From NCBI GenBank assembly GCA_036504155.1, contig DASXVQ010000049.1, positions 10,952 to 74,951 of the forward strand: a stretch of 64,000 nt of DNA. The letters are read 5' to 3'. Position 1 is the stretch's first letter; each line of letters opens with the position of its first letter. Under the pieces are notes generated by a model. The model made no database searches and was not told the DNA's origin. It saw nothing but the letters and a program-made list of their open reading frames with translations. Positions 1 to 64,000 of the stretch are shown here, in pieces. A program made the position numbers and the translations under genes. The stretch is from Myxococcales bacterium (GTDB taxonomy: Bacteria > Myxococcota > Myxococcia > Myxococcales > UBA5297).

Positions 1-2639
1 CTGCCGTCCAGGTTGGGCATCGAGCCGAAGCTCACGTCCGGCGCTTCGGTGTCCACCGAGCCCAGCGGGATGACGCCCTCGGCGCCCAGCTCCAGCCAGC
101 CGTAGACCGAGGTGCGGGCCATCTTCTTCTGCATCAGGCTGAGCGCCGGCTCCTCGAAGTGGACGGGGAAGGTCCGGTCGAGATGGACGTCGAGCACGAT
201 GTCCTTGCTGAGCGCGGGCCGGTCGGGGTCGGCGTTGATGCCGCGGCGCACGCCCAAGAGGTACGGCGTGAAGACGTCGGTCTGCCGGTCGTAGATGCCG
301 TAGACCGCGTAGACCGCGCGCAGCCCGGCGGAGGTGTAGACCGAGTAGGCCGCGCCGTCGCCGGTCAGCTTCCAGCGCTCGCCGCGCGCGTCGCGCTGGT
401 CGGCGGAGGCGCGGGAGCCGAACGGCGGGGTCGAGTAGACGCTGGTGCTGGCCACCCAGACCTCGGCCCAGGCGGTCTCGTGCGGGCCCAGCGGCCGGGG
501 GAGTTTGAAGCCCGTCACGTGGCCGTTGATGATGGCCGGCCCGCTGCTGCCGCCCGGCGGAGGCATGTCGGGCGGGCCGCCGTCGCCGTTGTTGTTGGAA
601 AGGTAGAGGGTGAGGTTCTGCGACTCCTGCGAGGCGATGGTGATGGTCTGGTAGCCGTCCTTGGAGACGGTCACCGTCTGCGCCTTCATCAGCTGCGGGT
701 CGCTGAAGGTGATCTGCCCGAGGCGGTCGGTCTTGCCCTGGAACGGCGTCGTCGGGTCGCTGCCGAGCATCACCGTGGCGCCGGGCAGCGGCTGTCCGTA
801 GTGCAGCCACGAGGACTCGAGGATGGTGACGTTCAGCGTGCCGTTGAGCGGGCCGCCGGAGCTCCCGCCGCCGCCGCTGGTGGGATCGAAATAGCTGAAG
901 GCGCCGAGCGATTGGTCCGTCTCCGCGCCGACCTGGACCTTGACGTCCACCGCGCCGACGCGCCCGGGAGGCGTGTGGCCGACGACGGTGTGCGCGTCGA
1001 CGATGCGCTGGTCCTTGAGCAGGGCTCCGCCGAAGAGCACCGAGAGCCCGGGGCCGAAGCCCGTTCCCAGGACGGTGACGTAGGTGCCGCCGGCGATGGC
1101 GCCGTTGTCCGGGCTGACGCGGCCGATGAACACGGGCTCGACGAACTTGAAGCCCGCCTTGAGCACCGCTTCGTTGTCGCGGTCCGCCGGGTCGCGCACG
1201 CGGACGTCCGTGGCGCCGGAGCCCGGGGGAGTGACGGCCGCGATGGCGGTGGCGCTGGTCAGGGAGACGCCGGTGGCCGGCAGCGCGCCGAAGAGGACCT
1301 CGAGGCCGTCGACGAAGCCCGCGCCGGTGAGAACCACGGCGTCGCCGCCCGAAGACTTCCCGGAGACCGGCGCCAATGAGTCGAGCGCGAGGTTGTAGTG
1401 GTAGCCGCTGCCGAGCGTGGCCTGCGTCGCGGCGCCCGTGGCGCTGACGGCCACCCAGCGGTTCGCGGCGCCGGCGGGCACGGTGACGACGGCGACGTTC
1501 GGCTCGGGCGCGGAGACCACCGCTGCCGCGACGCCATCGATCTGGAAGACCGTGGCGGCGTCGAAGCCGGCGCCGACGATGGTCAAGGTGTTGCCGCCAG
1601 CCGCGGGACCGTGCGTCGGCCAGACTCCGGCGATGGCGAGGCCGGTCGCCGAGGGATCGAAGTAGACGTAGCCGCTCGCGCGCGTCGCCGTGCCGGCGGG
1701 AGTCTCGACCTTCAGGTCCACCGCACCTGCGCTCGCTGCTGCGGGAGCGACGGCGTCGATAGTGCCGTCGTCGACGACCGCGAAGCTCGCCTCGGCCGTG
1801 CCGAAGAGCACCTTCGTCGCGCCGGTCAGCGACTTGCCGACGAGCTTCACCGTGCCGCCGCCGACGATGGGACCTGCGGACGGCTCGGCGCGGTCGAGCC
1901 GCAGCGGCTCGAAGTAGGTGAACCCTCGGCGGATCTCGCCGACGCCGTTCTTGTTGAAGACGCGCACGTCCACCGGACCTGGCGCAGAGCCCGGCGGGAC
2001 GGTCGCCCGCGCCGTCTGCGGGTCGACGACGGTGAGCTCTGGGCAGGCCTTGCCGCCGATGAGCACCGTGAGGTCGTCGGTGAAGGCGTCGCCCTTCAGC
2101 TCCACCTCCAGGCCGCCCTCGATGGAGCCGCGCGCCGGGGAGATCGAGTCGAAGGACAGGTCCAGGAAGTAGGTGAAGCAGCCGGTGCAGGTGGCGGTGC
2201 CGTTGGGGTTGATGATGACGACGTCGGCGGGGCCGGCCGGGTTGGGCGGCGCGGTCACCTCCATGGTGTCGTCGTCGATGATGTCGAGCTGCGCGACCTC
2301 GTTGGCCCCGAAGCGCACGCGCGTCAGCTTCTTGGCCTCGGTCGAGCCCTCGGCGAAGCCCTGGTAGAAGCCTCCGCCCTCGATGGTGACGCTGACGCCG
2401 CCGGTGAGCAGGCCGCGGCTGGGCAACACGCTCTTGATACGCACTTCGTGCAGGCCGGAGTCGGCCTTCTTGCCGCCGTCGGGGTCGCCGGCGTCGACGT
2501 CGAGCGAGCCGTCGAGGCTCTGCCCGGAGGCGTCGGCGGGCACGAAGCTGGCATCCGGACGCGAGGTGCCACCGCCGCAGTCACAACCACCGAGCGCGAG
2601 GACCAGCAGCAGCATCGCCAGGGGGTTGATGGACTTCAT
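1..2639 (-). CDS. IPT/TIG-repeat secreted protein (N-terminal part; gene runs off window start)
   Basis: The minus-strand frame is open from the window edge up to an ATG at 2637-2639. The N-terminus MKSINPLAMLLLVLALGGCDCGG is signal/lipobox-like. The translation shows many tandem ~85-aa Ig-like IPT/TIG repeats (e.g. RIKSVLPSRGLLTGGVSVTIEGGGF). It is absent from the ORF track because there is no in-window stop. Plus-strand ORFs 159..2810 are antisense shadows. Confidence 0.7.
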   Translation of the reverse strand, partial: MKSINPLAMLLLVLALGGCDCGGGTSRPDASFVPADASGQSLDGSLDVDAGDPDGGKKADSGLHEVRIKSVLPSRGLLTGGVSVTIEGGGFYQGFAEGSTEAKKLTRVRFGANEVAQLDIIDDDTMEVTAPPNPAGPADVVIINPNGTATCTGCFTYFLDLSFDSISPARGSIEGGLEVELKGDAFTDDLTVLIGGKACPELTVVDPQTARATVPPGSAPGPVDVRVFNKNGVGEIRRGFTYFEPLRLDRAEPSAGPIVGGGTVKLVGKSLTGATKVLFGTAEASFAVVDDGTIDAVAPAAASAGAVDLKVETPAGTATRASGYVYFDPSATGLAIAGVWPTHGPAAGGNTLTIVGAGFDAATVFQIDGVAAAVVSAPEPNVAVVTVPAGAANRWVAVSATGAATQATLGSGYHYNLALDSLAPVSGKSSGGDAVVLTGAGFVDGLEVLFGALPATGVSLTSATAIAAVTPPGSGATDVRVRDPADRDNEAVLKAGFKFVEPVFIGRVSPDNGAIAGGTYVTVLGTGFGPGLSVLFGGALLKDQRIVDAHTVVGHTPPGRVGAVDVKVQVGAETDQSLGAFSYFDPTSGGGGSSGGPLNGTLNVTILESSWLHYGQPLPGATVMLGSDPTTPFQGKTDRLGQITFSDPQLMKAQTVTVSKDGYQTITIASQESQNLTLYLSNNNGDGGPPDMPPPGGSSGPAIINGHVTGFKLPRPLGPHETAWAEVWVASTSVYSTPPFGSRASADQRDARGERWKLTGDGAAYSVYTSAGLRAVYAVYGIYDRQTDVFTPYLLGVRRGINADPDRPALSKDIVLDVHLDRTFPVHFEEPALSLMQKKMARTSVYGWLELGAEGVIPLGSVDTEAPDVSFGSMPNLDG

Positions 2640-2641
2640 GG

Positions 2642-2815
2642 ACTGGATGGACTGGATGGACCACAGGCCAGTGGAGGCAGGCCTCCGTGCCTGCGAGCGC
2701 AGGTCTGGAGCAGGCGCAGAGGCCTGCCTCCACTGACCCTGCTTCCCATTTCCTGGAGCAGGCGCAGAGGCCTGCCTCCACTGACCCTGTTTCCTCATTC
2801 CTGGAGCTGAGCTGA
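2642..2815. repeat. REP-like intergenic repeat: 9-bp gactggatg x2, then two ~50-bp tandem units each carrying the hairpin arm gaggcctgcctccac (complement gtggaggcaggcctc at 2671-2685)
   Basis: Read directly. Units at 2706-2755 and 2756-2806 are near-identical. The 15-bp arm at 2671-2685 is the reverse complement of 2719-2733 and 2769-2783. Confidence 0.55.
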
Positions 2816-2836
2816 AGGCCATCGAAGCTCCCGTCC

Positions 2837-4381
2837 CTACTCGTACGCCACGTGCAGCCAGTACTCGGCATGAGCCCGGTCGTCGATGGAAGCCACCTCG
2901 ACCAGCACCTGCCCGCCCGCAATCGCCGCGGCCTCCACCACCACCTTCTGCAGCGCCGACGTCACCTGGTCCGCGCCCAGCTGCGTCGACCCGTCCTTGG
3001 CGAACACGAACAGATCCGCGGCGCCCTCGGTCGGCACGTAGTTCAACTCCACGCGCAGCTTCTTGCCCTCGGGCACGTCGAGCAGGAACCAGTCCTTGTC
3101 CAGGCCGCACAGCGTCAGCTTGTCGTAGTCGCCCTGGTCGTGCAGCGAGGCGGCGCTCGCCGGGGTGTCGTTGGGCTCGAAGGCGTCGTCGTCGCACGGC
3201 GTCCCGCGCGAGATGGCGATGCGCAGGCCGTAGTCGACGAAGGAGTCGGTGGACTGCATGCGCAGGTAGTACGTCCCGTCCAGCGAGACGGTCCGGTCCA
3301 GCGCCAGCTTGCCTTGCCCCAGCACCCGGCCGGTGTCGTCGAGCAGCCGCGTGTCCATCACGTCCTGGAAGAGCGGGTCGGCGTCCACGAACACGTCGAA
3401 GCGGTCGCCGCGGGTCAGCTTCACCGAGTACCAGTCCTGCTCGCCGTCGCAGAGCGTCAGGCTGGCGTAGTCCTCGCTGACGATCGGCGCGGCCTCGGCC
3501 ATCGACCCGTTCGGCTCGTAGCGGTCCGGCTGGCAGGCGCGCTTGATGCATTTGCCGGCGGCGAGGTCGCAGCGCTCGTCCTTGAAGCAGTCCTCGTTCG
3601 ACAGGCAGGGCGGCGGGGTGGGCGTGCAGAAGCCGGTGGCGCGGTTGCAGGTCAGCCCCGCGGCGCAGTCGCGGTCGGAGAGGCAGCGCGCCGAGCCGTC
3701 GACGACGCAGGTCAGCCGGCCGCGGTCGCAGACCATGCCGCCCGGGCAGTCCGAGCTGTCGGCGCAGTCGGTGCAGCGGCTGTCCAGGCACTTCTGCCCG
3801 GCGGCGCAGACCTGGCCCTGCGTCTGCTCGGTGCAGCGCAGGACGCAGGCGTTGGTGGGCACGTTGCACAGCTCGCCGGTGGTGCAGTCCGCGTCGGAGA
3901 GGCAGCCGACGTCCTCCTCGCAGACGCCGTTCGCGAGGTTGCAGCGCGTCCCGTCGGCCAGGCACCGGCCCGAGGAGCAGAGCACGGCGTCCTTCTCGGA
4001 GACGCACAGGCCCTGCACGCAGCGCTGCCCGGCGGTGCAGTCGGCGTTGGCGGAGCAGTCGTCGCCCCAGCCGGGCTTGAAGACGCACAGGCGCTTGGCC
4101 GGATCGCACTTCTCGCGCAGCTCGCACTGGCCATCGCTCGAGCACTGCCCGCAGGTGAAGTCGGGCAGGCACGTCAGCTGCGCCTGGTCGCCGCCCTTGG
4201 CGTGGCAATCGGCGCGGGTGGTGCACTCGCGCTCGCCGGCGTCGCGGCCCGGCGCAGTCGGATCCTTCGACGGGCAGGCGCACAGCAGCAGGCAGAGTGA
4301 CAGCGCCGCCGCCGCGGCCCCCGCGGCCCCCGCGGCCCTCGTCCCCGTCCCGACCGGTGCGATGGCGATCCGCGCCGTCAT
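2837..4381 (-). CDS. lipoprotein with myxobacterial Cys-rich repeats and two PPC (pre-peptidase C-terminal)-like domains
   Basis: The real start is the ATG at 4379-4381 (MTARIAIAPVG...LCLLLCACPSKD lipobox), overlapping the upstream stop by 1 nt (TGATG). It has repeated C-x-DC-x-G-x-C modules and then two DWY..L..GD...V.V domains. The longer 986-aa ORF-track N-terminus is Arg/Gly-rich noise. Confidence 0.75.
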   Translation of the reverse strand: MTARIAIAPVGTGTRAAGAAGAAAAALSLCLLLCACPSKDPTAPGRDAGERECTTRADCHAKGGDQAQLTCLPDFTCGQCSSDGQCELREKCDPAKRLCVFKPGWGDDCSANADCTAGQRCVQGLCVSEKDAVLCSSGRCLADGTRCNLANGVCEEDVGCLSDADCTTGELCNVPTNACVLRCTEQTQGQVCAAGQKCLDSRCTDCADSSDCPGGMVCDRGRLTCVVDGSARCLSDRDCAAGLTCNRATGFCTPTPPPCLSNEDCFKDERCDLAAGKCIKRACQPDRYEPNGSMAEAAPIVSEDYASLTLCDGEQDWYSVKLTRGDRFDVFVDADPLFQDVMDTRLLDDTGRVLGQGKLALDRTVSLDGTYYLRMQSTDSFVDYGLRIAISRGTPCDDDAFEPNDTPASAASLHDQGDYDKLTLCGLDKDWFLLDVPEGKKLRVELNYVPTEGAADLFVFAKDGSTQLGADQVTSALQKVVVEAAAIAGGQVLVEVASIDDRAHAEYWLHVAYE

Positions 4382-5820
4382 CACTGCACCACGTCGATGT
4401 TGGTGATGGCCCCGCCCGGCCAGTCGATGGTCAGCACCTGCCACTGCCGGCCTTCCTGGGACAGCGTGCGGCGCACCTCGGCCTTGACCACCCCGAACTC
4501 GTAGACGCGCACCGTCGCCAGCGTCGCCGGCTGCTTCGAGCGGTGGTCCGAGAAGTAGTCGACCATCACCTTGAACTTGCCGGGCGCCGGCTCGCCGTAG
4601 CTGATGATCTCCGGGCCGTAGCCGGTCAACGCGTCGCGGTCGAGCGTCGGGTTGCCGGCGGGGTTGCCCCAGTCCGGGCTGGTGTGGCCTTCGGCGAAGT
4701 AGCAGTCCTGCGGCCCGAAGAAGTCGGTGCCGTCCGGGGTCAGGTGCAGGTCGAGGTCCGGGTCGAGGTTGTCCCAGACGAGCTCGACCAGCAGCTGCTG
4801 CGCGGGCTTGGCCAGCACGTCCTTGTAGAAGGGCTTGGAGACGCAGCCCGCGGAGTCGGTCACCGTCAGCCCCACCGTGTACTGCCCGGGAAGGTCGAGC
4901 GTCAGCTTCGCCGCCGGCTGGTCCAGCGGCGCCGGCTGCGAGCGCGAGCCCAGCGGCGAGGACTTGAGCGCCCAGGAGTAGGTCAGCGGCAGGTCGTTGT
5001 CGGGGTCGGTCGAGGCCGAGCCGTCCAGGTCCACGGTGGCGCCGGGCGCGGCGTTGGGCACGTCGGCCACGCTCGCCTTGGGGGCGCGGTTGACCCGCGC
5101 CGAGAGCGGGATGGAGACGGTGCGGTGCGCGGGGTCGGTCCCGCTGACCAGCACCGCTCCGGCGAGGAACGCCGGCGAGGCCTCGGTGGTCGAAACCCGC
5201 ACCGCCAGCGCCATCTCCCCGCCCTTGGCCAGCGTCGCCGGCGTGCGCGTCGAGGAGACGAACTGGAACTCGGGCGCGGTGCCGTCGGCGAAGCGGATCT
5301 CCTCGAGGATGAGGTCCGCGGTCCCGGTGGAGCGCAGCGTCAGCGTCCCCACCGACTCCGAGCCCTCGCAGACCTCGCCGAAATCCAGCGAGCGGTCGGC
5401 CTCCAGGGTCGCCACGGTGAACCCGGTGCCCAGGAGCGGCACCTCCAGCGCCGGGCTCTCCAGGTCGTCGCTGTGGATCATCAGCGTCGCCCGGTAGGGG
5501 GCGAGCTTGGCGGGCACGAAGACCAGCGCGACGCTGGCGGCCTCCCCGGCCCCGATGCTGGTGGGCGCCGAGCGCACCGCGAACGCCGCCCCGGCCTCCT
5601 CCACCTCCACCGACTCGATGGTCAGCGGCGCCCGGCCGGCGTTGCGGATCTCCAGCGTCCGGGCCGCCTCGTTGAGGACCGGCACCTCGCCGAAGTCCAC
5701 GCTCTCCTGCGTCAGCTCGATGCGCGGCTCGGTCTTCACCGTGGGCGGCTCGGAGCACGCGGCGGCGAGCGCGGCCAAGAGCGCGAGGGTCGCCCACTTC
5801 TGCGCGCGCAGGCCGCTCAT
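4381..5820 (-). CDS. lipoprotein with two Ig-like (ASH/choice-of-anchor-D-like) domains and a PKD domain
   Basis: Start is the ATG at 5818-5820 (MSGLRAQKWATLALLAALAAACSEPP lipobox), in a 4-nt ATGA overlap with the VWA gene stop. It has two VDFGEV...L.I.N.G...L.I repeats, then a PKD-like segment (VDLDGSASTDPDNDLPLTYSW), then a C-terminal beta domain. Confidence 0.75.
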   Translation of the reverse strand: MSGLRAQKWATLALLAALAAACSEPPTVKTEPRIELTQESVDFGEVPVLNEAARTLEIRNAGRAPLTIESVEVEEAGAAFAVRSAPTSIGAGEAASVALVFVPAKLAPYRATLMIHSDDLESPALEVPLLGTGFTVATLEADRSLDFGEVCEGSESVGTLTLRSTGTADLILEEIRFADGTAPEFQFVSSTRTPATLAKGGEMALAVRVSTTEASPAFLAGAVLVSGTDPAHRTVSIPLSARVNRAPKASVADVPNAAPGATVDLDGSASTDPDNDLPLTYSWALKSSPLGSRSQPAPLDQPAAKLTLDLPGQYTVGLTVTDSAGCVSKPFYKDVLAKPAQQLLVELVWDNLDPDLDLHLTPDGTDFFGPQDCYFAEGHTSPDWGNPAGNPTLDRDALTGYGPEIISYGEPAPGKFKVMVDYFSDHRSKQPATLATVRVYEFGVVKAEVRRTLSQEGRQWQVLTIDWPGGAITNIDVVQ

Positions 5821-6953
5821 GTCGCGTCCGCCGCCTGGTAGCCGACCACCAGCACGCTGCGCAGCCCGGGCACCGCGTCGCCGTGGAAGAAGAGCGAGTT
5901 GGTCGAGGTCTCGTACGTCCAGCCGTTGGGCTCGCCCTGCGGCGGGGTGCAGACGATGCCCTGCGTCTCCGGCGCCTTGCCCTGGCAGTCCCTCTCCACG
6001 CTCGCGCAGCGGCCCATCTGCGCCTGCGGCGTGTCGCAGCGGTACTTGACGGTCGGCTCCAGCGTCGTCGTGTCCGGCCTCTTCGACAGCCCGAACTTGC
6101 GCTTGAGCCCCGCGGCGTCCAGCGCGATGCGCTCCAGCTGCTTGTCGAAGGTGGCGTCGCAGATCGACCCGACGATGCCGCCCATCGCGTCGGCCAGCGC
6201 CACGTAGCGGGTGCCGGCGGTGGCGTCGCAGGGCGGGCTGGGGACGTCGCCGACGATGACCGCGACGCTCACCGCGCCCTCGTTGCCGGTGCCCAGCGAC
6301 TCCTCGAAGTAGCGCTGGTAGTAGCGGATCTCCCCGAAGCTCTGCTCGTCCTCGTCGGAGACGAAGACGATGTAGAGGTGCGCCTCGGGGCGCATGAAGC
6401 GCGGCGAGTGCTGGTTGGCGCAGCCGTCCCGGCACGCGTCGCCCGCCCCGGCGGGGCAGGCGGCGACGCAGGCCTCGCGCTCGGCCAGCACCACCGCGGC
6501 GGCGGCCTTCTCCCGCTCCACCGCCAGCCGGGCCGCCTCGAAGGCCTGCTCGTGGCCCTTGCCGCCGGTGCCGACCTTCACGTTCTTCTGGAAGGCGGAG
6601 ACCGGGTCGGCCAGCGACGGGTCGACGATGTCCGGGTTGCCGACGAACAGGCCCTGGTCGTTGAAGACGTCGGTGGTCGTCACCGCGATGCGGTAGTCGA
6701 CCTGGCCGCGGCTGAAGAGCTCCATGAAGCGGGTGAAGCTGGTCGCCAGCTCCTCCTGCTCGGGCTGCATGGAGGCGGAGTTGTCGACCACCCACAGCAC
6801 GTCGATCTTCGCGGCGGCGTCCTGGGCGAAGACGTCCTGGCGGAAGCCGGGCGGCGGCGTCTCGACGATGCGGTCCTCGTTGCAGCCCGGCAGCGCAGCC
6901 AGGGCGCAGAGCGCGACGCGGAGCAGGGCCGTGCGGCGATCCGTTGCTGCCAT
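5817..6953 (-). CDS. von Willebrand factor A (VWA) domain lipoprotein
   Basis: ATG at 6951-6953 (MAATDRRTALLRVALCALAALPGCNE lipobox). The MIDAS-like motif DVLWVVDNSASM is present. GC3 is strongly biased. The stop overlaps the start of the downstream gene. Confidence 0.8.
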   Translation of the reverse strand: MAATDRRTALLRVALCALAALPGCNEDRIVETPPPGFRQDVFAQDAAAKIDVLWVVDNSASMQPEQEELATSFTRFMELFSRGQVDYRIAVTTTDVFNDQGLFVGNPDIVDPSLADPVSAFQKNVKVGTGGKGHEQAFEAARLAVEREKAAAAVVLAEREACVAACPAGAGDACRDGCANQHSPRFMRPEAHLYIVFVSDEDEQSFGEIRYYQRYFEESLGTGNEGAVSVAVIVGDVPSPPCDATAGTRYVALADAMGGIVGSICDATFDKQLERIALDAAGLKRKFGLSKRPDTTTLEPTVKYRCDTPQAQMGRCASVERDCQGKAPETQGIVCTPPQGEPNGWTYETSTNSLFFHGDAVPGLRSVLVVGYQAADAT

Positions 6954-7041
6954 GGTCCTCTCGTTCGCTTCGCCGGGGCGCCCGCTTGCCGGCCTGGCCG
7001 GTCGCCGGAAAATCAAGATGGGGATCGTAGCGGTAGCGGGC

Positions 7042-7092
7042 CCCTGAATCCACCTGCAGGCGGGCCCTCGCCAGCGTCCGGCGGATTCAGGG
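7042..7092 (-). terminator. stem-loop (cctgaatcc ... ggattcagg, ~31-nt loop) between the AKP-rich gene stop and the VWA gene start
   Basis: A 9-10 bp inverted repeat is read directly. There is no U-tract, as is common in high-GC genomes. Its position suggests a transcript boundary. Confidence 0.3.
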
Positions 7093-7121
7093 CACGCCCG
7101 GGCAGCGAACGGCCGGGGCCG

Positions 7122-8423
7122 CTACCACTCCTCTTCGGCCTTCTTCTTGGTGTCTTCCTTCTTCGCCGCCGGGCCCTTGGGCCGGGGGACGGTGGGCATG
7201 GCGCCCTCGCCCAGCGGCTCGCAGGTGGCGAACTTGCCGGCGTTGAAGAGCAGCAGCTCGTTGGACTTGTTCAGCTGCACGCGCTCGATGGCATCCCCGG
7301 AGTGGGGGGTGGGCGTCATGCACTTGACCTTCTGCTTGGGGACCGCGCGCACGAACTTCATGGGCGTCGCGTCGCAGCGGGGCAGCGCCTCGGAGTCGCC
7401 TTCCTTGATCACGAGGGCCTTCAGCTCGCCTTCCTTGGGGTTGAAGACCACGAGCTCGCCGATGCCCTCGAGTCGCAGGTAGAGGTCGGGGCGCTTGTCG
7501 CCGTCGACGTCCGCCTCGGCCATGAAGGGGACCATCGCCATCGGCGGGCGCTTCTCCTCCTCGTAGCGGGTCATGACCGCCTCGTAGACGTCGGCGCCGG
7601 CGAGCTTGCCCATGCACTTGAACTTCATGGGGACGCGGGTCCGCGCCGCGGTCTCCAGCGCCTTCCGGGCGTTCTCGTCGATCTCGATGATCAGCACGTC
7701 GTTCTCGAGCCGGGAGACGGGCGGGAACGGGCCGTCCGCCGTGAAGTGCAGCTCGATGCTCTTGTACGGCGGGCGCATCTCGACCTTCATGCCTTCCAGG
7801 CCGCGCAGGACGTCGCCGGGCTTGAAGACGCCGGGCTGGACCTCGAGCACGATGGACATCCCTTCGACGGTCACCTTCTTGACCCCGGCGCGGCCGCGCA
7901 GCCGGGCGGCGGCGGACTTCACGCAGGCCTCGTCGCAGGCCGGGCCGACGACGGTGGGGTCGACGTAGGGCACCACGTAGGCGAGGACCGGCGGCGGAGG
8001 CGGCGGCTTTCCCTTGGGGCCCTTCGGCTTGGCAGGCTCGGCCTTGGCAGGAGCGGGCTTGGCGGCTTCGGCTTTCGCGGGCTCCTTGGCTGGCGCTTCC
8101 TTTGCCGGTTCGACCTTGGCGGGCTCGGCCTTCGCCTGATCCTCCGCGGCGGGCTCCTTCGCCGGCTCCTTGGCCGGTTCCGCGGCGGGCTTGGCCGTGT
8201 CGGCCTTGGCTGCCTCCTCCTTCGCGGGCTCCGGGTCGGCCTTCTTGGCGGCAGGCTTGGGCTCGGCCTTCTTCGCGGCGGCCTTGGGCGGGGCCTTCTT
8301 CGCCGCGGGCTTGGCCTCGGCCTTCTCGGGCACGACCGGGGCCAGCGGATCCGGCTCGGCCGCGGCGGCGAGTGAGGTGGAGGCGAGGCACAAACTCGCC
8401 AGGGAGATCAGCAGCGTTCGCAT
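7122..8423 (-). CDS. secreted protein with long Ala/Lys/Pro/Glu-rich low-complexity repeats and a structured C-terminal domain
   Basis: ATG at 8421-8423 with GGAG upstream. It has a signal peptide (MRTLLISLASLCLASTSLAAAA), then (PAKE/AKKA)n repeats and PPPPPP, then a ~280-aa C-terminal domain. The overlapping 450-aa ORF 7087..8439 is in the wrong frame. Confidence 0.7.
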   Translation of the reverse strand: MRTLLISLASLCLASTSLAAAAEPDPLAPVVPEKAEAKPAAKKAPPKAAAKKAEPKPAAKKADPEPAKEEAAKADTAKPAAEPAKEPAKEPAAEDQAKAEPAKVEPAKEAPAKEPAKAEAAKPAPAKAEPAKPKGPKGKPPPPPPVLAYVVPYVDPTVVGPACDEACVKSAAARLRGRAGVKKVTVEGMSIVLEVQPGVFKPGDVLRGLEGMKVEMRPPYKSIELHFTADGPFPPVSRLENDVLIIEIDENARKALETAARTRVPMKFKCMGKLAGADVYEAVMTRYEEEKRPPMAMVPFMAEADVDGDKRPDLYLRLEGIGELVVFNPKEGELKALVIKEGDSEALPRCDATPMKFVRAVPKQKVKCMTPTPHSGDAIERVQLNKSNELLLFNAGKFATCEPLGEGAMPTVPRPKGPAAKKEDTKKKAEEEW

Positions 8424-8711
8424 CGTCTGTACTCCGCAACTTCAGGTCGGCGGTTAGCTTACCAGCGCAGGGAGCCGAAGGAAGAAAGGGACCCGGCGTG
8501 GCTTGCTGCTGATCGATCGGTGGACGCTCGGCGGGTCGGCCGTCTTCAGATTCTGGCCCGAGGCCCCCTCCCGCACTCGGGATGGGACCTCGCGGCGCCT
8601 GGCTGCGACGGAGCTGCCGCGAGCGTTCGCGCGGACCGAGTTCTGGACCCTCGACGAGCTCGGGGTGCCGGAAACTTGAGCCGCGCGCCCGGGCGTCGCA
8701 CGATCCATCTC

Positions 8712-9176
8712 GTGCTCGTCCGAAACGCCAACTCCAACGACCTCGACTTCGTCGGCAGCTTGTCCGGCGACGTGTTCACGCTCTACGGTGACTACCGCAC
8801 GCTGCTGCCCAAGTGGTTCCGCACCGCCGGCGTGATGACCTACGTCAGCGAGTCGGAGGGCGAGCGGACGGGCTTCGTGATGCTCGCCTTCTTCCCCGAG
8901 GGCAAGACGCTGGTGGGCGACGTGCTGGCCATCGCCGTCCTGCCCGCGTATCAGGCCAAGGGCATCGGCCGGATGCTGCTGCAGCACGCGGTCACCGTCT
9001 GCGAACAGGTCGCCGAGCACGCGCCGGTGCGCGCCATGCGCCTCTCGGTGGCCGACACCAACGCCCGCGCCCAGCACCTGTTCACCTCGTTCGGCTTCCG
9101 GCTGGTGGAAGGCGACTTCGGCCAGTACGACGGCGGCCAGCAGGCGCTGCACATGGAGCGGCCGATCGGGCCGTAG
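8712..9176 (+). CDS. GNAT-family N-acetyltransferase
   Basis: The motif AIAVLPAYQAKGIGRMLLQHA is an acetyl-CoA-binding motif A/B-like signature, and the F..GF C-terminus is typical. The ORF-track start at 8520 adds ~64 Arg/Gly-rich residues. The in-frame GTG at 8712 is more likely, but the start is uncertain. Confidence 0.7.
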   Translation: MLVRNANSNDLDFVGSLSGDVFTLYGDYRTLLPKWFRTAGVMTYVSESEGERTGFVMLAFFPEGKTLVGDVLAIAVLPAYQAKGIGRMLLQHAVTVCEQVAEHAPVRAMRLSVADTNARAQHLFTSFGFRLVEGDFGQYDGGQQALHMERPIGP

Positions 9177-9186
9177 CCTGCCGACC

Positions 9187-11523
9187 ATGAGGCCCCTCCG
9201 CTCCCGCGCTCGCCGCGCTCTCGCAGCCCAGGCCGCCGGGACCGGGCTGCTCGTGGGCCTGGCGACGCTCGTTCCCCTCCTCGCGGGCCTGCGCTACCAG
9301 GGGACCGACCACTCGCGGATCCTGCTGGCGATGCAGTGCGCGGTCCGCCGCGGCCTGCAGCAGGGCTTCGCGCTCGACCCGGCGCTGGGCGGCGGCGGCC
9401 CGCTGCTGGCCGAGCTGCAGTCCGGGCTCTTCTACCCGGCGACCTGGCTGCTCCTGCCGTTCTCCGCCGAGACCGCCGCCTCGCTCTTCGTCCCGCTCCA
9501 CCTGGCCATCGCCGCGGCCGGGGCCGTGCTGCTCGCCGCCTCGTACCGCCTGCGCCCTGTCGCCCGCGTCGCGCTCGGCGTGGCCTACCCGCTGAGCGGC
9601 AGCGTCCTCAACCTCATCCTCCACGGACCGTTCCTCGCCGCGGCTACCTGGCTTCCCTGGGCCTGGCTCGGGGCGCGGTGGCTGCTGGGAACCCGGCACC
9701 GCGCCGCCGGGGTGATCGTCGCCAGCGTGGCCCTCGCGCTGGCGATCCTCAGCGGGGATCCCCAGGGATTCGGCGTGGCGAGCGGGATCGTCCTCCTCGA
9801 GGTCGCCGTGGCGCTCGCTCGCCGGCGCCGGCCGACGCGAGCCGCGCTCGCCGCGGGAGCGCTGGTCGCGGGGCTCCTGCTCGGCGGGCTGCAGTGGCTC
9901 CCGACGCTGGGACTGGCGCAGGCCTCGGCACGCGCCCGAGGCGCCTCGACCGAGCAGGTCGAGAGCTGGCCGCTCGGCACGCCGGAGCTCCTCGGGGTCT
10001 TCTGGCCCATCGACAGCACCGAACGGGTCAAAGGTGGGGCCTCGCTGCGCACCGCCTGGCTCGACGACCCGCTGGTCCAGCCGGCGTGGAACACGACGCC
10101 CCTGCTCGGGCTCGTCGCCGTGGTCGCCGCGCTGGTGGGCTGGCGCCTGCGCCGGGCACGAGCCGCGGCCGTCGCGGCCCTGCTCCTCACCTTGCTCTCG
10201 CTGGGCGCGCAAACGCCCGTGTTCCCTGCCCTGCTGCGGGTCCTGCCGCTGCTGGGCCTGTTCCGCTACCCCGCCCGCTACTTCGTCGGCGCGAGCCTGG
10301 CGATCCTCGTCGTGGCCGTCTGCTCCTTCGATCGCGCGACTCGCGAACGGACGGCGCGGCGGGCGCTGGCGATCGCCCTGGGCGTGGCCACGGCCGGCAG
10401 TGGAATCGCCATGACGATCGTCGCGGCCCGGGCCGGCGCCGTCGATGCGCTGGCGAGCCAGGTCGCCAACGCCGGCGGCTCAGCCTCTGCGAGCCTGCCG
10501 GCGCTCTCGACCGCCTTGAACGACGCGGGGCTCGTCTCCTCGCTCCTGTGTGCCCTGGCGCTCGCGGCGCTCTTGATGCGGCCGCGCTGGTCGCAGCTCG
10601 CGGTGGCGCTGCCGATGCTCGTCGCCGCGCCCGGGTTCCTGCCGCTCGACCGGCCGCTGCTCGAGACGCCTGCGACGCGGGCAGCCCTGGGCACTCCGGA
10701 GCAGGCGATGCTCTGCCACGGCCGGCACCTGGGCTCGGTGCACGTCGACCTGCCGGACCAGCCGCTCGACGTGCACGGCAACGTGCTCCCCGACCTGAAC
10801 GACCTGCTCCCGGACCTGCAGCAGTGCGGCGGGCCGGCGGTGCCGAACTGGTACCTGAGCAGCGCCCAGGCCGAGACGGTCTCGCTGGTCCGCGACCGGC
10901 TCGACGAGGCGACAGGCGCGCTCGGCCCGGCGCTCGCGCTGGGATGCACGCACCTGGTCACGCGCAGCAAGCAAGTCACAGCCGGGTACACCCAGCTCGA
11001 GGCCGAGCCGCCGGTGCCGTTCGTCGGCCGCCTCTACGCGATTCCCCGGCCGCTGCCCGGCGCGAGCGTCGCGCGCGAGCCCCTGTTGGCGGCCAGCGGA
11101 GCCGAGGCCGTGGAGCGCGTCTCATCGCTCTCGATCGCCGACGAAGTGGTTCGCGTCCTGGACGATCCGGCGTCCGCCAAGCCGGCGAGCCTGCCGGACG
11201 GCCGCGCGGTCGAGAAGGCTTCCGTTCGCTGGGACTCGCCGACGCGTGGGCAGCTCCGGCTCGAAGGAACCGGCGGCGCCGTCGCGGTGCTCAAGCGGCC
11301 GTGGTGGCCCGGCTGGCAGGCCCGGCAGGGCTCGACGGTGCTCCCGGTGCTGCGCGCGGCCGCGGTCCAGCTGGCGGTCGTCGTGCCCGACGCCGCGGCC
11401 GGGCCGGTGGAGCTGGAGTACTCGCCTCCGCTCGCGAGCTTGGGGATCGCCGTGTTCGCGCTCGGGGCGGCTCTGCTCGCTGCCCTTGCGTTGCTCGCAG
11501 GACGGCCAGCCGCGAAACAGTGA
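9187..11523 (+). CDS. polytopic integral membrane protein (possible YfhO/ArnT-like glycosyltransferase-type topology)
   Basis: This is a 778-aa ORF with ten or more hydrophobic segments, a large soluble loop, and a C-terminal TM. It starts 11 nt after the GNAT stop. The competing frame 9336..11531 is Arg/Gly-rich nonsense. Confidence 0.6.
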   Translation: MRPLRSRARRALAAQAAGTGLLVGLATLVPLLAGLRYQGTDHSRILLAMQCAVRRGLQQGFALDPALGGGGPLLAELQSGLFYPATWLLLPFSAETAASLFVPLHLAIAAAGAVLLAASYRLRPVARVALGVAYPLSGSVLNLILHGPFLAAATWLPWAWLGARWLLGTRHRAAGVIVASVALALAILSGDPQGFGVASGIVLLEVAVALARRRRPTRAALAAGALVAGLLLGGLQWLPTLGLAQASARARGASTEQVESWPLGTPELLGVFWPIDSTERVKGGASLRTAWLDDPLVQPAWNTTPLLGLVAVVAALVGWRLRRARAAAVAALLLTLLSLGAQTPVFPALLRVLPLLGLFRYPARYFVGASLAILVVAVCSFDRATRERTARRALAIALGVATAGSGIAMTIVAARAGAVDALASQVANAGGSASASLPALSTALNDAGLVSSLLCALALAALLMRPRWSQLAVALPMLVAAPGFLPLDRPLLETPATRAALGTPEQAMLCHGRHLGSVHVDLPDQPLDVHGNVLPDLNDLLPDLQQCGGPAVPNWYLSSAQAETVSLVRDRLDEATGALGPALALGCTHLVTRSKQVTAGYTQLEAEPPVPFVGRLYAIPRPLPGASVAREPLLAASGAEAVERVSSLSIADEVVRVLDDPASAKPASLPDGRAVEKASVRWDSPTRGQLRLEGTGGAVAVLKRPWWPGWQARQGSTVLPVLRAAAVQLAVVVPDAAAGPVELEYSPPLASLGIAVFALGAALLAALALLAGRPAAKQ

Positions 11524-11579
11524 TCTGGTGATGGCCCCGCCCCGCCCCCCGGCGTTAGATCCCCGCTGGGAGGAAGCCC

Positions 11580-12095
11580 TTGAACCCTCAGCTCTGGAAC
11601 GTGGTCGAGCGCGCGGTGGGGCTGAGCCCTGCCGTGGCCCGCAAGATGGTCGGCGCCTTCCTGCGCGTGGCCAGCCCCTTCAACGCGCCGCTGCGCGCCA
11701 GCATCCAGGTCTGGGAGCCCGGGCTGTGCCGCGTCCGCATCCCCAACCGGCGGCCGCTGCACAACCACCTGCGCGGCATCCACGCCTGCGCGCTGGCCAC
11801 CGCCGGCGAGACCCCGGCGGGGCTGCTCTTGCTGCGCACGTTCCCGTTCTCGCGCTTCCGGCTGATCCTCAAGGACCTCAACATCACCTACGAGCGGCAG
11901 GCGCGCTCGGACCTGGTCGCCGAGGCCGACCTGGCCGGCGAGGAGCGGACGCGGATCCAGACCGGCCTGGACGCGGGGCAGCCGCAGCTCGTCACGATCG
12001 AGACGCGCCTCAGCGAGCCGGCGGGCGAGCGCCTGGCCACGGTCCGCACGACCTGGCAGATCAAGGCGTGGGACCAGGTGCGCAGCCAGGCCTGA
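11580..12095 (+). CDS. hotdog-fold protein (YiiD_C/DUF4442-like putative thioesterase)
   Basis: This is a 171-aa ORF with a TTG start. The motif HNHLRGIHACALATAGE resembles hotdog thioesterase cores. Family assignment is tentative. Confidence 0.45.
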   Translation: MNPQLWNVVERAVGLSPAVARKMVGAFLRVASPFNAPLRASIQVWEPGLCRVRIPNRRPLHNHLRGIHACALATAGETPAGLLLLRTFPFSRFRLILKDLNITYERQARSDLVAEADLAGEERTRIQTGLDAGQPQLVTIETRLSEPAGERLATVRTTWQIKAWDQVRSQA

Positions 12096-12126
12096 CCGAG
12101 CGCCGTCTGCTAACCTCGCGCGCGCC

Positions 12127-12789
12127 ATGGCCATCGCCTTCTTCGACCTCGACCTCACCGTCCTGGCGCGCAACTCCGGCACCCTCTGGGTCAAGTCCGA
12201 GCTGCGCGCCGGATACATCTCGCGCTGGCAGGCCCTGAAGGCCTTCGCCTGGCTCACCCGCTACCATTTCGGCTTCGCCCGGCTCGAGGACGCCCTGCTC
12301 GAGAGCATCTCCAGCCTCACCGGCAAGCTCGAGACCGACGTCGTCGCGCGGACCCTGGCCTTCTACGAGGCCGAGGTGCGCCAGCTGGTGCGCCCCGGAG
12401 CCAAGGCCGCGCTCGAGAAGCACCGCGCCGCCGGCGACAGGCTCTGGCTGCTCACCTCGTCGTCGAACTACCTCTCCGATGCGGTCGCCGCCCAGCTCTC
12501 GCTCGACGGCTCGCTCTGCAACCGCTTTGAGGTCGACTCCTCGGGCCGCTACACCGGCCGGCCGGCCGGGCCGCTCTGCTTCGGGCCGGGCAAGGTCGAC
12601 GTCGCGATGGCGTTTGCGAAGGAGAGGGGCGTCGGGCTCGCGGACTGCACCTTCTACAGCGACTCCGCCTCCGACCTGCCCATGTTCGAGGCGGTGGGGC
12701 GCCCGGTGGCGATCAATCCGGACCAGCGGCTGCGGCGCACGGCGATCCAGCGCGGGTGGCCCGTCGAGGACTGGGGCATGCCGGCGTAG
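12127..12789 (+). CDS. HAD-superfamily hydrolase, subfamily IB (SerB/phosphatase-like)
   Basis: The N-terminal FFDLDLT (DxD) motif is present. There are conserved S/T and K/D motifs (LLTSSSNYL, FYSDSASD). Confidence 0.8.
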   Translation: MAIAFFDLDLTVLARNSGTLWVKSELRAGYISRWQALKAFAWLTRYHFGFARLEDALLESISSLTGKLETDVVARTLAFYEAEVRQLVRPGAKAALEKHRAAGDRLWLLTSSSNYLSDAVAAQLSLDGSLCNRFEVDSSGRYTGRPAGPLCFGPGKVDVAMAFAKERGVGLADCTFYSDSASDLPMFEAVGRPVAINPDQRLRRTAIQRGWPVEDWGMPA

Positions 12790-12819
12790 GCGCACTGCCT
12801 GGTCCTTTCCCGCCTCGCA

Positions 12820-13230
12820 TTCGCTGCACTACCCCTGCCTCCCGATCGCTGCCCTTCCCCCGCCTCGCCTTCGCTGTCCCAAACCGCCTCGCCTTCCCCG
12901 CCCCACCCCCGCCCCACCCCCGCCTCCCCTTCGCGGATGGATCGCAGCGAACGAGCACGAGTGAGCTCACGGCTCTGGGGAGGGGCTCCTTTCTGCCCGT
13001 CGCGACCTCCTGCTCGACACGGAAAGTCCGCTCGCGTGTCTTTTCCCGTGTCGCCGAGAAGGCCGCCGAAGGCAACCCACGGGCCCCTCCCCAGAGCCTG
13101 GTGTTCGCCTGCTTCGATCTCCGGGTCCATCCGCGAAGGGGAGGCGGGGGTGGGGCAGCGAAGCTGGGGCAGCGAAGCTGGGGCAGCGAAGGCGGAGCGG
13201 CGCAGGCGGGGCAGCGCAGGTGAGCGGGTC
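12820..13230. repeat. ~410-bp imperfect nested palindrome; the C-rich left arm (ccgcctcgccttcgctg repeats, ccccaccccc) mirrors the G-rich right arm (gcagcgaagctgggg x3); inner hairpin gacacggaaag...cttttcccgtgtc
   Basis: Read directly. 12919-12985 is the reverse complement of 13081-13148, and the outer arms are related through the ccttcgctg motif. G4-type runs (GGGG N GGGGG N GGGG) lie on opposite strands of the two arms. It sits between the HAD gene and the sigma-54 activator. Confidence 0.55.
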
Positions 13231-13258
13231 GAACCCGAAGCTGGCTGGCGACCTTGAC

Positions 13259-13306
13259 CCCTGTCAGGATTGACGCCGAAGGACTGCCGGTCAAAAGGAG
13301 CGAGCC
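13259..13306 (+). promoter_or_regulatory. candidate promoter/RBS of the sigma-54 activator gene (ttgaccc...ttgacgcc -35-like boxes; AAGGAG 6 nt before the ATG)
   Basis: Sequence motifs only. Confidence 0.3.
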
Positions 13307-14770
13307 ATGGCGCGCGACAAGGGTCCCGGACGCGGGTGGATCGACGTCACCAAGCCGATGCAGACCCTGGCCGAGCCGGTCTTGGTCGAGGCGCCCTACC
13401 ACCGCGTGCCGCGGGCGGCGCGGGTCTGCCGCGACGGGGCGGGCGAGGTGGTGATGTCGCTGCACGCCGACCGCACCTACACGCTGGGGCGGGCGCAGGA
13501 CGCCGACATCGTCTTCACCGGCAACCACGTCTCGCGCTACCACGGGCTCCTGGCGCTCAAGGACGAGCGCTGCTGGACCTTCCGCGACATGGGCAGCGTC
13601 AACGGCACGGTGCTGGTGCGCCCCGACGGGACCCGGGTGCAGGTCAAAGGCGCCGAGGTGCCGGTGCAGGCCGGCGACATCCTCTACTTCGCCCACGCCG
13701 ACACCGCCGACAAGGTGGAGCTGCTCGCCGACGAGAGCCGGACCCGGTCGGGCCCGGGGTGGCGCTCGAAGGCCTCGCGGCAGCTCGAGGAGTTCATCAC
13801 CATCTCCTCCGGCCACGAGCTGGCCATCGTGCTGCTGGGCGACTCGGGCACCGGCAAGACCTGGGTCGCCCGGCAGATCCACGACCGCAGCGGCGCCACC
13901 GGGAACTTCGCGGCCATCAACTGCGGCCGGCTGGGCAACGAGCACAACGAGCTGCACAGCGAGCTGCTGGGCCACGTCAAGGGCGCCTACACCGGCGCGG
14001 CGACCGACCGCGTCGGCAAGATCCCCTTCGCCGAGGACGGCACGCTCTTCCTCGACGAGGTGGAGAGCATGCGCCGGCCGGTGCAGGACTTCCTCATCGA
14101 CGTGCTCGACCGCCGCACCGAGATCACGCCGCTGGGCGCCCCGCCGTCGGCCCGCCGGCCCGTCCCGCGCTTCCGGCTCGTCAGCGCCTCCAAGGTCCCG
14201 CTGGGCGAGGCCGGGCTGCGCCAGGACCTGGTGCAGCGGCTCGCGGTGGGGCAGGTCTTCAAGCTGCCGCGCCTGGAGGAGCGCAGCGAGGACATCCCCG
14301 CGCTGGTCGGCGCCCTGCTCCTGGAGGCCAAGGCCACCTGGGGCATCGAGGGCGCCTTCGCCCCCGACGCCATGGACCTGTTGAGCACCCGCACCTGGCC
14401 CGGCCAGCTGCGCGAGCTGCGCGCCACCGTCGAGGCGCTGGTGCAGACCTCCTCGGCCAAGGCCAAGCTGCGCGGCAACCCCGCCGACCACGTGAAGGTC
14501 TCGCTGGCCGACCTCGAGGAGTACCTCGACCAGCGCGCCAAGGTGCTCGGCGCCTCGCAGTCCGGCTCCTCCCCGACCACCTCCTTCCCGGCGGTCGGCG
14601 GCGGCGCGGCCGCGGCGGCCCCGCGCAAGCGCCCCGCGGACCTAACCGAGGAGGAGATCCGCGCGGCGCTGACGCGCAACCAGTTCAAGAAGCAGCGCTC
14701 CGCCGACGAGCTGGGCATCGCGCTCAACACGCTCAAGGCCTGCATGCGCAAGTTCGGCATCCCCGGCTGA
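13307..14770 (+). CDS. FHA-domain sigma-54-dependent transcriptional activator (bacterial enhancer-binding protein)
   Basis: It has an N-terminal FHA domain (TYTLGRAQDADIVF...SRYHG), AAA+ Walker A GDSGTGKT, the GAYTGA sigma-54 contact motif, an R-finger region, and a C-terminal Fis-type HTH (ADELGIALNTLKACMRKFGI). Confidence 0.9.
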   Translation: MARDKGPGRGWIDVTKPMQTLAEPVLVEAPYHRVPRAARVCRDGAGEVVMSLHADRTYTLGRAQDADIVFTGNHVSRYHGLLALKDERCWTFRDMGSVNGTVLVRPDGTRVQVKGAEVPVQAGDILYFAHADTADKVELLADESRTRSGPGWRSKASRQLEEFITISSGHELAIVLLGDSGTGKTWVARQIHDRSGATGNFAAINCGRLGNEHNELHSELLGHVKGAYTGAATDRVGKIPFAEDGTLFLDEVESMRRPVQDFLIDVLDRRTEITPLGAPPSARRPVPRFRLVSASKVPLGEAGLRQDLVQRLAVGQVFKLPRLEERSEDIPALVGALLLEAKATWGIEGAFAPDAMDLLSTRTWPGQLRELRATVEALVQTSSAKAKLRGNPADHVKVSLADLEEYLDQRAKVLGASQSGSSPTTSFPAVGGGAAAAAPRKRPADLTEEEIRAALTRNQFKKQRSADELGIALNTLKACMRKFGIPG

Positions 14771-14897
14771 GCCCCCCGCCGGCGTCTCCTCGCTCGGGAG
14801 AGCGCCGCGGGCCGCGCCCTCCGGCTCTCTCGCCGGGGAGGCCCGGAGTGCGCCCGGCCTTCCGGAGGGTTTGGAGACGAGGTCGGGCGAGTGCACG

Positions 14898-17357
14898 ATG
14901 CCTCCCGTGCGCCCCACACACTCCCCGAGTCCCTGCCGGCTGCGCCGCGCGTCTGCACTCTGCGCGGCGGCCTCGGCCTTTCTCGTCCTCGCCGGCTGCC
15001 GCGACTTCAAGGTCCCGGACCTCAAGGTCGAGAAGGCCCCCGTCGTCACCGACTTCGAGCCCAGGAAGGCCTTCGCCTGGACCGAGCTGCAGATCTACGG
15101 AGAGAACTTCGACCTCAAGCCCGAGAACAACGCGGTCCTGCTCGCGGGCGGCCTGACGGTGCGGGCCCACCCCAAGAAGCTCAGCGACACGGTGTTCGAG
15201 GAGCCGACCACCACCAAGCTCTACGTCTGGATCCCCGAGGCGCTGCAGGCCGAGGGCCCGATCAGCGTCACCACCCCGACCGGGACCAGCCAGCCCACGG
15301 AGGCCTCCTTCAAACCGATGGGCTACGGCCACCCCATCTACGGCACCAAGGTGGTGGACGTGCGCTTCCGCCACAAGCCGGTGGGCCTCTACGACAGCCC
15401 CGAGACGGTCCTCATCGCCTCCACCCTCTTCAACCAGCTCGTCAACGACACCGGGAAGTTCAAGCGGCTGGACGGCCGCGCCGTCGCCTTCGGGCGCGCC
15501 CCGGTGCCCGGCGAGGCGCTGGTCGCCGTGCGCACCGACGAGGGGCAGGGCGTCCTGGTCCTGGTGGACGGCGCGACCGGCGAGCCTCGGGCCAGGTCGG
15601 CGGGCGAAAAGATCGTCGAGGCCCTCGTCGTGGCCAGCCCCGAGGGCCAGCCCGTCCGCACCGTCGGCACCGGGCCGTACGGGCAGCACCTGCTGCGCAC
15701 CTGGCAGCGCGTCCCCGCCCCGCCCGAGCTGGACAGGCTCGAGCCCAAGGACACGCAGCTCGAGAACCTCACCCGGGTCCTGGGCGGCGCGGCCGACGGG
15801 ACGGGCACGGTCTACCTGGTGGCGACCGAGGCCAGGAACGACGCGGTCAAGACCGTGCTGCTGGCGGTCTCCTCCACCGGCGAGGTCTCGACCCGCTGGG
15901 AGCCCAACGGCATCGGCGAGCAGGACGACCGCCCGGTGGACCCGACCGGCCCCATCGCCGTGGTGGAGACGGCCCAGGGCCCGTACGCCGCGCTGGGGAT
16001 GGCGGACGGGGACCTGACCTTCGTCAACCTGACCGACGGGAGCGCGTGGCACGAGCTGCTGGTCTCCTTCGGGGAGGTGGGAGCGCTCGTCCGCGGCGCC
16101 AAGCCGGGCAAGGTGGTGCTGACCAAGCCCGTGGACGGCTCGGTCCTCCAGTACGACGTCTCCACCGCCTCGGTCGACTGGGCCGTCCAGATCCGCGGGG
16201 AGCCCACCGTGCTCGACGTCGCCCCGGACATCGGCGAGGGCGAGGTCGCCGTGGGCAACAACGAGGACAACGGGGTGGACATCATCGAGGCGGACACCGG
16301 GCTGTGGGTGGGCCGCATCTCCTTCAGCCTGGGGCTGGGCAGCGCGGCCCAGGGCGAAGGCGGGCTGGTGGCTCCCTACTCCTACTACCCGGAGAAGCTC
16401 CCCTTCGTGATCCACGTGCTCGCGCGCTCCGCCGGGATGGTCCTGGCGCTCGACGCCAGCTCGCTCGACCTGGTGCGGACGTATGAGCTCGCGACCGAGA
16501 CCGAGGACCAGAAGCCGGTCTCGGAGCCCCTGCGCCTGATGGTGACGCACGACCTGCGCACCCTCGTCGTCCACGCCAAGGAGCTGGGCATCCTCGACGA
16601 GAAGACCGGGCGGGAGCGCATCCTGGTGACCGGGCTGCCCATCGCGCCGACGCACGTCGCTTCGCTGCCCGACAACGGGGTGGTCGTGGGCACTCCCACC
16701 ACGGTGACCCTCTACCAGTGGCAGGGCGAGGAGCACCTCGTCTACGCGGGCCACGTGGCGCTGAAGGATTCGACGCTGGCGGCGCTGGGCGTGTGGGAGG
16801 ACGTCGAGGACGACGAGGCCCGGACCAGGAACCTCGAGATCATGGTGACCCGGAGCACCGCGGCCGGGTACGTGGTCGACTTCTACGACCCCAACGTGCT
16901 CGCCCTGAGCGGCGGCTCCCGCCACAAGGCGCCGCTGGCCCCGGAGATGGGCGACTTCCTGGGCTCGGCCACCATGCTCCAGGGCCCGGTGCTGGCCTTC
17001 GGCCGCTCCATGCTCGAGACGGAAGCCGGCGCGGTGCTGCCGGCGATGGTGGAGTGGAAGGACATCCTCGCGCCGGTCCGCAATCCGCCGCAGGAGCCCC
17101 TCTACCTCCCGTCGGAGCTCGACTCGCCGGTCATGGTGGGCGGGACCCCCGACGGCCGCTACTTCGCCTGGATGAGCGAGCGGCAGGGAGTGCACGTGGT
17201 GCGGCTGGTCGAGTACGACCCCAACTACTGGCAGCAGGCGTGGGTCTGGTCCACCTACCAGCTGGAGAACCGCGGCTCGAGCCTGACCTTCGACCCCAGC
17301 GGCCAGTGGATGTACGTCGCCATCCCCAAGCTCGACCTGCTCAGCGTCTTCCAGTAG
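14898..17357 (+). CDS. lipoprotein with N-terminal IPT/TIG domain and large beta-rich body (paralogue of 52702..55245)
   Basis: ATG at 14898. Lipobox AFLVLAGCRDFKVP. IPT-like segment VVTDFEPRKAFAWTELQIYGENF. Long ORF with GC3 bias. Confidence 0.75.
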   Translation: MPPVRPTHSPSPCRLRRASALCAAASAFLVLAGCRDFKVPDLKVEKAPVVTDFEPRKAFAWTELQIYGENFDLKPENNAVLLAGGLTVRAHPKKLSDTVFEEPTTTKLYVWIPEALQAEGPISVTTPTGTSQPTEASFKPMGYGHPIYGTKVVDVRFRHKPVGLYDSPETVLIASTLFNQLVNDTGKFKRLDGRAVAFGRAPVPGEALVAVRTDEGQGVLVLVDGATGEPRARSAGEKIVEALVVASPEGQPVRTVGTGPYGQHLLRTWQRVPAPPELDRLEPKDTQLENLTRVLGGAADGTGTVYLVATEARNDAVKTVLLAVSSTGEVSTRWEPNGIGEQDDRPVDPTGPIAVVETAQGPYAALGMADGDLTFVNLTDGSAWHELLVSFGEVGALVRGAKPGKVVLTKPVDGSVLQYDVSTASVDWAVQIRGEPTVLDVAPDIGEGEVAVGNNEDNGVDIIEADTGLWVGRISFSLGLGSAAQGEGGLVAPYSYYPEKLPFVIHVLARSAGMVLALDASSLDLVRTYELATETEDQKPVSEPLRLMVTHDLRTLVVHAKELGILDEKTGRERILVTGLPIAPTHVASLPDNGVVVGTPTTVTLYQWQGEEHLVYAGHVALKDSTLAALGVWEDVEDDEARTRNLEIMVTRSTAAGYVVDFYDPNVLALSGGSRHKAPLAPEMGDFLGSATMLQGPVLAFGRSMLETEAGAVLPAMVEWKDILAPVRNPPQEPLYLPSELDSPVMVGGTPDGRYFAWMSERQGVHVVRLVEYDPNYWQQAWVWSTYQLENRGSSLTFDPSGQWMYVAIPKLDLLSVFQ

Positions 17358-17591
17358 CCGCCGCCAGCAGCCGCCGCGCGGCCCCGTGCCCGTGCCCGTG
17401 CCCGTGCCCGGGATCGCCTGGGTCGCGGAATCGCCCGGGCCGCGGGGTCGCCGGGAGGGCGTGGACGCGCCCTGAAGCGCAGTCGAGCGCCTCCTCGGTT
17501 GCGCCCGGCCCGTGCGCGGAAGGCTTTAGCGCCTCTCCGGGTTGGAGCGACCCGAACAGTCCAGGCGCAGGCGCGCCGGCTTCGGAGGTAC

Positions 17592-18623
17592 ATGACCTTC
17601 TATTCCCGAATGGCAATCGTGGCGGCCGTCCTGTTGGCGAGTGGCCGGGCCGCGGCGGAGGTGGTCTGGCGCGGGGACTTCGAGTGCGGCGACCTCTCCC
17701 AGTGGACCAAGGCCCAGGCCGTCAGCCCCGACCGGCTGGAGGTCTTCGAGGGCGGCTCCGGGCAGGGCGGCCGCTACGCGCTCAAGGCCACGGTGGTGCA
17801 GGGCGACAACCCCATCGGCGCCAGCGGCAACCGCAACGAGCTGACCTACACGAGCTACGAGGCCAGCGGCACCGAGCGCTTCTACCGCTGGCAGACCAAG
17901 TTCGCCGACGACTACCCCTCGGCCGACGCCTGGCAGCTCTTCACCCAGTGGCACCACGAGGGCCCCTCCGGCTCGCCGCCGGTCGAGTTCGTGGTGCGCA
18001 AGGAAGAGATCTACCTGAACATCGTCGGCGAGCGCGTCTGGGGCATGCCGCTCGAGCGCGGCCGGTGGATCGACTTCATCTTCCACGTGAAGTGGTCGCC
18101 CGACCCCGCCGAGGGTTTCGTCGAGCTGTACGTCGACGGGAAGAAGGTCCTCGAGAAGCTGCCCAGGGGCACCCAGTTCCCCGGCGAGCTGAACTACCTC
18201 AAGCAGGGCCTCTACCGCGACGCGAAGATCCAGGAGACCGGCGTGGTCTTCCACGACGGCATGACCATCGGGACGTCGCTGGCCGACGTGATGCCCGAGG
18301 CGGCCGCCGCCGCCGGGCCGGGCGCGGCGGCTCCGGTCGGGCCCGCCGCTCCCCAGGCCGGCGCCGCAGCGCAGGCCGCGGCGCCCGGAGGTGCCCAGGC
18401 AGCGTCGCCGGCCTCGCCCAGCGCGCCGCACCAGGCCGCGTCCGGCGCCATCCCTTCCGGCGACCCGAACCCTGGAGGAGCGCCCTACGCCGGGGCCGGC
18501 TGCAGCTCCGCCTCGGGCGAGGCGCCGGTGCTCTTCCTCGGCCTCATCGTCGGGCTCGCCCTGCTCGTCCGCCGCCGCGCCGCGGCCCGCTCCACCGCCG
18601 CTGGCCGCAGGAACCGCCTGTAG
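17592..18623 (+). CDS. secreted polysaccharide-lyase-like (PF14099/PL20-like concanavalin-fold) protein with MYXO-CTERM anchor
   Basis: It has a signal peptide and motifs GNRNELTY...RFYRW...QWHHEG...SPPVEF...ELYVDGK. The C-terminus GAGCSSASGEAPVLFLGLIVGLALLVRRR is a MYXO-CTERM signature. Confidence 0.7.
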   Translation: MTFYSRMAIVAAVLLASGRAAAEVVWRGDFECGDLSQWTKAQAVSPDRLEVFEGGSGQGGRYALKATVVQGDNPIGASGNRNELTYTSYEASGTERFYRWQTKFADDYPSADAWQLFTQWHHEGPSGSPPVEFVVRKEEIYLNIVGERVWGMPLERGRWIDFIFHVKWSPDPAEGFVELYVDGKKVLEKLPRGTQFPGELNYLKQGLYRDAKIQETGVVFHDGMTIGTSLADVMPEAAAAAGPGAAAPVGPAAPQAGAAAQAAAPGGAQAASPASPSAPHQAASGAIPSGDPNPGGAPYAGAGCSSASGEAPVLFLGLIVGLALLVRRRAAARSTAAGRRNRL

Positions 18624-18648
18624 CCGGCCGGGCCGTGCTGGCGCCGCG

Positions 18649-19260
18649 CTACGCCAGCATGCCCCGGAAGTAGACCTCGATGGCCGTGTCCACGGAGGCC
18701 TCCAGGTCGAACGAGGCCTCCGCGGTCGTCCAGCGCAGGAGCAGCTCCTTCACCGCCCCCACGATGCAGACCGACAGCGCCACGGGCTCCAGGCTGCGGA
18801 CCACCCGGCCGCTCTGCTGGGCCTGGGCGATGTAGCGGGCGGAGACCTGGACGACCTTCTCGAAGAACTCGCTCACGCGCTCCTGGGTCTCGGTCCCCAG
18901 GGATTCCCGCAACATCACCTTCACGAAGCACTTCACCTCCGGCTCGCGCGCGAGCGCCCGGACCGAGTCGCGGTAGAGCTGCCGCAGCTCCTCGCCCGGC
19001 AGGTCCATCGAGATGTCCAGGGTCTCGATGACCGCGTCCAGCTGGCGCAGGTAGGTCTCGACGATCATCTTCAGGAGATCGCCCTTGCCGGTGAAGTGCA
19101 GGTAGAAGGTCCCGCGCGCCGCGCCCGCGGCCTCGATGATGTCGTTGATGGAGGTCGCGGCGAAGCCCTTCTCGGCGAACAGCTTCAGCGCGGCGGCCAT
19201 GATCTCGCCCTGACGCTTGAGGCCGTCCTTGCGCTTCACCCTGGGGGCGGTCGCTTCCAT
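18649..19260 (-). CDS. TetR-family transcriptional regulator
   Basis: ATG at 19258-19260. The N-terminal HTH is LKLFAEKGFAATSINDIIEAAGAARGTFYLHF. It is 203 aa. The ORF-track 1277-aa ORF is this frame running antisense through the GRE gene. Confidence 0.85.
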   Translation of the reverse strand: MEATAPRVKRKDGLKRQGEIMAAALKLFAEKGFAATSINDIIEAAGAARGTFYLHFTGKGDLLKMIVETYLRQLDAVIETLDISMDLPGEELRQLYRDSVRALAREPEVKCFVKVMLRESLGTETQERVSEFFEKVVQVSARYIAQAQQSGRVVRSLEPVALSVCIVGAVKELLLRWTTAEASFDLEASVDTAIEVYFRGMLA

Positions 19261-19295
19261 TTCTCTCCTGGGGCTAGGGCCTGCGCCCGGCGCCC

Positions 19296-22200
19296 CTACG
19301 CATAGCAAGTCCGGTTGATGATGACCTTCTTCAGGTCGTCGGAGAGGTCGTTGAAGTAGGCGCAGTAGCCCGCGATCCGGACCAGGAGGTAGGGGTGCTT
19401 CTCCGGGTGGGCGTACGCCTCCAGGAGGATCTCCCGGCTGATCACGTTGGGCTGGAACTGCATGCCGCCCTGGTCGAAGTAGGTCTTCACGATGCCGGCG
19501 AGGTTCTTCACCCCCTCGGGCCCGTCGAAGAGCGCGGAGTCGATGGTGAAGGTGACGGTGGTGCCGTTGGGCGCGTACCGCCGGAAGTCGACCCCGACCT
19601 CGGAGTTCAGGGCGGAGAGCAGGTCGGCCTGCTTCATCCCGTAGTGCGGAGTGAGGCTGTTGGCCAGCGGGACGCCGCGCAGCCTCCCCGACGGCAGGGC
19701 CGGCGTCTTCAGGCCGTAGACGATGTTGACGTTCAGGGCGTAGTAGCCGGCGGCGTAGATGCCGTCGCGCGGGCAGTTCGGGACCGACCGCAGGGCGTCG
19801 ACGTAGATCTGCAGCGTCCGGTTCATCCACTCCTGGGGCCTGCGCGAGGTGTCGTCGCCGAACTTCGGCACCGCCAGCAGCGCCGTGCGGATCTCCTGGT
19901 TGCGCGCCCCGACGAAGTCGGCGTCCAGCGCCGCGAGGACCTCCTCCAGGCGGTAGAGCCGCTGCCGGAAGACGACCTCCTCGAGCGCGTGGAGCGAGTC
20001 CGCGACGTCGGTGATCCCCACGGCCTGGATGCCGCTGCTGTTGAGCCGCGCGCCGCCGTCGTAGGCGTCCCTGCCGCGCTCGACGCATCCCTTGAAGAGC
20101 GAGGAGGCCAGCGGCGTGGTGAAGCCCTCGCGCAGCGCCTTCTCGATCCGCTGGTGGTCGGCGAGCACCGAGCCCGCGAGCCGGTTCAGGCGCGCCTGGA
20201 AGCGCTCGAGCAGCTCCTCCATCGTCGCCGGCGGGCCAAGGGCCAGCGGCCGCTGCCGCCGCTCGTGCAGCTCGACGGCCTTCCTCGACGCCGCGGACGC
20301 GAGCCGCGCGAGGCGCCCGTCGCCGCGGCAGGAGTGCTCCACGAACCGCGTCTGCAGCTTGAGCAGCTGGTCGGCGAGGCCGAAGCTCCACAGGTCGCTC
20401 TCGTCGCCCCGGAGCGCCTGCAGGAACGGCAGCGCCACGTTCATGTTGGCGCAGTCGGTGTTGCCGAAGTGGTCGTCGGACGCGTTGGGCTCCACGCAGC
20501 CGACGATGGCGTAGTTCCGGGCGTCCTCGACGGTCGTGGCGTAGTGGCGCTGCAGCGTGTCCACGTAGACGTGATCGTTGTACAGGGCCGGCATCGGGGC
20601 GCCGGTGAGGTACACCTCGGCCAGGCGCTCGAGATACTCCGGCGGGCTGTCCCGGTGGACCCGCGCCGTCATGTTCACGGCCAGGGGCTGCAGCTCGCAG
20701 ATGTCGAGGAGCATGTAGGTGACGTCGTTGGTGGCGTCCTTGCCGTCCCTGCCCATGCCCCCCGCCGTGACGGTCTGGTCGGTGGACTGGGTCTCGAAGA
20801 GCCGGCCGATCCGCAGGAAGCTGTCGCCGTCGCTGAGCAGGATGGCCTCGTCCATCTTGAGGACGAAGAGCGCCAGCAGCTCCTTCGCCGCCTCGAAGTC
20901 GAGCAGACCCGCCGCCCGGTCGCGGGCGAAGTACGGGTAGAGGATCTGGTCGAGCCGCCCCAGCGACACCGCGTTCTCGTACGACTCGAGGCACAGCGCG
21001 ATCTGCAGGAAGAGCATGCTCTGCAGCGCTTCGCGGTAGGTGCGCGCGGGGAGCCTGGGCACGCGGGCGCACGCCGCGGCGCCCTCCTCCAGCTCCCGCC
21101 GGCGGGCGGGGTCGCGCTCGCCCGTCGCCAGGCGCGCCAGGTGGTCCGAGTACCGCTGGGCGAAGGCCTCCAGCCCCTCCAGGGCGATGAGCGCGCCGCG
21201 GTAGAAGTCCTGGTCGTTCTCGGGATTCTCCCGCTGCGCCCGGCGGATCTCCTCGGCGATGCCGGTGGTGCCCAGCGTCAGGATGCGCTCGAAGTTGACG
21301 ACGAAGTGCGCGATCGCCGCCAGGTTGTTGTTGAACCCGGCCCGCATCTCCGCGCAGCGGGCCAAGGTCTGCAGCAGGCCCTTCAGCGTCGGGTTCACCT
21401 TGGTGAGCAGGCCATGCCGCGCCCAGAACGGGAAGATCTCCGTGTAGAAGGCGAGGCGGTCCTTCCAGGAGCACTGGAAGGACACCGGCGCCAGGCGCTC
21501 CGTCTTGTGGAGCAGCAGGATCAGCAGCGCGCCGAAGTGCTCCTCCCAGACCTGGGCGCCGACGCGCTGCGCGGTGAAGTTGCCGAAGAGCAGCTCCTGC
21601 GGATGGATGGCGATCTGCTTGTGCTCCAGCACGTAGGCCAGCCGCCGCGCGCGGTGGATGGGGGTCGGCTGCCCGAAGCCGTGCTTGCGGTAGAAGCGCG
21701 TCTTGAGCTTCGAGGACTCGAGGCACAGGTGGTAGTCGCTCTGCCGGATGGCGTCCCGGATGGCGTGGACGCGCGGGCTGAAGGACGCGCGGCGGCGCGG
21801 CCCGCCCAGCGCGGTGCAGTGCGCCGCGATGCCCTGGGCCCGGAACCTCGCCACCGCAACATTCACCGCCTCCTGGCTCTGGGCCGGAGTGACGAGGCCC
21901 AGCGAGGCCCGCTCGATCGAGAGCCGCCGCGCCTTGTCCACGTGCAGGTCGTGGTACTCGAGCAGCTCGATCGACTCGAAGCCTAGCGAGCGCAGCAGCT
22001 CGGCCGTCGCGCGCACGCCCTGCTCGGAGTCGTTGAGCCCCGGGACGACCACCGTGCGGAACCGCAGGTTCGCCTTCAGCTCCACCAGCCGCCGCAGGTT
22101 GCTGGCCACCAGCGTGCCGCTCTGCCCGGTGAGCCTGCGGTGGAGCACGTCGTCGCCGACGACCTTCAGGTCCACCAGGAAGAGGTCCACCAGCGGCGCG

Positions 22201-22625
22201 ACCCGGGCGACGGTCCGCGCCGGCGCGTGCAGGGACGTCTCGACCGCGACGTGGAGGCCGCGGTCCTTGAGCGCCGTCAGCAGGCGCACCAGGCTCTCTT
22301 CGCCCTGCACGAGCGGGTCGCCGCCGCTGAGCGTGACCCCGCCGCCGGTGGACCGGTAGTACTCGCGGTCCCGCCCGACGACCTCGAGGATCTCCTCGAG
22401 CGAGGGACCCTTCTCCGCCGGCGTGCCCGGGTCGGCCTGGAGCGCCTCGGGGTTCTGGCACCAGAGGCACCTCAGGTTGCACCCGCGGAAGAAGATCGTG
22501 GTGCGGACGCCGGGACCGTCGTGCACGCAGGTGCGCTGGATCTTGAGGACGTCGAGCCCGCTGGCGCTCTCGTCCTGCGAGGTTCCACCCGCGAGAACAG
22601 AGAGATGCGCTTGCGTGGTCTGCAT
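19296..22625 (-). CDS. fused glycyl-radical-enzyme activase (radical SAM) + glycyl radical enzyme (PFL2/glycerol-dehydratase/CutC-like family), single 1109-aa polypeptide
   Basis: The N-terminal ~280 aa carry the C-x3-C-x2-C motif (GCNLRCLWCQNPE) and the GGDPL motif of GRE activases. They are followed directly by a full GRE body: a PFL2-type N-terminus (RVHAIRDAI...LCLESSKLKTRFYRKHGFGQPTPIHRARRLA), the single-Cys/Glu active site AIVGCVEPN, and the glycine radical motif RIAGYCAYF near the C-terminus. There is no stop between the domains. Confidence 0.85.
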   Translation of the reverse strand: MQTTQAHLSVLAGGTSQDESASGLDVLKIQRTCVHDGPGVRTTIFFRGCNLRCLWCQNPEALQADPGTPAEKGPSLEEILEVVGRDREYYRSTGGGVTLSGGDPLVQGEESLVRLLTALKDRGLHVAVETSLHAPARTVARVAPLVDLFLVDLKVVGDDVLHRRLTGQSGTLVASNLRRLVELKANLRFRTVVVPGLNDSEQGVRATAELLRSLGFESIELLEYHDLHVDKARRLSIERASLGLVTPAQSQEAVNVAVARFRAQGIAAHCTALGGPRRRASFSPRVHAIRDAIRQSDYHLCLESSKLKTRFYRKHGFGQPTPIHRARRLAYVLEHKQIAIHPQELLFGNFTAQRVGAQVWEEHFGALLILLLHKTERLAPVSFQCSWKDRLAFYTEIFPFWARHGLLTKVNPTLKGLLQTLARCAEMRAGFNNNLAAIAHFVVNFERILTLGTTGIAEEIRRAQRENPENDQDFYRGALIALEGLEAFAQRYSDHLARLATGERDPARRRELEEGAAACARVPRLPARTYREALQSMLFLQIALCLESYENAVSLGRLDQILYPYFARDRAAGLLDFEAAKELLALFVLKMDEAILLSDGDSFLRIGRLFETQSTDQTVTAGGMGRDGKDATNDVTYMLLDICELQPLAVNMTARVHRDSPPEYLERLAEVYLTGAPMPALYNDHVYVDTLQRHYATTVEDARNYAIVGCVEPNASDDHFGNTDCANMNVALPFLQALRGDESDLWSFGLADQLLKLQTRFVEHSCRGDGRLARLASAASRKAVELHERRQRPLALGPPATMEELLERFQARLNRLAGSVLADHQRIEKALREGFTTPLASSLFKGCVERGRDAYDGGARLNSSGIQAVGITDVADSLHALEEVVFRQRLYRLEEVLAALDADFVGARNQEIRTALLAVPKFGDDTSRRPQEWMNRTLQIYVDALRSVPNCPRDGIYAAGYYALNVNIVYGLKTPALPSGRLRGVPLANSLTPHYGMKQADLLSALNSEVGVDFRRYAPNGTTVTFTIDSALFDGPEGVKNLAGIVKTYFDQGGMQFQPNVISREILLEAYAHPEKHPYLLVRIAGYCAYFNDLSDDLKKVIINRTCYA

Positions 22626-22776
22626 GGCTTGCTCCCAGGTCGCCGGCCTAACATGGACTCGCAGTCCATGTTAGCACGGGCTCGGAAGCTAGCGGCGGCC
22701 TGGCCCTGCTCGCCGAGGAGTGTGGCAGGCTTCTCGCTCCGCTCTTGACCGGCTCTGGCTCCTGGGAGGACACGCC

Positions 22777-25092
22777 ATGCGGTTCCTGCTGCGCTTGCTC
22801 GGGTCGCGCCTGCCGCGCACCGAGGGACGGCTGGGCGCGCCCGTGCGCTCCGAAGTGGCGATCCGCCGGGACCGCCACGGCATCGTCTACGTCGAGGCGC
22901 GAGACGACGACGACGCGTTCTTCGGCCTGGGCTTCGCCGAGGCGCAGGACCGCGCCTTCCAGCTCGAGCTCTTCGTGCGGGCCGCCCGCGGAACGCTCTC
23001 CGAGCTGGTGGGCGCCGAGATGCTCGACGCCGACCGCCTCGCCCGCCGCCTGGGCTTCCTGCGCAACGCCCGCGCCCAGGTGGGCAGGCTGCCCGCCGCC
23101 GCGCGGGCCCAGCTCGAGGCCTTCGCCCGCGGCGTGAACTTCGCCGTGCGCCAGGGGCCGCGGACCCACGAGTCGGTGCTGCTGGGCGCGCCGCCCTTCG
23201 TCCTCGAGCCCGCCGACTCGCTGGCGGTGGTGCAGTTCATCGCCTTCGCGCTGTGCTCCAACTGGGACGCGGAGCTGGCGCGCCTGCGCGTGCTGCTCGC
23301 CGACGGCCCGGAGGCCCTGATCGCGATCGAGGCGGCCGACCCTGCGCTGCTCGCCACCGAAGAGGGCTCGCGCCTGGAGCGGGACGCCCGCCTGCTGCAG
23401 GCTGCCGACGCGCTGGCGTCCGAAGCGGGGCAGCTGCTGCGCGTCGGCCCGTCCGCGGGCGCTTCCAACAACTGGGTGCTCGCGCCGTCGCGCACCACCA
23501 CCGGCCGTCCCCTGCTCGCCTGCGACCCGCACCTGTCGCCGATGCTGCCCGCCTACTGGTACCTCGCCCACGTGCGGACCCCGGAGTGGGCGATGAGCGG
23601 CGCCTTCTTCCCCGGGCAGCCGGTGGCGAGCTTCGGGCACAACGAGACGGTGGCCTGGGGCTTCACCGCAGGCCACCACGACAACACCGATCTCTTCGTC
23701 GAGCGCCTGTCCGACGACGGCACGAAGGCCTTCCGGGAGGGCCGGTGGGAGGGCTGCGAGGTGCGCGACGAGGTCATCCGGGTGCGCGGCAGGCCGGACG
23801 TGCACGAGCGGGTGGTCGTCACGGCGCGCGGGCCCATCGTCACCCCCTGCCTATCGACCGGGGGACCGGCCCTCTCGATGCGGGCGACGTGGATGGCGCC
23901 CCGCCCGTTCACCTCCTACCAGCTCTTCCGCGCCGCCACGGTGGCCGAGGCCAGGGAGTTCTTCCGCTCCTACCCGGGAGACTCCGAGAACCGGCTCTTC
24001 GCGGACGTGAACGGGACCATCGCCTGGCAGCTGGTCGGCGACGCGCCGGTGCGCCGCGGCGGCCACGGCCTGGTGCCGATGCCCGCCTGGCACGGCGACG
24101 CAGGTTGGGAGAGCGAGCCCCTGCCTTTCGAGTCGATGCCGGGAGTCACCGACCCGCCCGAGGGCTTCCTGGCCACCGCCAACCAGGCACCGGCGGCCCC
24201 GACGCCTTCGTTCCTCGGCGCGGACTGGCTCGACGGCGGCCGCCACGCCCGCGTCGTCGAGCTGCTCGCGACGAAGGAGAAGTGGGACCTCGAGTCGGCG
24301 ATGCGGATGCAGCTCGACCGCACGACCGTGTACTGGAAGGCGCTGCGCGAGAAGGTGCTCTCGGCGGTTCGCGGATCCGCCGCCACGCAAGCCGTCGCGC
24401 TGCTCGAAGCCTGGGACGGCGCGGTGGACCCGGGCTCGACCGCGGCCTCGGTCTACGAGCTGTGGTTCGCGGAGCTGATGTGCCGCGTCTGCCGGGCCAA
24501 GGCTCCCCGGGCCTGGCGCGCCGCCCTGGGCGAGGGCCTCAACGCCCTGTTGCCCCACGGGATGATGGGGCTGAGGCGCTCGGCCCAACTGGTGCGGCTC
24601 GTCCAGTCGCAGCCCGACGGCTGGTTCGACGGCGGCTGGCCCGCCGAGATCCGCGCCAGCCTCGACGCCGCGGTCGCGCGGCTCGAGCGGGCCGCCGGGC
24701 GCGACCCGAAGCGGTGGGCCTGGGGAAAGGTCCGGCCGCTGGTGCTGACGCACCCGGTGGGCACCAAGCCGGTGCTCGGCAGCCTCTTCAACCTGGGCCC
24801 CATCGCCTTCGGAGGCGACGGGAGCACCATCCCGCAGGCCTCGGTTCCCTTCGACGAGCCGCTGGCCAACCCCATCGGCGTGCCGAACCTGCGCATGGTC
24901 CTCGACGTCGGGAATTGGGAGGCGAGCCGCTGGGTGCTCGCCGGGGGCCAGTCCGGCAACCCGCTCTCGGCGCACTACGGCGACCTTTTGCCGATCTGGG
25001 AGCGCGGCGAGGGCGTGCCGATCGCGTGGTCGAAGGAGTCGGTCGCCGAGGCTGCGCGCGAGCAACTGACCCTGGCACCGACCCGCGGCTGA
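22777..25092 (+). CDS. penicillin-amidase (Ntn-hydrolase S45) family acylase, possibly an acyl-homoserine-lactone acylase
   Basis: It has the N-terminal YVEARDDDDAFFGLGFAEAQDRAFQLE motif, the nucleophile motif GASNNWV, and a ~770-aa length typical of the PvdQ/QuiP/penicillin G acylase family. ATG at 22777. Confidence 0.85.
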   Translation: MRFLLRLLGSRLPRTEGRLGAPVRSEVAIRRDRHGIVYVEARDDDDAFFGLGFAEAQDRAFQLELFVRAARGTLSELVGAEMLDADRLARRLGFLRNARAQVGRLPAAARAQLEAFARGVNFAVRQGPRTHESVLLGAPPFVLEPADSLAVVQFIAFALCSNWDAELARLRVLLADGPEALIAIEAADPALLATEEGSRLERDARLLQAADALASEAGQLLRVGPSAGASNNWVLAPSRTTTGRPLLACDPHLSPMLPAYWYLAHVRTPEWAMSGAFFPGQPVASFGHNETVAWGFTAGHHDNTDLFVERLSDDGTKAFREGRWEGCEVRDEVIRVRGRPDVHERVVVTARGPIVTPCLSTGGPALSMRATWMAPRPFTSYQLFRAATVAEAREFFRSYPGDSENRLFADVNGTIAWQLVGDAPVRRGGHGLVPMPAWHGDAGWESEPLPFESMPGVTDPPEGFLATANQAPAAPTPSFLGADWLDGGRHARVVELLATKEKWDLESAMRMQLDRTTVYWKALREKVLSAVRGSAATQAVALLEAWDGAVDPGSTAASVYELWFAELMCRVCRAKAPRAWRAALGEGLNALLPHGMMGLRRSAQLVRLVQSQPDGWFDGGWPAEIRASLDAAVARLERAAGRDPKRWAWGKVRPLVLTHPVGTKPVLGSLFNLGPIAFGGDGSTIPQASVPFDEPLANPIGVPNLRMVLDVGNWEASRWVLAGGQSGNPLSAHYGDLLPIWERGEGVPIAWSKESVAEAAREQLTLAPTRG

Positions 25093-25164
25093 GCTGGTCC
25101 CCGAATGGCGCTCATTCTCCCGGCGGCTTGTCGATGACAAGCCAAACCTCGGTGGCTCGGAGCG

Positions 25165-25282
25165 CCTCGACCAGCGCGCCAAGGTGCTCGGCGCCGCGCG
25201 CAGTCCGGCTCCTCCCCGACGACCTCCTTCCCGGCGATCGGTGGCGGCGCGGCCGCCCGGAGGGTTGGACACGAGGTCACCG
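25165..25282 (+). pseudogene. remnant copy of the 3' end of the sigma-54 activator gene (~95% identical to 14524-14622, then matching 14862-14886) in the intergenic region upstream of mfd
   Basis: Direct alignment by eye: cctcgaccagcgcgccaaggtgctcggcgcc...cggctcctccccgac..cctccttcccggcg in both. It is not part of a long ORF. Confidence 0.65.
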
Positions 25283-25471
25283 GGGGCTTCCCACCGCCCG
25301 GGGCCTCGACTTCTTCGTCCTCACGTCGTTGTTCCGCTTCCCGATCGACTACTCGTTTGGACGCTCGGTTTCCGAGCGGCTAGCTTGCGTCTGCCTGGCC
25401 GCTTGGCCCCCTTCCTGGATTGCGGCCTTGACGCGGGAATGAACCGGGGCCATCAACTCGGTTCCTGGTAG

Positions 25472-29200
<3,729 letters not shown>

Positions 29201-29674
29201 GCGACTCCGACTTCGACGGCCTCGCCCCCCGACTGACGACTCGCGTGTCCTCTGCGCTCTTCACCCTCCGTCCGACTGGCGCGCCTGGCGGCTGCGCCTC
29301 GGAGTCGTCTATCCTCACTGCCACTTCGAGGGGCGGACAGGCATCGGGCCTCGCTGGCTGACCTCGGCGATGGGACTCCTCGGCCGCTTCGGCTTCCAAA
29401 GACCGCCGTGGATTACGGCTTCGTTCCTCCTAGGCGCCACCACCAGCTTGCCGGGGCTGACCGAGGTGAGGGACCTGTCGGTGCAGTGGACCGGGAGCAG
29501 CGCGACCGACCCGCTGGGCGTCTTCCTCTCGGCCTGGGACTCGGGGCGGTGGCGCGCGCTCACGAGCCCCGCCAACGATCCGATCACCTGGGCGACGGCG
29601 GACAAGACCGAGCTCCGGCGGCCGCAGGCGAAGCGCCTGCGGCCACTGGGCCCACGGCGGCGCGGAGCCGGTCG

Positions 29675-32600
29675 TCAGGGCAGCAGCGTGCCGTTCCACG
29701 GGCTCGCCGCGGCGTCCACGCTCACCGTGCTCGTCAGCGTCGTGAACCCGGCCTTCGTCGCGCTGATCGCGTACGGCCCGGCGTAGACGTTGTTGAGGAT
29801 GAAGTAGCCGTTGGTGTCGGTGGTCGCGGCCAGCCCGTACGGCTCCAGCTTCACCGCCGCGCCGCTCACCGCCGTCCCGCCGCCGTCCTTCACGTAGCCG
29901 AAGAAGCTCACCTTGGCGGGCGCCGTCGCGCCGACCTGCACCAGGAAGTGCGCCGCCTTCTGCGTCAGGTTGCCCTGCGTGTCCTCGGCGACGAGGTGGA
30001 AGTAGTACGCGAAGCCGCTGATGGCCTGGCCCCCGGCGTCCTGCGTGAGCGTGATCCCCGCGTTGGCGGTGCGCGTCCACTGCGCCTTGGCGTTGGCCGG
30101 CGAGGTGTCGCTGACGCGGTCGAGGCGGTACCAGAACGCCGGGAAACTAGCCGCGGTGGTGTTCGCGGGCGGCGTCCACGTCAGCGCGATGGCGGTGCCG
30201 GGGTACCAGGTGGTGGAGCTCGCGTGGCTCGAGGAGGCCACGGTGTGCGCCGTCTTGTTCACGTTGAAGAGGAAGCGGTTGGCCAGCGTGCCCACCGCCG
30301 CCGTGGCGTCCTGGCCGACGATGCTGAAGGCCGAGGCGCCGCCCGACAGGATGGTGGCCGCCGGGAAGCTGGCGGTCAGGCCCGTGCCGAAGGTGCTGTT
30401 GGTGGGAGTGACCGCGACGGTGCGGCTGCCGATGAGGCTCCAGTAGCCCTGCGCGCTGGCGAACGGCGCGAGCCAGGAGATCGACAGCTGGCTGAAGCCG
30501 TCGTTGTAGGAGAGCGCCGGGTCGGGGTGCGTCGACGAGGTGATCGAGAGCGGCGGCGTGACCGAGACGACCGCGGTGGTGCCGGTGACGGTCGCGGTGT
30601 TGGTGAGCTTGGTGCCGTAGGCGATCTTGACCCAGCCCTCTCCGCCCTTGCCGCCGTTGGCGGGGTAGGTCGAGAAGGGGCTGGGCGTGCCGCCAGTGCC
30701 GCCGAGGGCGCCCGCCGCGGAGAGGGTGCCGCTGAGCATGACGTCCGCAGAGGCGAGGACGATCGATCCGCCGGCGCCGCCGCCGCTGCCCGCGCCGTAG
30801 TTGCTGGCGTTGATGCCGGCCCCGCCGTCGGCCTTGAGCGCGCCGTAGACCACCAGCGTGCGCGCGGCGATGAGCTTGAGTGCCCCGCCGCCCTTGCCGC
30901 CGGCGCGGACGTAGGACGCGTTGCAGCTGCCGTTGTTGATGTCGACGTAGTTGCAGCCGCTGCCGCCAGAGCCGCCCAGGGGCGCGTCGAGGTCGAGCGA
31001 GCCCTGCGCCGAACCGCCGCTGGCGCCGGTGACGCTGTAGGTCACGCCGCAGACGCTGCCCAGGCAGCCGCCGTACTCGAAGCTCTTGTTGCAGCCCACG
31101 GTGGTCTTGGCGTTCTCGCCTGCGGTCTTGTTCCCGCCTCCGCCGGCGCCGGTGTAGGCGATCTCGGTCACGCAGACCGGGGCGTAGTAGTTGTAGCTCG
31201 CACCCGACGCATCGGTGGACACCGCGCTCAGGTCGATGCTGGAAGCCGGGTCGATCGAGATGTCGTCGGCGTACACGGTGAGCGCGCCCGTGGAGCAGGT
31301 GACCTTGGCGCCGCCCTGGATGATCAGCTTGCCCAGGTGCTGCTCGCCGCACAGCTCGCGGCTCGCGGAGATCGTCAGGTCCGGCAGCGTGATCGTCAGG
31401 CTGCAGGTGGCCTGGTTGGTGGCGCCCTTGTCGTCGGTGACGGTGAGGGTCGCGGTGAAGCTCCCGCGCGAGGCGTAGGCGTGCTGCACGCTGGTCGCCG
31501 CGCCGCTGGCGGGCGCCGTGCCGTCGCCGAAGTCGAAGGCGTAGAGGACGACGCTGCCGTCCGGGTCGCTGGACTGCGAGGCGTCGAGGGTGAGCGCGGC
31601 GCCCTGCGTGCCCGAGGCGGGGCAGGTCAGCTTCGCCACCGGCGGCTGGTTCACCGCCACGGTGATGGCCACGTCGCAGCTGGCCTGCGCGGTCGCGCCC
31701 AGGTCGTCGGTCACGGTGAGCGTGACGGTGAAGGTGCCGGCCGCGGCGAAGGCGTGCGTCGTCGACACGCCGCTGCCCTTCCCGCCGTCGCCGAAGTCGT
31801 ACGCGTAGCCGGCGACGGTGCCGTCGGGATCCGTGGAGGCCGAACCGCTGAAGGTGAGCGCCTGGCCGACGAACCCGCTCGAGGGGCAGGCCAGCGCGGC
31901 GTTGGGCGGAAGGTTGGCGGCGCCCGCGGGCTTGCCGGGCGTCGGCACCGCGGTGTGGAAGTCGGTGAGGTTGTCGTTGGTGTCGGTGCAGGCCGCGTCG
32001 CGCGTCAGGCTCTGGTCGTCGAGCGTGTCCGGGGCGGCCGTGCCCTCGCCGGCGAAGTGGTCGGTGGCGGTGAAGGTGCCGTAGCCGACCGCGTCGAGGA
32101 CCGTGGTTCCGTTACGCAGTTGGATGGAGTCCGGGCCGTTCTGGAAGTCGACCTTGGTGGAGGTCACGTCCGCCTGGCTGAGGATCGCCGTCTTGGCGTT
32201 GGGGTGCGCGATGACGAAGTAGCCATCGGCGGGGATGGTGCCGGTCAGGGCGATGGCGTTGTAGTCCGCGCCATCGGAGCCGTTGACGCCCACCAGCGTG
32301 TGGTTGGCCAGGCTCGCGCCCGCCGGGCCGTGCAGCTCGACGAAGACGTCGTAGTCGGTGCCGGTCGCCCGGTAGAGCACCTCGGAGATCTTGACCAGCG
32401 AGGGCGCGGAGACGGCGACGGTGCAGGTGGCGGTGCCGGTGGCGCCCTTGTCGTCGGTCACGGTCACCGTGGCGGTGTAGCTGCCGGCCGCCGAGAACGC
32501 GTGCTGCGCGGTCGCGCCGGCGCCCGCGGCCGAGGTCGCGCCGTCGCCGAAGGCGTAGGAGTAGCCGGCGAGGGTCCCGTCGGCGTCGGTCGACTGGCTG

Positions 32601-33933
32601 GCGTCGAAGGTCACCGCATCGCCCACGTTCGCGCCCGCCGGGCAGGTCAGCGCCGCCACGGGCTTCTGGTCGCAGACGCTGCCGGTCTGGCACACGCTGC
32701 TGGCGCAGTTGCTGGCGGTCCCCCACGCCAGGCAGCCGCCCGTGCCGATGGCGCAGGTCGAGACCTTGCCGCTCGCGCACTGCGTGTCGCCGGCCTTGGG
32801 GCAGCCGTCGGTGCAGGCCGCGCAGGCGGTGGCGCTGCCGCAGGCCCCGTTGGAGCAGGCGGTCCAGCTCGTCCAGCCGCGGCAGCCGTTGGCGTCGGCG
32901 ACGCACGAGCGGACCTGGCCGCCGGCGCACTCGGTGGCGCCGGCGGTGGTGCAGCCGTGCGTGCAGGTGCCGCAGGCGGTCGCCGAGGCGCAGAAGCCGC
33001 CGGCGCAGGCGGTCTCGGCGCTCCAGGCGCGGCAGCCGTTCGCGTCCGCCTGGCAGGTCTTGGCCTTGCCGCTCGCGCACGCGGTGGCGCCAGCCGTGGT
33101 GCAGCCGTTCGTGCAGGTGCCGCAGGTGGTCTGGCTGGCGCAGAAGCCGCCGGGGCAGGCGCTCTCGGCGCCCCAGGCCAGGCACCCGTTCGCGTCGGCG
33201 AGGCAGGTCTTGGTCTTGCCCGCCGAGCACTGGGTGTCGCCCTCCTGCGGGCAGGTGTCGGCGCAGGTGCCGCAGGCGGTCGCCGAGGCGCAGAAGCCGT
33301 CGGCGCAGGCGCTCTCGGCGCCCCAGGCGAGGCACCCGTTCGCGTCGGCCTGGCAGGTCTTGGTCTTGCCCGCCGAGCACTGCGTGTCGCCCGCCTTCGC
33401 GCAGGTGTTGGAGCAGGTGCCGCAGGCGGCCGCCGAGGCGCAGAAGCCGCTCGCGCAGGCGCTCTGCGCGCTCCAGGAGAGGCACCCGCCGGTGCCGGCC
33501 TGACAGGTCCTGAGCTTGCCGGCGGTGCACTCCGTCGCCCCGCCCGAGGGGCAGGCGTTGGAGCAGCCCGCGCAGGTGTCGCCGTCGCACTTTCCGGTCG
33601 GGCACGCCGTCGGCTCGCCCCAGGCGCGGCAGCGATGGGCGTCGGCGACGCAGGTGCGGAACTCGCCGGCGGTGCAGTCGGTGGCGTCCACCGCGAGGCA
33701 CTCGTGCTGGCAGGCGCCGCAGGCCACCTCGTCGGCGCAGAAGCCCTCGGCGCAGGCCTCCTCCTCGGACCACTTCAGGCACCCGCCGCTCGTGGCGCAC
33801 GTCTTGAGCTTTCCGTCGGCGCACGCGGTCTCGCCCGCGGCCGTGCAGTCGGACTGGCACTCCTGCGGCGGCGTCGTGGGACAGCCGGCGAGAGCCAAGG
33901 CGAGCGGCGAAAGGATGGCGACGAGTCTCTTCA
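29675..33933 (-). CDS. giant surface lipoprotein: 8 tandem Cys-rich modules, PKD domains, lamin-tail domain, glycine-rich right-handed beta-helix region, C-terminal carboxypeptidase-regulatory-like beta-sandwich
   Basis: The real start is the ATG at 33931-33933 (MKRLVAILSPLALALAGC lipobox). The 1500-aa ORF-track version adds 81 upstream junk residues. There are repeated ~49-aa units (DTQCSAGKTKTCQADANGCLAWGAESAC.DGFCASATACGTC). PKD-like segments are present (FDASQSTDADGTLAGYSYAFGDG). There is an LTD-like segment (ISEVLYRATGTDYDVFVELHG). A Gly-rich beta-helix is present (GSGGGAGGSIVLASADVMLSG). The plus-strand 1552-aa ORF 29408..34066 is an antisense shadow. Confidence 0.8.
32490..33640 (-). 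repeat. ~147-bp tandem coding repeats (8x) encoding the Cys-rich modules of the giant lipoprotein
   Basis: Periodic DNA and protein repeats are visible. They also produce the periodic spurious plus-strand ORF 32709..33503. Confidence 0.7.
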
Positions 33934-34205
33934 TGGCGGTTCTCCCCGAGTGAGCGGCGGTCGAGCGCGAGACCATACGACCGCCTGTGGGCCCCAACCA
34001 GGGTTCCTCGGCCGGAGGAGAAGTGGGAATCGGTTGTGGATTGAGGGGAGCGCGAGGGGAGACTGACAACCTGTGGGCCGCCCAGTGGACTGATATCGGG
34101 GGTGGTTGGCAGCAGGGGGTGGTCGGGAAAATCGCTCCTGGGGGCAGCCAGAGGCCTCGTTTTTCGAGCGACAGCACCCAAGACGGCTTTCCCGCCCTTC
34201 GCGCT

Positions 34206-34390
34206 CATGCAGCCGCCCTCGTCGCCTTCGCGCCATGCTCGAACTCCGCTGGGCTCATGTAGTCGAGCGCCGAGTGCCGGCGCTTCGGGTTGTAGAAGGC
34301 CTCGATGTAGTCGAACACGTTCGCGTGAGTGCCCGGCGCATCGGCTTCCAGCACCACTCCGACTTCGACGCTGTCGAGCCAGGCCGAGGC
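34206..34390 (-). mobile_element. IS3-family transposase (rve/OrfB) C-terminal remnant
   Basis: The minus-strand translation ...NVFDYIEAFYNPKRRHSALDYMSPAEFEHGAKATRAAA* matches the conserved C-terminal end of IS3-family OrfB integrases (YNxxRxHSxLxYxSPxxFE). Only ~40-60 codons are recognisable and there is no upstream catalytic region. Confidence 0.6.
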
Positions 34391-34440
34391 GAGCCCGCGG
34401 TCACCGTGGACTCGGTCAGCCGGCTCAAGACATCGGTGCG
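34385..34440 (+). pseudogene. short internal fragment of an mfd-like gene (encodes AVTVDSVSRLKTS; ~90% nt identity to 27742-27786) abutting the IS3 remnant
   Basis: Direct comparison: cggtcaccgtggactcggtcagccggctcaagacatcgg versus mfd cggtcaccgtcgactcggtcagccgcctgaagacctccg. Confidence 0.5.
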
Positions 34441-34441
34441 G

Positions 34442-35797
34442 TCAGCGAGGACCTTCGCAAAGCGGTGCAGGAGGGACGAGCGAGAGGCCTCTGAATTCGG
34501 CGGGCCCATCCGACAGGGAGAGGCTTCCGGACGGCGCACCCTCGAGTCGAGCCTGGATCGCCTGCACGGCGTCGCGCGCGGCGCTCTTCAGCGAGCCGTT
34601 CACGAAGAGGCCGCGGGCCAGAGGCAGCAGCGGCTGGACGGCATCGATGGAGCCCACCCTGAAGAGCCCCGCAGCGGCCTCGCACCTCACGCGCGTCGAG
34701 CGGGCCGCGAGCAGTGAGACGAGCACCTTCTCGGCCTTCGCTCCTCCGATTTCTGCGAGCGCCCACGCCAACGTGGCGCCCAGCCGCTCGTCCTGCGTGC
34801 CCGAGAGGGCGGCGAGAGCGTCGAGCGCGCTCGGGTCCCGGGCGTATCCCACCGCGCGGACCGCCGCGCGCTGCACCACGACGCCATCGGCGGAGAGCAG
34901 GTGGACCGCGAGATCGGCGAAGGAGGCGTAGGGACACTGAAGCGGCAGACGGTCGAACGCGGCGGCGCGCAGCTCCTCGCGGGCGTCGGAGTCCCGCGCG
35001 AGCGACGCGAGGACGCCCCGGGATTCCTCGCTCGGCGCCAAGCCCTGCGCGGCGAGGAACCGCACGTCGGGGTCGCTGTCCGTCAGGGCGTGCACGAACG
35101 CCTGCCGGGCCTCCGGCGATTGCGAGCGCGGAGGCGACGAGAGCGCCTGGAGGCTGCGCTGGCGGCGGACCGGGTCCGGGTCCGAGACGACGTTGCGCAG
35201 GAGCGCCGGCGGAATCGAGGGCGCGACCAGCGACCGGGCCAGCGCGAGCAGGGTGTCCAGCTTGCGCCCGAGCCCCACCTCGGTGGGCTCCCCCAGCCAC
35301 CTCCCGGTCAGCGTGCCCTGGCGCAGCTCGCCTTCGGCGCCGGCGACGAACGACGCGACGGCGCATCGCACGTCGAACGAGAGCATGGCCAGGACCATGT
35401 CCTCGGGGCCGGTCACGCAGACGTGCGCGTCGAAGCGCTCGCGGAAGCCTTCGCCCGGCTCGGCGGGCCAGGATGGCCTCCTCTTCGCCAGCGCTACCTC
35501 GCAGGGGACACGCCCGTGCGAGTCCACGACGATCCGGGTGTAGGTGAAGCTCGACTCCGAGGAGCTCTCGACGACGCGATCGACGAAGACGCCGAAGCCG
35601 TCGACGGTCCCGGCGAGGCCGGGCTCGCGGCTCGGGACGAACTCGAGGCCGAGGCCGCGGCCGAGGCAGCGCCAGGCGATCGTCCGGGCATCGGCCATCC
35701 GAGCGGACTCGATGCGCGCTGCGCGGGCGAGCGCGACGAGGAAGAAGCCCACCAAGCCCAGGAAGAGGCCGCTGGCGAATCCGGGGCTCTCGCTCAT
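34442..35797 (-). CDS. single-pass membrane protein with HEAT/PBS-lyase-like repeats
   Basis: ATG at 35795-35797 with GAGAGG upstream. N-terminal TM segment GLFLGLVGFFLVALA. Repeated A..aL..lgD..A..aL helical pairs (VRFLAAQGLAPS, VVQRAAVRAVGYARDPSALDALAAL, VRCEAAAGLFRVGSIDAV). Confidence 0.65.
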   Translation of the reverse strand: MSESPGFASGLFLGLVGFFLVALARAARIESARMADARTIAWRCLGRGLGLEFVPSREPGLAGTVDGFGVFVDRVVESSSESSFTYTRIVVDSHGRVPCEVALAKRRPSWPAEPGEGFRERFDAHVCVTGPEDMVLAMLSFDVRCAVASFVAGAEGELRQGTLTGRWLGEPTEVGLGRKLDTLLALARSLVAPSIPPALLRNVVSDPDPVRRQRSLQALSSPPRSQSPEARQAFVHALTDSDPDVRFLAAQGLAPSEESRGVLASLARDSDAREELRAAAFDRLPLQCPYASFADLAVHLLSADGVVVQRAAVRAVGYARDPSALDALAALSGTQDERLGATLAWALAEIGGAKAEKVLVSLLAARSTRVRCEAAAGLFRVGSIDAVQPLLPLARGLFVNGSLKSAARDAVQAIQARLEGAPSGSLSLSDGPAEFRGLSLVPPAPLCEGPR

Positions 35798-35912
35798 GGA
35801 CGGTCCTCTCGGGGAAGGGCGCCGTCCGCGGGCAGGGGCCACGCGACTGCCCTCCGTCACGTTCATGAAGAACGCGCCCCGAGAGGTTTCACCGGGCAGG
35901 GAGGCCGGCGGG

Positions 35913-37811
35913 CTACGCGCGCCGGGCGAGGCGCCGCGCCAGCCACAGCGCGGCGGCGAGCGCGGCCAGCCCGCAGGCCAGGCCGGCGCCGCCCCAGGTC
36001 AGCCAGCTCCACAAGGTCTTGTTGATGTCGAGGACGGCGTCGTCGCTCGTCTGGACCAGCACCAGGAACGGGGTCGAGCCCACGGGCGCCATCCCGGCCA
36101 GCCAGCGCCCCTCGAAGCCGGTCATCGGGTCCCGGTGGTCCTCGAGGCGCACGGCCCTCTCCGCGGGCGGCGCCGCGAAGGAGTCGCTGCCCAGGTCGCG
36201 CGACAGCTGCAGGCTTCCGGCGGGCATCGGCACCGCGCGCCCGTGCTCGAGGGACTCGTGCAGGAGCACCAGGTACTCCTGGGGAAGCGGAGCCCTCGCC
36301 GTGGCGCGGTCGTTGTCGCGAAGGCCGACGAGGACCCCGAGGCGCCTGCGGTCGTTGGGATCCCCGAGGTCGAGTGCGCCGAGCGCGGAGCTCGTTCCCA
36401 CCGTCGCGATGAGCACTCCCTGCCAGGCGCCGCCGGGTCCGAAGACGGGGTTCGCGAGCGCGAACTTGAAGCCGCCGTCGGCCTCCGACTTGTAGGCCCG
36501 CGAGACGTACGTCTCTCTCCGGCCGGCTTCGCCCAGGCGCCGGGCGCCGCGGAAGTAGTCGCGCCACTCGAAGTCGGTGCAGAAGTAGTCGAAGTCGGGG
36601 ATCGGCCAGCGCGCGATGACGCGCCCGCGCACGTCCATGAGCGCGACGCTGTCGAAGCCGAACGGCTCGACGCAGCGACGGAGCCGCCCGCTCAGGTCCG
36701 CGCGGTGGGCGCAGCCGTCAGCCTCGAGCGAAGCCTGCCCGAGCGCCGCGTCGTCGAGGCATTGCCGCGACTGGCTCGCCTGCCGGCTCAGCTGGTAGAG
36801 GACCGAGCCGGCGACCGCGCGCGCGGCGAAGACGTTCGCGTCGAGCGCGCTGCGTCGCAGGTCCTCCTCCTGGGAGCGCGCCACCGAGACCGCGGCTACG
36901 GCCACCCCAGCCAACAGCAGCATCACTCCGGCGGCGGCCGCGAGGACGAAGGGATGGCGCCGGGCGAGCCTCGCCAGCCGACCCACCGCGCCCAGCGGAC
37001 GCGCGAGGATCGGCTCGCCGGCCATGAATCGCTCGAGCTCCTCGGCGACCTCGAGAGCGGTGCGGTAGCGGCGGCCTGGCTCCTTCTCCAGGCACTTGCT
37101 GCAGATGGTTTCGAGGTCGATGGGCACCTCGTGCGCCGCCAGCGAGCCCGGCTTGGGCGCGTCCTCGGCGACGACCTTCTGGAGCAACTCGGTGACGGTC
37201 TCCGCCTCGAAGGGCGGCCGGCCGGTGAGCACCTCGAAGAGGATGGCGCCCAGCGCGTAGACGTCCGTCGCGGTGGTGACCCCGCGCGCGTCGCCGCGGG
37301 CCTGCTCCGGCGCCATGTAGGAGGGCGTGCCGAGGATCCCCGACTGGCTGCTCGGGCCGTCCTGCACGAGCTTGGCCATGCCGAAGTCGGCGACATAGGG
37401 CACGCCTTCGCGGTCGAGCAGCACGTTTCCGGGCTTCAAGTCGCGGTGGAGGATCCCGCGCTCGTGCGCGTGCTGCACCCCGCGCGCGATGCCGGCGACG
37501 AGCCTCGCGGTGGCGACCGAGTCGCCTTTGAAGCGCGGGAGCGAGTCGGAGAGGGCGCCCTCCATGAGCTTCATGGAGTAGTACGGCAGGCCGTCGACCT
37601 CGCCCTCGTGGAAGATCGGGACGATGTGCGGGTGGTCGAGCTGGGAGACTGCGCGGATCTCCGCGCGGAAGCGCGCCACCTCGGCCGGCCCCGGGAGGTT
37701 GGAGGAGCGGATCATCTTGAGCGCGACGGTGCGCTCGCCCTGCCTCGCCCGGTAGATGACCCCCATGCCGCCGCGTCCCAGCTCGCCGCACGACTCGAAG
37801 CCCTCGGGCAT
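35913..37811 (-). CDS. Ser/Thr protein kinase with extracytoplasmic sensor domain flanked by two TM segments
   Basis: ATG at 37809-37811. Hanks motifs are present: GRGGMGVIY, VALKMI, HRDLKPGNVLL, DFGMAK, GTPSYMAPE. TM1 is PFVLAAAAGVMLLLAGVAVAAV, then a ~300-aa domain, then TM2 LTWGGAGLACGLAALAAALWL. The 920-aa ORF-track version runs antisense-free through the sigma gene with no canonical start. Confidence 0.85.
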   Translation of the reverse strand: MPEGFESCGELGRGGMGVIYRARQGERTVALKMIRSSNLPGPAEVARFRAEIRAVSQLDHPHIVPIFHEGEVDGLPYYSMKLMEGALSDSLPRFKGDSVATARLVAGIARGVQHAHERGILHRDLKPGNVLLDREGVPYVADFGMAKLVQDGPSSQSGILGTPSYMAPEQARGDARGVTTATDVYALGAILFEVLTGRPPFEAETVTELLQKVVAEDAPKPGSLAAHEVPIDLETICSKCLEKEPGRRYRTALEVAEELERFMAGEPILARPLGAVGRLARLARRHPFVLAAAAGVMLLLAGVAVAAVSVARSQEEDLRRSALDANVFAARAVAGSVLYQLSRQASQSRQCLDDAALGQASLEADGCAHRADLSGRLRRCVEPFGFDSVALMDVRGRVIARWPIPDFDYFCTDFEWRDYFRGARRLGEAGRRETYVSRAYKSEADGGFKFALANPVFGPGGAWQGVLIATVGTSSALGALDLGDPNDRRRLGVLVGLRDNDRATARAPLPQEYLVLLHESLEHGRAVPMPAGSLQLSRDLGSDSFAAPPAERAVRLEDHRDPMTGFEGRWLAGMAPVGSTPFLVLVQTSDDAVLDINKTLWSWLTWGGAGLACGLAALAAALWLARRLARRA

Positions 37812-37885
37812 GCGGACGCGCAGCCCGAGCTCGAGCAGGCAGGCCGGGCAGAGGCCGTCGGGCCTCTGGTCTGGGTGTTGGCAGC

Positions 37886-38605
37886 TCAGTGCAGGCTCTC
37901 CCAGAGGTGGCGCAGCTCGTCCTCCACGTCGGCCGGGTCCTCGACCGTCTCGGCGATCTCCTCCTTGAGCATCTCGGCGCACGCCTTGCGCAGCCGGCAC
38001 GTCGCGGTCTTGAGCGCGCCTTCCGTCATGCCCAGCTCGGCGGCCAGCGCGTGGAGCGGGCCGTCGGCGTCGCCGAGGAGGAACGGGCGCACCTTTGCGA
38101 AGAACGCGGACTTGCCGGCCGCCTCCTGGGACGTGCGCAGACGGTCGAACACGCGGTCGATCAAGGTGAGCGTCCAGCGCCGCTCGTAGAGCCGCTCCGG
38201 GGTGACGTCGTGCGCGGGCTCCTGCAGGTAGCGGGTCTCCGCGTCGTCGTCGAGCGAGACGATGACCCGCCCGCCGCCGCGCTTCTGGGCGCGCGCGCGG
38301 TCCCACTCGTTGGACAGGTGGTGCTTGAACGCGGCGAGGAGCCAGGCGCGGAAACGGCCTCGCGCCGGGTCGGCCCTGGCCACGTCGGCGCGCTCGAGCA
38401 GCCCGGCGAAGAACTCCTGCACGAGGTCGGACGCGTCCTCGGGTGGGGTGCCCTTGCGGCGGGCGAACGCGTAGAGCGGGTACCAGTACGCCTGGCAGAG
38501 CGTGGAGAGCGCCGCCCGGGCCTCGGCGTCGTCCTTGCTCCGCGCCGCCATCACCACGCTCCAGCGCGTGGTGCGGAACCGGCGGTCCTTGAACTGAGAG
38601 TCCAC
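37886..38605 (-). CDS. ECF-type sigma-70 family RNA polymerase sigma factor (STK-associated group, RTTRWSVV N-terminus)
   Basis: GTG start at 38603-38605 (VDSQFKDRRFRTTRWSVV). Region 2 is DLVQEFFAGLLER and region 4 is LAAELGMTEGALKTATCRLRKAC. The stop is 74 nt upstream of the kinase ATG. Confidence 0.8.
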   Translation of the reverse strand: MDSQFKDRRFRTTRWSVVMAARSKDDAEARAALSTLCQAYWYPLYAFARRKGTPPEDASDLVQEFFAGLLERADVARADPARGRFRAWLLAAFKHHLSNEWDRARAQKRGGGRVIVSLDDDAETRYLQEPAHDVTPERLYERRWTLTLIDRVFDRLRTSQEAAGKSAFFAKVRPFLLGDADGPLHALAAELGMTEGALKTATCRLRKACAEMLKEEIAETVEDPADVEDELRHLWESLH

Positions 38606-38779
38606 CTGGCAACCATACCCCTGGAGCAGCGCGCCCGTGGAGGCATGGCTGCTCGTGCCCTCGAGGCGTCCCCATCCATCCCTGAAGGATTCGCCGGGAA
38701 GGGTTACCGGCGGCCCCCGCCCTCCGCGGCGGCCTGGAGGCGCACGCTCGCGGACTGAAACCTCCGCCGGCCGATTCCT

Positions 38780-40894
38780 ATGAACACCACGAAGTGCCCG
38801 ATGCCGGGGCGCGGGAAGGCGGCCATGCCCCTCTTGATGCTGGCTCTCGCGGTGTTCCTCCTGCTGTACGGCTCCGCGGCCCTGGTGGGCGGTCGCGAGC
38901 TCGCGGTCCTGGAGCGCCGCTGGTTCGGCGACGCGCTGCCGAAAGGAAGAGTGGTGGCGCTGGCCCATGAGGTCGGCGTCCAAGCGCGGGTGCTCGAGCC
39001 GGGCCTCCACTTCCTCGTGCCCTTCATCTACAAGGCCACGCCCTGCCCGGTGCTCTCCATCCGCGACGACCAGGTGGGGCTGGTCGAAGCCATCGACGGG
39101 CTCGCGGTGCCTCCGGGCCCCATCTTCGCGAGGGTCGTGGAGGGGCATGGCTTGTTCCAGAACGGCGAGGCCTTCCTGCTGTCGGGCGGAGAGAAGGGGC
39201 CCCAGCTGCAGGTGCTGCCCCCCGGCAACTACCGCATCAACCCGTTCCTCTTCCGCGTGACGCTCGCACCGGAGACCGTGGTCGCACCGGGCCACGTCGG
39301 CGTGGTGCACGCCGAGGACGGCGAGCCCATCTCCGAGGGGCGACTGCTGGGCCGCAGCGTGGAAGGGCACGACAACTTCCAGAACGCCGAAGCGTTCCTC
39401 GCCCGGGGCGGGCAGAAGGGGCCGCAGCTCGAGGTCCTGCTCCCGGGCACCTACCGGCTCAACACGAGGCTCTTCCGCGTCCAGCTGGCGCCGGCGACCG
39501 TCGTCGCCCCGAAGCAGGTCGGGCTGGTCACCGCGCGGGACGGGGCGCCGCTGCCCGAAGGCGAGTACGTGGCTCGCTCCATCGCCCCGGAGCTGCACTG
39601 CGACTTCCAGGCGCCCTCGGCGTTCCTGGCGCACGGCGGCCAGCGCGGGCCGCAGCTCGAGTTCCTCCGGCCCGGCACGTACTACGTGAACCCGCTGATG
39701 TTCGAGGTGACGCTCGACGACGTCGCGGTCGTCCAGCGCGGCGAGGTGGCGGTCATCGTCTCCAACATCGGGACGGACCCGCGCGAGGCCGCCGGGGCGG
39801 GGGGTGAGGCCCACGGGGTCGAACGCTACGTCGTCGCATCGGGGTGCCGCGGCATCCAACGCGACGTCGTGGGGCCGGGCACCTACTACCTGAACAAGCT
39901 GGCGTTCACGCCCCACGTCATCTCGACGACCAACCTCACCATCGACTGGGCCGACGGAAGGGCCTCCGACAGCGGCTCCCTGTTCAGCCCCCTGGCGGTG
40001 GTCTCCAAGGACGGCTTCGAGCTCACGGTCGAGGTGAAGGTGATCATCCGCGTCCTGCCGGAGCAGGCGCCGCACATGGTGGCGCGCATCGGCACCGTCG
40101 AGAACCTCATCGAGCACGTCATCCACCCGCTCATCGACAGTTCGTTCCGCAACCAGGCCTCGTCCAGCGAGGCCATGAAGTTCATGCAGGACCGCCACGA
40201 GGAGCAGCGCAAGGCCGAGGAGCACGTGCGGGCCGAGCTGCAGCGCTACCACGTGGAGTGCGTCAGCGTGCTCATCTGCCAGATCGTGCTCCCCGAGCGC
40301 CTGATGCAGACGCTGACCGACAAGGTGGTCGCGACGCAGCAGATGTCGATGTACGACGCGCAGCAGGACGCCGAGGGGCGCCGGCGCGAGATGGCGCGGA
40401 CGCGCGCCCAGGCCGACCTGCAGCCATCCCTGGTCAAGGCCGAGATCGACGTCAGCATCGCCGAGCAGCAGAAGCGGCAGGCGGTCACCCTGGCGCAGGG
40501 GCGCGGCGAGGCGACGCGGCTCGAGCAGGAGGGGGTCGCCGCAGGCATCCTCGCGCGCGGCAGGGCGGAGGGCGAGAAGGTGCGCGCCATCGGGCTGGCC
40601 ACGGCGGAGAACTACCGGCTGCAATCTGCCGCGCTCGGGCCGGCGCCGCTTTCGGTGATCGAGGTGATGCGGCAGGTCGCGACCGGTCAGGTGAAGATCA
40701 CCCCGGACGTCCTGGTGCAGGGGGGCGCAGAGGGCGCCGGGGCGGGCGGCAACGTTCTGGCGGGATTCATCGCGAGCCTCATGGCCCGGCAGGGCTTCGA
40801 GATCCTGGGACCGAATGAGCTGACAGGCCCGGAGGCACCGACGCAGCAGGATCATGCGAAGAGCAAAGCCAGCCACTCGACGGAGTCAGGGTAA
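38780..40894 (+). CDS. SPFH/band-7 (flotillin/YqiK-like) membrane protein with three internal ~60-aa repeats and a long coiled-coil C-terminus
   Basis: N-terminal TM MPLLMLALAVFLLLYGSAAL. Three repeats are present (GHGLFQNGEAFLLSGGEKGPQLQVLPPGNYRINPFLFRV..., GHDNFQNAEAFLARGGQKGPQLEVLLPGTYRLNTRLFRV..., APSAFLAHGGQRGPQLEFLRPGTYYVNPLMFEV). Then an SPFH core and an EA/Q-rich flotillin-type coiled coil. The repeats generate spurious minus-strand ORFs 39028..39678. Confidence 0.8.
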   Translation: MNTTKCPMPGRGKAAMPLLMLALAVFLLLYGSAALVGGRELAVLERRWFGDALPKGRVVALAHEVGVQARVLEPGLHFLVPFIYKATPCPVLSIRDDQVGLVEAIDGLAVPPGPIFARVVEGHGLFQNGEAFLLSGGEKGPQLQVLPPGNYRINPFLFRVTLAPETVVAPGHVGVVHAEDGEPISEGRLLGRSVEGHDNFQNAEAFLARGGQKGPQLEVLLPGTYRLNTRLFRVQLAPATVVAPKQVGLVTARDGAPLPEGEYVARSIAPELHCDFQAPSAFLAHGGQRGPQLEFLRPGTYYVNPLMFEVTLDDVAVVQRGEVAVIVSNIGTDPREAAGAGGEAHGVERYVVASGCRGIQRDVVGPGTYYLNKLAFTPHVISTTNLTIDWADGRASDSGSLFSPLAVVSKDGFELTVEVKVIIRVLPEQAPHMVARIGTVENLIEHVIHPLIDSSFRNQASSSEAMKFMQDRHEEQRKAEEHVRAELQRYHVECVSVLICQIVLPERLMQTLTDKVVATQQMSMYDAQQDAEGRRREMARTRAQADLQPSLVKAEIDVSIAEQQKRQAVTLAQGRGEATRLEQEGVAAGILARGRAEGEKVRAIGLATAENYRLQSAALGPAPLSVIEVMRQVATGQVKITPDVLVQGGAEGAGAGGNVLAGFIASLMARQGFEILGPNELTGPEAPTQQDHAKSKASHSTESG

Positions 40895-40930
40895 GGGTCC
40901 CCTCTGGCGGTCGGGTCGCGAGTCTGGCCT

Positions 40931-41015
40931 CGAGACGGTCCTGCGCGAGCTGCTCAAGTGCCAGACCGTGGAGCTGCTCGAGGTCAAGGGCGTCGGGCCC
41001 AAGCTCAAGAAGTAG
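40931..41015 (+). pseudogene. duplicate of the last ~85 nt of mfd including its TAG stop (1-2 mismatches versus 29111-29200), lying in the intergenic region 11.7 kb downstream of mfd
   Basis: Direct alignment: gagctgctcaagtgccagaccgtggagctgctc[a/g]aggtcaagggcgtcgggcccaagctcaagaagtag. Confidence 0.7.
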
Positions 41016-41039
41016 GACGGAGGCGGCGCCCGCCCCCTG

Positions 41040-41294
41040 CTACCCCGGCGCGGCGGCCTTGCCGGCCACGCGCTGGAGCTTGGCCGCGGAGCGCTTCTTC
41101 TTCTGCTCGAGCTGAGCCTGGAAGCCCTGGAGCAGCTCGAGGCTCTTCTCCATCATCGCGGTGAACTCCGCGGTCTTCTGGGCGTCGATGCCCGACGGGA
41201 CGAGGAAGGAGTCTACCGAGGTGGCTGGCTCCGCCAGGGAGGCGATCTGGTCCATGACCTTGCGCAGCCGCGTCAGCGCCTTGTCCGCAGACAT
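41040..41294 (-). CDS. small hypothetical coiled-coil protein (84 aa); start uncertain
   Basis: The GC3-biased tail is MSADKALTRLRKVMDQIASLAEP...LQGFQAQLEQKKKRSAAKLQ. There is no clear SD before the ATG at 41294. The alternative start is M14. The longer 183-aa ORF N-terminus reads through palindromic DNA and looks non-coding. Confidence 0.35.
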   Translation of the reverse strand: MSADKALTRLRKVMDQIASLAEPATSVDSFLVPSGIDAQKTAEFTAMMEKSLELLQGFQAQLEQKKKRSAAKLQRVAGKAAAPG

Positions 41295-41305
41295 TGGGCC
41301 CGGGG

Positions 41306-41325
41306 CTGTTGCCGCGCGGCAACAG
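41306..41325. promoter_or_regulatory. perfect 20-bp palindrome ctgttgccgcgcggcaacag, 12 nt upstream of the small-ORF ATG
   Basis: Read directly. Confidence 0.35.
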
Positions 41326-41374
41326 TCTCCTGGCGTCACGGCCCCTTCGGCCAGGGGGCTGGTCGGCGCCCACA

Positions 41375-41410
41375 TGTCAGACAGCAGCCACTTGTCAGAC
41401 GTCTGACAAG
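41375..41410. promoter_or_regulatory. operator-like array: half-site TGTCAGAC (41375-41382) plus perfect 20-bp palindrome cttgtcagacGTCTGACAAG (41391-41410)
   Basis: Read directly. It is a locally AT-richer intergenic stretch between two minus-strand genes. Confidence 0.4.
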
Positions 41411-41581
41411 TGAACGTCGGCGGGCGGTCCCCGTCGTCCCCTGCCGCCATGCGCTTCCGGCGGTCTTTGCGCTTTTCAGCTTCGTTGTTCCCAGGCGCTC
41501 GAAGCCCCAGGTCGGGCGAATCCTGGCTCAGGGCCACAGTCGCGACGGAGCTTGAGCGTGAAGCCGCCGACCGCCAGGCGG

Positions 41582-43000
41582 TCATGGCCACAGGCAGCGC
41601 GTGGCCTCGCTGCGAGCGAGCGCAAACGTTCCGTCGGGCTCGAACACGAGGGTCGTATCGGCACGGGAGTCTTCACACGCCGACATCGAGCCCTCTTCGA
41701 ACGAAATGAACAGCCGTCGGTCTTGGTAGGCCCAAGCGACGGGCTGCCCCCAGAAGTCAAACCAAGGTTCGTACCGGTAGCGGCCGTCGGCGAGCACGCG
41801 GAGCTTGCCTACGCCGCCCGAGCCGCTCATGTGGCCGAGCGAAGAGATCACGAGCACCTCGTCGGGGCTCTCTTGCTCGGCCAGCACTGCAACTGGATGG
41901 ATGAGCCCGTCGCGGATTATCTCTTCGGAGGTCCCGTCTGGACGGCGCAGCCAGAGGGCTCCGCCGAACTCGCCCCAGTTGGCGGCGAGGATGCAGTCCT
42001 TGCCGACGGCGCCGAGGGCCTTCAACTCCCTGTTTGGAGCCTTGCCGGAACGGCGCAGTTCGGTCGATGCGACAGCGGAGTCGGGACACGAGGGAACGGT
42101 AGACGACCAGGTGAGCTTCACCGAGCCGGAGGGGCCGGTGAGCGCGCCGTTGGCGACCGTCCATGTTGGAAGAGGGCAGCTTCCGGAGCCGACTTCGACC
42201 CCGCGCTTGCGAAGGACCTTGGCGGCTGCGTTGCGCACGTGGGCGGCGCCGTCGCACCGGGCGATCTCCAGCAGCTCGCGCTGGACGGATCCGGAGATCT
42301 CCTTCTCCTCGCCGACGGCCTCGATGGTGCCGAGGCGGGCGGACGTGTCGCGGTGGCGGAGAGCCTTCGAGGCCATGGACTGAGCCCAGGGTTCGGGGCG
42401 TCCCGCAAGCGCGGCCAGGACCAGGTGGCCGTGCGGCTGAGGGCTCTTGAAGAGGTCCACCAGCCCGCGTCGAGCCTGGTCCGACAGCTTTGGCAACGTG
42501 CGGAGCATGCGCGTGCCCGCTCCCACGCAGTACGTGCCGGCAGTGAGCAGCGAGAGTGCCTCGGACTCGCCGCGGGGGTGACCGGCGCCGGCGAGGATGT
42601 CGCGGGCGGCAGGCAGAGCGAAGGCATCATCGGGATCATCGAGAGCGCCCAGCGCGGCTTTCACGAAGGCGTCCCGGGCATGGCTCTCGCGCACGGCGGT
42701 GAGGATGAAGCCCGCCGGCGAGAGGCAAGGGCCGATCTCCGCGACGCACGGTTCGGGCGGATGCGTGCAAGGTCCCGAGGGTTTCGTGCTGGCCGAGGCC
42801 AGCGCCGAATGCAGCGCGGCGACTTCCTCCTTCGTGAAGCGGTGCTGATCGAGCGCCTTGAGCGCCTGAAAGCGCGCCTCCCAGAGGGAGTCGGGGGAGG
42901 CGAGGACGCTGACCGCTTGGCCTTCGCTGACATTCGGCGGGTGCTGCGGCTCTTGAGTCCACAGTTGGCCGTGGAGGAGCGCGAGAAGGGCGATGAGCAT
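41582..43000 (-). CDS. secreted hypothetical protein with N-terminal helical (HEAT-like) repeats and C-terminal beta-rich domain
   Basis: Signal peptide MLIALLALLHGQLW. The 472-aa ORF has consistent GC3 bias. No recognisable catalytic motifs. Confidence 0.55.
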   Translation of the reverse strand: MLIALLALLHGQLWTQEPQHPPNVSEGQAVSVLASPDSLWEARFQALKALDQHRFTKEEVAALHSALASASTKPSGPCTHPPEPCVAEIGPCLSPAGFILTAVRESHARDAFVKAALGALDDPDDAFALPAARDILAGAGHPRGESEALSLLTAGTYCVGAGTRMLRTLPKLSDQARRGLVDLFKSPQPHGHLVLAALAGRPEPWAQSMASKALRHRDTSARLGTIEAVGEEKEISGSVQRELLEIARCDGAAHVRNAAAKVLRKRGVEVGSGSCPLPTWTVANGALTGPSGSVKLTWSSTVPSCPDSAVASTELRRSGKAPNRELKALGAVGKDCILAANWGEFGGALWLRRPDGTSEEIIRDGLIHPVAVLAEQESPDEVLVISSLGHMSGSGGVGKLRVLADGRYRYEPWFDFWGQPVAWAYQDRRLFISFEEGSMSACEDSRADTTLVFEPDGTFALARSEATRCLWP

Positions 43001-43453
43001 CCGGGTTCTCCGAAGGCCTGCGGGAACGCCTCACCCCTGACGGACTGGACAGCCACACTGAGAGGATACAGCAACGCCTCGAAGCGCAGCCCGCTTCAGC
43101 AAGCGATCCGAACCGAAGGCCGCCAAGAAGCCGCGTGGCGGCGCAGTGGGTCCAGGACATCCGGGCCGACTGCGGCGTGACCCTGCGCGCCATCCGCTCC
43201 ACCAACATGGCCCCGGCCAGCCGGCATCGACCGGCCCGCCGCCCCGACTCCCCCTCGCAGCGCTTGCCCTGATGCGCTTCGGGCTTCGTGGGATTGGTAC
43301 GGCTAGCCACTGCACGACCATTTTGCCCAGGCGACCGGGGGCCAGGTCTTCGGCCTTGGCGGGTCGAGGCCCTCGCCCGGGCAACTTGCTGGGCTGCGAA
43401 ACGGCTACCGGCGGCTTGATCCCTCGTTCAGGTCATGGAATAGCTCGCCCGCC

Positions 43454-44206
43454 ATGAGAACCAAACTCGCCCTCGTCCTGGTGTTGGTCCTGCTGAGCGC
43501 CTGCGGCAGAGAGCCGTCCGCCGACCCCGCCGACGCGTCCGTTCAGATTTCCTGCGGCGAAGGCACCGTGCTCAACGACCACACGTGCGTGCCCGCCGAG
43601 ACCGTGCAGTGCGGGGAGAACACCGATCTCCTGAACGGCGAATGCGTGCCGACCGCCGCGGTCTGCGCCCCGAACCTCGTCTTCCGCAACGGCAAGTGCG
43701 AGGTGCCGGTCCCGTCGGCGAACGTGGCGCAGTTCATCGGGCGCACGGACCTCGCGGTCGCCACCTTCAGCACCGACTACGGCTGGGGGTACGGCGTCGA
43801 GCACACCTTCCGCTATGTCGGAACGGAATTGAGCCAGACCAACGCAGCGGCCTGGGCGAACTCGGAGACGGCGATGGTGGGCACCGGGCTCGCGTGGCAC
43901 GTGGCCGGGCGGATCTTCGCGTCCGACTCGAGCGAGGTGAAGTCGGCGCCGGTGACCGACGACACCGCGGCCGATGGGTCGTGCCTTGCCACCGCCAAGC
44001 CGGCGGCGGGCGGCTCGCTGGACCAGCGGGAGATCCACATCGGGCTCTTCAGCTGGAACGGCGGGGTCGCGGCTCCAGTGGCCTGCGCCAAGGTGGGGTC
44101 GGTCACCTTCAAGCCGTCGTCGCGCGCCATCACCCTGAACGTGCAGTTCGGCGACGGCACGGTGCTCGACAAGACGCTGTCGATGCCCTGCGACAACTGC
44201 CCTTAG
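43454..44206 (+). CDS. hypothetical lipoprotein
   Basis: ATG at 43454. Lipobox LVLVLVLLSACG. Cys-rich N-terminal region (CGEGTVLNDHTCVP...QCGENTDLLNGECVP...CAPNLVFRNGKCEVP). Confidence 0.6.
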   Translation: MRTKLALVLVLVLLSACGREPSADPADASVQISCGEGTVLNDHTCVPAETVQCGENTDLLNGECVPTAAVCAPNLVFRNGKCEVPVPSANVAQFIGRTDLAVATFSTDYGWGYGVEHTFRYVGTELSQTNAAAWANSETAMVGTGLAWHVAGRIFASDSSEVKSAPVTDDTAADGSCLATAKPAAGGSLDQREIHIGLFSWNGGVAAPVACAKVGSVTFKPSSRAITLNVQFGDGTVLDKTLSMPCDNCP

Positions 44207-44333
44207 AGCAAGGTGGGCCGCCCGACCCCGGCCGCGCCTGGGGCGTGCGTCTGGCCCTGCTCGGCACGGCCGTCGGCGCCCCTCTGCCGGCGCCGTGGCC
44301 CCAGCCCGCACCGCGGAAGACGGGGAGGGCCGC

Positions 44334-46250
44334 CTAGTTGGACGGCGTGAACCCCGTCAGGCGGATGGGGATGTACGACCAGGTGTCGAGCGAGTGGCTG
44401 CGGATCTCCGCCGGGTGGCCGTAGTCGTATTCCTCGATGCAGCAGTAGCTGGTGTGCGCGCCGTTGAGCCAGCCGCCGAAGAGCTGGATGTGCCCCGTCC
44501 CGGCGCTGGGGCTGCCCGGATAGTTGAGGGCGTCGCCGACGCGGATCGCGCCCCACGAGCTGAGCTTGTAGGACTTGCCGTCGTCCCATGGGCCGCCGGC
44601 GAACGAGTAGGTCGTGTGCCCGGGCGGCGGCAGGCCCCAGGACATCGAGACCAGCCCGGAGCAGTCGGTGCGGTACCCGCCGAACGCCGACTGCGGGCTC
44701 TGGCTGTACATCGCCCCGCGGTGCACCCAGTCCAGCGCGCGCTTGATGAAGAGGACCGCGTTGGCCGGCGCGGCGGCGAGGATGGCGCCCTCGCCGCACG
44801 AGGAGATGACGTCGCCGGAGCTCGAGCCGTAGCCGCACTGGCCGTTGACGCACAACAGGTCGCCGCAGCAGTCGGAGCCGTCGGCGGTCTTGCAGGAGTG
44901 GCCCTGGTTGCCGCAGCAGACCTGGCCCGCCGTGGTCGAGCCGCAGGACAGCCCCGAGCAGCATCCGCCGCCCGAGCAGGCCTGCAGCGCCGACTTGCAG
45001 CTCGTCGGCGCGGTGCACTTGGCGCCCACGCACTCCAGGTCGCCGCAGCAGTCCGCGCCGTCGGCGGTGGAGCACGAGTGCCCGGCGTTGCCGCAGCAGA
45101 CCTGTCCCAGCGTCGTCGTGCCGCAGGTGAGCCCCGCGCAGCAGCCGCTCCCCGAGCAGGCCTGCGTCGCCGACTTGCAGGTGGTCGGGGCGGTGCACTT
45201 GCCGCCCACGCACTCCAGGTCGCCACAGCAGTCCGCCCCGTCCGCCGTGGAGCAGGCGTGGCCGGCGTTGCCGCAGCAGACCTGGCCCAGCGTCGTCTGG
45301 CCGCAGGTGAGCCCCGCGCAGCAGCCGCTCCCCGAGCAGGCCTGCATCGCCGCCTTGCAGGTGGTCGGGGCGGTGCACTTGCCGCCCACGCACTCCAGGT
45401 CGCCGCAGCAGTCCGCGCCGTCGGCCGTGGAGCACGCGTGGCCGGCGTTGCCGCAGCAGACCTGGCCCAGCGTCGTCGTGCCGCAGGAGAGCCCCGCGCA
45501 GCACCCTCCGCCCGAGCAGGCCTGCATCGCCGCCTTGCAGGTCGCAGGCGCCGTGCACTGGCCGCCCACGCACTCCAGCTCGCCGCAGCAGTCCGCGCCG
45601 TCCGCCGTGGAGCACGCGTGGCCGGCGTTGCCACAGCAGACCTGGCCCAGCGTGGTCGTGCCGCAGGAGAGCCCGGCGCAGCAGCCGCTTCCCGAGCAGG
45701 CCTGCATCGCCGCCTTGCAGGCCGCAGGCGCCGTGCACTTGCCGCCGACGCAGTCGAGATCGCCGCAGCAGTCCGAGCCGTCGGCGGTGGAGCACGCGGC
45801 GCCCGCGGAAGCGCAGCACACCTTGCCGAGCGCGTTGGAGCCGCAGCTGAGCCCGGTGCAGCAGACGGCGCCCGAGCAGGCCTTCGCCGCCGGGACGCAG
45901 CTCGCCGGGGCGGCGGTGCACGCCCCGTCGACGCACTCGAGGTCCCCGCAGCAGTCCGAGGCGCCCGAGCAGACGGCGAGGTCGGTGCCGCAGCACACCT
46001 GGCCGAGGGCGTTGGTGCCGCAGATGAAGCCCTCGCAGCACTCGCCGCGCGTGCAGACCTTCGCCGCCGGGAGGCAGGTCGGCGCGGCGCCGGCGTCGGA
46101 GGACGACGGGAGCGAGGCGTCGCCGGGCGAGACGGCGGAGGCGTCGGACGACTGCGAGGAGGCGTCGGGGGCCTCGCCCTCGATCACCGCGCCGTCGCAT
46201 GCGCCGAGCGTCAGGGCCAGAGCCGCCAAGGTTGAGCGAAGAGGAGTCAT
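44334..46250 (-). CDS. lipoprotein with 8 tandem ~46-aa Cys-rich (10-Cys) modules fused to a C-terminal NlpC/P60 papain-like cell-wall hydrolase domain
   Basis: ATG at 46248-46250 (MTPLRSTLAALALTLGAC lipobox). The repeat unit is CKAAMQACSGSGCCAGLSCGTTTLGQVCCGNAGHACSTADGADCCGDLECVGGKCTAP. The C-terminal domain has the catalytic Cys motif YRTDCSGLVS and a His in GTGHIQLF, typical of NlpC/P60. The plus-strand ORFs 44295..46235 and 44845..47961 are shadows. Confidence 0.8.
   Translation of the reverse strand: MTPLRSTLAALALTLGACDGAVIEGEAPDASSQSSDASAVSPGDASLPSSSDAGAAPTCLPAAKVCTRGECCEGFICGTNALGQVCCGTDLAVCSGASDCCGDLECVDGACTAAPASCVPAAKACSGAVCCTGLSCGSNALGKVCCASAGAACSTADGSDCCGDLDCVGGKCTAPAACKAAMQACSGSGCCAGLSCGTTTLGQVCCGNAGHACSTADGADCCGELECVGGQCTAPATCKAAMQACSGGGCCAGLSCGTTTLGQVCCGNAGHACSTADGADCCGDLECVGGKCTAPTTCKAAMQACSGSGCCAGLTCGQTTLGQVCCGNAGHACSTADGADCCGDLECVGGKCTAPTTCKSATQACSGSGCCAGLTCGTTTLGQVCCGNAGHSCSTADGADCCGDLECVGAKCTAPTSCKSALQACSGGGCCSGLSCGSTTAGQVCCGNQGHSCKTADGSDCCGDLLCVNGQCGYGSSSGDVISSCGEGAILAAAPANAVLFIKRALDWVHRGAMYSQSPQSAFGGYRTDCSGLVSMSWGLPPPGHTTYSFAGGPWDDGKSYKLSSWGAIRVGDALNYPGSPSAGTGHIQLFGGWLNGAHTSYCCIEEYDYGHPAEIRSHSLDTWSYIPIRLTGFTPSN
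44810..46025 (-). repeat. ~138-bp tandem coding repeats (8x) encoding the Cys-rich modules of the NlpC/P60 lipoprotein
   Basis: Near-identical successive DNA units are visible. This explains the several long spurious ORFs in other frames. Confidence 0.7.
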
Positions 46251-46419
46251 GACCGACCTCGTAGCAGCTTGCAGGTGTCGAAAGGAGCCCCCGCAACAGC
46301 GAAGGACGGTGGCCAGCCGATGTCGCGCCCGCCCCGCAACCCTCGGCCACCCGGGCCGATTTTCGGGCTCCGCCAGGACGCCGGCGGCGCGCCGAAGCAG
46401 CCCTCCTCCCGCCATCAAC

Positions 46420-48063
46420 TCACTCGAAGAGGCCGGTACGCGGTGCCGGATCGGGACCGATGACCGGGTTCAGGTCGTCCTCCATCGTCGCGGTTCCCTT
46501 GGCGTCGAGGGTGCGCGAGAGCGAGAAGTCGACCGCGAACGCGGTGGGCAGGCAGCCCGGGGCGGTGCAGGGCGCGGGGCAGCTGTGGGCGTCGGAGACG
46601 GTCACGTCGACCAAGCCCTCGCTGTCGTCGTACGGGCTCACCTTGTCGACCTTGCAGTTGCTGGTGCAGGTGGCCTTCACCCTGTCGGCGGTGCTGCTCG
46701 CCGCCGTGGGCGGGTTGCCGCGCGCATCCTTGAGGTAGCCCCGGTACTGGAGGGAGGCGCAGTGCGGGCTGGCGCCGCCCGCGCCGGTGCCCGAGTCGTT
46801 GCCCGGCGTGAGGATCAGCTCAGTCGGCTCGCCGGTCCAGGTGATCTTCACGCTGGTCCAGATGGCGGTGTAGGCATCCCAGACGCCGTTCCTGTCGTCC
46901 CATTTCCCGTTGTGGTTGGCGTCGTAGAACTCCTCGACGTTGTCGTTGGCGGGGTCGTTGTCGCGGGTGCCGTTGTCGTTGGCGTCCACGAACGGCTCGG
47001 GCAGGTCGACGAACGCCTCGCCAGGGTCCCGCTCCAAGTTGCCGTTCAGGTCCTGGAACGACTCGCCGCCGGTGGAGATGGCGACCAGGGTGGCCCATCC
47101 GTCGCGCGGGTTGCAGGTACGCACCTCGATGCCGGGGTTGGCCTTGCACGGGTTCATGACCGTGCAGGGGTTGCCCGGGTCGCCAGCCGCTTCGCCCAGC
47201 GGCGGCACGTCGCGAGGCTCCCGGCACTGCGTGCGGTAGGTGAAGCGGGCGATTCCGCCGCTCGCGGGGTCGGCGCTGAACGCTGCCGACGACGGCACGG
47301 CGCCGGCTTCGGTCAGGAGGAGGACCTGGCTGCCCGGCACGAAGGCGCCGCTGAAGTCGGCGCCGAATGCCGTGCACTCCATCTCGAGGCCATGCTTCTG
47401 GAAGCCGCCGATCGAGTAGTGCGGGCAGACCAGAGACAGGTTCTTGGCGTTGATGCGGCCGCCCGAGATGGCGATGGCGTCCGATTTCTTGAGGATGGTG
47501 TTGTCGTCGGCCGCCAGGACGGTCACGACGACGATCCCGGCGATGGCCCCGGCCGTGAGGGTGGTGGTCACGGTGCCGTCCGCAACGGATTCGCCGGAGT
47601 TCTCGACGATTGCCATGCCCCCGGGCGCAACGGAAAAGACGACGGGCAGCCTGGCCACGGGCGTGCCCCACGAGTCGAGCGCCCTGAACTTGACCGTCGC
47701 GCTGCCGCCGAGCGGGACCTGCGCCGGGTCGGCGCCGAGGTACGCGAAGGAGGCCACGGGCCCCGCGGCGTCAGCACTTGCCGCCGATGCGTCCATGGAC
47801 CCCGCCTGCGAAGCGTCCATGGACCCCGCCTCCGATGCGTCCCTGCCGGAGCCCGCGTCGGGCGGGATCACGCACAGGGCAAAGACCAGGCAGTCCTGGT
47901 CCGCGCAATCGGTGAAGCCGTCGCCGTCGTTGTCGATGCCGTCCTTGCAGGCGGCGAGTGACTCTTCCTTGCCGGCTCCGGCGTCGGGTTCCGCAGCCGG
48001 ACCAGGCGGGCACGCCGTCAGCAGCAGGACTGCAAGGGCAAGGAACGACAGCGAGAAGCGCAT
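46420..48063 (-). CDS. hypothetical lipoprotein with Asp-rich calcium-binding-like (DGIDNDGDGFTDCADQDC) N-terminal motif
   Basis: Lipobox ALAVLLLTACP. 547 aa. Its stop is 170 nt upstream of the NlpC/P60 gene start, so they may be co-transcribed. Confidence 0.65.
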   Translation of the reverse strand: MRFSLSFLALAVLLLTACPPGPAAEPDAGAGKEESLAACKDGIDNDGDGFTDCADQDCLVFALCVIPPDAGSGRDASEAGSMDASQAGSMDASAASADAAGPVASFAYLGADPAQVPLGGSATVKFRALDSWGTPVARLPVVFSVAPGGMAIVENSGESVADGTVTTTLTAGAIAGIVVVTVLAADDNTILKKSDAIAISGGRINAKNLSLVCPHYSIGGFQKHGLEMECTAFGADFSGAFVPGSQVLLLTEAGAVPSSAAFSADPASGGIARFTYRTQCREPRDVPPLGEAAGDPGNPCTVMNPCKANPGIEVRTCNPRDGWATLVAISTGGESFQDLNGNLERDPGEAFVDLPEPFVDANDNGTRDNDPANDNVEEFYDANHNGKWDDRNGVWDAYTAIWTSVKITWTGEPTELILTPGNDSGTGAGGASPHCASLQYRGYLKDARGNPPTAASSTADRVKATCTSNCKVDKVSPYDDSEGLVDVTVSDAHSCPAPCTAPGCLPTAFAVDFSLSRTLDAKGTATMEDDLNPVIGPDPAPRTGLFE

Positions 48064-48323
48064 GGACGACTCCGGTTTCGAGCGACGACGGTCGCACGGA
48101 GCATAGCAGGAGCATCGATCGCCGAAGGTGTTGGCGGGCTTCTCTCAGTGAGTAGATCCGGCTCCGTCATCATCCAGGACGGCCGTGCAGGCCGCAGCCC
48201 ATCGGCCCGAGCGAACGAGATGCCCATGGACCGCTGCATCGGCTCGATTGCCCGTTGGGCCTGGGAGCCGCTGCCCCAAGGCCCGGAAGGCACTGGAAGA
48301 CGCCTTGGCTCTCAATCTTTCCT

Positions 48324-50204
48324 TCACAAGCCGCCCGAGTCGGTAGAGGGCGGCTGCACGGGAATGAGATCCGTCCACTCGAGCTCGAGGTGATCCACTC
48401 GTCCGCGCCCCTGGAACCAGAAGCGCATGTCCTCCTCGCCGACGTAGGCGACGGAGACGAGGTGCAGTCCCTTCGTGCCCATCAGCCCGAAGTGGTCGGC
48501 GATCTTCTTGGTCCCACCCTGGGCGTAATAGGCGTCGATGAACTCCGCGCCCGCCGGGACGGTGTGGCCGTCGGTCTGGGCGTTTGAGGCGATGAGCACC
48601 TCGCCGCCGAAATAATCGTCTTGGGGCACCCGGGCAGTGCCGCAGCCTCCACCGGCTGGGCAGGTGAACACCCCGCCAATTCCTTCGGGCGCGAAGAGGT
48701 TGATGAACCCGCCGGTGGCTATCGCGATCCCGCCGAGCAGCGCCTCTGTCTGGCCGCGCAGCCCCTCGAGGGAGTCGGCGTCGGGCTCGGTCAGCGCCCG
48801 CCGCGCCGCCACGCTGCGGAAGGTCAGGCCCGGAGTGCTCAGCCTGATGGAGTTGTAGTCGTGCAGCGAGACGAGGGTGCCGTGGGCGTTCAGACCGGTC
48901 ACCACCGTCACCACGCCCGGCCAGGAGAAGTTGACCCAGCGCACCGAGCCGTCGCCCGGCTCGACGGCGTAGACGACGTGGTGTTGCACGAAATCGACGG
49001 GCGTGTCGAAGTCGAGCCGCCGCGTGGAGAGCGTCTTGACCGGAGGCTCCACGAAGGACCCCCAGCACGAGTGCGAGCGGCAGGCGGTGGCGTTGCCCCA
49101 GTCGCTGTACGAGTTGAGCGCCTTGACGTCCGCGAGGTCGACGGTCGTGTTCGGCAGCACCTCCGCGATCCCGTCGGCGATGCCGCTGATCTCATCCTCG
49201 ATCTCCGCCGGCCAGGTCATCTGCGCGACCAGCGTGCGCGCCGCGGGGAACCGGGCGAAGCTCCGCAGGCTGGCGATGCCAGCCTCGATCTCTCCGGCGA
49301 ACGTCCGGCCGATGGCATGGCCCATCTCGTGGTGCGTGCCCCACACCCGGACCACCGTGTAGCCGCGATGGCTCGCGTCCGTGCTGTCGAGGAGGATCTG
49401 GAGATTGGGGTCGCAGATGTCGCTTGCCGCCGGGTCGCACGACTGCAGCGCACCGGAGAGGCAGCCCGGAACCGACCGCTGGCACGCGCCGGTCCCTCGG
49501 GTCAGGGTCCCGAAACCCTCGTCGGTGCGTCCGTCGCAGTCGTCGTCCAGGCCGTTGCAAATCTCGGCGCTCGGAGCGCCGGGCTCGCAGCGCTGGAGGT
49601 TGCCGTCGAGGCAGACCTGCACGGTGCGAGCGCACGCGCCGACGCCGCACAAGAGGGTGCCCATGTCGTCGGTCAGGCCGTCGCAGTCGTTGTCCTTGCC
49701 GTCGCAGATCTCGGGCGCGGGCAGCACCGCGCCTAGGCAGCCGCTCCACGCGCCGCCCCGGCAGACCTTGATGCCCAGGCGGCACTCGCCGATCGACGAC
49801 ACCCCACAGGCGAGCTGCTCGCCCTCCTGGCAGACCGGCACGAACCCGGCGTCGGAAGGCATGGCGCACAGGTGAGAAGCCGTCTCGCAGGTCGTCCCGG
49901 TTGTGCAGTCCGCGTCGCTGAGGCAGCGGTTGGGCACGAGCGCGCACTGTCCAGCCGGGAGCGCGCAGGAATAGCGCAGGTCGGCGCAGTCGGAATCCGA
50001 GGCGCACGACTCTGTCACGCCAGCCTGGCAGCGACCGTCCAGGCAGGTGTTCCCGGAGGGGCAGTCGGGGTCCACCGCACAGGCGAACGACGGCGCGGCC
50101 GCGTCAGACCCGGGTGGTCCCAGCCCCGGTTGGGTACACCCCTGACTGCACAGCGCTCCGAAGAGCACCCCCAGCGCCCAGCACGCCCTGCGCATCTTTC
50201 CCAT
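48324..50204 (-). CDS. secreted/lipoprotein with MopE-like putative metal-binding Cys repeats (ICDGKDNDCDG / ICNGLDDDCDG) and a C-terminal hydrolase-like domain
   Basis: Signal MRRACWALGVLFGALCSQGC. The repeated C..G.DNDCDG...E motif is the myxobacterial putative metal-binding repeat. The C-terminal ~380 aa have no motif I can name with confidence. Confidence 0.65.
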   Translation of the reverse strand: MGKMRRACWALGVLFGALCSQGCTQPGLGPPGSDAAAPSFACAVDPDCPSGNTCLDGRCQAGVTESCASDSDCADLRYSCALPAGQCALVPNRCLSDADCTTGTTCETASHLCAMPSDAGFVPVCQEGEQLACGVSSIGECRLGIKVCRGGAWSGCLGAVLPAPEICDGKDNDCDGLTDDMGTLLCGVGACARTVQVCLDGNLQRCEPGAPSAEICNGLDDDCDGRTDEGFGTLTRGTGACQRSVPGCLSGALQSCDPAASDICDPNLQILLDSTDASHRGYTVVRVWGTHHEMGHAIGRTFAGEIEAGIASLRSFARFPAARTLVAQMTWPAEIEDEISGIADGIAEVLPNTTVDLADVKALNSYSDWGNATACRSHSCWGSFVEPPVKTLSTRRLDFDTPVDFVQHHVVYAVEPGDGSVRWVNFSWPGVVTVVTGLNAHGTLVSLHDYNSIRLSTPGLTFRSVAARRALTEPDADSLEGLRGQTEALLGGIAIATGGFINLFAPEGIGGVFTCPAGGGCGTARVPQDDYFGGEVLIASNAQTDGHTVPAGAEFIDAYYAQGGTKKIADHFGLMGTKGLHLVSVAYVGEEDMRFWFQGRGRVDHLELEWTDLIPVQPPSTDSGGL

Positions 50205-50623
50205 CTCCTGCGTGTCGCCCCGAGGCAGCCAAGGGGAGCACGACGGCCGACGCCGGGAGGTTGGAGCTAGCCATTCGTTTTGTGGAGCGCCTGTCGAGGG
50301 AGCGGGCAGAGGGATGCCCGGCGCTAAGGGCTGCAGCCGAACGAGGACAAATCGCCAGACGTCGCGGGCCTATGAGACCGTGCGCGCCGTGCCCGCTCGC
50401 TCTCCTTGGGCCGAGGGCGCGCCCTCGCTCCCTCGCCTTCCGCTCCCGCGAGCTGCGGGGCCCAAGGCCCGGGTGCCGGCTCGCCCTCCTCGCCGCCGGC
50501 GCAAGGCCCTCTTCGCGAGCGGGCACGCGCTTTCCTGCGCGGCGGAAATGGTCGCCGCGGCCGGCGAGCCCACATTCGACGCTAGGAGGAGAGGTGTCGG
50601 TTCCCACCGGCCCAGGGCACGCT

Positions 50624-52165
50624 ATGACGAGGAGCGAGCTGGCGCAGCTCGGAGATTCGATGGTTCGCGGAGGCGACGACTACCAGCGCCTGCCGGTGGC
50701 GGTGCTGTGCCTTTCCCGCGAAGGCGTCGTCCTCGCCTCCAACCCCGTGGCCAGGGAGCTTCTCGGACCCCAGGCGGAGCCGGGCGCGCGCTCGGACGCC
50801 TGGCTCCAGCCGGGCGACCGGGAGCGCTGGGCACGGGTGCTCGCGGACTCGGTCCATGGAGGAGTCAGCCAGGGACACGTCCTGCGCCACCAGGGCCCCG
50901 ACGGGGAAGGGCGCGTGCTGCAGTGGTCGGTGCGCTGGTGCGAGAGCGAGCGGCACTACCTGGCGGTCGCCCTCGACGTCAGCGCCTGGTCGGCCCACGA
51001 GCGCTACTACGAGCAGATCCTCGACTGCCTCGCGGAGTACGTCCTGGTGAAGGGGAAGGGCTCGCGGCTGCGCTGGGCCAACCGCGCGTTCCGCGAGTAC
51101 TACGGGATGACCAACGAGCAGCTCAAGGAGCTGGTCGACGCCCCGTTCAACGAGCCGGACTACACCAAGCAGTACGTGCTCGACGACCTGTGGGTCTGGA
51201 ACCACCAGCGGCCGATGCGCATCGAGTGCGAGCCGGTCACCCGCCACGACGGCGTGGTCCGCAAGTGGCGCACGACCAAGTCCCCGGTCCTCGACGAGCG
51301 GGGGAGGGTCGCCTTCACCGTGGGCGTCTCGCAGGACATCACCGAGCGCCTGGAGGCCGAGGAGCGGGCCGTCAACGCCGCCCGGCTGGCGGCCCTCGGC
51401 GAGATGGCGGCGGGGATCGCCCACGAGATCAACAACCCGCTCAGCGTGATGATGGCCAGGGCGCAGCTGCTGCGCCTGGCGCTCGAGCGCGGGACGCTCT
51501 CGGCCAAGCAGCTCGAGGAGGCCTTGAGCGCCATCGAGCGCAGCGGGGCGCGGGTCGCGCAGATCATCCGCGGCCTGCGCCGGCTCAGCCACGAGGGCTC
51601 CTCCGACCCGTTCCAGGTCGTGCCCCTGGCGAGCATCTTCGAGGACACGCTGGCCCTCTGCCGAGCCCGCTTCCTCGACGACGGGATCGCCCTGCGGCTG
51701 CCGACCCTCCCCGCCGACCTGCGCATCACCTGCCGGCCCGTGCAGATCTCCCAGGTCCTCCTCAACCTGCTGGCCAACGCGCTGGACGCGGTGCGCGCCG
51801 ACTCGCGCGCAGGCGAGCCCTGGGTCGAGGTGCGCGTCGCCCTGGAGGACGACGACGACACGCTGGCCATCCGGGTCCTCGACTCGGGTCCGGGCGTGCC
51901 CGAGGAGCTCGAGACGCGGATCATGCAGCCCTTCTTCACCACCAAGCCGCCCGGGCACGGGACCGGGCTCGGCTTGAGCATCTCCCTGGCGATCGCCAAG
52001 GAGCACGGCGGCAGCCTGAAGCTCGACCGCGCGGTCTCGCCCAGCTGCTTCGTGCTGCGGATCAAGACGAACCCCATCCCGGAGAGCGCGATCCGTCCGG
52101 GCGTCGGGGGTGACGGCGACCGGCTCGAGGGGGGCGGCAGTGGCGACCGTTCTGCTGGTGGATGA
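50624..52165 (+). CDS. cytoplasmic PAS-domain sensor histidine kinase
   Basis: There are no TM segments. It has a PAS-like region, HisKA H-box AAGIAHEINNPLS, and HATPase_c N/G1/G2 boxes (LLNLLANALDA, DSGPGVP, GTGLGLSIS). The start is the ATG at 50624 (or the GTG at 50594 next to AGGAGGAGAGG). The long N-terminal ORF-track extension is non-coding. Confidence 0.85.
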   Translation: MTRSELAQLGDSMVRGGDDYQRLPVAVLCLSREGVVLASNPVARELLGPQAEPGARSDAWLQPGDRERWARVLADSVHGGVSQGHVLRHQGPDGEGRVLQWSVRWCESERHYLAVALDVSAWSAHERYYEQILDCLAEYVLVKGKGSRLRWANRAFREYYGMTNEQLKELVDAPFNEPDYTKQYVLDDLWVWNHQRPMRIECEPVTRHDGVVRKWRTTKSPVLDERGRVAFTVGVSQDITERLEAEERAVNAARLAALGEMAAGIAHEINNPLSVMMARAQLLRLALERGTLSAKQLEEALSAIERSGARVAQIIRGLRRLSHEGSSDPFQVVPLASIFEDTLALCRARFLDDGIALRLPTLPADLRITCRPVQISQVLLNLLANALDAVRADSRAGEPWVEVRVALEDDDDTLAIRVLDSGPGVPEELETRIMQPFFTTKPPGHGTGLGLSISLAIAKEHGGSLKLDRAVSPSCFVLRIKTNPIPESAIRPGVGGDGDRLEGGGSGDRSAGG

Positions 52166-52523
52166 CGAGCCCGACGTCCGCAGCGTGCTCCGCGAGGTCC
52201 TCGAGCTGGGGGGCCACACCGTCCTCGAGGCCACCTCGGGCAGGACGGCGCTGGCCACGCTCGCCGGGGGCGCCCGGGTCGACCTGGTGCTCTCCGACAT
52301 CCGGATGCCCGACGGCGACGGCTGGTCCCTGCTCGCCGAGATCCGCCGCCGCGACCCGGTGCGTCCGGCCGTGGTGCTGATCACCGGCTTCTCCGACGTC
52401 ACCGCCGAGCAGGCCCGGGCCCGCGGCGCCCAGGAGCTCGTCTCCAAGCCGTGCGAGGTCCTGGCGCTGTTGGACACGATCGAGGCCCACGCCGCGCGCC
52501 CCGTCCCGAGCCCGTCCGCCTGA
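52110..52523 (+). CDS. single-domain response regulator (CheY-like receiver only)
   Basis: GTG start overlapping the kinase 3' end. Motifs VLLVDDEPDVR, phospho-acceptor D in VDLVLSDIRMP, and T/K motifs are present. There is no output domain. An alternative GTG start lies at ~52140. Confidence 0.8.
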   Translation: MTATGSRGAAVATVLLVDDEPDVRSVLREVLELGGHTVLEATSGRTALATLAGGARVDLVLSDIRMPDGDGWSLLAEIRRRDPVRPAVVLITGFSDVTAEQARARGAQELVSKPCEVLALLDTIEAHAARPVPSPSA

Positions 52524-52701
52524 GCGCGCTCGCCCGCCTGCACGGCCGCCCGGCCTCGAGCTGGGCCGCGGCCGGCAGATCTACCTTCTCCACGGCCGCG
52601 TCGAGTCCAACCACCCGAGGGAGAAGTTCGTCCCGGCAGCCGTCGCGAGGATCACCCGAGGCTTCTCGATCCCGCCCGCCGCGGCGTAGGCTCGGTCCGC
52701 G

Positions 52702-55245
52702 ATGCGACGAAGCCTGCGAGCCCTGTCCTGCTGCGCGCTGCTGCTGTTGGCGGCGTGCCGCGACTTCCACGTCCCCGAGCCCCCCGCGCCCCCCAACCGA
52801 CCGACGGTCGCCAGCCTCCAGCCCTCGGAGTTCTTCGCCGGCCAGCACGTCCAGGTCGCCGGCACGCTCTTCGACGCCGGCGGGGGCGAGACGCCGCAGG
52901 TCTACCTGGGCAACGTCGCGGCCATGGTCGTCGGCCTGTCCAAGGACGGCGCGACCGGGCGGCAGGTGGCGGAGGTGGTCGTCCCCGGCGGGCTGCCCTT
53001 CGGCGTGGCCATCGGCGTGCGCGTGCACACCAGCGCCGGCGAGGGCAGCCTGGAGGCGACCGGGGCCCGCTACCTCGGCCCCGGCCACCTGCCGGACCGG
53101 GTGGACGTCCGCAGCTCGAAGGTCGGGGTCGACCCATGGGGCCTGGCGGTCTCCAGGGAGACCATGATGGTCGTGGACCTCTGGCGAAACCTGGTGAACG
53201 TCTTCGACCTCGCGCGGGGCTACCGCACGCAGGTCGTGGCGCTGCGCGTGCCGACCCCGGGCAGCGACCCGGCCGCGGCGAGCTACGAGCGCGCGGTCGT
53301 CGACGACGTGGCGCTCGCCCCCGAGGGCGGGCAGGCGCTGGTGAGCTACTGGCTGGCGGGGACGAAGGCCGGCGAGCCGGGCGTCTCCGGGCTGGTGGCG
53401 CTCTCCCCCTGCCCCGGCGGCTGGGTCCCCACCCGGCACTTCCAGCTGCCCGCGGGCGGCGGCCGCCTCCTGCGCATCCTCTACGGGGAGGTGGCCAAGG
53501 CCTTCTTCGTCGAGCGCTCCTACGGCCACGGGGGGCTGCTCACCGTCCCGGCGGTCTCCCTGCCCCTGGCGTGCAAGGCGGGCACGCCGCCCTCGGACCT
53601 CGCGCTGGGGCTCGCGCCGCAGCCCGACCCCACCTGGACCGTGGGCGACCTCGACGAGGCGCTCCCCGGCGACGAGACCACCGCCGACCCCGGGATGTCG
53701 ATCAGCCCCGACGGCACCCGGCTGGCCGTGTCGCGCGGGTACGAGACCGGCTCCACCGTGGACGTGTACGACATCACCACCAACCCGCCGGCGCCGGCGC
53801 GGCCGCGGCTGTACGACGACTCGCTGTGGATCATCGACGTCGTGCTCTACGGCCCCGACGGGCGGCTGGCGGTGCTCGACTGGTACACCTCGACCATCCT
53901 GCGCGAGGCCGCCCCGCCGGGGAGCGGCTGGGTCAAGGACGACATCCAGACCGCCTACATCGTCTCCTCCATGTTCCGCGGCGACCGCGACAGCGGGGTG
54001 CTGGTCGCCACCCTGGACTCGCTGCTGGAGGTGGACCTGGTCTCCGGCCGCGCCGCCGGGAGCATCGCCATGCCCTACCAGACGGTGCGCGCGCTCCCCG
54101 CGCCGGGCCTGTCCCCGCTCATGTACGCCGCGGTCAACGCCTCGGCGGACGAGAGCGGCAAGCTGGTGACCCTCAACCGCGACGCGCAGACCATCACCGA
54201 CCGCTGGGGCCTGGAGTACCCGATCTGGCGGGCGGCCTACTCCTCGCAGATGGACCTCGCCATCGGCGAGTCGCGCTACGACGTCCCCAGGCCCTTCGTC
54301 GCCAGCCCGGGCGCGCACTTCGCCAGCTTGACCCTCCCCTCCACGATCGACGAGAGCTCCACCTCCGCCGTCGCCGCCGACCGCGACCTGCTGGCCATCG
54401 CCGGCAAGCGCCGCACGGGCCGGACCGAGACCGACTACGTCAAGGTGCTCAAGCTCTCCACGGACCCGAACGACGTCGAGCTCGTGCCGGGCGTGAACCT
54501 GGGCATCGAGAAGCGGCCCCTCTACCTGACGCCCACCCCCGGCTCCTACCTCGGCCTCGCCCCTTACGGCAGCGGCGTGCTCGCGCTCAAGCACGGCAGC
54601 TACGAGCGGGTGGGGACCGGCGCCTGCGACCAGCGCGGCCCGGCGGAGTGGACGCTGCCGGCCTCCTGCTCGGTCGCGCTGCCCGCGGGCTGGGAGCCGG
54701 AGGGCGCCGCGCCGTCCTTCGCGGTGGCCCAGGGCTCCGACGAGCTGCTGCTGCCGCAGGCGGTGGCGAGCGCCGACTCCACGCGGGTGGCGGCCCGCAT
54801 TCCGCTCTCCGGCGGGGCCCCGGTCGGGCTGAGCATCGCGGGGACCTGGGCCTCGTCGATGGTGTCCGTCTCGCGCGACGGGCGCCTGGTCGCGGTCAAC
54901 GCCATCCCGCCCTGCCCGGACGACGCCTTCGACTGCCCGGCGGGGACGGCCTTCTACGAGCTGCAGGGCGCGGCCAAGCCGGGCCTGCAGCCGCTGCCCT
55001 TCTCCGCGCTGCGCACCACCGCGGTCGCGGCCAGCGCGGACGCGACCACGGTCTACGTGGCGCAGGACAACGGCCGCGTCTACGCGGTGCACCCCGGCCT
55101 CGACGGCGTGGACGCCTACGAGGACATCCGGCTGCTGGTGACGCTGCCGGCGGGCTGGCTCACCTCGCTGAGCGCCGCGGGGGACGGCGCCAGCCTGGCC
55201 GGGACGACCGAAGTCCCCGACTCGCAGCTCGTGGTCCTGAAGTAG
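52702..55245 (+). CDS. lipoprotein with N-terminal IPT/TIG-like domain (paralogue of 14898..17357)
   Basis: Lipobox ALLLLAACRDFHVPEPP. The 847-aa ORF has a beta-rich body. It lies directly downstream of the two-component system. Confidence 0.75.
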   Translation: MRRSLRALSCCALLLLAACRDFHVPEPPAPPNRPTVASLQPSEFFAGQHVQVAGTLFDAGGGETPQVYLGNVAAMVVGLSKDGATGRQVAEVVVPGGLPFGVAIGVRVHTSAGEGSLEATGARYLGPGHLPDRVDVRSSKVGVDPWGLAVSRETMMVVDLWRNLVNVFDLARGYRTQVVALRVPTPGSDPAAASYERAVVDDVALAPEGGQALVSYWLAGTKAGEPGVSGLVALSPCPGGWVPTRHFQLPAGGGRLLRILYGEVAKAFFVERSYGHGGLLTVPAVSLPLACKAGTPPSDLALGLAPQPDPTWTVGDLDEALPGDETTADPGMSISPDGTRLAVSRGYETGSTVDVYDITTNPPAPARPRLYDDSLWIIDVVLYGPDGRLAVLDWYTSTILREAAPPGSGWVKDDIQTAYIVSSMFRGDRDSGVLVATLDSLLEVDLVSGRAAGSIAMPYQTVRALPAPGLSPLMYAAVNASADESGKLVTLNRDAQTITDRWGLEYPIWRAAYSSQMDLAIGESRYDVPRPFVASPGAHFASLTLPSTIDESSTSAVAADRDLLAIAGKRRTGRTETDYVKVLKLSTDPNDVELVPGVNLGIEKRPLYLTPTPGSYLGLAPYGSGVLALKHGSYERVGTGACDQRGPAEWTLPASCSVALPAGWEPEGAAPSFAVAQGSDELLLPQAVASADSTRVAARIPLSGGAPVGLSIAGTWASSMVSVSRDGRLVAVNAIPPCPDDAFDCPAGTAFYELQGAAKPGLQPLPFSALRTTAVAASADATTVYVAQDNGRVYAVHPGLDGVDAYEDIRLLVTLPAGWLTSLSAAGDGASLAGTTEVPDSQLVVLK

Positions 55246-55330
55246 GCGGGCCGATCGCGGCGAGGGCGAGAGGCCCGCCCGGACGCACCTCTTCCTCCCC
55301 CGACCTCCCCCGACCTCGACCCGCGACGGC

Positions 55331-58111
55331 TCAGTGGGCGCGCGAGGGCCTGGGGCCCAGCGTCCAGGGGCTCTCCGCCCTGCCAGCCTGCGCCGTGCCG
55401 CGCGGAGGCCTGCCGTGGAGGCGGCGCAGGATGGCCTTCTCCACCTCGACGGCCAGGAGCAGCCCCACCGCCACCGCGAACACCCGCGCCCAGGAGCCGG
55501 CGCCCAGGGCCCGGGTGTCGAAGAGCTTCTGGAACGGCGGCGCGTAGGTGAACAGGACCTGCAGCGCGGCCACCAGCCCGATCGCGCCCCACGCCAGCCG
55601 GCTGCCCAGCAGCCCGCTGCGATTCAAGGCCGAGGCCTCGATGAAGCGGGAGTTCAAGAGGTAGGCGGCCTCGCAGGCGACCAGCACGTTCACCGCGACG
55701 GTGCGCGCCACCGCCACGCTCGCGCCCAGGCGGCGCTCCAGGAGGTACAGGCCGAAGACGCCGACCAGCAGCAGGGCGCTGACGAACCCCACCCGCCAGA
55801 GGAGGAAGCCCGAGAGGATCGGCTCGTCGGGGCGCCGCGGCGGCCGCAGCATGATCCCCTGCTCCGCCGGCTCGAAGGCGATGGCCAGGGCCAGCGTCAC
55901 CGCGGTGATCATGTTGACCCAGAGGATCTGCACCGCGGTGATCGGCAGCGTGGTCCCCACGGCCACGGCGGCGACGATGGTCAGCGCCTCTCCGAGGTTG
56001 GTCGGCAGGATGAAGGTGATCGCCTTCTTGACGTTGTCGTAGACGGTGCGGCCCTCCTCCACGGCCGCGGCGATGGTCGCGAAGTTGTCGTCGGCGAGGA
56101 CCAACTCCGCCGCCTCCTTCGAGACCTCCGTCCCGCCGCGGCCCATGGCGATGCCGACGTCCGCCTGCTTGAGCGCGGGGGCGTCGTTGACGCCGTCGCC
56201 GGTCATCGCCGTCACCTTGCCGCGCGCCTGCAGCGCCCGCACCAGGCGCAGCTTGTGAGCGGGGTTCATCCGCGCGAAGACGTCCGTCTCCAGCGCCCGC
56301 CCGGCCAGCTGGGCGTCGTCGTGGGTGTCGAGCTCGGCGCCGGTCATCGAGGAGTGGCCCCGCAACCCGAGCTGCGCCCCGATGGCCTGCGCGGTGAGCG
56401 CGTGGTCGCCGGTCACCATCTTCACGTCGATCCCCGCGCGCAGGCAGTGCCCCACCGCCGCGATGGCCTCGGGCCGCGGCGGGTCGGCGATGCCCGCCAC
56501 CGCGAGCAGGGTGAGGTCGCCCACGTCCTCGGGGCTCAGGCTCGCCGGCTCGCGGTCCAGCTCGCGCGTGGCGATGGCCAGGGCCCGCTCCCCGCGAGAG
56601 GCGATCTCCTCGACCCTCGCCAGCCAGTAGGCGGGCTCGAGCGGCTCCCGCCCGCCCCCCGGGGCCCGCTGCCAGGAGCTGAGCTCGAGCAGGACCTCCG
56701 GGGCGCCCTTGACGTAGAGCACCCGGCCCGCCGGCCCGGGGTGCGCCGTGGCCATCAGGCGCCGCTCCGGGTCGAAGGGGATCGCGTCGAGGCGCGGCAT
56801 CTGCGAGGCCAGGGCCGGCAGGTCGAGGCCGGACTTCGCGGCCAGCGCCAGCAGGGCGCCCTCCATCGGGTCGCCGCTGACGCTCCACTCGCCGTCGCGC
56901 AGCTGCAGCTCGGAGTCCGAGCAGAGCGCACCTCCCCGCGCCGCCTCCACCAGCTCCGGCAGCGCCTCCGGCGGCAGCTCCCGGCCCTCCCTGCGCAGGG
57001 TCCCCTCGGGGCCGTAGCCCACCCCCTGGACCTCCACCACGCCGCCGCGCAGCGCCACCCTGCGCACCGTCATCTCGTTGCGGGTGAGGGTGCCCGTCTT
57101 GTCCGAGCAGATGACCGTCACCGAGCCCAGGGTCTCCACCGCGGGCAGCCGGCGGACGATGGCGCTGCGCCGCGCCATGCGCTGCACGCCGATGGCCAGC
57201 GTGATGGTGATGACCGCCGGCAGCCCTTCGGGGATGGCCGCCACCGCCAGCCCCACCGCGCCCAGGAACATGTCCGGGAGCGCGAAGTGGTGCACGAGGA
57301 CGCCGACCAGGAAGGTGGCGGCCGCCAGCGCCAGGATGGCCGCCGTCAGCCAGCGGCTGAACTGGCGGATCTGCTTGAGCAGCGGCGTCTCCAGCTTCTC
57401 GACGGAGCGGAGCATGGAGCTGATGCCGCCGAGCTCGCTCTCGAGCGCGGTCGCCACCACCACGCCCCAGCCCGAGCCGCGGGTCACCAGCGTGCCGGCG
57501 TAGGCCATGCTGCAGCGGTCGCCCAGGGGCGCAGCGGGGTCGACGGGAGCCTCGCCCTTCTCCACCGGGAGCGACTCGCCGGTCAGCAGGGCCTCCTGGA
57601 CCTGGAGGTTGCGCGTCTCCAGCAGCCTCACGTCGGCCGGGACCCGGTCCCCGGGCTCGAGCAGCACGACGTCGCCGGGGACCACGCCCTCGGCGTCGAT
57701 CGCCTGCCGGCGCCGGTCCCGCAGGACGGTGGCCTGCGGCGAGAGCATGCGGCGGATGGCCTCCAGCGCCTTCTCGGCCTTGCCCTCCTGGAGCTGGCCG
57801 ATGAGGGCATTGATGAGCACCACCCCGAAGATCACCCCGGAGTCGACCCAGTGCCGCAGGCCGAGGGTGATGGCGCCCGCCACGAGCAGGACCGCGATCA
57901 GCAGGTTGTCGAACTGGGCCAGGAAGCGCGCCGCTGCGCTGCGAGCCTTGGGCGGAGGGAGCCGGTTGGGCCCATGGCGCCGGAGCCGCTCGGCAGCCTC
58001 CTCGGCCGTCAGGCCGTCCCGGCGCGAGGCCATGGCGGCCATCGCCTCGCCCGCCGGCAGGGAGTGCCAAGCCGGCGCGCCGCGGCCCGCGGGACTCTGC
58101 GCATTCCCCAT
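55331..58111 (-). CDS. P-type cation-transporting ATPase (type II, Ca2+/Mg2+-like)
   Basis: It has the N-terminal cation-ATPase motif ([18 protein letters not shown]), the phosphorylation site DKTGTLT, the TGES actuator motif, KGAPE, MVTGD and [11 protein letters not shown], and ten TM segments. The start is at 58111 or at the internal ATG 58042. Confidence 0.9.
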
Positions 58112-58737
58112 TCACGCTCCCCGCATCCGGCCTCCGGCCCTCACCTGGGCCGCGAACGAGTGACCCGTTGGGGAGTGGCCGGCTCGAAGCGGGCGCGCAG
58201 CTTTCCACGGCCGTCGAGCGTGGCCAGCCCCTCTCCCCTGGGAAGAGGAGGACGGCCTGCCGGCTGCGCCACCCCACGGCTGGGCGTGAGGCGGACGCGT
58301 CTACATGCCCGCCCGATCGGGACGAGCTCGCGCGCCTTCGACCCTCCGCCACCTCGCCGCCAGGACGCTGGCGATGGAGGCGCCGCCCCGCAGACGCTCC
58401 CCCAGGTTTCGTCGAGGCGGTGGACCGGGCCAGTAATACCCGCCCCGAGTTCGTTCCGGGATGCGCCGGCCTGAAAGAGCAGGCGACCTGGAACGAGGAT
58501 CGAACTTGCGGCTGCGTGTGCTGGAGGAGGGAGGGCGTGGTTCGGGGCGGGCGAAATCGCGCGCGCATTCGTGCCGGACTCACACGGACGGTGCCGAGCG
58601 CCTCTCTCCCGTGCTCTCATGGCCGAGGCCGTCGAGGAGGGGCTTCACCCGTGACGATCGCGCATCCACGCGCGCGCCGGCCCAACTCGAGCCCTCGAAC
58701 GTACTCCTCAACCACAGGCCGGATTCCGGAGGCTTCA

Positions 58738-59586
58738 ATGAGAAGGTCGCAACCGCTGCTGGGTGGTCTGGTCGTCCTGGCCATCGCCGCGCTTCTGATG
58801 CTCTGGCGCACCGCGGGAGCCGCGCCCAGTGCTCCGCTCGAGGAGACCGTCGGCTTCGGAGGCGCGGAGCCGGCCGCGCCAGCCGGCCCGGTCCATGTCC
58901 CCGCCGGCCGCTTCGCCATGGGCAGCGAGAGCGGCGCCGCGGACGAGAAGCCGGTCCACGCGGTCGCCGTCGCCGCCTTCGATCTCGACCGCACCGAGGT
59001 CACCAACGCGCGCTATGCCGCCTGCGTCGCCGCCGGGGCCTGCCGCCCGCCGCAGCTCTCCAGTTCCAACAAGCGCGCCCACTACTTCGACGACCCGGCC
59101 TTCGCCGACTACCCGGTCGTCTTCGTAGACCACGAGCGCGCCTCTGCCTTCTGCGCCTTCGCCGGCGGCCGCCTGCCCACCGAGGCGGAGTGGGAGCTGG
59201 CGGCGCGCGGCACCAGGGATTCCCGGACCTACCCGTGGGGCGAGGCCAAGCCCGACTGCGCTCGAGCCAACATGCTCGGCTGCGTCGGCGACACCGACCG
59301 GGTCGGAATCCGCCCCGCGGGCGCCAGCCCCTACGGCTTGCTCGACATGGCTGGCAACGTCTGGGAGTGGACCGCCGACTGGTACGACGCGCGCTTCTAC
59401 GACAAGAGCCCCAAGGCCGATCCCCAGGGGCCGGCCGTGGGCCATCTCAAGGTCGCGCGCGGCGGCTGCTGGCTCTCCGGCGGCGACTCGCTGCGCTCCA
59501 CCTGCCGCAAGGCGGAGCTGCCCTCCACCTGGGCCTACAACATCGGCTTCCGCTGCGCCTACGCCGCCTCGAAGGGAGGCAAGTGA
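58738..59586 (+). CDS. formylglycine-generating-enzyme (FGE/SUMF1) family protein, secreted
   Basis: ATG at 58738 with GGAGG upstream. Signal/TM LVVLAIAALLMLW. FGE-sulfatase domain motifs are present (RVTNARYAACV, GGRLPTEAEWE, GNVWEWTADWY, RGGCWLS). Confidence 0.85.
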   Translation: MRRSQPLLGGLVVLAIAALLMLWRTAGAAPSAPLEETVGFGGAEPAAPAGPVHVPAGRFAMGSESGAADEKPVHAVAVAAFDLDRTEVTNARYAACVAAGACRPPQLSSSNKRAHYFDDPAFADYPVVFVDHERASAFCAFAGGRLPTEAEWELAARGTRDSRTYPWGEAKPDCARANMLGCVGDTDRVGIRPAGASPYGLLDMAGNVWEWTADWYDARFYDKSPKADPQGPAVGHLKVARGGCWLSGGDSLRSTCRKAELPSTWAYNIGFRCAYAASKGGK

Positions 59587-60638
59587 TGATGCGCTCCCTC
59601 CTGGCCACTCTCTGCGCCTGCGCCTTCTGCCTGCTCGCCGCGCCCGCCTACCCCTGTGGCGGCGGCTTCGGCGCCGGCATCACCATCGACTCGAGCCAGA
59701 CCATCCTCGTCACGCACCGCGCCGGGGTGGAGAGCTACGTCTTCCGGCCGCACTTCTGCGGCCAGGCGGCGCAGTTCGGGCTCATCCTCCCCGTCCCGGC
59801 GACGCTCACCGCGAACCCAGTCCTGGCCGACCCGGCGCTCTTCGCCGAGCTGGACCGCATCTCCGCGCCCACCCACGTCGCGCGCACCGAGTGCCGCGGG
59901 CGCATCGGCCCGGACGCCGGCGCAGCCAATTACGCCCACGACGGCGGGGTCTCCGGCCCGGAGATCATCGATTACGGCCAGGTGGGCATCTTCGACTGGG
60001 TGCTGCTCAAGGCCGACTCCGCCGCCAGCTTCACCGCCTGGCTGGACGCCAACGGCTTCCCGCACGACGCGAGCGCGGAGCCGCTGTTCAGCCACTACGT
60101 CCAGAAGGGTTGGTTCTTCGTGGCGTTCAAGGTGACGGCCGGCGAGTCCGCGCCACCCGCCGGCTCGCTGCTGTGCGGCGACCTCGGCCCCATCCAGGTC
60201 TCCTTCACCGCCGCCGTTCCGGTGGTGCCCACGCGCATCGCCGCCGCCAGCACCAGCGCCTACTCCACGCTCGCCTGGCGCATCTACGCCGTCGCGGAGC
60301 GGCAGCTCGGCGCCTCGATGTCGGAGTACCACGCGAAGTTGCGCTTCTCCGGCGCCCTCGATTCCGCCGCCCTGGCCTCGGCACCCGAGCTGGCCAAGCT
60401 CGCCGTCGCCGGCGACCGCCTCACCAAGTTCGAGGTGTTCTTCTCCCCCAGCACCGAGGCGGATCTGGCCCTCGCGAGCGACGTCTCCAACGACTTCCGC
60501 GAGACGATCGACGACGTGACCTACGTCGACTGCGCTCCACCGGGAGGCGGCTGCAGCTCGACGGGGACGGGAGCGATGGTCCTGGGCGCCAGTGCGCTGG
60601 CCCTGGCTCCGCTGTTGTGGCGCCGCCGGCGGCGCTGA
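59586..60638 (+). CDS. secreted protein with MYXO-CTERM anchor (DUF2330-like), translationally coupled to the FGE-family gene
   Basis: The ATG overlaps the FGE stop (TGATG). Signal peptide MMRSLLATLCACAFCLLAAPAYP. C-terminus GGGCSSTGTGAMVLGASALALAPLLWRRRRR. Confidence 0.75.
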   Translation: MMRSLLATLCACAFCLLAAPAYPCGGGFGAGITIDSSQTILVTHRAGVESYVFRPHFCGQAAQFGLILPVPATLTANPVLADPALFAELDRISAPTHVARTECRGRIGPDAGAANYAHDGGVSGPEIIDYGQVGIFDWVLLKADSAASFTAWLDANGFPHDASAEPLFSHYVQKGWFFVAFKVTAGESAPPAGSLLCGDLGPIQVSFTAAVPVVPTRIAAASTSAYSTLAWRIYAVAERQLGASMSEYHAKLRFSGALDSAALASAPELAKLAVAGDRLTKFEVFFSPSTEADLALASDVSNDFRETIDDVTYVDCAPPGGGCSSTGTGAMVLGASALALAPLLWRRRRR

Positions 60639-60723
60639 CCGCCCGGCGACCCTCGCGAAGGACGAGAGCGGGCGTCCCCCCGGGCGCCCGCGCCTGCTAG
60701 TGCGGCGCCGTCGAGATCGGCTC

Positions 60724-61028
60724 GACTAGTACGAGCATCCGGAAGTTCGTTCAGGGTTCGAGAAGGCCGGTTGGGACTGCCGGCGGCTAAAGCCGCGCCT
60801 GAGGTTTCGAGGTCCGCCTTCGCGGACCAGGTGGCGACGGATGTCATGGGCGAGGACAAGGGCGCCCGGGTTCAGGTCTTCGCACTTCTGAAGCTCGGGT
60901 TTCCGACTTCGCGACCCGAGGCCACTGCAGCCCGCGAAGGCGGGCATCGCAATGTCAGGCGCGACTTCAGTCGCCGGCATTTGCAGGGCGGCACATCCCG
61001 GAACGAACTTGGGGCACCTCGTACTAGC
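60724..61028. mobile_element. MITE-like ~305-bp element bounded by 27-bp imperfect terminal inverted repeats (ctagtacgag-N7-aagttcgttc) with several internal short hairpins
   Basis: Left end ctagtacgagcatccggaagttcgttc is the reverse complement of right end gaacgaacttggggcacctcgtactag, with 20/27 matching. Internal palindromes are gcggctaaagccgc, tccgccttcgcgga, cccgcgaaggcggg and ggcgacttcagtcgcc. The element is lower GC than its surroundings. Confidence 0.45.
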
Positions 61029-61173
61029 GGCTGCGAGCACGGGGCGCGCGCACCGCAGCCGTTGAAGCCGAGCAAGCCAAGAAGAGCCCTTGGCGCCTTG
61101 GCGTTTAAGAATCAGCCCTCGGCGGACGCTCGTTCCCGCTTCCTTGCCTTGCTCTCCTCTGGCCGGCGCCGCC

Positions 61174-62509
61174 CTAAACGAGCATCGCCGGGCTGGGCTC
61201 GAGGGCCGAGGCGCCGCCGAGCTTCCGGGTCCGCTCGAGCCGCTCCGCGCTCAGCTCGCGCAGGGCCTGGGCGACCTTCGGCTCCGGTAGGATGTGCGCC
61301 GCGAAGCCCTCGCGGTCGATCCCCAGCAGCAGGCTCGGCGCCGCGGTGCGGACGCTGGCCGTGACCTGGGTGCCGTGCAGCAGCGACGTCTCGCCGAAGA
61401 CCGCGCCCTCGGTCAGGTCGGGATAGCGGACGAACCCTCCCTCCGCCTTGCGGCCGGCCACCTCGCAGCGGCCGCGCAGCAGCACGTAGAGCCCGCGCCC
61501 GGGTTGGCCTTCGACGAGCAGGACCTCGCCCGCGGCCGACTGGTGCAGCCTGAACTTGTCGGCGAGCGCGTGCCGCGAGGCGTCCGACAGCAGGCGGAAC
61601 ACGTCGGAGGAGCGCAGCAGGTTCTCGAGCAGCCGCTCCTTGCAGAAGTGCTGCACGATCTCCGAGAAGCCGGGGAAGCGCGTGAAGAGCTTCTCCAGCG
61701 TCTCCCGGTTGACCTCGAGCAGCTCGCAGTCCGTCTTCGCCACCACCGAGGCCAGCCGCGCGGCCCGGGTGACGAGCGCGATCTCCCCGAAGAAGGTGTT
61801 GTCCGGCATGGTGAGGACGACCTTCTGCTCCGGCGTCCCCAGGTGCCGCACCACGTCGACCTCGCCGTGGCCGACGACGAACATCGAGTCGCCGGGCTCG
61901 CCCTCCCGCACCAGCACCTGGCCCGCCGCGTAGGCGCGGACCTGGACCTCGGCGAGCAGGGCCAGGAAGACGTCGTGCGGGAGCTCGGAGAAGAGCGGGG
62001 TCGCGGGAAGGTGCGCGGTGTTGATCTCGAACGCGTCGGCCGCGGACCGCTCGATGGTCATCGGCTCCGACGCCTCGGGCAGGTCGATGGCCCCCGGGCC
62101 GGCGCCCGGATAGCGCAGCGCGGCGCTCATCGAGGCGGGGAGTCTCTGGATCAGGGACTTCTCGCCCTCCCCCTTGCGCGCGTAGAGCCCGGCCAGCGTC
62201 TCCTGGACCGCGCGGTGCGCCGGGTCGAGCTGGAGGATGGCCTTGTAGATGGCGATGGCCTGCACCAGCAGCCCGTCTGCCGCGTACTTGCCGGCGAGGT
62301 GCTGGTACTGGGCGACGGCCTCCGGCTTGCGGCCCAGGCGGGCCAGGACCTCGGCGACCTTCTTGCGCGCCGCCGCGTCCTCGGGAGCCGCCTGCAGCGC
62401 CCGCTGGAACTCCTTCAGCGCCGCCTCGACCTTCCCTTTGGCGAGCAGCGCGGAACCTTGGTCCTTGGCCTTGCGGCACTCCTCGAGTCGTTGGGCAGGC
62501 ACGGGCAAG
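61174..62509 (-). CDS. TPR-repeat protein with two C-terminal cyclic-nucleotide-binding (cNMP) domains
   Basis: TPR-like helices are present (ALKEFQRALQAAPEDAAARKKVAEVLARLGRKPEAVAQYQHLAGKY...AIAIYKAILQLDP). There are two cNMP-binding cores (FFGEIALV..RAARL; VFGETSLL...TASV). The start is uncertain (GTG at 62507-62509 suggested). The ORF-track N-terminal extension looks non-coding. Confidence 0.75.
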
Positions 62510-62541
62510 GGGATCTCGCAGTTCGAAATGGGTTTTCGCCG

Positions 62542-62550
62542 CCCCCCCCC
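62542..62550. repeat. homopolymeric C9 tract (G9 on the coding-direction strand) immediately upstream of the cNMP/TPR gene start region
   Basis: Read directly: cgcc g ccccccccc tgg. Confidence 0.5.
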
Positions 62551-62764
62551 TGGACTGGTGAATCTACCCCAGGTCCTGGAGCCTCGGGCGCCACCCCCCA
62601 GTCGAGGGAGGGTCTCCTGGCTCGGGCGCCCGGGTCTGGCAGGCCACGAGGATCGCCGGCCGGCACCGGTGCTCACGACGGGCGCGGGCATCGAGGGCCG
62701 GCATCGCGATAGGGTGCAGGCCGCTCTTGCCCACTGGGGGGCGAGCGGACTCGAGGGGGGAACC

Positions 62765-63061
62765 ATGGCTCATTTCAAGTGGGGCGGGACGTTCAGCGCG
62801 TTGGACTCGGCGACTCGCCAGCCGGTGACCGGGACGATCGGGGGCGAGTTCACCGGGGAGTACCCGGCGGACCAGGAGCCGATGGTGAAGTCGCTCATCC
62901 TCGCCACGGTCAACGACGTGCTGGGCAGCGGCGGCTCCATCGAAGACGCGGTGGACGACTTCCCTGCGCTGGGAAGGCGTCTGAGCGCGGCGCTCGAAGG
63001 CCCGCTGGCAAAGGTGGGCGGCCGCGGGAACACCACCGTCGTGTTCGCGAAGCGCAGATGA
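62765..63061 (+). CDS. small hypothetical protein (98 aa)
   Basis: ATG at 62765 preceded by a GAGGGGGG SD-like run. There is strong GC3 bias throughout (MAHFKWGGTFSALDSATRQPVTGTIGGEFTGEYPAD...). No recognisable domain. Confidence 0.5.
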   Translation: MAHFKWGGTFSALDSATRQPVTGTIGGEFTGEYPADQEPMVKSLILATVNDVLGSGGSIEDAVDDFPALGRRLSAALEGPLAKVGGRGNTTVVFAKRR

Positions 63062-63328
63062 AGGCGCGCGGGCGGGCGTAGCTCCGGGCCGCTCGGTCAG
63101 AACTCCGCTTTCTCGACGCCAAGACGCCAAGGCTCCAAGGGTCTGGGAATCACAGGCTCGCGGGTGCCTCGACGCGCCGGGGCGGAGCCGACGAGTCCGA
63201 CCGCGAGCGGCCTGCGCGCGGCAACCCGGCGTCATTGCGGACGAATCCCCCCGCCCGCCCGCGCTCGGCGGCCCAACTCGCGCCCTTCTCCGTACTCCCC
63301 TGCAAAGGCCGGACACCGGAGAGTCTGC

Positions 63329-64000
63329 ATGAGAAGGTCACAAGCGCTGTTGAGCCTGGTCGTCTTGACCATCGCCGCCATGCTGATGCTCTGGCGCACC
63401 ACGGGAGCGGCCTCGGGCGCACCTCCGGAGGAGCTCGCCGCCGGCTTCGGGGGCACCGTCGACGCCGTGCCCGCCAGCGGCCGCGTGCACGTCCCCGCCG
63501 GCCGCTTCGCCATGGGCAGCGAGACGGGCGCCGCGGACGAGAAGCCTGTCCACGCGGTCGCCGTCGCCGCCTTCGATCTCGACCGCACCGAGGTCACCAA
63601 CGCCCGCTACGCCGCCTGCGTCGCCGCCGGGGCCTGCCGCGCGCCGCAGCTCTCCAGCTCCAACAAGCGCGCCCACTACTTCGACGACCCCGCCTTCGCC
63701 GACTACCCGGTCGTCTTCGTGGACCACGAGCGCGCCTCTGCCTTCTGCGCCTTCGCCGGCGGCCGCCTGCCCACCGAGGCGGAGTGGGAACTGGCGGCGC
63801 GCGGCACCAAGGACTCCCGGACCTACCCGTGGGGCGAGGCCAAGCCCGACTGCGCTCGGGCCAACATGCTCGGCTGCGTCGGCGACACCGACCGGGTCGG
63901 CATCCGCCCCGCGGGCGCCAGCCCCTACGGCTTGCTCGACATGGCCGGCAACGTCTGGGAGTGGACCGCCGACTGGTACGACGCGCGCTTCTACGACATG
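63329..64000 (+). CDS. second FGE/SUMF1-family gene (tandem paralogue of 58738..59586; truncated by window end)
   Basis: ATG at 63329. The protein is ~70% identical to copy 1 over the N-terminal ~100 aa. From the catalytic core onward it is ~97% nt identical (63540-64000 versus 58948-59410). Confidence 0.85.
   Translation, partial: MRRSQALLSLVVLTIAAMLMLWRTTGAASGAPPEELAAGFGGTVDAVPASGRVHVPAGRFAMGSETGAADEKPVHAVAVAAFDLDRTEVTNARYAACVAAGACRAPQLSSSNKRAHYFDDPAFADYPVVFVDHERASAFCAFAGGRLPTEAEWELAARGTKDSRTYPWGEAKPDCARANMLGCVGDTDRVGIRPAGASPYGLLDMAGNVWEWTADWYDARFYDM

Follow-up and report, generated by a model that had tools for sequence, protein, structure and literature searches.

In Escherichia coli, the e14 element and phage 21 integrate in the 3′ end of icd and supply a replacement gene end. 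Tandem-duplication join-points, and their remodelling by deletion, are known in Salmonella and E. coli. In Rhs, CDI and T6SS effector-immunity arrays, homology-facilitated illegitimate recombination was held responsible for orphaned 3′ regions (Kirchberger et al. 2017, PMC5361080), an attribution that, as cited there, Jackson et al. 2009 had made for 3′-end displacement. Many hotspots of horizontal gene transfer are without recognisable mobile elements, and the core genes flanking them often recombine homologously; the model put forward for such hotspots is double homologous recombination, which is scarless (Oliveira et al. 2017, PMC5635113).

The window considered here, the whole 64-kb stretch that was analysed, carries a sigma-54 activator gene whose 3′ part (copy A, in two pieces) recurs contiguously as copy B, which starts ∼10.6 kb 3′ of its source (Table 1). 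The repeat described in the first-pass annotation was recovered by repeat search, MAFFT and self-BLAST of the window at the same locus and with both copies on the plus strand, although its limits shifted: homology begins ∼6 nt earlier (14518) and stops at 14884/25278 rather than at 14886/25282. The first piece of copy A aligns with 25159–25256 over 98 columns with 6 mismatches and one 2-nt gap (E 9e-33); counted from 14524/25165 there are 92 columns with 4 mismatches and the 2-nt gap, giving an identity of 93.5% (BLAST), or ∼95.6% by substitutions only. The second piece, which directly abuts the first within copy B, aligns with 25257–25278 (21 matches, 1 mismatch, a 1-nt gap). Its length alone does not allow a window-wide E-value, and it was scored in its local context: none of 2884 random 400-nt windows reached its score of 17 (highest score 13.5). 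No third copy exists in the 64 kb, and the match is unique (E ∼1e-32). The geometry that had been described, a gene 3′ end, 10.3 kb with five intact genes and then a same-orientation copy of the 3′ end, is real, and it is the geometry produced by DNA insertion via recombination within the 3′ part of a gene.

Table 1. Positions of the repeats, their source genes and neighbouring features in the window.
Feature	Position	Strand	Description
Palindromic intergenic element	12805–13221		∼420 nt, between HAD gene and activator
Activator gene	13307–14770	+	487 aa; FHA, sigma-54 AAA+ and Fis-type HTH domains (Pfam, NCBIfam); source of the A/B repeat
Copy A, piece 1	14518–14613	+	Encodes AAA lid-HTH linker (...EYLDQRAKVLGASQSGSSPTTSFPAVGGGAA...); repeat search, MAFFT, self-BLAST
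A-only segment	14614–14861	+	Remainder of linker, HTH-coding region, stop codon (14768–14770), 91 nt intergenic
Copy A, piece 2	14862–14884	+	Intergenic; ends 13 nt 5′ of the ATG of block gene 1
Block gene 1	14898–17357	+	819-aa lipoprotein with LAGC lipobox; no Pfam/NCBIfam match
Block gene 2	17592–18623	+	PF14099 polysaccharide lyase; sub-threshold MYXO-CTERM tail
Block gene 3	18649–19260	-	TetR-family regulator
Block gene 4	19296–22625	-	Radical-SAM activase fused to glycyl radical enzyme (GRE), PFL2/glycerol-dehydratase family, 1109 aa
mfd ghost, weak candidate	22692–22720	+	27/29 nt match mfd 27039–27067; GRE-acylase intergenic region
Block gene 5	22777–25092	+	Penicillin-amidase-family acylase
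Copy B	25159–25278	+	Non-coding relic of activator 3′ end (A piece 1 + A piece 2)
mfd promoter-proximal region	25428–25471	+	Conserved with relative L010
mfd	25472–29200	+	Transcription-repair coupling factor, 1242 aa (Pfam); source of the other ghosts
mfd last 26 codons + stop codon	29123–29202	+	Proximal member of second repeat pair (self-BLAST)
mfd ghost	34396–34434	+	36/39 nt match mfd 27745–27783; all 4 internal differences synonymous
mfd 3′-end ghost	40938–41017	+	76/79 nt match, no indel
mfd ghost, older	52558–52632	+	63/75 nt match mfd 28130–28204

Within the block, the earlier calls of a TetR regulator, a fused GRE and an acylase were borne out by Pfam, and for the GRE by NCBIfam as well. 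The “MYXO-CTERM lyase” kept its lyase domain, with the tail falling below threshold, while for the “IPT lipoprotein” the lipobox is visible in the sequence but neither database detected an IPT domain. Copy B does lie in non-coding DNA just upstream of mfd, with the acylase stop (25092) 66 nt to its left and the mfd promoter to its right (194 nt separate it from the mfd start), and no credible ORF includes it. Compared to copy A it carries 4–7 substitutions, some of them GC-to-AT transitions, a frameshifting 2-nt insertion and a 1-nt deletion, and the loss of segment 14614–14861, a net deletion of ∼243–248 nt, removed the HTH-coding part. The frameshift, the missing 243 nt and the intergenic site mark copy B as a dead remnant of the activator 3′ end. 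The coding differences between the copies (2 synonymous, 2–3 non-synonymous) fall in a poorly conserved linker and are uninformative.

The same architecture recurs at mfd, with the last 79 nt of the gene copied downstream (40938–41016) and smaller fragments (also termed ghosts) elsewhere. The 3′-end ghost sits 11.8 kb downstream of mfd, between the stop of an SPFH gene (40894) and that of a convergent gene (41040), and homology stops 2 nt past the copied stop codon. The ghost at 34396 lies 7 nt past the stop of a HEAT gene and adjoins a 50-aa rve_2 transposase relic (34205–34357, minus strand). The older ghost, flanked by a response-regulator and a hypothetical gene, differs from mfd at all codon positions; the weak candidate has two internal differences, both synonymous, at a borderline E of ∼1e-4. 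All ghosts are in direct orientation and occupy intergenic gaps at gene-block boundaries (window self-BLAST), and their sources among the ∼45 genes of the window are the activator (1) and mfd (3, perhaps 4) only. The younger ghosts differ from mfd by 8 synonymous and 3 non-synonymous codon changes, two of the latter at fragment edges. This mostly synonymous pattern suggests that the sources of the mfd ghosts had diverged under purifying selection.

Comparison with relatives showed that the DNA past the activator stop differs from one genome to the next. Orthologues of the activator (90%, 86% and 74% aa identity) are followed directly by the lyase in L008, with no IPT/lipoprotein gene between, and by a convergent isoamylase in L006 and L007; in the window the lipoprotein gene follows. 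Acylase orthologues (L001, L032 and L033; 75–81% aa) were found in unrelated contexts, and on all these grounds the five-gene block is not a transferable unit. In L010, the only relative carrying the promoter region of this mfd, mfd is immediately preceded by a HAD hydrolase gene, there is no activator and the HAD-mfd interval is empty; the window and L010 are no longer alignable just upstream of 25428. Adjacency of activator and mfd was seen in no relative compared, none of them conspecific, and the ancestral order activator then mfd, as proposed in the first-pass annotation, is not supported. On the other side of the activator, the arms of the palindromic element consist of iterated 11–25-nt motifs (GGGGCAGCGAAGCT occurs 5–6 times on the right arm), and the element holds a perfect 31-nt inverted repeat (12911–12941/13126–13156). 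Homology of relatives at the activator locus begins just right of this element, at ∼13227–13238.

Our leading explanation, held tentatively and at somewhat less than an even chance, is that copy B is the scar of a homology-anchored displacement, an ordinary recombination event, rather than a mark left by a mobile element. A segment with an intact activator 3′ end and cargo (the lipoprotein, lyase, TetR, GRE and acylase genes, or part of them) would have come from a closely related strain or a sister copy and paired homologously inside the activator gene, while its far end would have been joined illegitimately at 25158/25159. The resident 3′ end would then have been pushed downstream of the cargo rather than replaced, and would have decayed there without function. 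The same process anchored in mfd could have left the mfd 3′-end copy and the smaller fragments at block boundaries. The repeats, their decay, the lack of mobility genes and the varying gene content beside the activator in relatives are observed directly; that DNA was inserted and not duplicated, from which donor it came and by which pathway it recombined are what we infer.

Several observations favour displacement. Gene, cargo and gene fragment follow one another in direct orientation, the fragment starts inside the gene, and a search for second-copy cargo found nothing resembling it past copy B. In both strong cases the homology runs out in intergenic DNA, where the cargo begins (13 nt ahead of the first cargo ATG at the activator, 2 nt past the stop codon at mfd), as if the two arrangements differed only in the DNA downstream of the gene, which argues against random deletion endpoints in a 10–12 kb duplicate. 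The restriction of ghosts to two source genes fits a conserved gene acting as recombination anchor. The allelic-looking differences between mfd and its ghosts, the variable spot after the activator in relatives, the empty HAD-mfd interval in L010, the lack of an integrase, tRNA gene or compositional anomaly (see below), and published precedent (PMC5361080, PMC5635113) all point the same way. Microhomologies read at the outer junctions (CTCG before GAG, 25155–25161 versus 14511–14519; CGAGAC, 40931–40936 versus 29108–29113) would be expected of illegitimate joints, and equally of tandem duplication.

Other observations weaken it. The search turned up no conspecific genome carrying an empty site, so that insertion stays a proposal. 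The window and L008 share the activator-lyase adjacency (87% nt identity), which predates the split of A and B (∼95% identity), so displacement needs a resident that had lost this order and a donor that had kept it; on gene order alone, duplication in place would be more parsimonious. No recombination breakpoint was detectable inside the activator against three orthologues, and the internal mfd fragments of 29–75 nt demand extensive later deletion. The model would also require a route of DNA entry, such as natural competence. The synonymous bias of the mfd ghosts could equally reflect later allele replacement of the functional mfd.

The main rival, an alternative that the first-pass annotation also named and that we consider unlikely but a serious contender, is a tandem duplication of 14518–25158 in place by illegitimate recombination (junction 25158/25159), followed by collapse of the second copy by deletion to its first ∼370 nt and then to 120 nt, with the five genes always downstream of the activator. 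Under this scenario the order seen in L008 stays ancestral and no donor is required, and the uniform composition of the region is accounted for. Copy B is also far closer to copy A of this genome (∼95%) than to any orthologue (64–79%), and at 3 of 4 internal substitutions it is copy B that is derived, with A in the L006 state; two of these changes go from GC to AT, a kind of transition typical of neutral decay. However, each ghost would require one duplication and at least two deletions, and it would be coincidence that the fragments end just before the first cargo gene and just after the mfd stop. No other trace of second-copy cargo exists, and duplication gives no reason why 4–5 independent events in ∼40 kb should all start inside mfd or the activator, and does not predict mostly synonymous differences in the mfd ghosts.

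Site-specific integration at the gene 3′ end, the interpretation first offered for this repeat, would make A and B the attL and attR of an island whose integrase has since been lost. Direct repeats that duplicate a gene 3′ end and leave the proximal gene intact, a second pair that halts right past the mfd stop codon like islands bearing a replacement gene end, and variable content past the activator stop in relatives all speak for it, but on balance we regard it as improbable. No block ORF has an integrase, recombinase or relaxase domain (Pfam/NCBIfam), and the 64 kb contain no tyrosine or serine recombinase, excisionase, relaxase or phage gene save the IS-type rve_2 relic, which lies outside the five-gene block, in the other block. 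Intergenic gaps in the block (25–230 nt) are too short to conceal a decayed integrase, searches for tRNA genes and Rfam families found nothing, and the repeats have no att-like core. The compositional comparison suggested earlier revealed no anomaly, with GC3 of 0.95–0.98 in block genes versus 0.96–0.99 in the flanks and the same codon-usage score. Moreover, cargo genes occur separately and in other contexts in relatives, and the internal mfd fragments misfit an att-site model.

There is a similarly small chance that nearby sequence was copied into intergenic breaks by error-prone or template-switching repair, with the genes on either side staying where they were. Copy B joins two pieces that follow one another in the A locus but skips 243 nt between them, as a template switch would, and the fragments are short (29–120 nt) and all intergenic. 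Yet all five are in direct orientation to their source, two stop precisely where the source gene or its intergenic flank ends, a single gene is the source of four, and several differ mainly at synonymous sites, so that the present allele was not the template.

An assembly artefact or chance similarity is hardly credible: the source is a metagenome-assembled contig, and a separate Logan assembly (run SRR11794808) yields a contig spanning exactly 14525–25194 that starts and finishes with the same 30-nt exact stretch common to A and B, as a circular molecule would, but such a contig is the exact product of a k=31 graph for this repeat, B departs from A every 20–30 nt with unique flanks within read length, and a JGI metagenome contig identical to the window over 12863–35092 runs through both copies.

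Set beside the known systems, the locus resembles tandem-duplication join-points in that a novel junction fuses a segment's end with an internal position of an upstream gene and so creates direct repeats; unlike there, nearly the whole second copy would have to be gone, with endpoints falling at gene boundaries, and the recurrence at mfd is unexplained. As with e14 and phage 21 in icd, the 3′ end is directly duplicated, with an intact proximal gene and a distal pseudo-3′-end, whereas integrase, excisionase, phage genes, compositional signal and conserved core are all missing here, the distal copy is without the HTH-coding part and the block genes form no unit in relatives. Hotspots free of mobile elements share with this locus an accessory block without mobility genes beside a conserved gene, and content that varies among relatives at the same spot, but here one end appears illegitimate and ghosts were left behind. 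Compared to the Rhs, CDI and T6SS arrays, the anchors are a sigma-54 activator and the housekeeping gene mfd rather than polymorphic toxin genes, the cargo is 5–12 kb of unrelated genes rather than a toxin tip with its immunity gene, the orphans are very short, have no function and are decaying without any sign that selection retains them, and the recombination pathway is one that we infer. As in those arrays, the intact gene comes first, newly placed DNA second and third a same-orientation orphan fragment that starts inside the 3′ region of the gene, several orphans may stack downstream of one conserved anchor, and an integrase is not involved.

The first-pass annotation had reported that the 3' end of the activator gene recurs upstream of mfd, and this repeat was real and correctly located according to the repeat search, MAFFT and self-BLAST (E about 1e-32). 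Between 13000 and 27000, the repeat search returned two adjacent families (14518-14558 / 25159-25199 at 93% and 14556-14613 / 25199-25256 at 95%). MAFFT alignment and direct reading joined both into one segment, split by a 2-nt insertion in the relic copy (B, 25159-25278) where the activator copy (A) reads GCCTCGCAG and B reads GCCGCGCGCAG. Self-BLAST of the window aligned 14518-14613 with 25159-25256 (6 mismatches, one gap, E 9e-33) and found no third copy. Directly after this piece B continues as CCGGAGGGTTGGACACGAGGTC (25257-25278), which pairs with intergenic sequence at 14862-14884 (21 matches, one mismatch, 1-nt gap); the score of this match was reached by 0 of 2884 random 400-nt windows in local alignment. 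B therefore represents A minus 14614-14861, a stretch that comprises the remaining linker, the Fis-type HTH-coding region, the stop codon and 91 nt of spacer. The copies share the same orientation and are imperfect (about 94-95% identical, with a longest unbroken identity of 30 nt and an internal 243-nt deletion in B), and the homology to A stops 13 nt before the ATG of the first cargo gene. B is frameshifted, lacks a start codon and lies outside any credible ORF, 66 nt past the acylase stop and 194 nt short of the mfd start. At its left edge, 25158|25159 is a novel junction between the region downstream of the acylase and position 14518 in the activator.

Coordinates of genes, repeats and mfd-derived fragments in the window
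Feature	Position	Strand	Remarks
HAD hydrolase gene	12127-12789		upstream of activator
Palindromic element	12805-13221		roughly 420 nt; between HAD gene and activator
Activator	13307-14770		FHA / sigma-54 AAA+ / HTH_8 (Pfam, NCBIfam)
Lipoprotein gene	14898-17357		819 aa
Polysaccharide lyase	17592-18623		PF14099; sub-threshold MYXO-CTERM match
TetR regulator	18649-19260	minus
Activase-GRE fusion	19296-22625	minus	radical-SAM activase fused to glycyl radical enzyme (GRE); single 1109-aa ORF
Inverted repeat	22649-22673		perfect, 11 bp, 3-nt spacer; divergent GRE-acylase intergenic region
mfd fragment	22692-22720		27/29 nt; weak match
Acylase	22777-25092		penicillin-amidase family
mfd	25472-29200
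mfd 3'-end repeat pair	29123-29202 / 40938-41017		76/79 match, no indel
mfd fragment	34396-34434		36/39 nt vs mfd 27745-27783
Perfect palindrome	41306-41325		20 nt
Perfect palindrome	41389-41412		24 nt
mfd fragment, oldest	52558-52632		63/75 nt vs mfd 28130-28204
Direct repeat	58669-59404 / 63260-63998		744 nt, 89% identity; second copy runs past window end
Imperfect palindrome	60726-61027		roughly 300 nt, 68%

The five genes between A and B were re-annotated with Pfam and NCBIfam. Neither database gave a match to the lipoprotein, leaving its earlier 'IPT' label unconfirmed. In the fusion protein the activase (radical SAM) occupies residues ~30-270 and the GRE part belongs to the PFL2/glycerol-dehydratase family; the protein fell below all NCBIfam equivalog cut-offs, which thus assign no substrate. 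The inverted repeat upstream of the fusion gene (TAACATGGACT CGC AGTCCATGTTA) is a plausible candidate operator for the adjacent TetR regulator. Elsewhere in the window, the second copy of the 744-nt direct repeat sits in a gene with an FGE-sulfatase domain, and the two copies therefore look like nearby paralogous genes.

Close orthologues of the activator were limited to three among 5.8 billion proteins (90%, 86% and 74% amino acid identity), with the next match at 46%. Over the repeated segment, B is 64-79% identical to activator orthologues versus ~95% to A, which places the split between A and B after the origin of the activator-lyase adjacency; this adjacency is seen in the relative locus L008, where the orthologous lyase gene (86% nucleotide identity) comes next after the activator. 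In the poorly conserved linker, two of the changes that separate B from A are synonymous and two or three non-synonymous, and there are indels as well. At three of four internal sites B is derived relative to the orthologous locus L006, two of these being GC-to-AT transitions, and at the fourth A is derived. In L008 no lipoprotein gene intervenes, and the activator-lyase spacer is 291 nt (L008 2422-2712, vs 14771-17591 in the window); the 2.46-kb lipoprotein gene is therefore an insertion/deletion difference inside the block, at the edges of which no repeats were found.

The remaining comparisons were made with relatives among which no genome exceeds ~90% identity, the identical (100%) contigs coming from the same organism. 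In L006 and L007 the next gene after the activator is a convergent one for isoamylase; the contig of L009 ends just past the activator. In the contig of each relative, nucleotide homology with the window is lost no more than about 10 nt from the activator stop codon. Sensitive alignment of the intergenic DNA after this stop in L006, L008 and L009 with the DNA after A and B gave nothing above shuffled controls, so that the downstream flank of B is tied to no relative. Binned identity against the three orthologues revealed no mosaic breakpoint in the activator near 14518. Upstream, L007 and L008 carry an orthologous 142-aa gene (80% amino acid identity) that is absent from the window, and their homology with the window starts at about 13227-13238, just right of the palindromic element. 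Two perfect inverted repeats occur in this element, one of 31 nt (12911-12941 / 13126-13156) and an inner one of 16 nt. Its arms consist of iterated motifs: the right arm carries five to six tandem units of GGGGCAGCGAAGCT, and on the left arm the complementary motif recurs about every 25 nt. The element resembles a MITE or the end of a transposon.

Acylase orthologues at three loci (L001, L032 and L033; 75-81% amino acid identity) have unrelated neighbours, L032 being from the same sample as L006, and a scan of GTDB representatives with the acylase returned four loci with synteny limited to the acylase itself. Given these unrelated contexts and the lyase of L008 without a lipoprotein gene, the five block genes are not a conserved unit. 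The search with the mfd N-terminus yielded mostly partial, distant proteins, P0121/L010 alone being informative, and a metagenome scan with the same query found only distant mfd relatives (<=34% identity) and not the source contig itself. An exact look-up of the mfd product of the window had no record, probably owing to a mismatch in start-codon translation. L010 is the only relative that shares the mfd promoter-proximal sequence of the window; there the orthologous HAD gene lies directly upstream of mfd, 316 nt apart, with no activator. The more distant myxobacterial mfd loci L034 and L035 have other upstream neighbours, so the HAD-mfd adjacency is not phylum-wide. The order of activator then mfd, suggested in the first-pass annotation as ancestral, was found in none of the relatives examined (L006-L010 and the distant mfd loci). 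Variability is seen both between HAD and mfd and directly downstream of the activator.

The mfd gene has left similar fragments of its own. Its last 79 nt (26 codons plus the stop codon) recur 11.8 kb downstream, at 40938-41016, as a direct repeat. Homology extends 2 nt beyond the copied stop codon, and self-BLAST of the window found no second-copy sequence after 41017. The pair brackets 11.7 kb encoding a PKD protein, a transposase relic, a HEAT-repeat protein, a Ser/Thr kinase and an SPFH protein, and its architecture is the same as that of the activator repeat. Shorter fragments of internal mfd coding sequence, all in direct orientation, occupy three intergenic gaps. The oldest lies among genes for a histidine kinase, a response regulator and a hypothetical protein, and is therefore not a helicase paralogue. 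No such fragments derive from any window gene other than the activator and mfd. In the three younger mfd copies 8 of 11 changed codons are synonymous and 3 non-synonymous, small numbers in a pattern that would also be expected from later allelic replacement of the live gene. Nearly all differences between mfd and the fragments at 34396-34434 and 22692-22720 are synonymous, and those of the oldest fragment fall at every codon position. In addition, the 15 nt at 34358-34372, 23 nt before the 34396 fragment, exactly match DNA shortly past the mfd stop (29205-29219).

For both activator and mfd, an intact gene is followed by cargo and then by a same-orientation orphan that begins in the 3' region of the gene and extends to the gene end and downstream flank (in the activator case minus the HTH region), homology stopping at the cargo. 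This geometry requires a joint between the far end of the cargo and a point inside the gene. The route to the A/B repeat that we favour, if tentatively, is homology-anchored displacement, and we infer both the direction and the pathway of such an event. An incoming segment consisting of a gene end plus cargo would pair homologously inside the resident gene, its other end would be joined illegitimately, and the resident's old gene end would be left downstream of the cargo. Displacement is favoured because homology in both strong cases stops in intergenic DNA at the cargo boundary, no other second-copy sequence survives, the fragments come almost only from the conserved gene mfd and are all in direct orientation, the younger mfd copies differ mainly at synonymous sites, and the flanks are variable in relatives.

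Tandem duplication, followed by deletion of nearly the whole second copy, is a serious if rather unlikely alternative, since it preserves the adjacency of activator and lyase as ancestral, and B has the appearance of a decaying copy derived from this genome's own A. The novel junction at 25158|25159, joining a segment end to an upstream point, is likewise in its favour. Further second-copy sequence beyond the repeat, as a duplication would predict, was not found: 25279-25471 gave no match to 14885-25158 at word size 7, and the same is true after 41017.

Integrase-mediated insertion at the activator 3' end, with A and B as attL and attR, is improbable. Same-orientation direct repeats of the target gene's 3' end are present, as the first-pass annotation had emphasized in proposing site-specific integration, but three of five defining features fail, namely a recombinase, distinct composition or mobility genes, and cargo that behaves as a unit. 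Pfam and NCBIfam searches found no recombinase, relaxase or phage domain in the ORFs of the block or of the window, apart from one relic belonging to another block. This sole mobility-related sequence found in the 64 kb is a 50-aa ORF (34205-34357, minus strand), outside the five-gene block, that matches the C-terminal rve_2 integrase-core domain above the Pfam cut-off (E 4.8e-7) and is a relic of an IS-type transposase. The intergenic gaps of the block (25-230 nt) are too short to hide a decayed integrase. The block was also indistinct from its flanks in composition: GC is flat across the region (0.67-0.75), GC3 of the block genes is 0.95-0.98 (vs 0.99 for the activator, 0.96 for mfd and 0.97 for HAD), and codon-usage scores overlap. 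No motifs such as att-like cores or terminal inverted repeats were shared among the flanks of the different fragments. Annotation of the five genes as a genomic island is thus unwarranted.

A templated repair patch is a weaker option that we also consider improbable. An assembly artefact is very improbable; over 12863-35092 the window is matched without a difference by a JGI metagenome contig, which hence reads through both A and B. The same JGI contig breaks inside the palindromic element. In the Logan assembly of run SRR11794808, one contig corresponds exactly to 14525-25194, broken at the 30 identical nucleotides that A and B share. The ends of this contig are identical, which could indicate that the block exists in circular or excised form; this was rejected as the primary reading because a k-mer break is expected at the repeat and the JGI contig threads both copies.

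Scans for sigma-70 promoters, terminators, sigma-54 promoter patterns, Rfam families and tRNA/tmRNA genes found nothing at or near B or the block, and a functional RNA or regulatory role for B is therefore unsupported. The conserved mfd promoter region lies downstream of B. B has no detectable function, and pseudogene fragment is the appropriate annotation for it. If A and B recombined with each other, the block would be lost and the activator truncated, without its DNA-binding domain.

Accessory genes of large bacterial genomes reside mostly in hotspots without a recognisable mobile element, and their arrival is largely inferred statistically. Scars such as B are direct sequence evidence of the joining events. 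If displacement is correct, they mark block boundaries and the relative order of acquisition, and reveal, for a myxobacterial lineage that metagenomes alone have documented, the conserved genes on which recombination is anchored. More speculatively, and with some doubt, the surroundings of mfd may be a layered acquisition hotspot, free of mobile elements, whose history is still readable. In such a hotspot mfd and the activator would have served repeatedly as one-sided homologous anchors for accessory blocks of 5-12 kb, each insertion displacing the resident gene end in whole or in part, and the fragments at 25159, 34396, 40938, 52558 and perhaps 22692 would mark successive block boundaries. 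If true, this would be physical evidence of homology-facilitated illegitimate recombination as a routine means by which a myxobacterial chromosome gains genes at loci other than those of polymorphic toxins.

Taken on its own, the A/B repeat is best interpreted as a scar of recombination, of a general kind that is already known, and the several similar scars of mfd add interest to it. Recognisable mobile elements are absent from many transfer hotspots, where the flanking core genes frequently undergo homologous recombination (PMC5635113). Furthermore, the orphaned 3' regions of Rhs, CDI and T6SS loci, which have been attributed to homology-facilitated illegitimate recombination (PMC5361080), provide a precedent for displacement at the activator and mfd.

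Follow-up and report, generated by a model that had tools for sequence, protein, structure and literature searches.

Introduction

The closest described systems to the protein discussed here, in which a radical-SAM activase and a glycyl radical enzyme (GRE) form one polypeptide, are the glycerol dehydratase of Clostridium butyricum (1r8w) and the 1,2-propanediol dehydratase of Roseburia inulinivorans (5i2a/5i2g; also 9rco). Both have the same ten-stranded barrel (TM-scores 0.91-0.92), the Cys-x-Glu loop, His164, Asp447, Tyr640 and the glycine loop, and would follow the same logic of radical 1,2-elimination, but they are 26-29% identical to the fusion, have their own separate activase with a ferredoxin-like domain, and differ from it at the positions of Ala552 and Asp616, do not have its extra insertion of ~45 residues, and are unlike it in that no conserved aldehyde- or alcohol-processing genes were found downstream of the fusion. 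The Cys-x-Glu (CXE) motif is the mark of GRE 1,2-eliminases and isomerases, whereas the mechanism of pyruvate formate-lyase (PFL) uses an adjacent Cys-Cys pair (PMC13450708). Further CXE-type GREs of the same fold, all within a range of 22-26% identity and all with separate activases, are CutC/CutD (choline TMA-lyase), HypD (hydroxyproline dehydratase), IslA/HpsG (sulfonate lyases) and YbiW/PflD (isomerases). The best sequence match is A. fulgidus PFL2 (2f3o; 334 bits, 30% identity), which has the ExYE[NQ]A[IV]S strand motif and the GCVE loop in common with the fusion but no fused activase, no insertion at 743-790 and Asn at the position of Asp616, and whose function, as for the fusion, is unassigned (PMC13450708). 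On the activase side, E. coli PflA (3c8f/3cb8) likewise consists of a radical-SAM domain without auxiliary clusters, matches residues 34-240 of the fusion in a single phmmer stretch, and shares its CX3CX2C, GGE-type and DGxGxR motifs; it differs in being a free-standing protein of 245 aa that acts catalytically on a Cys-Cys-type PFL.

Our literature search found no paper that describes such activase-GRE fusions, and the other examples are database entries only: the metagenomic families P0122 and P0208, and P0127 from Anaeramoeba flamelloides (KAJ3428281.1). These have the same order of activase, PFL-like and Gly_radical domains in 1052-1136 aa and are 32-43% identical to our protein, but they number 1-3 sequences each, retain the Fer4 two-cluster insert in the activase, and lack both the 743-790 insertion and Asp616; in the Anaeramoeba protein the Cys loop and the glycine loop are also altered.

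A single reading frame and its family

The fused gene is a single unbroken ORF of 1109 codons with an ATG start, found by ORF calling and translation in a 64 kb stretch of DNA (the window; Table 1). It is preceded by a Shine-Dalgarno-like GGGAG 6 nt 5' of the ATG and has a GC3 of 0.98, the same as its neighboring genes. A JGI contig and a Logan contig both carry an identical 1109-aa protein; they are the products of two pipelines that are independent as assemblies but may have drawn on reads of the same sample. An earlier note on this DNA had proposed an activase and a complete PFL2-type GRE in one polypeptide, and profile searches bear this out for both parts: the activase passes NCBIfam TIGR02494 (210.6 bits against a cut-off of 174.35), and the GRE part (residues 284-1109) can be called complete because residues 283-1107 align to positions 3-783 of the 786 in TIGR01774 (PFL2-3). 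The motifs that the note had quoted are all in place (CNLRCLWC at 49-56, GGDP at 101-104, GCVEP at 709-713, RIAGY at 1083-1087), and so is its junction peptide GGPRRRASFSPRVHAIRD (residues 274-291), which however lies at nt 21753-21806 and not at ~21730-21800. The AlphaFold2 (AF2) model of the whole protein has a pLDDT of 88.4 and a pTM of 0.89, and the latter value would fit a defined packing of activase against GRE domain.

Table 1. Features of the fused gene and its surroundings, in positions of the window
Feature	Position	Strand	Evidence
Polysaccharide lyase, convergent, next gene past TetR	17592-18623	+	
TetR-family regulator, 203 aa	18649..19260	-	TetR_N E 9e-17; TetR_C_4 (YsiA-like) E 2e-6
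Whole fused gene, activase-linker-GRE	19296..22625	-	1109 aa + stop; four Pfam domains in one frame
Glycyl radical domain, residues 988-1092	19350..19664	-	PF01228 (Gly_radical), E 2e-19, profile positions 2-106/106
Glycine loop RIAGY, predicted radical site Gly1086	19365..19379	-	R1083, A1085, G1086, C1088 invariant
GRE catalytic barrel (PFL-like), residues 284-987	19665..21776	-	PF02901, E 5e-123
Clade-specific ~45-residue insertion, ~743-790	20256..20399	-	alignments + AF2
Asp724 (Asp447 of glycerol dehydratase)	20454..20456	-	alignment to 1r8w; invariant
Cys loop GCVEP, Cys710 (predicted thiyl radical), Glu712 (CXE)	20487..20501	-	G709 to P713 invariant
Asp616 (position of Tyr339 in glycerol dehydratase, Phe344 in propanediol dehydratase)	20778..20780	-	alignments to 1r8w, 5i2a
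His440 (His164 of glycerol dehydratase)	21306..21308	-	phmmer alignment to 1r8w; nearly invariant in clade
Inter-domain linker, residues 270-283	21777..21818	-	alignment of 120 homologues + AF2
Radical-SAM activase (GRE-AE), ~residues 24-270	21816..22556	-	Fer4_12 36-124 (E 7e-12), Radical_SAM 44-201 (E 5e-17), TIGR02494, phmmer, AF2
GGDP, 'GGE'-type SAM-binding motif, residues 101-104	22314..22325	-	G101, G102, P104 invariant
Short 14-residue loop, residues 61-74	22404..22445	-	alignment, Cys count, TIGR02494 gap
CX3CX2C (C49, C53, C56), SAM-cleaving [4Fe-4S] ligands	22458..22481	-	all three Cys invariant, 120 sequences
DGPGVR motif, residues 36-41	22503..22520	-	conservation, 120 sequences
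Perfect palindrome 12-N3-12, candidate TetR operator	22648..22674	.	22 nt upstream of ATG
Penicillin-amidase gene, divergent	22777-25092	+	E 7e-174

At least 120 protein clusters (at 90% identity) share the four-domain architecture in 1077-1139 aa, with pairwise identities of at least 45% across the family, and a genome scan found the fused gene in ~50 species-level genomes at 51-66% identity to ours. The hosts include Spirochaetota/Leptospira, Smithella, Desulfomonilia, Myxococcota, Clostridia, Hydrogenedentota and Asgard archaea, with nearly all members coming from metagenome-assembled genomes. The fusion is no one-off of the present myxobacterium but one member of a large multi-phylum family. 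The 120 sequences used for conservation (60-80% overall identity to the query) show both halves to be under constraint, with C49/C53/C56, G101/G102/P104, R41, C710/E712, D724, D616, Y962 and R1083/A1085/G1086 all invariant. By sequence comparison, the clade is set apart from its nearest unfused relatives (33-40% identity) by the fusion itself, an activase without insert, the ~45-residue insertion and Asp616. Between Asgard copies and a spirochaete copy, identity reaches 71%, and the copy in our window is 65% identical to that of Leptospirales as against 53-63% to those of other Myxococcota; such identities across phyla point to movement of the gene between distant lineages by horizontal transfer.

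The activase half and the linker

Beyond residues 1-22, which are unconserved and of low confidence, AF2 places strands and helices across 26-269 with pLDDT mostly above 85. The DGPGVR motif (D36, G37, P38 and G39 nearly invariant, R41 invariant in 120 sequences) is what we take to be the site at which the glycine loop of the GRE is bound, as in the PFL-AE/peptide structure. When 12 fused activase domains were aligned with 11 separate activases from related loci, the loop at residues 61-74 (pLDDT <50 at 66-69) was found in place of the ferredoxin-like insert of 50-65 residues, with two CX2CX2CX3C motifs, of PFL2-type activases; residues 1-283 hold only five Cys (C33, C49, C53, C56, C270), and the TIGR02494 match is split in two, passing over profile positions roughly 45-104. 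Judged from its sequence, the fused activase is therefore not typical of the PFL2 type, lacking the two-cluster insert, and looks like a PFL2-type activase that lost it, because TIGR02494 scores higher (210.6 bits) than the PflA model TIGR02493 (146.2 bits, below its cut-off of 231.75).

Of 120 homologues, 119 span H269 to F282 with exactly 14 residues. The alignment is gapless there, F282 and R285 are invariant, and none of the 120 shows a stop or frameshift at the junction, the lesion that the earlier note had thought worth excluding. Mean pLDDT is 71 at residues 271-280 and above 90 on either side.

The active site of the GRE half

Foldseek places the GRE half with propanediol dehydratase (9rco/5i2g), glycerol dehydratase (1r8w) and A. 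fulgidus PFL2 (2f3o) at target-normalized TM-scores of 0.91-0.93. Cys710 and Glu712 have their equivalents in C433/E435 (1r8w) and C438/E440 (5i2a), in keeping with the proposal that the site is of the Cys/Glu and not the PFL Cys-Cys kind, and the chemistry that these residues suggest is that of a 1,2-eliminase or isomerase. Y962 is invariant and equivalent to Tyr640 of glycerol dehydratase, while Ala552 occupies the position of its Ser282, and His164, the counterpart of His440, has been proposed to protonate the leaving hydroxyl (PMC13450708). Position 616, which corresponds to the substrate-selecting residue of the glycerol and propanediol dehydratases, is Asp in all 120 sequences, and this Asp was not found in the aligned relatives (9 unfused and 3 other fused). 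The insertion makes its region ~41 residues longer than in 1r8w and 2f3o, with helices predicted by AF2 at 750-765 and 771-791, and alignment did not find it in the nearest unfused relatives or in the other fused families. RIAGY fits the glycine-loop pattern RVxG[FYW] (PMC13450708).

The TIGR01774 score (476 bits) lies below its curated cut-off of 678, and none of the substrate-specific NCBIfam models, whose cut-offs are 1000 bits or higher, exceeds 336 bits (276-336 bits for the CutC/HypD/IslA/HpsG/YbiW-type equivalogs); the substrate class is therefore drawn from a few aligned positions.

Neighborhood and regulation

The TetR gene follows on the same strand, as had been noted, although across a gap of 35 nt and not 36, and the divergent penicillin-amidase gene upstream is also where it was said to be. 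The fused gene and TetR are probably co-transcribed as a two-gene operon. The palindrome CTAACATGGACT-N3-AGTCCATGTTAG is the sole match in the 64 kb window, none of 100 shuffles matched, and it is a candidate TetR operator.

Neither of these neighbors is kept with the gene, and as neighbors both are specific to the present genome; relatives at 68-74% identity have wholly different neighbors, and among the 49 analyzed loci only a GntR/FadR-type regulator (9/49) is recurrent, every other Pfam family being limited to 3 loci at most. No recurrent alcohol/aldehyde dehydrogenase or microcompartment shell family was found among 93 immediate neighbors and 121 genes two to three positions off, nor was a separate activase found within 10 kb in any fused locus. 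Single neighbors point in different ways: glycerophosphodiesterase, G3P-dehydrogenase-like, PAP2, aldehyde:ferredoxin oxidoreductase, sulfatase and a corrinoid protein.

Discussion

We think it likely that the gene encodes a genuine, functional, self-activating GRE. It could be objected that a sequencing or assembly error removed the stop between separate activase and GRE genes, since such genes are normally adjacent and separate, as in the more distant loci L070 and L075-L086, and since an orthologue (L051) has an ORF that appears interrupted, so that errors do occur in such genome bins; but with the same protein from two assembly pipelines, the same single ORF across the clusters and species genomes, a gapless junction of constant length, and a clade-wide deletion in the activase that makes it more than a neighboring standard activase, this explanation has next to no probability and is effectively refuted. 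Hardly more credible is a PFL (formate C-acetyltransferase) fused to its own activase, despite the JGI and NCBI names 'formate C-acetyltransferase' and 'pyruvate formate lyase family protein' and an activase reduced to the radical-SAM domain as in PFL-AE: the Cys loop is G-C-V-E without an adjacent Cys-Cys pair, TIGR01255 reaches 104.5 bits (cut-off 994.2) in a C-terminal alignment only, PDB 1h16 matches residues 943-1106 only, and the activase prefers TIGR02494 over the PflA model. The radical-SAM domain might instead be vestigial, or regulatory or structural, with activation by a separate activase elsewhere in the genome, and the loss of the ferredoxin-like domain, without which the glycyl radical of the HPAD system reportedly does not persist (PMC13450708), speaks for this; yet the cluster ligands, GG[DE]P and DGPGxR are invariant or nearly so in 120 sequences, PFL-AE and the class III ribonucleotide reductase (RNR) activase work on the radical-SAM domain alone, and no fused locus has a second activase inside 10 kb, which leaves the idea improbable.

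As to chemistry, an enzyme like the hydrocarbon-adding X-succinate synthases might be suspected, because the top phmmer match 2f3o is debated as either a glycerol dehydratase or, by a recent suggestion, a methylalkylsuccinate synthase (PMC13450708), and many members come from Smithella and other Syntrophales. We regard this as very improbable, with MasD at 137 bits and benzylsuccinate synthase at 101 bits against 250-334 bits for eliminases, no conserved small-subunit genes nearby, a CXE motif and a polar, acidic pocket ill-suited to a hydrocarbon, and a family that extends to Leptospira, Clostridia and Asgard genome bins. A fused orthologue of a characterized eliminase or isomerase in which only the architecture is new, with B12-independent glycerol and 1,2-propanediol dehydratases as the most plausible models, would fit the top structural matches, the retention of His164, Cys433, Glu435, Asp447 and Tyr640 as H440, C710, E712, D724 and Y962, and the glycerol/phospholipid-metabolism or aldehyde:ferredoxin oxidoreductase neighbors of a few loci. 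It is still unlikely, given just 24-30% identity to these dehydratases, equivalog scores far under their cut-offs, an invariant Asp at the Tyr339/Phe344 position, the change of Ser282 to Ala, and the lack of recurrent dehydrogenase or shell families among the neighbors examined.

If the fusion is self-activating, its N-terminal domain would bind one [4Fe-4S] cluster through C49/C53/C56, and a cellular flavodoxin or ferredoxin would reduce the cluster, so that S-adenosylmethionine is cleaved and the 5'-deoxyadenosyl radical takes a hydrogen from Gly1086, either in its own GRE domain or in the partner subunit of an expected homodimer; activation may thus proceed in cis or in trans. This would be a minimal PFL-AE-like activase without auxiliary ferredoxin-like clusters, held at a 1:1 ratio by the 14-residue linker. 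In PFL, radical formation is quicker at a 1:1 ratio of activase to GRE, but so is radical loss (PMC13450708), and a permanent 1:1 tether is therefore not obviously advantageous. The glycyl radical would then pass to Cys710 as a thiyl radical, which takes a hydrogen from the carbinol carbon of the substrate, while Glu712 deprotonates the carbinol hydroxyl and the adjacent group, which is most likely a hydroxyl that receives a proton from His440, departs in a 1,2-elimination or stays attached in an isomerization. The substrate may be a small polar compound, and, because two carboxylates (Asp616 and Asp724) would hold its far end, the residues suggest a polyol or amino-alcohol type.

The earlier note had also read an anaerobic lifestyle from the presence of this oxygen-sensitive type of enzyme, which is too strong: a GRE implies that the organism is capable of anoxic metabolism, as facultative anaerobes are, and the annotated parts of the window hold no anaerobe-specific genes besides the GRE. 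In this genome, the TetR repressor would probably control the two-gene operon through the palindrome just upstream. Across the family, the fused gene behaves as a self-contained single-gene unit, a one-gene cassette because the activase is built in, and, because gene neighborhoods are not conserved, one that would have spread by horizontal transfer.

An activase and a glycyl radical enzyme in one frame

Long spurious open reading frames (ORFs) are common in the window because of its high G+C content (~70-77% around the locus of the fused gene), and the frame of the fused gene is the true coding frame; its GC3 of 0.98 matches that of neighbouring genes, its ATG start lies six nt past a GGGAG motif, and its translation of 1109 residues carries four Pfam domains in the order Fer4_12, Radical_SAM, PFL-like and Gly_radical. 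The PFL-like barrel (PF02901, E 5e-123) and the C-terminal glycyl radical domain (PF01228, E 2e-19) place the protein in the PFL-like branch of the superfamily of glycyl radical enzymes (GREs), and its N-terminal part matches the NCBIfam profile of GRE activases (TIGR02494) at 210.6 bits, above the cut-off of 174.35. The earlier note had claimed that a radical-SAM activase and a PFL2-type GRE share one polypeptide here; the motifs that it quoted all lie where it put them, and the profile matches bear out its family assignment for both halves. Residues 283-1107 align with positions 3-783 of the 786 in the profile of the PFL2/glycerol dehydratase subfamily (TIGR01774), at 476.1 bits, below the curated cut-off of 678.2, and by this profile the fused family shows more divergence than the subfamily as curated. 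The AlphaFold2 model (pLDDT 88.4, pTM 0.89) confines disorder to the first 22 residues and a loop at 66-69, with the linker ordered at moderate confidence; Foldseek pairs the GRE part with solved GREs and eliminases at TM-scores of 0.91-0.93, and sequence and structure searches of the PDB returned no counterpart of the fused protein among its entries.

An assembly artefact is excluded as the origin of the fused ORF. The identical protein of 1109 residues (HEY3446370.1 at NCBI, 'Myxococcales bacterium') is encoded on two further contigs, one of 52 kb from JGI and one of 10.7 kb from Logan, both times amid the same neighbours. Of the 539 matches in a search over 5.8 billion proteins, the best 120 clusters were aligned, and these all have the four domains, 1077-1139 residues and 61-80% identity to the query; their alignment has no internal stop and a gapless junction, and the stretch H269-F282 measures 14 residues in 119 of the 120 sequences. 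A stop codon or frameshift at the junction, which the earlier note had named as fatal to its claim, is thus not seen in these homologues. Single fused ORFs at 51-66% identity to the query were also found in about 50 genomes of a GTDB scan (one genome per species), among them Spirochaetota, Leptospiraceae, Smithella and other Syntrophales, Desulfomonilia, Thermodesulfobacteriota, Myxococcota (including Anaeromyxobacteraceae and Kofleriaceae bins), Bacteriovoracaceae, Clostridia, Oscillospiraceae, Hydrogenedentota and three Asgard archaeal bins.

One orthologue, in the MAG of an uncultured delta proteobacterium (L051:9965-12064), has an ORF that ends after 699 aa and a tblastn match that covers residues 19-1109 of the query; the short ORF is either a frameshift, a pseudogene or an assembly error of that bin.

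What sets the clade apart

In an exhaustive HMMER search over 1.84 billion representatives, a 50% identity threshold reduces the family to a single full-length cluster (P0088) with additional fragments, the minimum pairwise identity between species-level copies being 45%. Beyond the family come, at 33-40% identity, unfused GREs of the ordinary kind, ~790-810 residues long. As read from the alignments, four features part the clade from its unfused relatives, namely the fusion itself, an activase that lacks the ferredoxin-like insert, an insertion of ~45 residues and Asp616. Where a GRE activase is usually taken to be a separate polypeptide, the activase of this clade is covalently fused through the 14-residue linker. 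The ferredoxin-like insert is missing from all 12 fused activase sequences aligned, a loop of ~14 residues standing in its place, whereas each of the 11 separate activases taken from related loci has it, at 50-65 residues with two CX2CX2CX3C motifs; residues 1-283 of the fused protein hold five cysteines only. By HMM score the fused activase domain is nearer to PFL2-type activases than to PflA, and it therefore looks like a PFL2-type activase from which the insert was lost. The ferredoxin-like domain is found in the great majority of GRE activases, and the radical-SAM domain stands alone only in PFL-AE and the activase of class III ribonucleotide reductase (RNR) (PMC13450708).

The insertion in the GRE half (residues ~743-790) lies past the Cys-loop strand, is predicted to form two helices and is absent from the unfused relatives, other fused families, glycerol dehydratase and PFL2; it may offer a docking surface for the activase domain. 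Asp616 is invariant in the clade, with a 4-residue insertion just before it. A few other activase-GRE fusions, at 32-43% identity, are the metagenomic P0122, P0130 and P0208 and a protein of Anaeramoeba flamelloides. They differ from the clade by retaining the Fer4 insert and by having neither the ~743-790 insertion nor the Asp616 feature, and for those checked the databases contain one to three sequences each; fusion therefore appears to have arisen more than once, with a large clade only here. The protein of A. flamelloides, an anaerobic eukaryote (P0127, KAJ3428281.1), reads VGSCEL at the Cys loop and PLSGN at the glycine loop and, given these alterations, may not be a working GRE.

Conserved residues and the class of chemistry

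Conservation was read across the 120 aligned fused sequences, in which C49, C53 and C56, G101-G102-x-P104 and the loop D36-G-P-G-x-R41 of the activase half are invariant or nearly so, and the CX3CX2C motif (C49/C53/C56) and the GGE-type SAM-binding motif (G101/G102/P104) are invariant. The same degree of conservation holds in the GRE half for G709-C-V-E-P713, H440, D616, D724, Y962 and R1083-x-A-G1086; the glycine loop RVxG[FYW] takes the form R1083-I-A-G1086-Y, and R1083, A1085, G1086 and the catalytic C710 do not vary. The invariant G709-C-V-E-P713 contains the CXE motif as defined in a recent review, where it is the hallmark of GRE 1,2-eliminases and isomerases (PMC13450708).

Could the protein be one of the GREs already described? 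Pyruvate formate-lyase was rejected, as the loop reads GCVE with no adjacent Cys-Cys and TIGR01255 reaches 104.5 bits where its cut-off is 994.2. Matches to PFL and X-succinate synthases are much weaker than those to eliminases, and the NCBIfam equivalogs score below their cut-offs (in brackets): HpfG 335.9 (1000), PRK09983 of E. coli 327.1 (1109), HypD 307.5 (1100), HpsG 299 (1000) and CutC 276 (1050), so that we would file the fused protein under the CXE class only and under no characterised enzyme. In glycerol dehydratase, Glu435 takes the proton of the C1 hydroxyl and His164 protonates the leaving C2 hydroxyl (PMC13450708). By phmmer alignments to this enzyme (1r8w) and to propanediol dehydratase (5i2a), C433, E435, H164, D447 and Y640 of 1r8w are equivalent to C710, E712, H440, D724 and Y962, whereas Ser282 is replaced by Ala552, and Tyr339 (Phe344 in propanediol dehydratase) by Asp616; of the residues that hold substrate in glycerol and 1,2-propanediol dehydratases, H440, D724 and Y962 are thus kept and A552 and D616 differ. 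Retention of His440 would therefore favour a hydroxyl leaving group, and the carboxylates of D616 and D724, at the far end of the predicted pocket, would point to a polyol, or to a cationic substituent that bears an amine.

The locus and its neighbours

Features of the fused-gene locus and of the rest of the window
Feature	Position (nt)	Strand	Remarks
Pfam-less ORF	5817-7016	-
Pfam-less ORF	7122-8423	-
Pfam-less ORF	9187-11523	+
Gene	14871-17357	+
Polysaccharide lyase gene	17592-18623	+	PF14099; convergent, next downstream of the TetR gene
TetR gene	18649-19260	-	PF00440, E 9e-17; PF08359, E 2e-6
Fused activase-GRE gene	19296-22625	-	1109 aa
Insertion of ~45 residues	20256-20399	-	within the fused gene
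Perfect 12-N3-12 palindrome	22648-22674	.	CTAACATGGACT CGC AGTCCATGTTAG as read on the + strand; 22 nt upstream of the ATG
Penicillin amidase-family gene	22777-25092	+	divergent, upstream of the fused gene
Gene of ~1500 aa	29675-34177	-	PKD repeats, CarboxypepD_reg in the matching product
Pfam-less ORF	44334-46418	-
Pfam-less ORF	52702-55245	+

The TetR gene that the earlier note had placed 36 bp downstream of the fused gene is present, at a spacing of 35 nt, and encodes both a TetR_N helix-turn-helix and a C-terminal ligand-binding domain; the gene after it is convergent, and the operon therefore probably consists of the GRE and TetR genes. The divergent penicillin-acylase-family gene, likewise noted before, is there as a penicillin amidase gene. 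No other locus examined has this gene or the polysaccharide lyase gene beside its fused gene. The palindrome, relatively A+T-rich against the surrounding high G+C, unique in the window and matched in 0 of 100 shuffles, sits in the 151-bp intergenic region common to the GRE and penicillin-amidase genes; it is a plausible candidate for a TetR operator, and such an operator would give ligand-induced, autoregulated expression. A scan for promoter consensus upstream of the fused gene found none, and Rfam and tRNA scans of the window were empty.

The annotated remainder of the window is typically myxobacterial (Ser/Thr kinase, histidine kinase, P-type ATPase, Mfd, sigma-54 activator), and these annotated parts hold no anaerobe-specific markers. 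For five long ORFs of 399-847 aa, whose GC3 of 0.92-0.99 is of the coding type, Pfam gave no match at E<=1e-5, and the JGI-contig product that matches the ~1500-aa gene has repeated PKD domains and CarboxypepD_reg.

Clues to the substrate were also sought in the neighbourhoods of the clade, by clustering the ORFs of 86 loci, by Pfam scans of 93 immediate neighbours, of 121 genes two or three positions away and, individually, of 30 chosen neighbours, and by comparing the Pfam-annotated contigs of five homologues. The hints were too few and mixed to carry a substrate inference, only a GntR/FadR-type regulator being conserved: among the 93 immediate neighbours, GntR/FCD/FadR_C (nine loci) and TetR (three loci) alone recur, no family recurs more than three times among the 121 genes farther out, and relatives at 68-74% identity lie in wholly different settings. 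In nine Smithella-like loci (L009, L010, L012, L018, L019, L021, L026, L039 and L053), the gene directly upstream of the fused gene, on its strand and at a distance of 14-133 nt, is the GntR gene, with its FCD/FadR_C ligand domain. As clues to a ligand the regulators were set aside, since the TetR proteins of the window and of locus L014 score 61-66 bits against B. subtilis FadR (YsiA; cut-off 200), and the GntR proteins have equally weak matches to LldR, PdhR and FadR.

A GPH/MFS_2-type transporter lies near the fused gene in five Clostridia loci (L027, L036, L037, L040 and L062), and single loci have a glycerophosphodiesterase (L036) or a PAP2 phosphatase (L038); a DAO/BFD/Pyr_redox_2 protein at L040 resembles G3P dehydrogenase. 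These neighbours hint weakly at a connection with glycerol or the head groups of phospholipids. Other neighbours are scattered (aldehyde:ferredoxin oxidoreductase, sulfatase, GMC oxidoreductase, START/SRPBCC proteins, a corrinoid protein), and the hints from individual loci do not converge. The fused gene is usually flanked by unrelated genes and thus behaves as an autonomous one-gene unit.

Spread between lineages

The sequence relationships of the fused protein cross taxonomic lines. The Asgard copies (L030, L035 and L059), proteins of ~1100 residues, reach 71% identity to a spirochaete copy (L006), and the copy in the window is closest to those of Leptospirales and Spirochaetota (65%), with other Myxococcota at 53-63%. 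This pattern indicates repeated horizontal transfer of the fused gene across domains and phyla, which a built-in activase would ease.

Proposed working and significance

In the working that we propose, the activase domain would receive electrons from a cellular donor and cleave SAM, the glycine domain would swing out, hydrogen would be abstracted from Gly1086, and the radical would pass to Cys710 for catalysis. For PFL, a 1:1 ratio of activase installs the radical faster and also loses it faster (PMC13450708), and a tether that keeps the two permanently at 1:1 may therefore trade a long radical lifetime for fast, repeated activation; one might speculate that fast reactivation suits organisms at oxic-anoxic boundaries. 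Taken as a whole, the clade could be a natural single-chain 'radical cassette', in which a minimal activase, without the auxiliary clusters found in nearly all non-PFL activases, is joined by a linker of fixed length to a GRE barrel with a helical insertion of its own clade, the gene for which has crossed between Bacteria and Asgard archaea and the product of which catalyses a 1,2-elimination or isomerisation of a substrate outside the listed GRE reactions, such as an amino-alcohol or a polyol bound by the pair Asp616 and Asp724; we advance this reading tentatively, as falling just short of probable. If it is true, a complete glycyl-radical system can come from one horizontally transferable gene.

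According to the June 2026 review, the sole structural view of GRE activation is that of PFL-AE with a 7-residue peptide, the exit of the glycine domain from the barrel and its re-entry are not understood, it is not known what the ferredoxin-like domain does in most activases, and the main practical obstacle with new GREs is that activases are insoluble or hard to reconstitute and GRE-activase interfaces weak (PMC13450708). A family tethered by nature at 1:1, through a probably rigid linker, and without auxiliary clusters bears on each of the four; as a means to capture the activation complex for cryo-EM or crystallography it is an obvious choice, it would permit tests of cis versus trans activation and of half-site reactivity, and it is a possible template for engineered self-activating GREs. 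Public databases already contain the architecture, labelled with generic names given automatically ('pyruvate formate lyase family protein', 'radical SAM protein', 'formate C-acetyltransferase'). The full-text literature searched, which takes in few papers from subscription journals, gave no account of a natural fusion of activase and GRE, and the same comprehensive 2026 review (PMC13450708) makes no mention of fusions, neither 'fused' nor 'fusion' occurring in it.

The family also marks an unassigned reaction, and it occurs widely in anoxic sediments, wetlands and digesters; its carriers include Smithella, Desulfomonilia, Spirochaetota and Clostridia, as well as Asgard archaea, for which we know of no PFL-like GRE function. 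The main worth of the fused family thus lies in the access that nature offers here to the GRE-activase complex, as yet unsolved, together with this widespread reaction still to be assigned.
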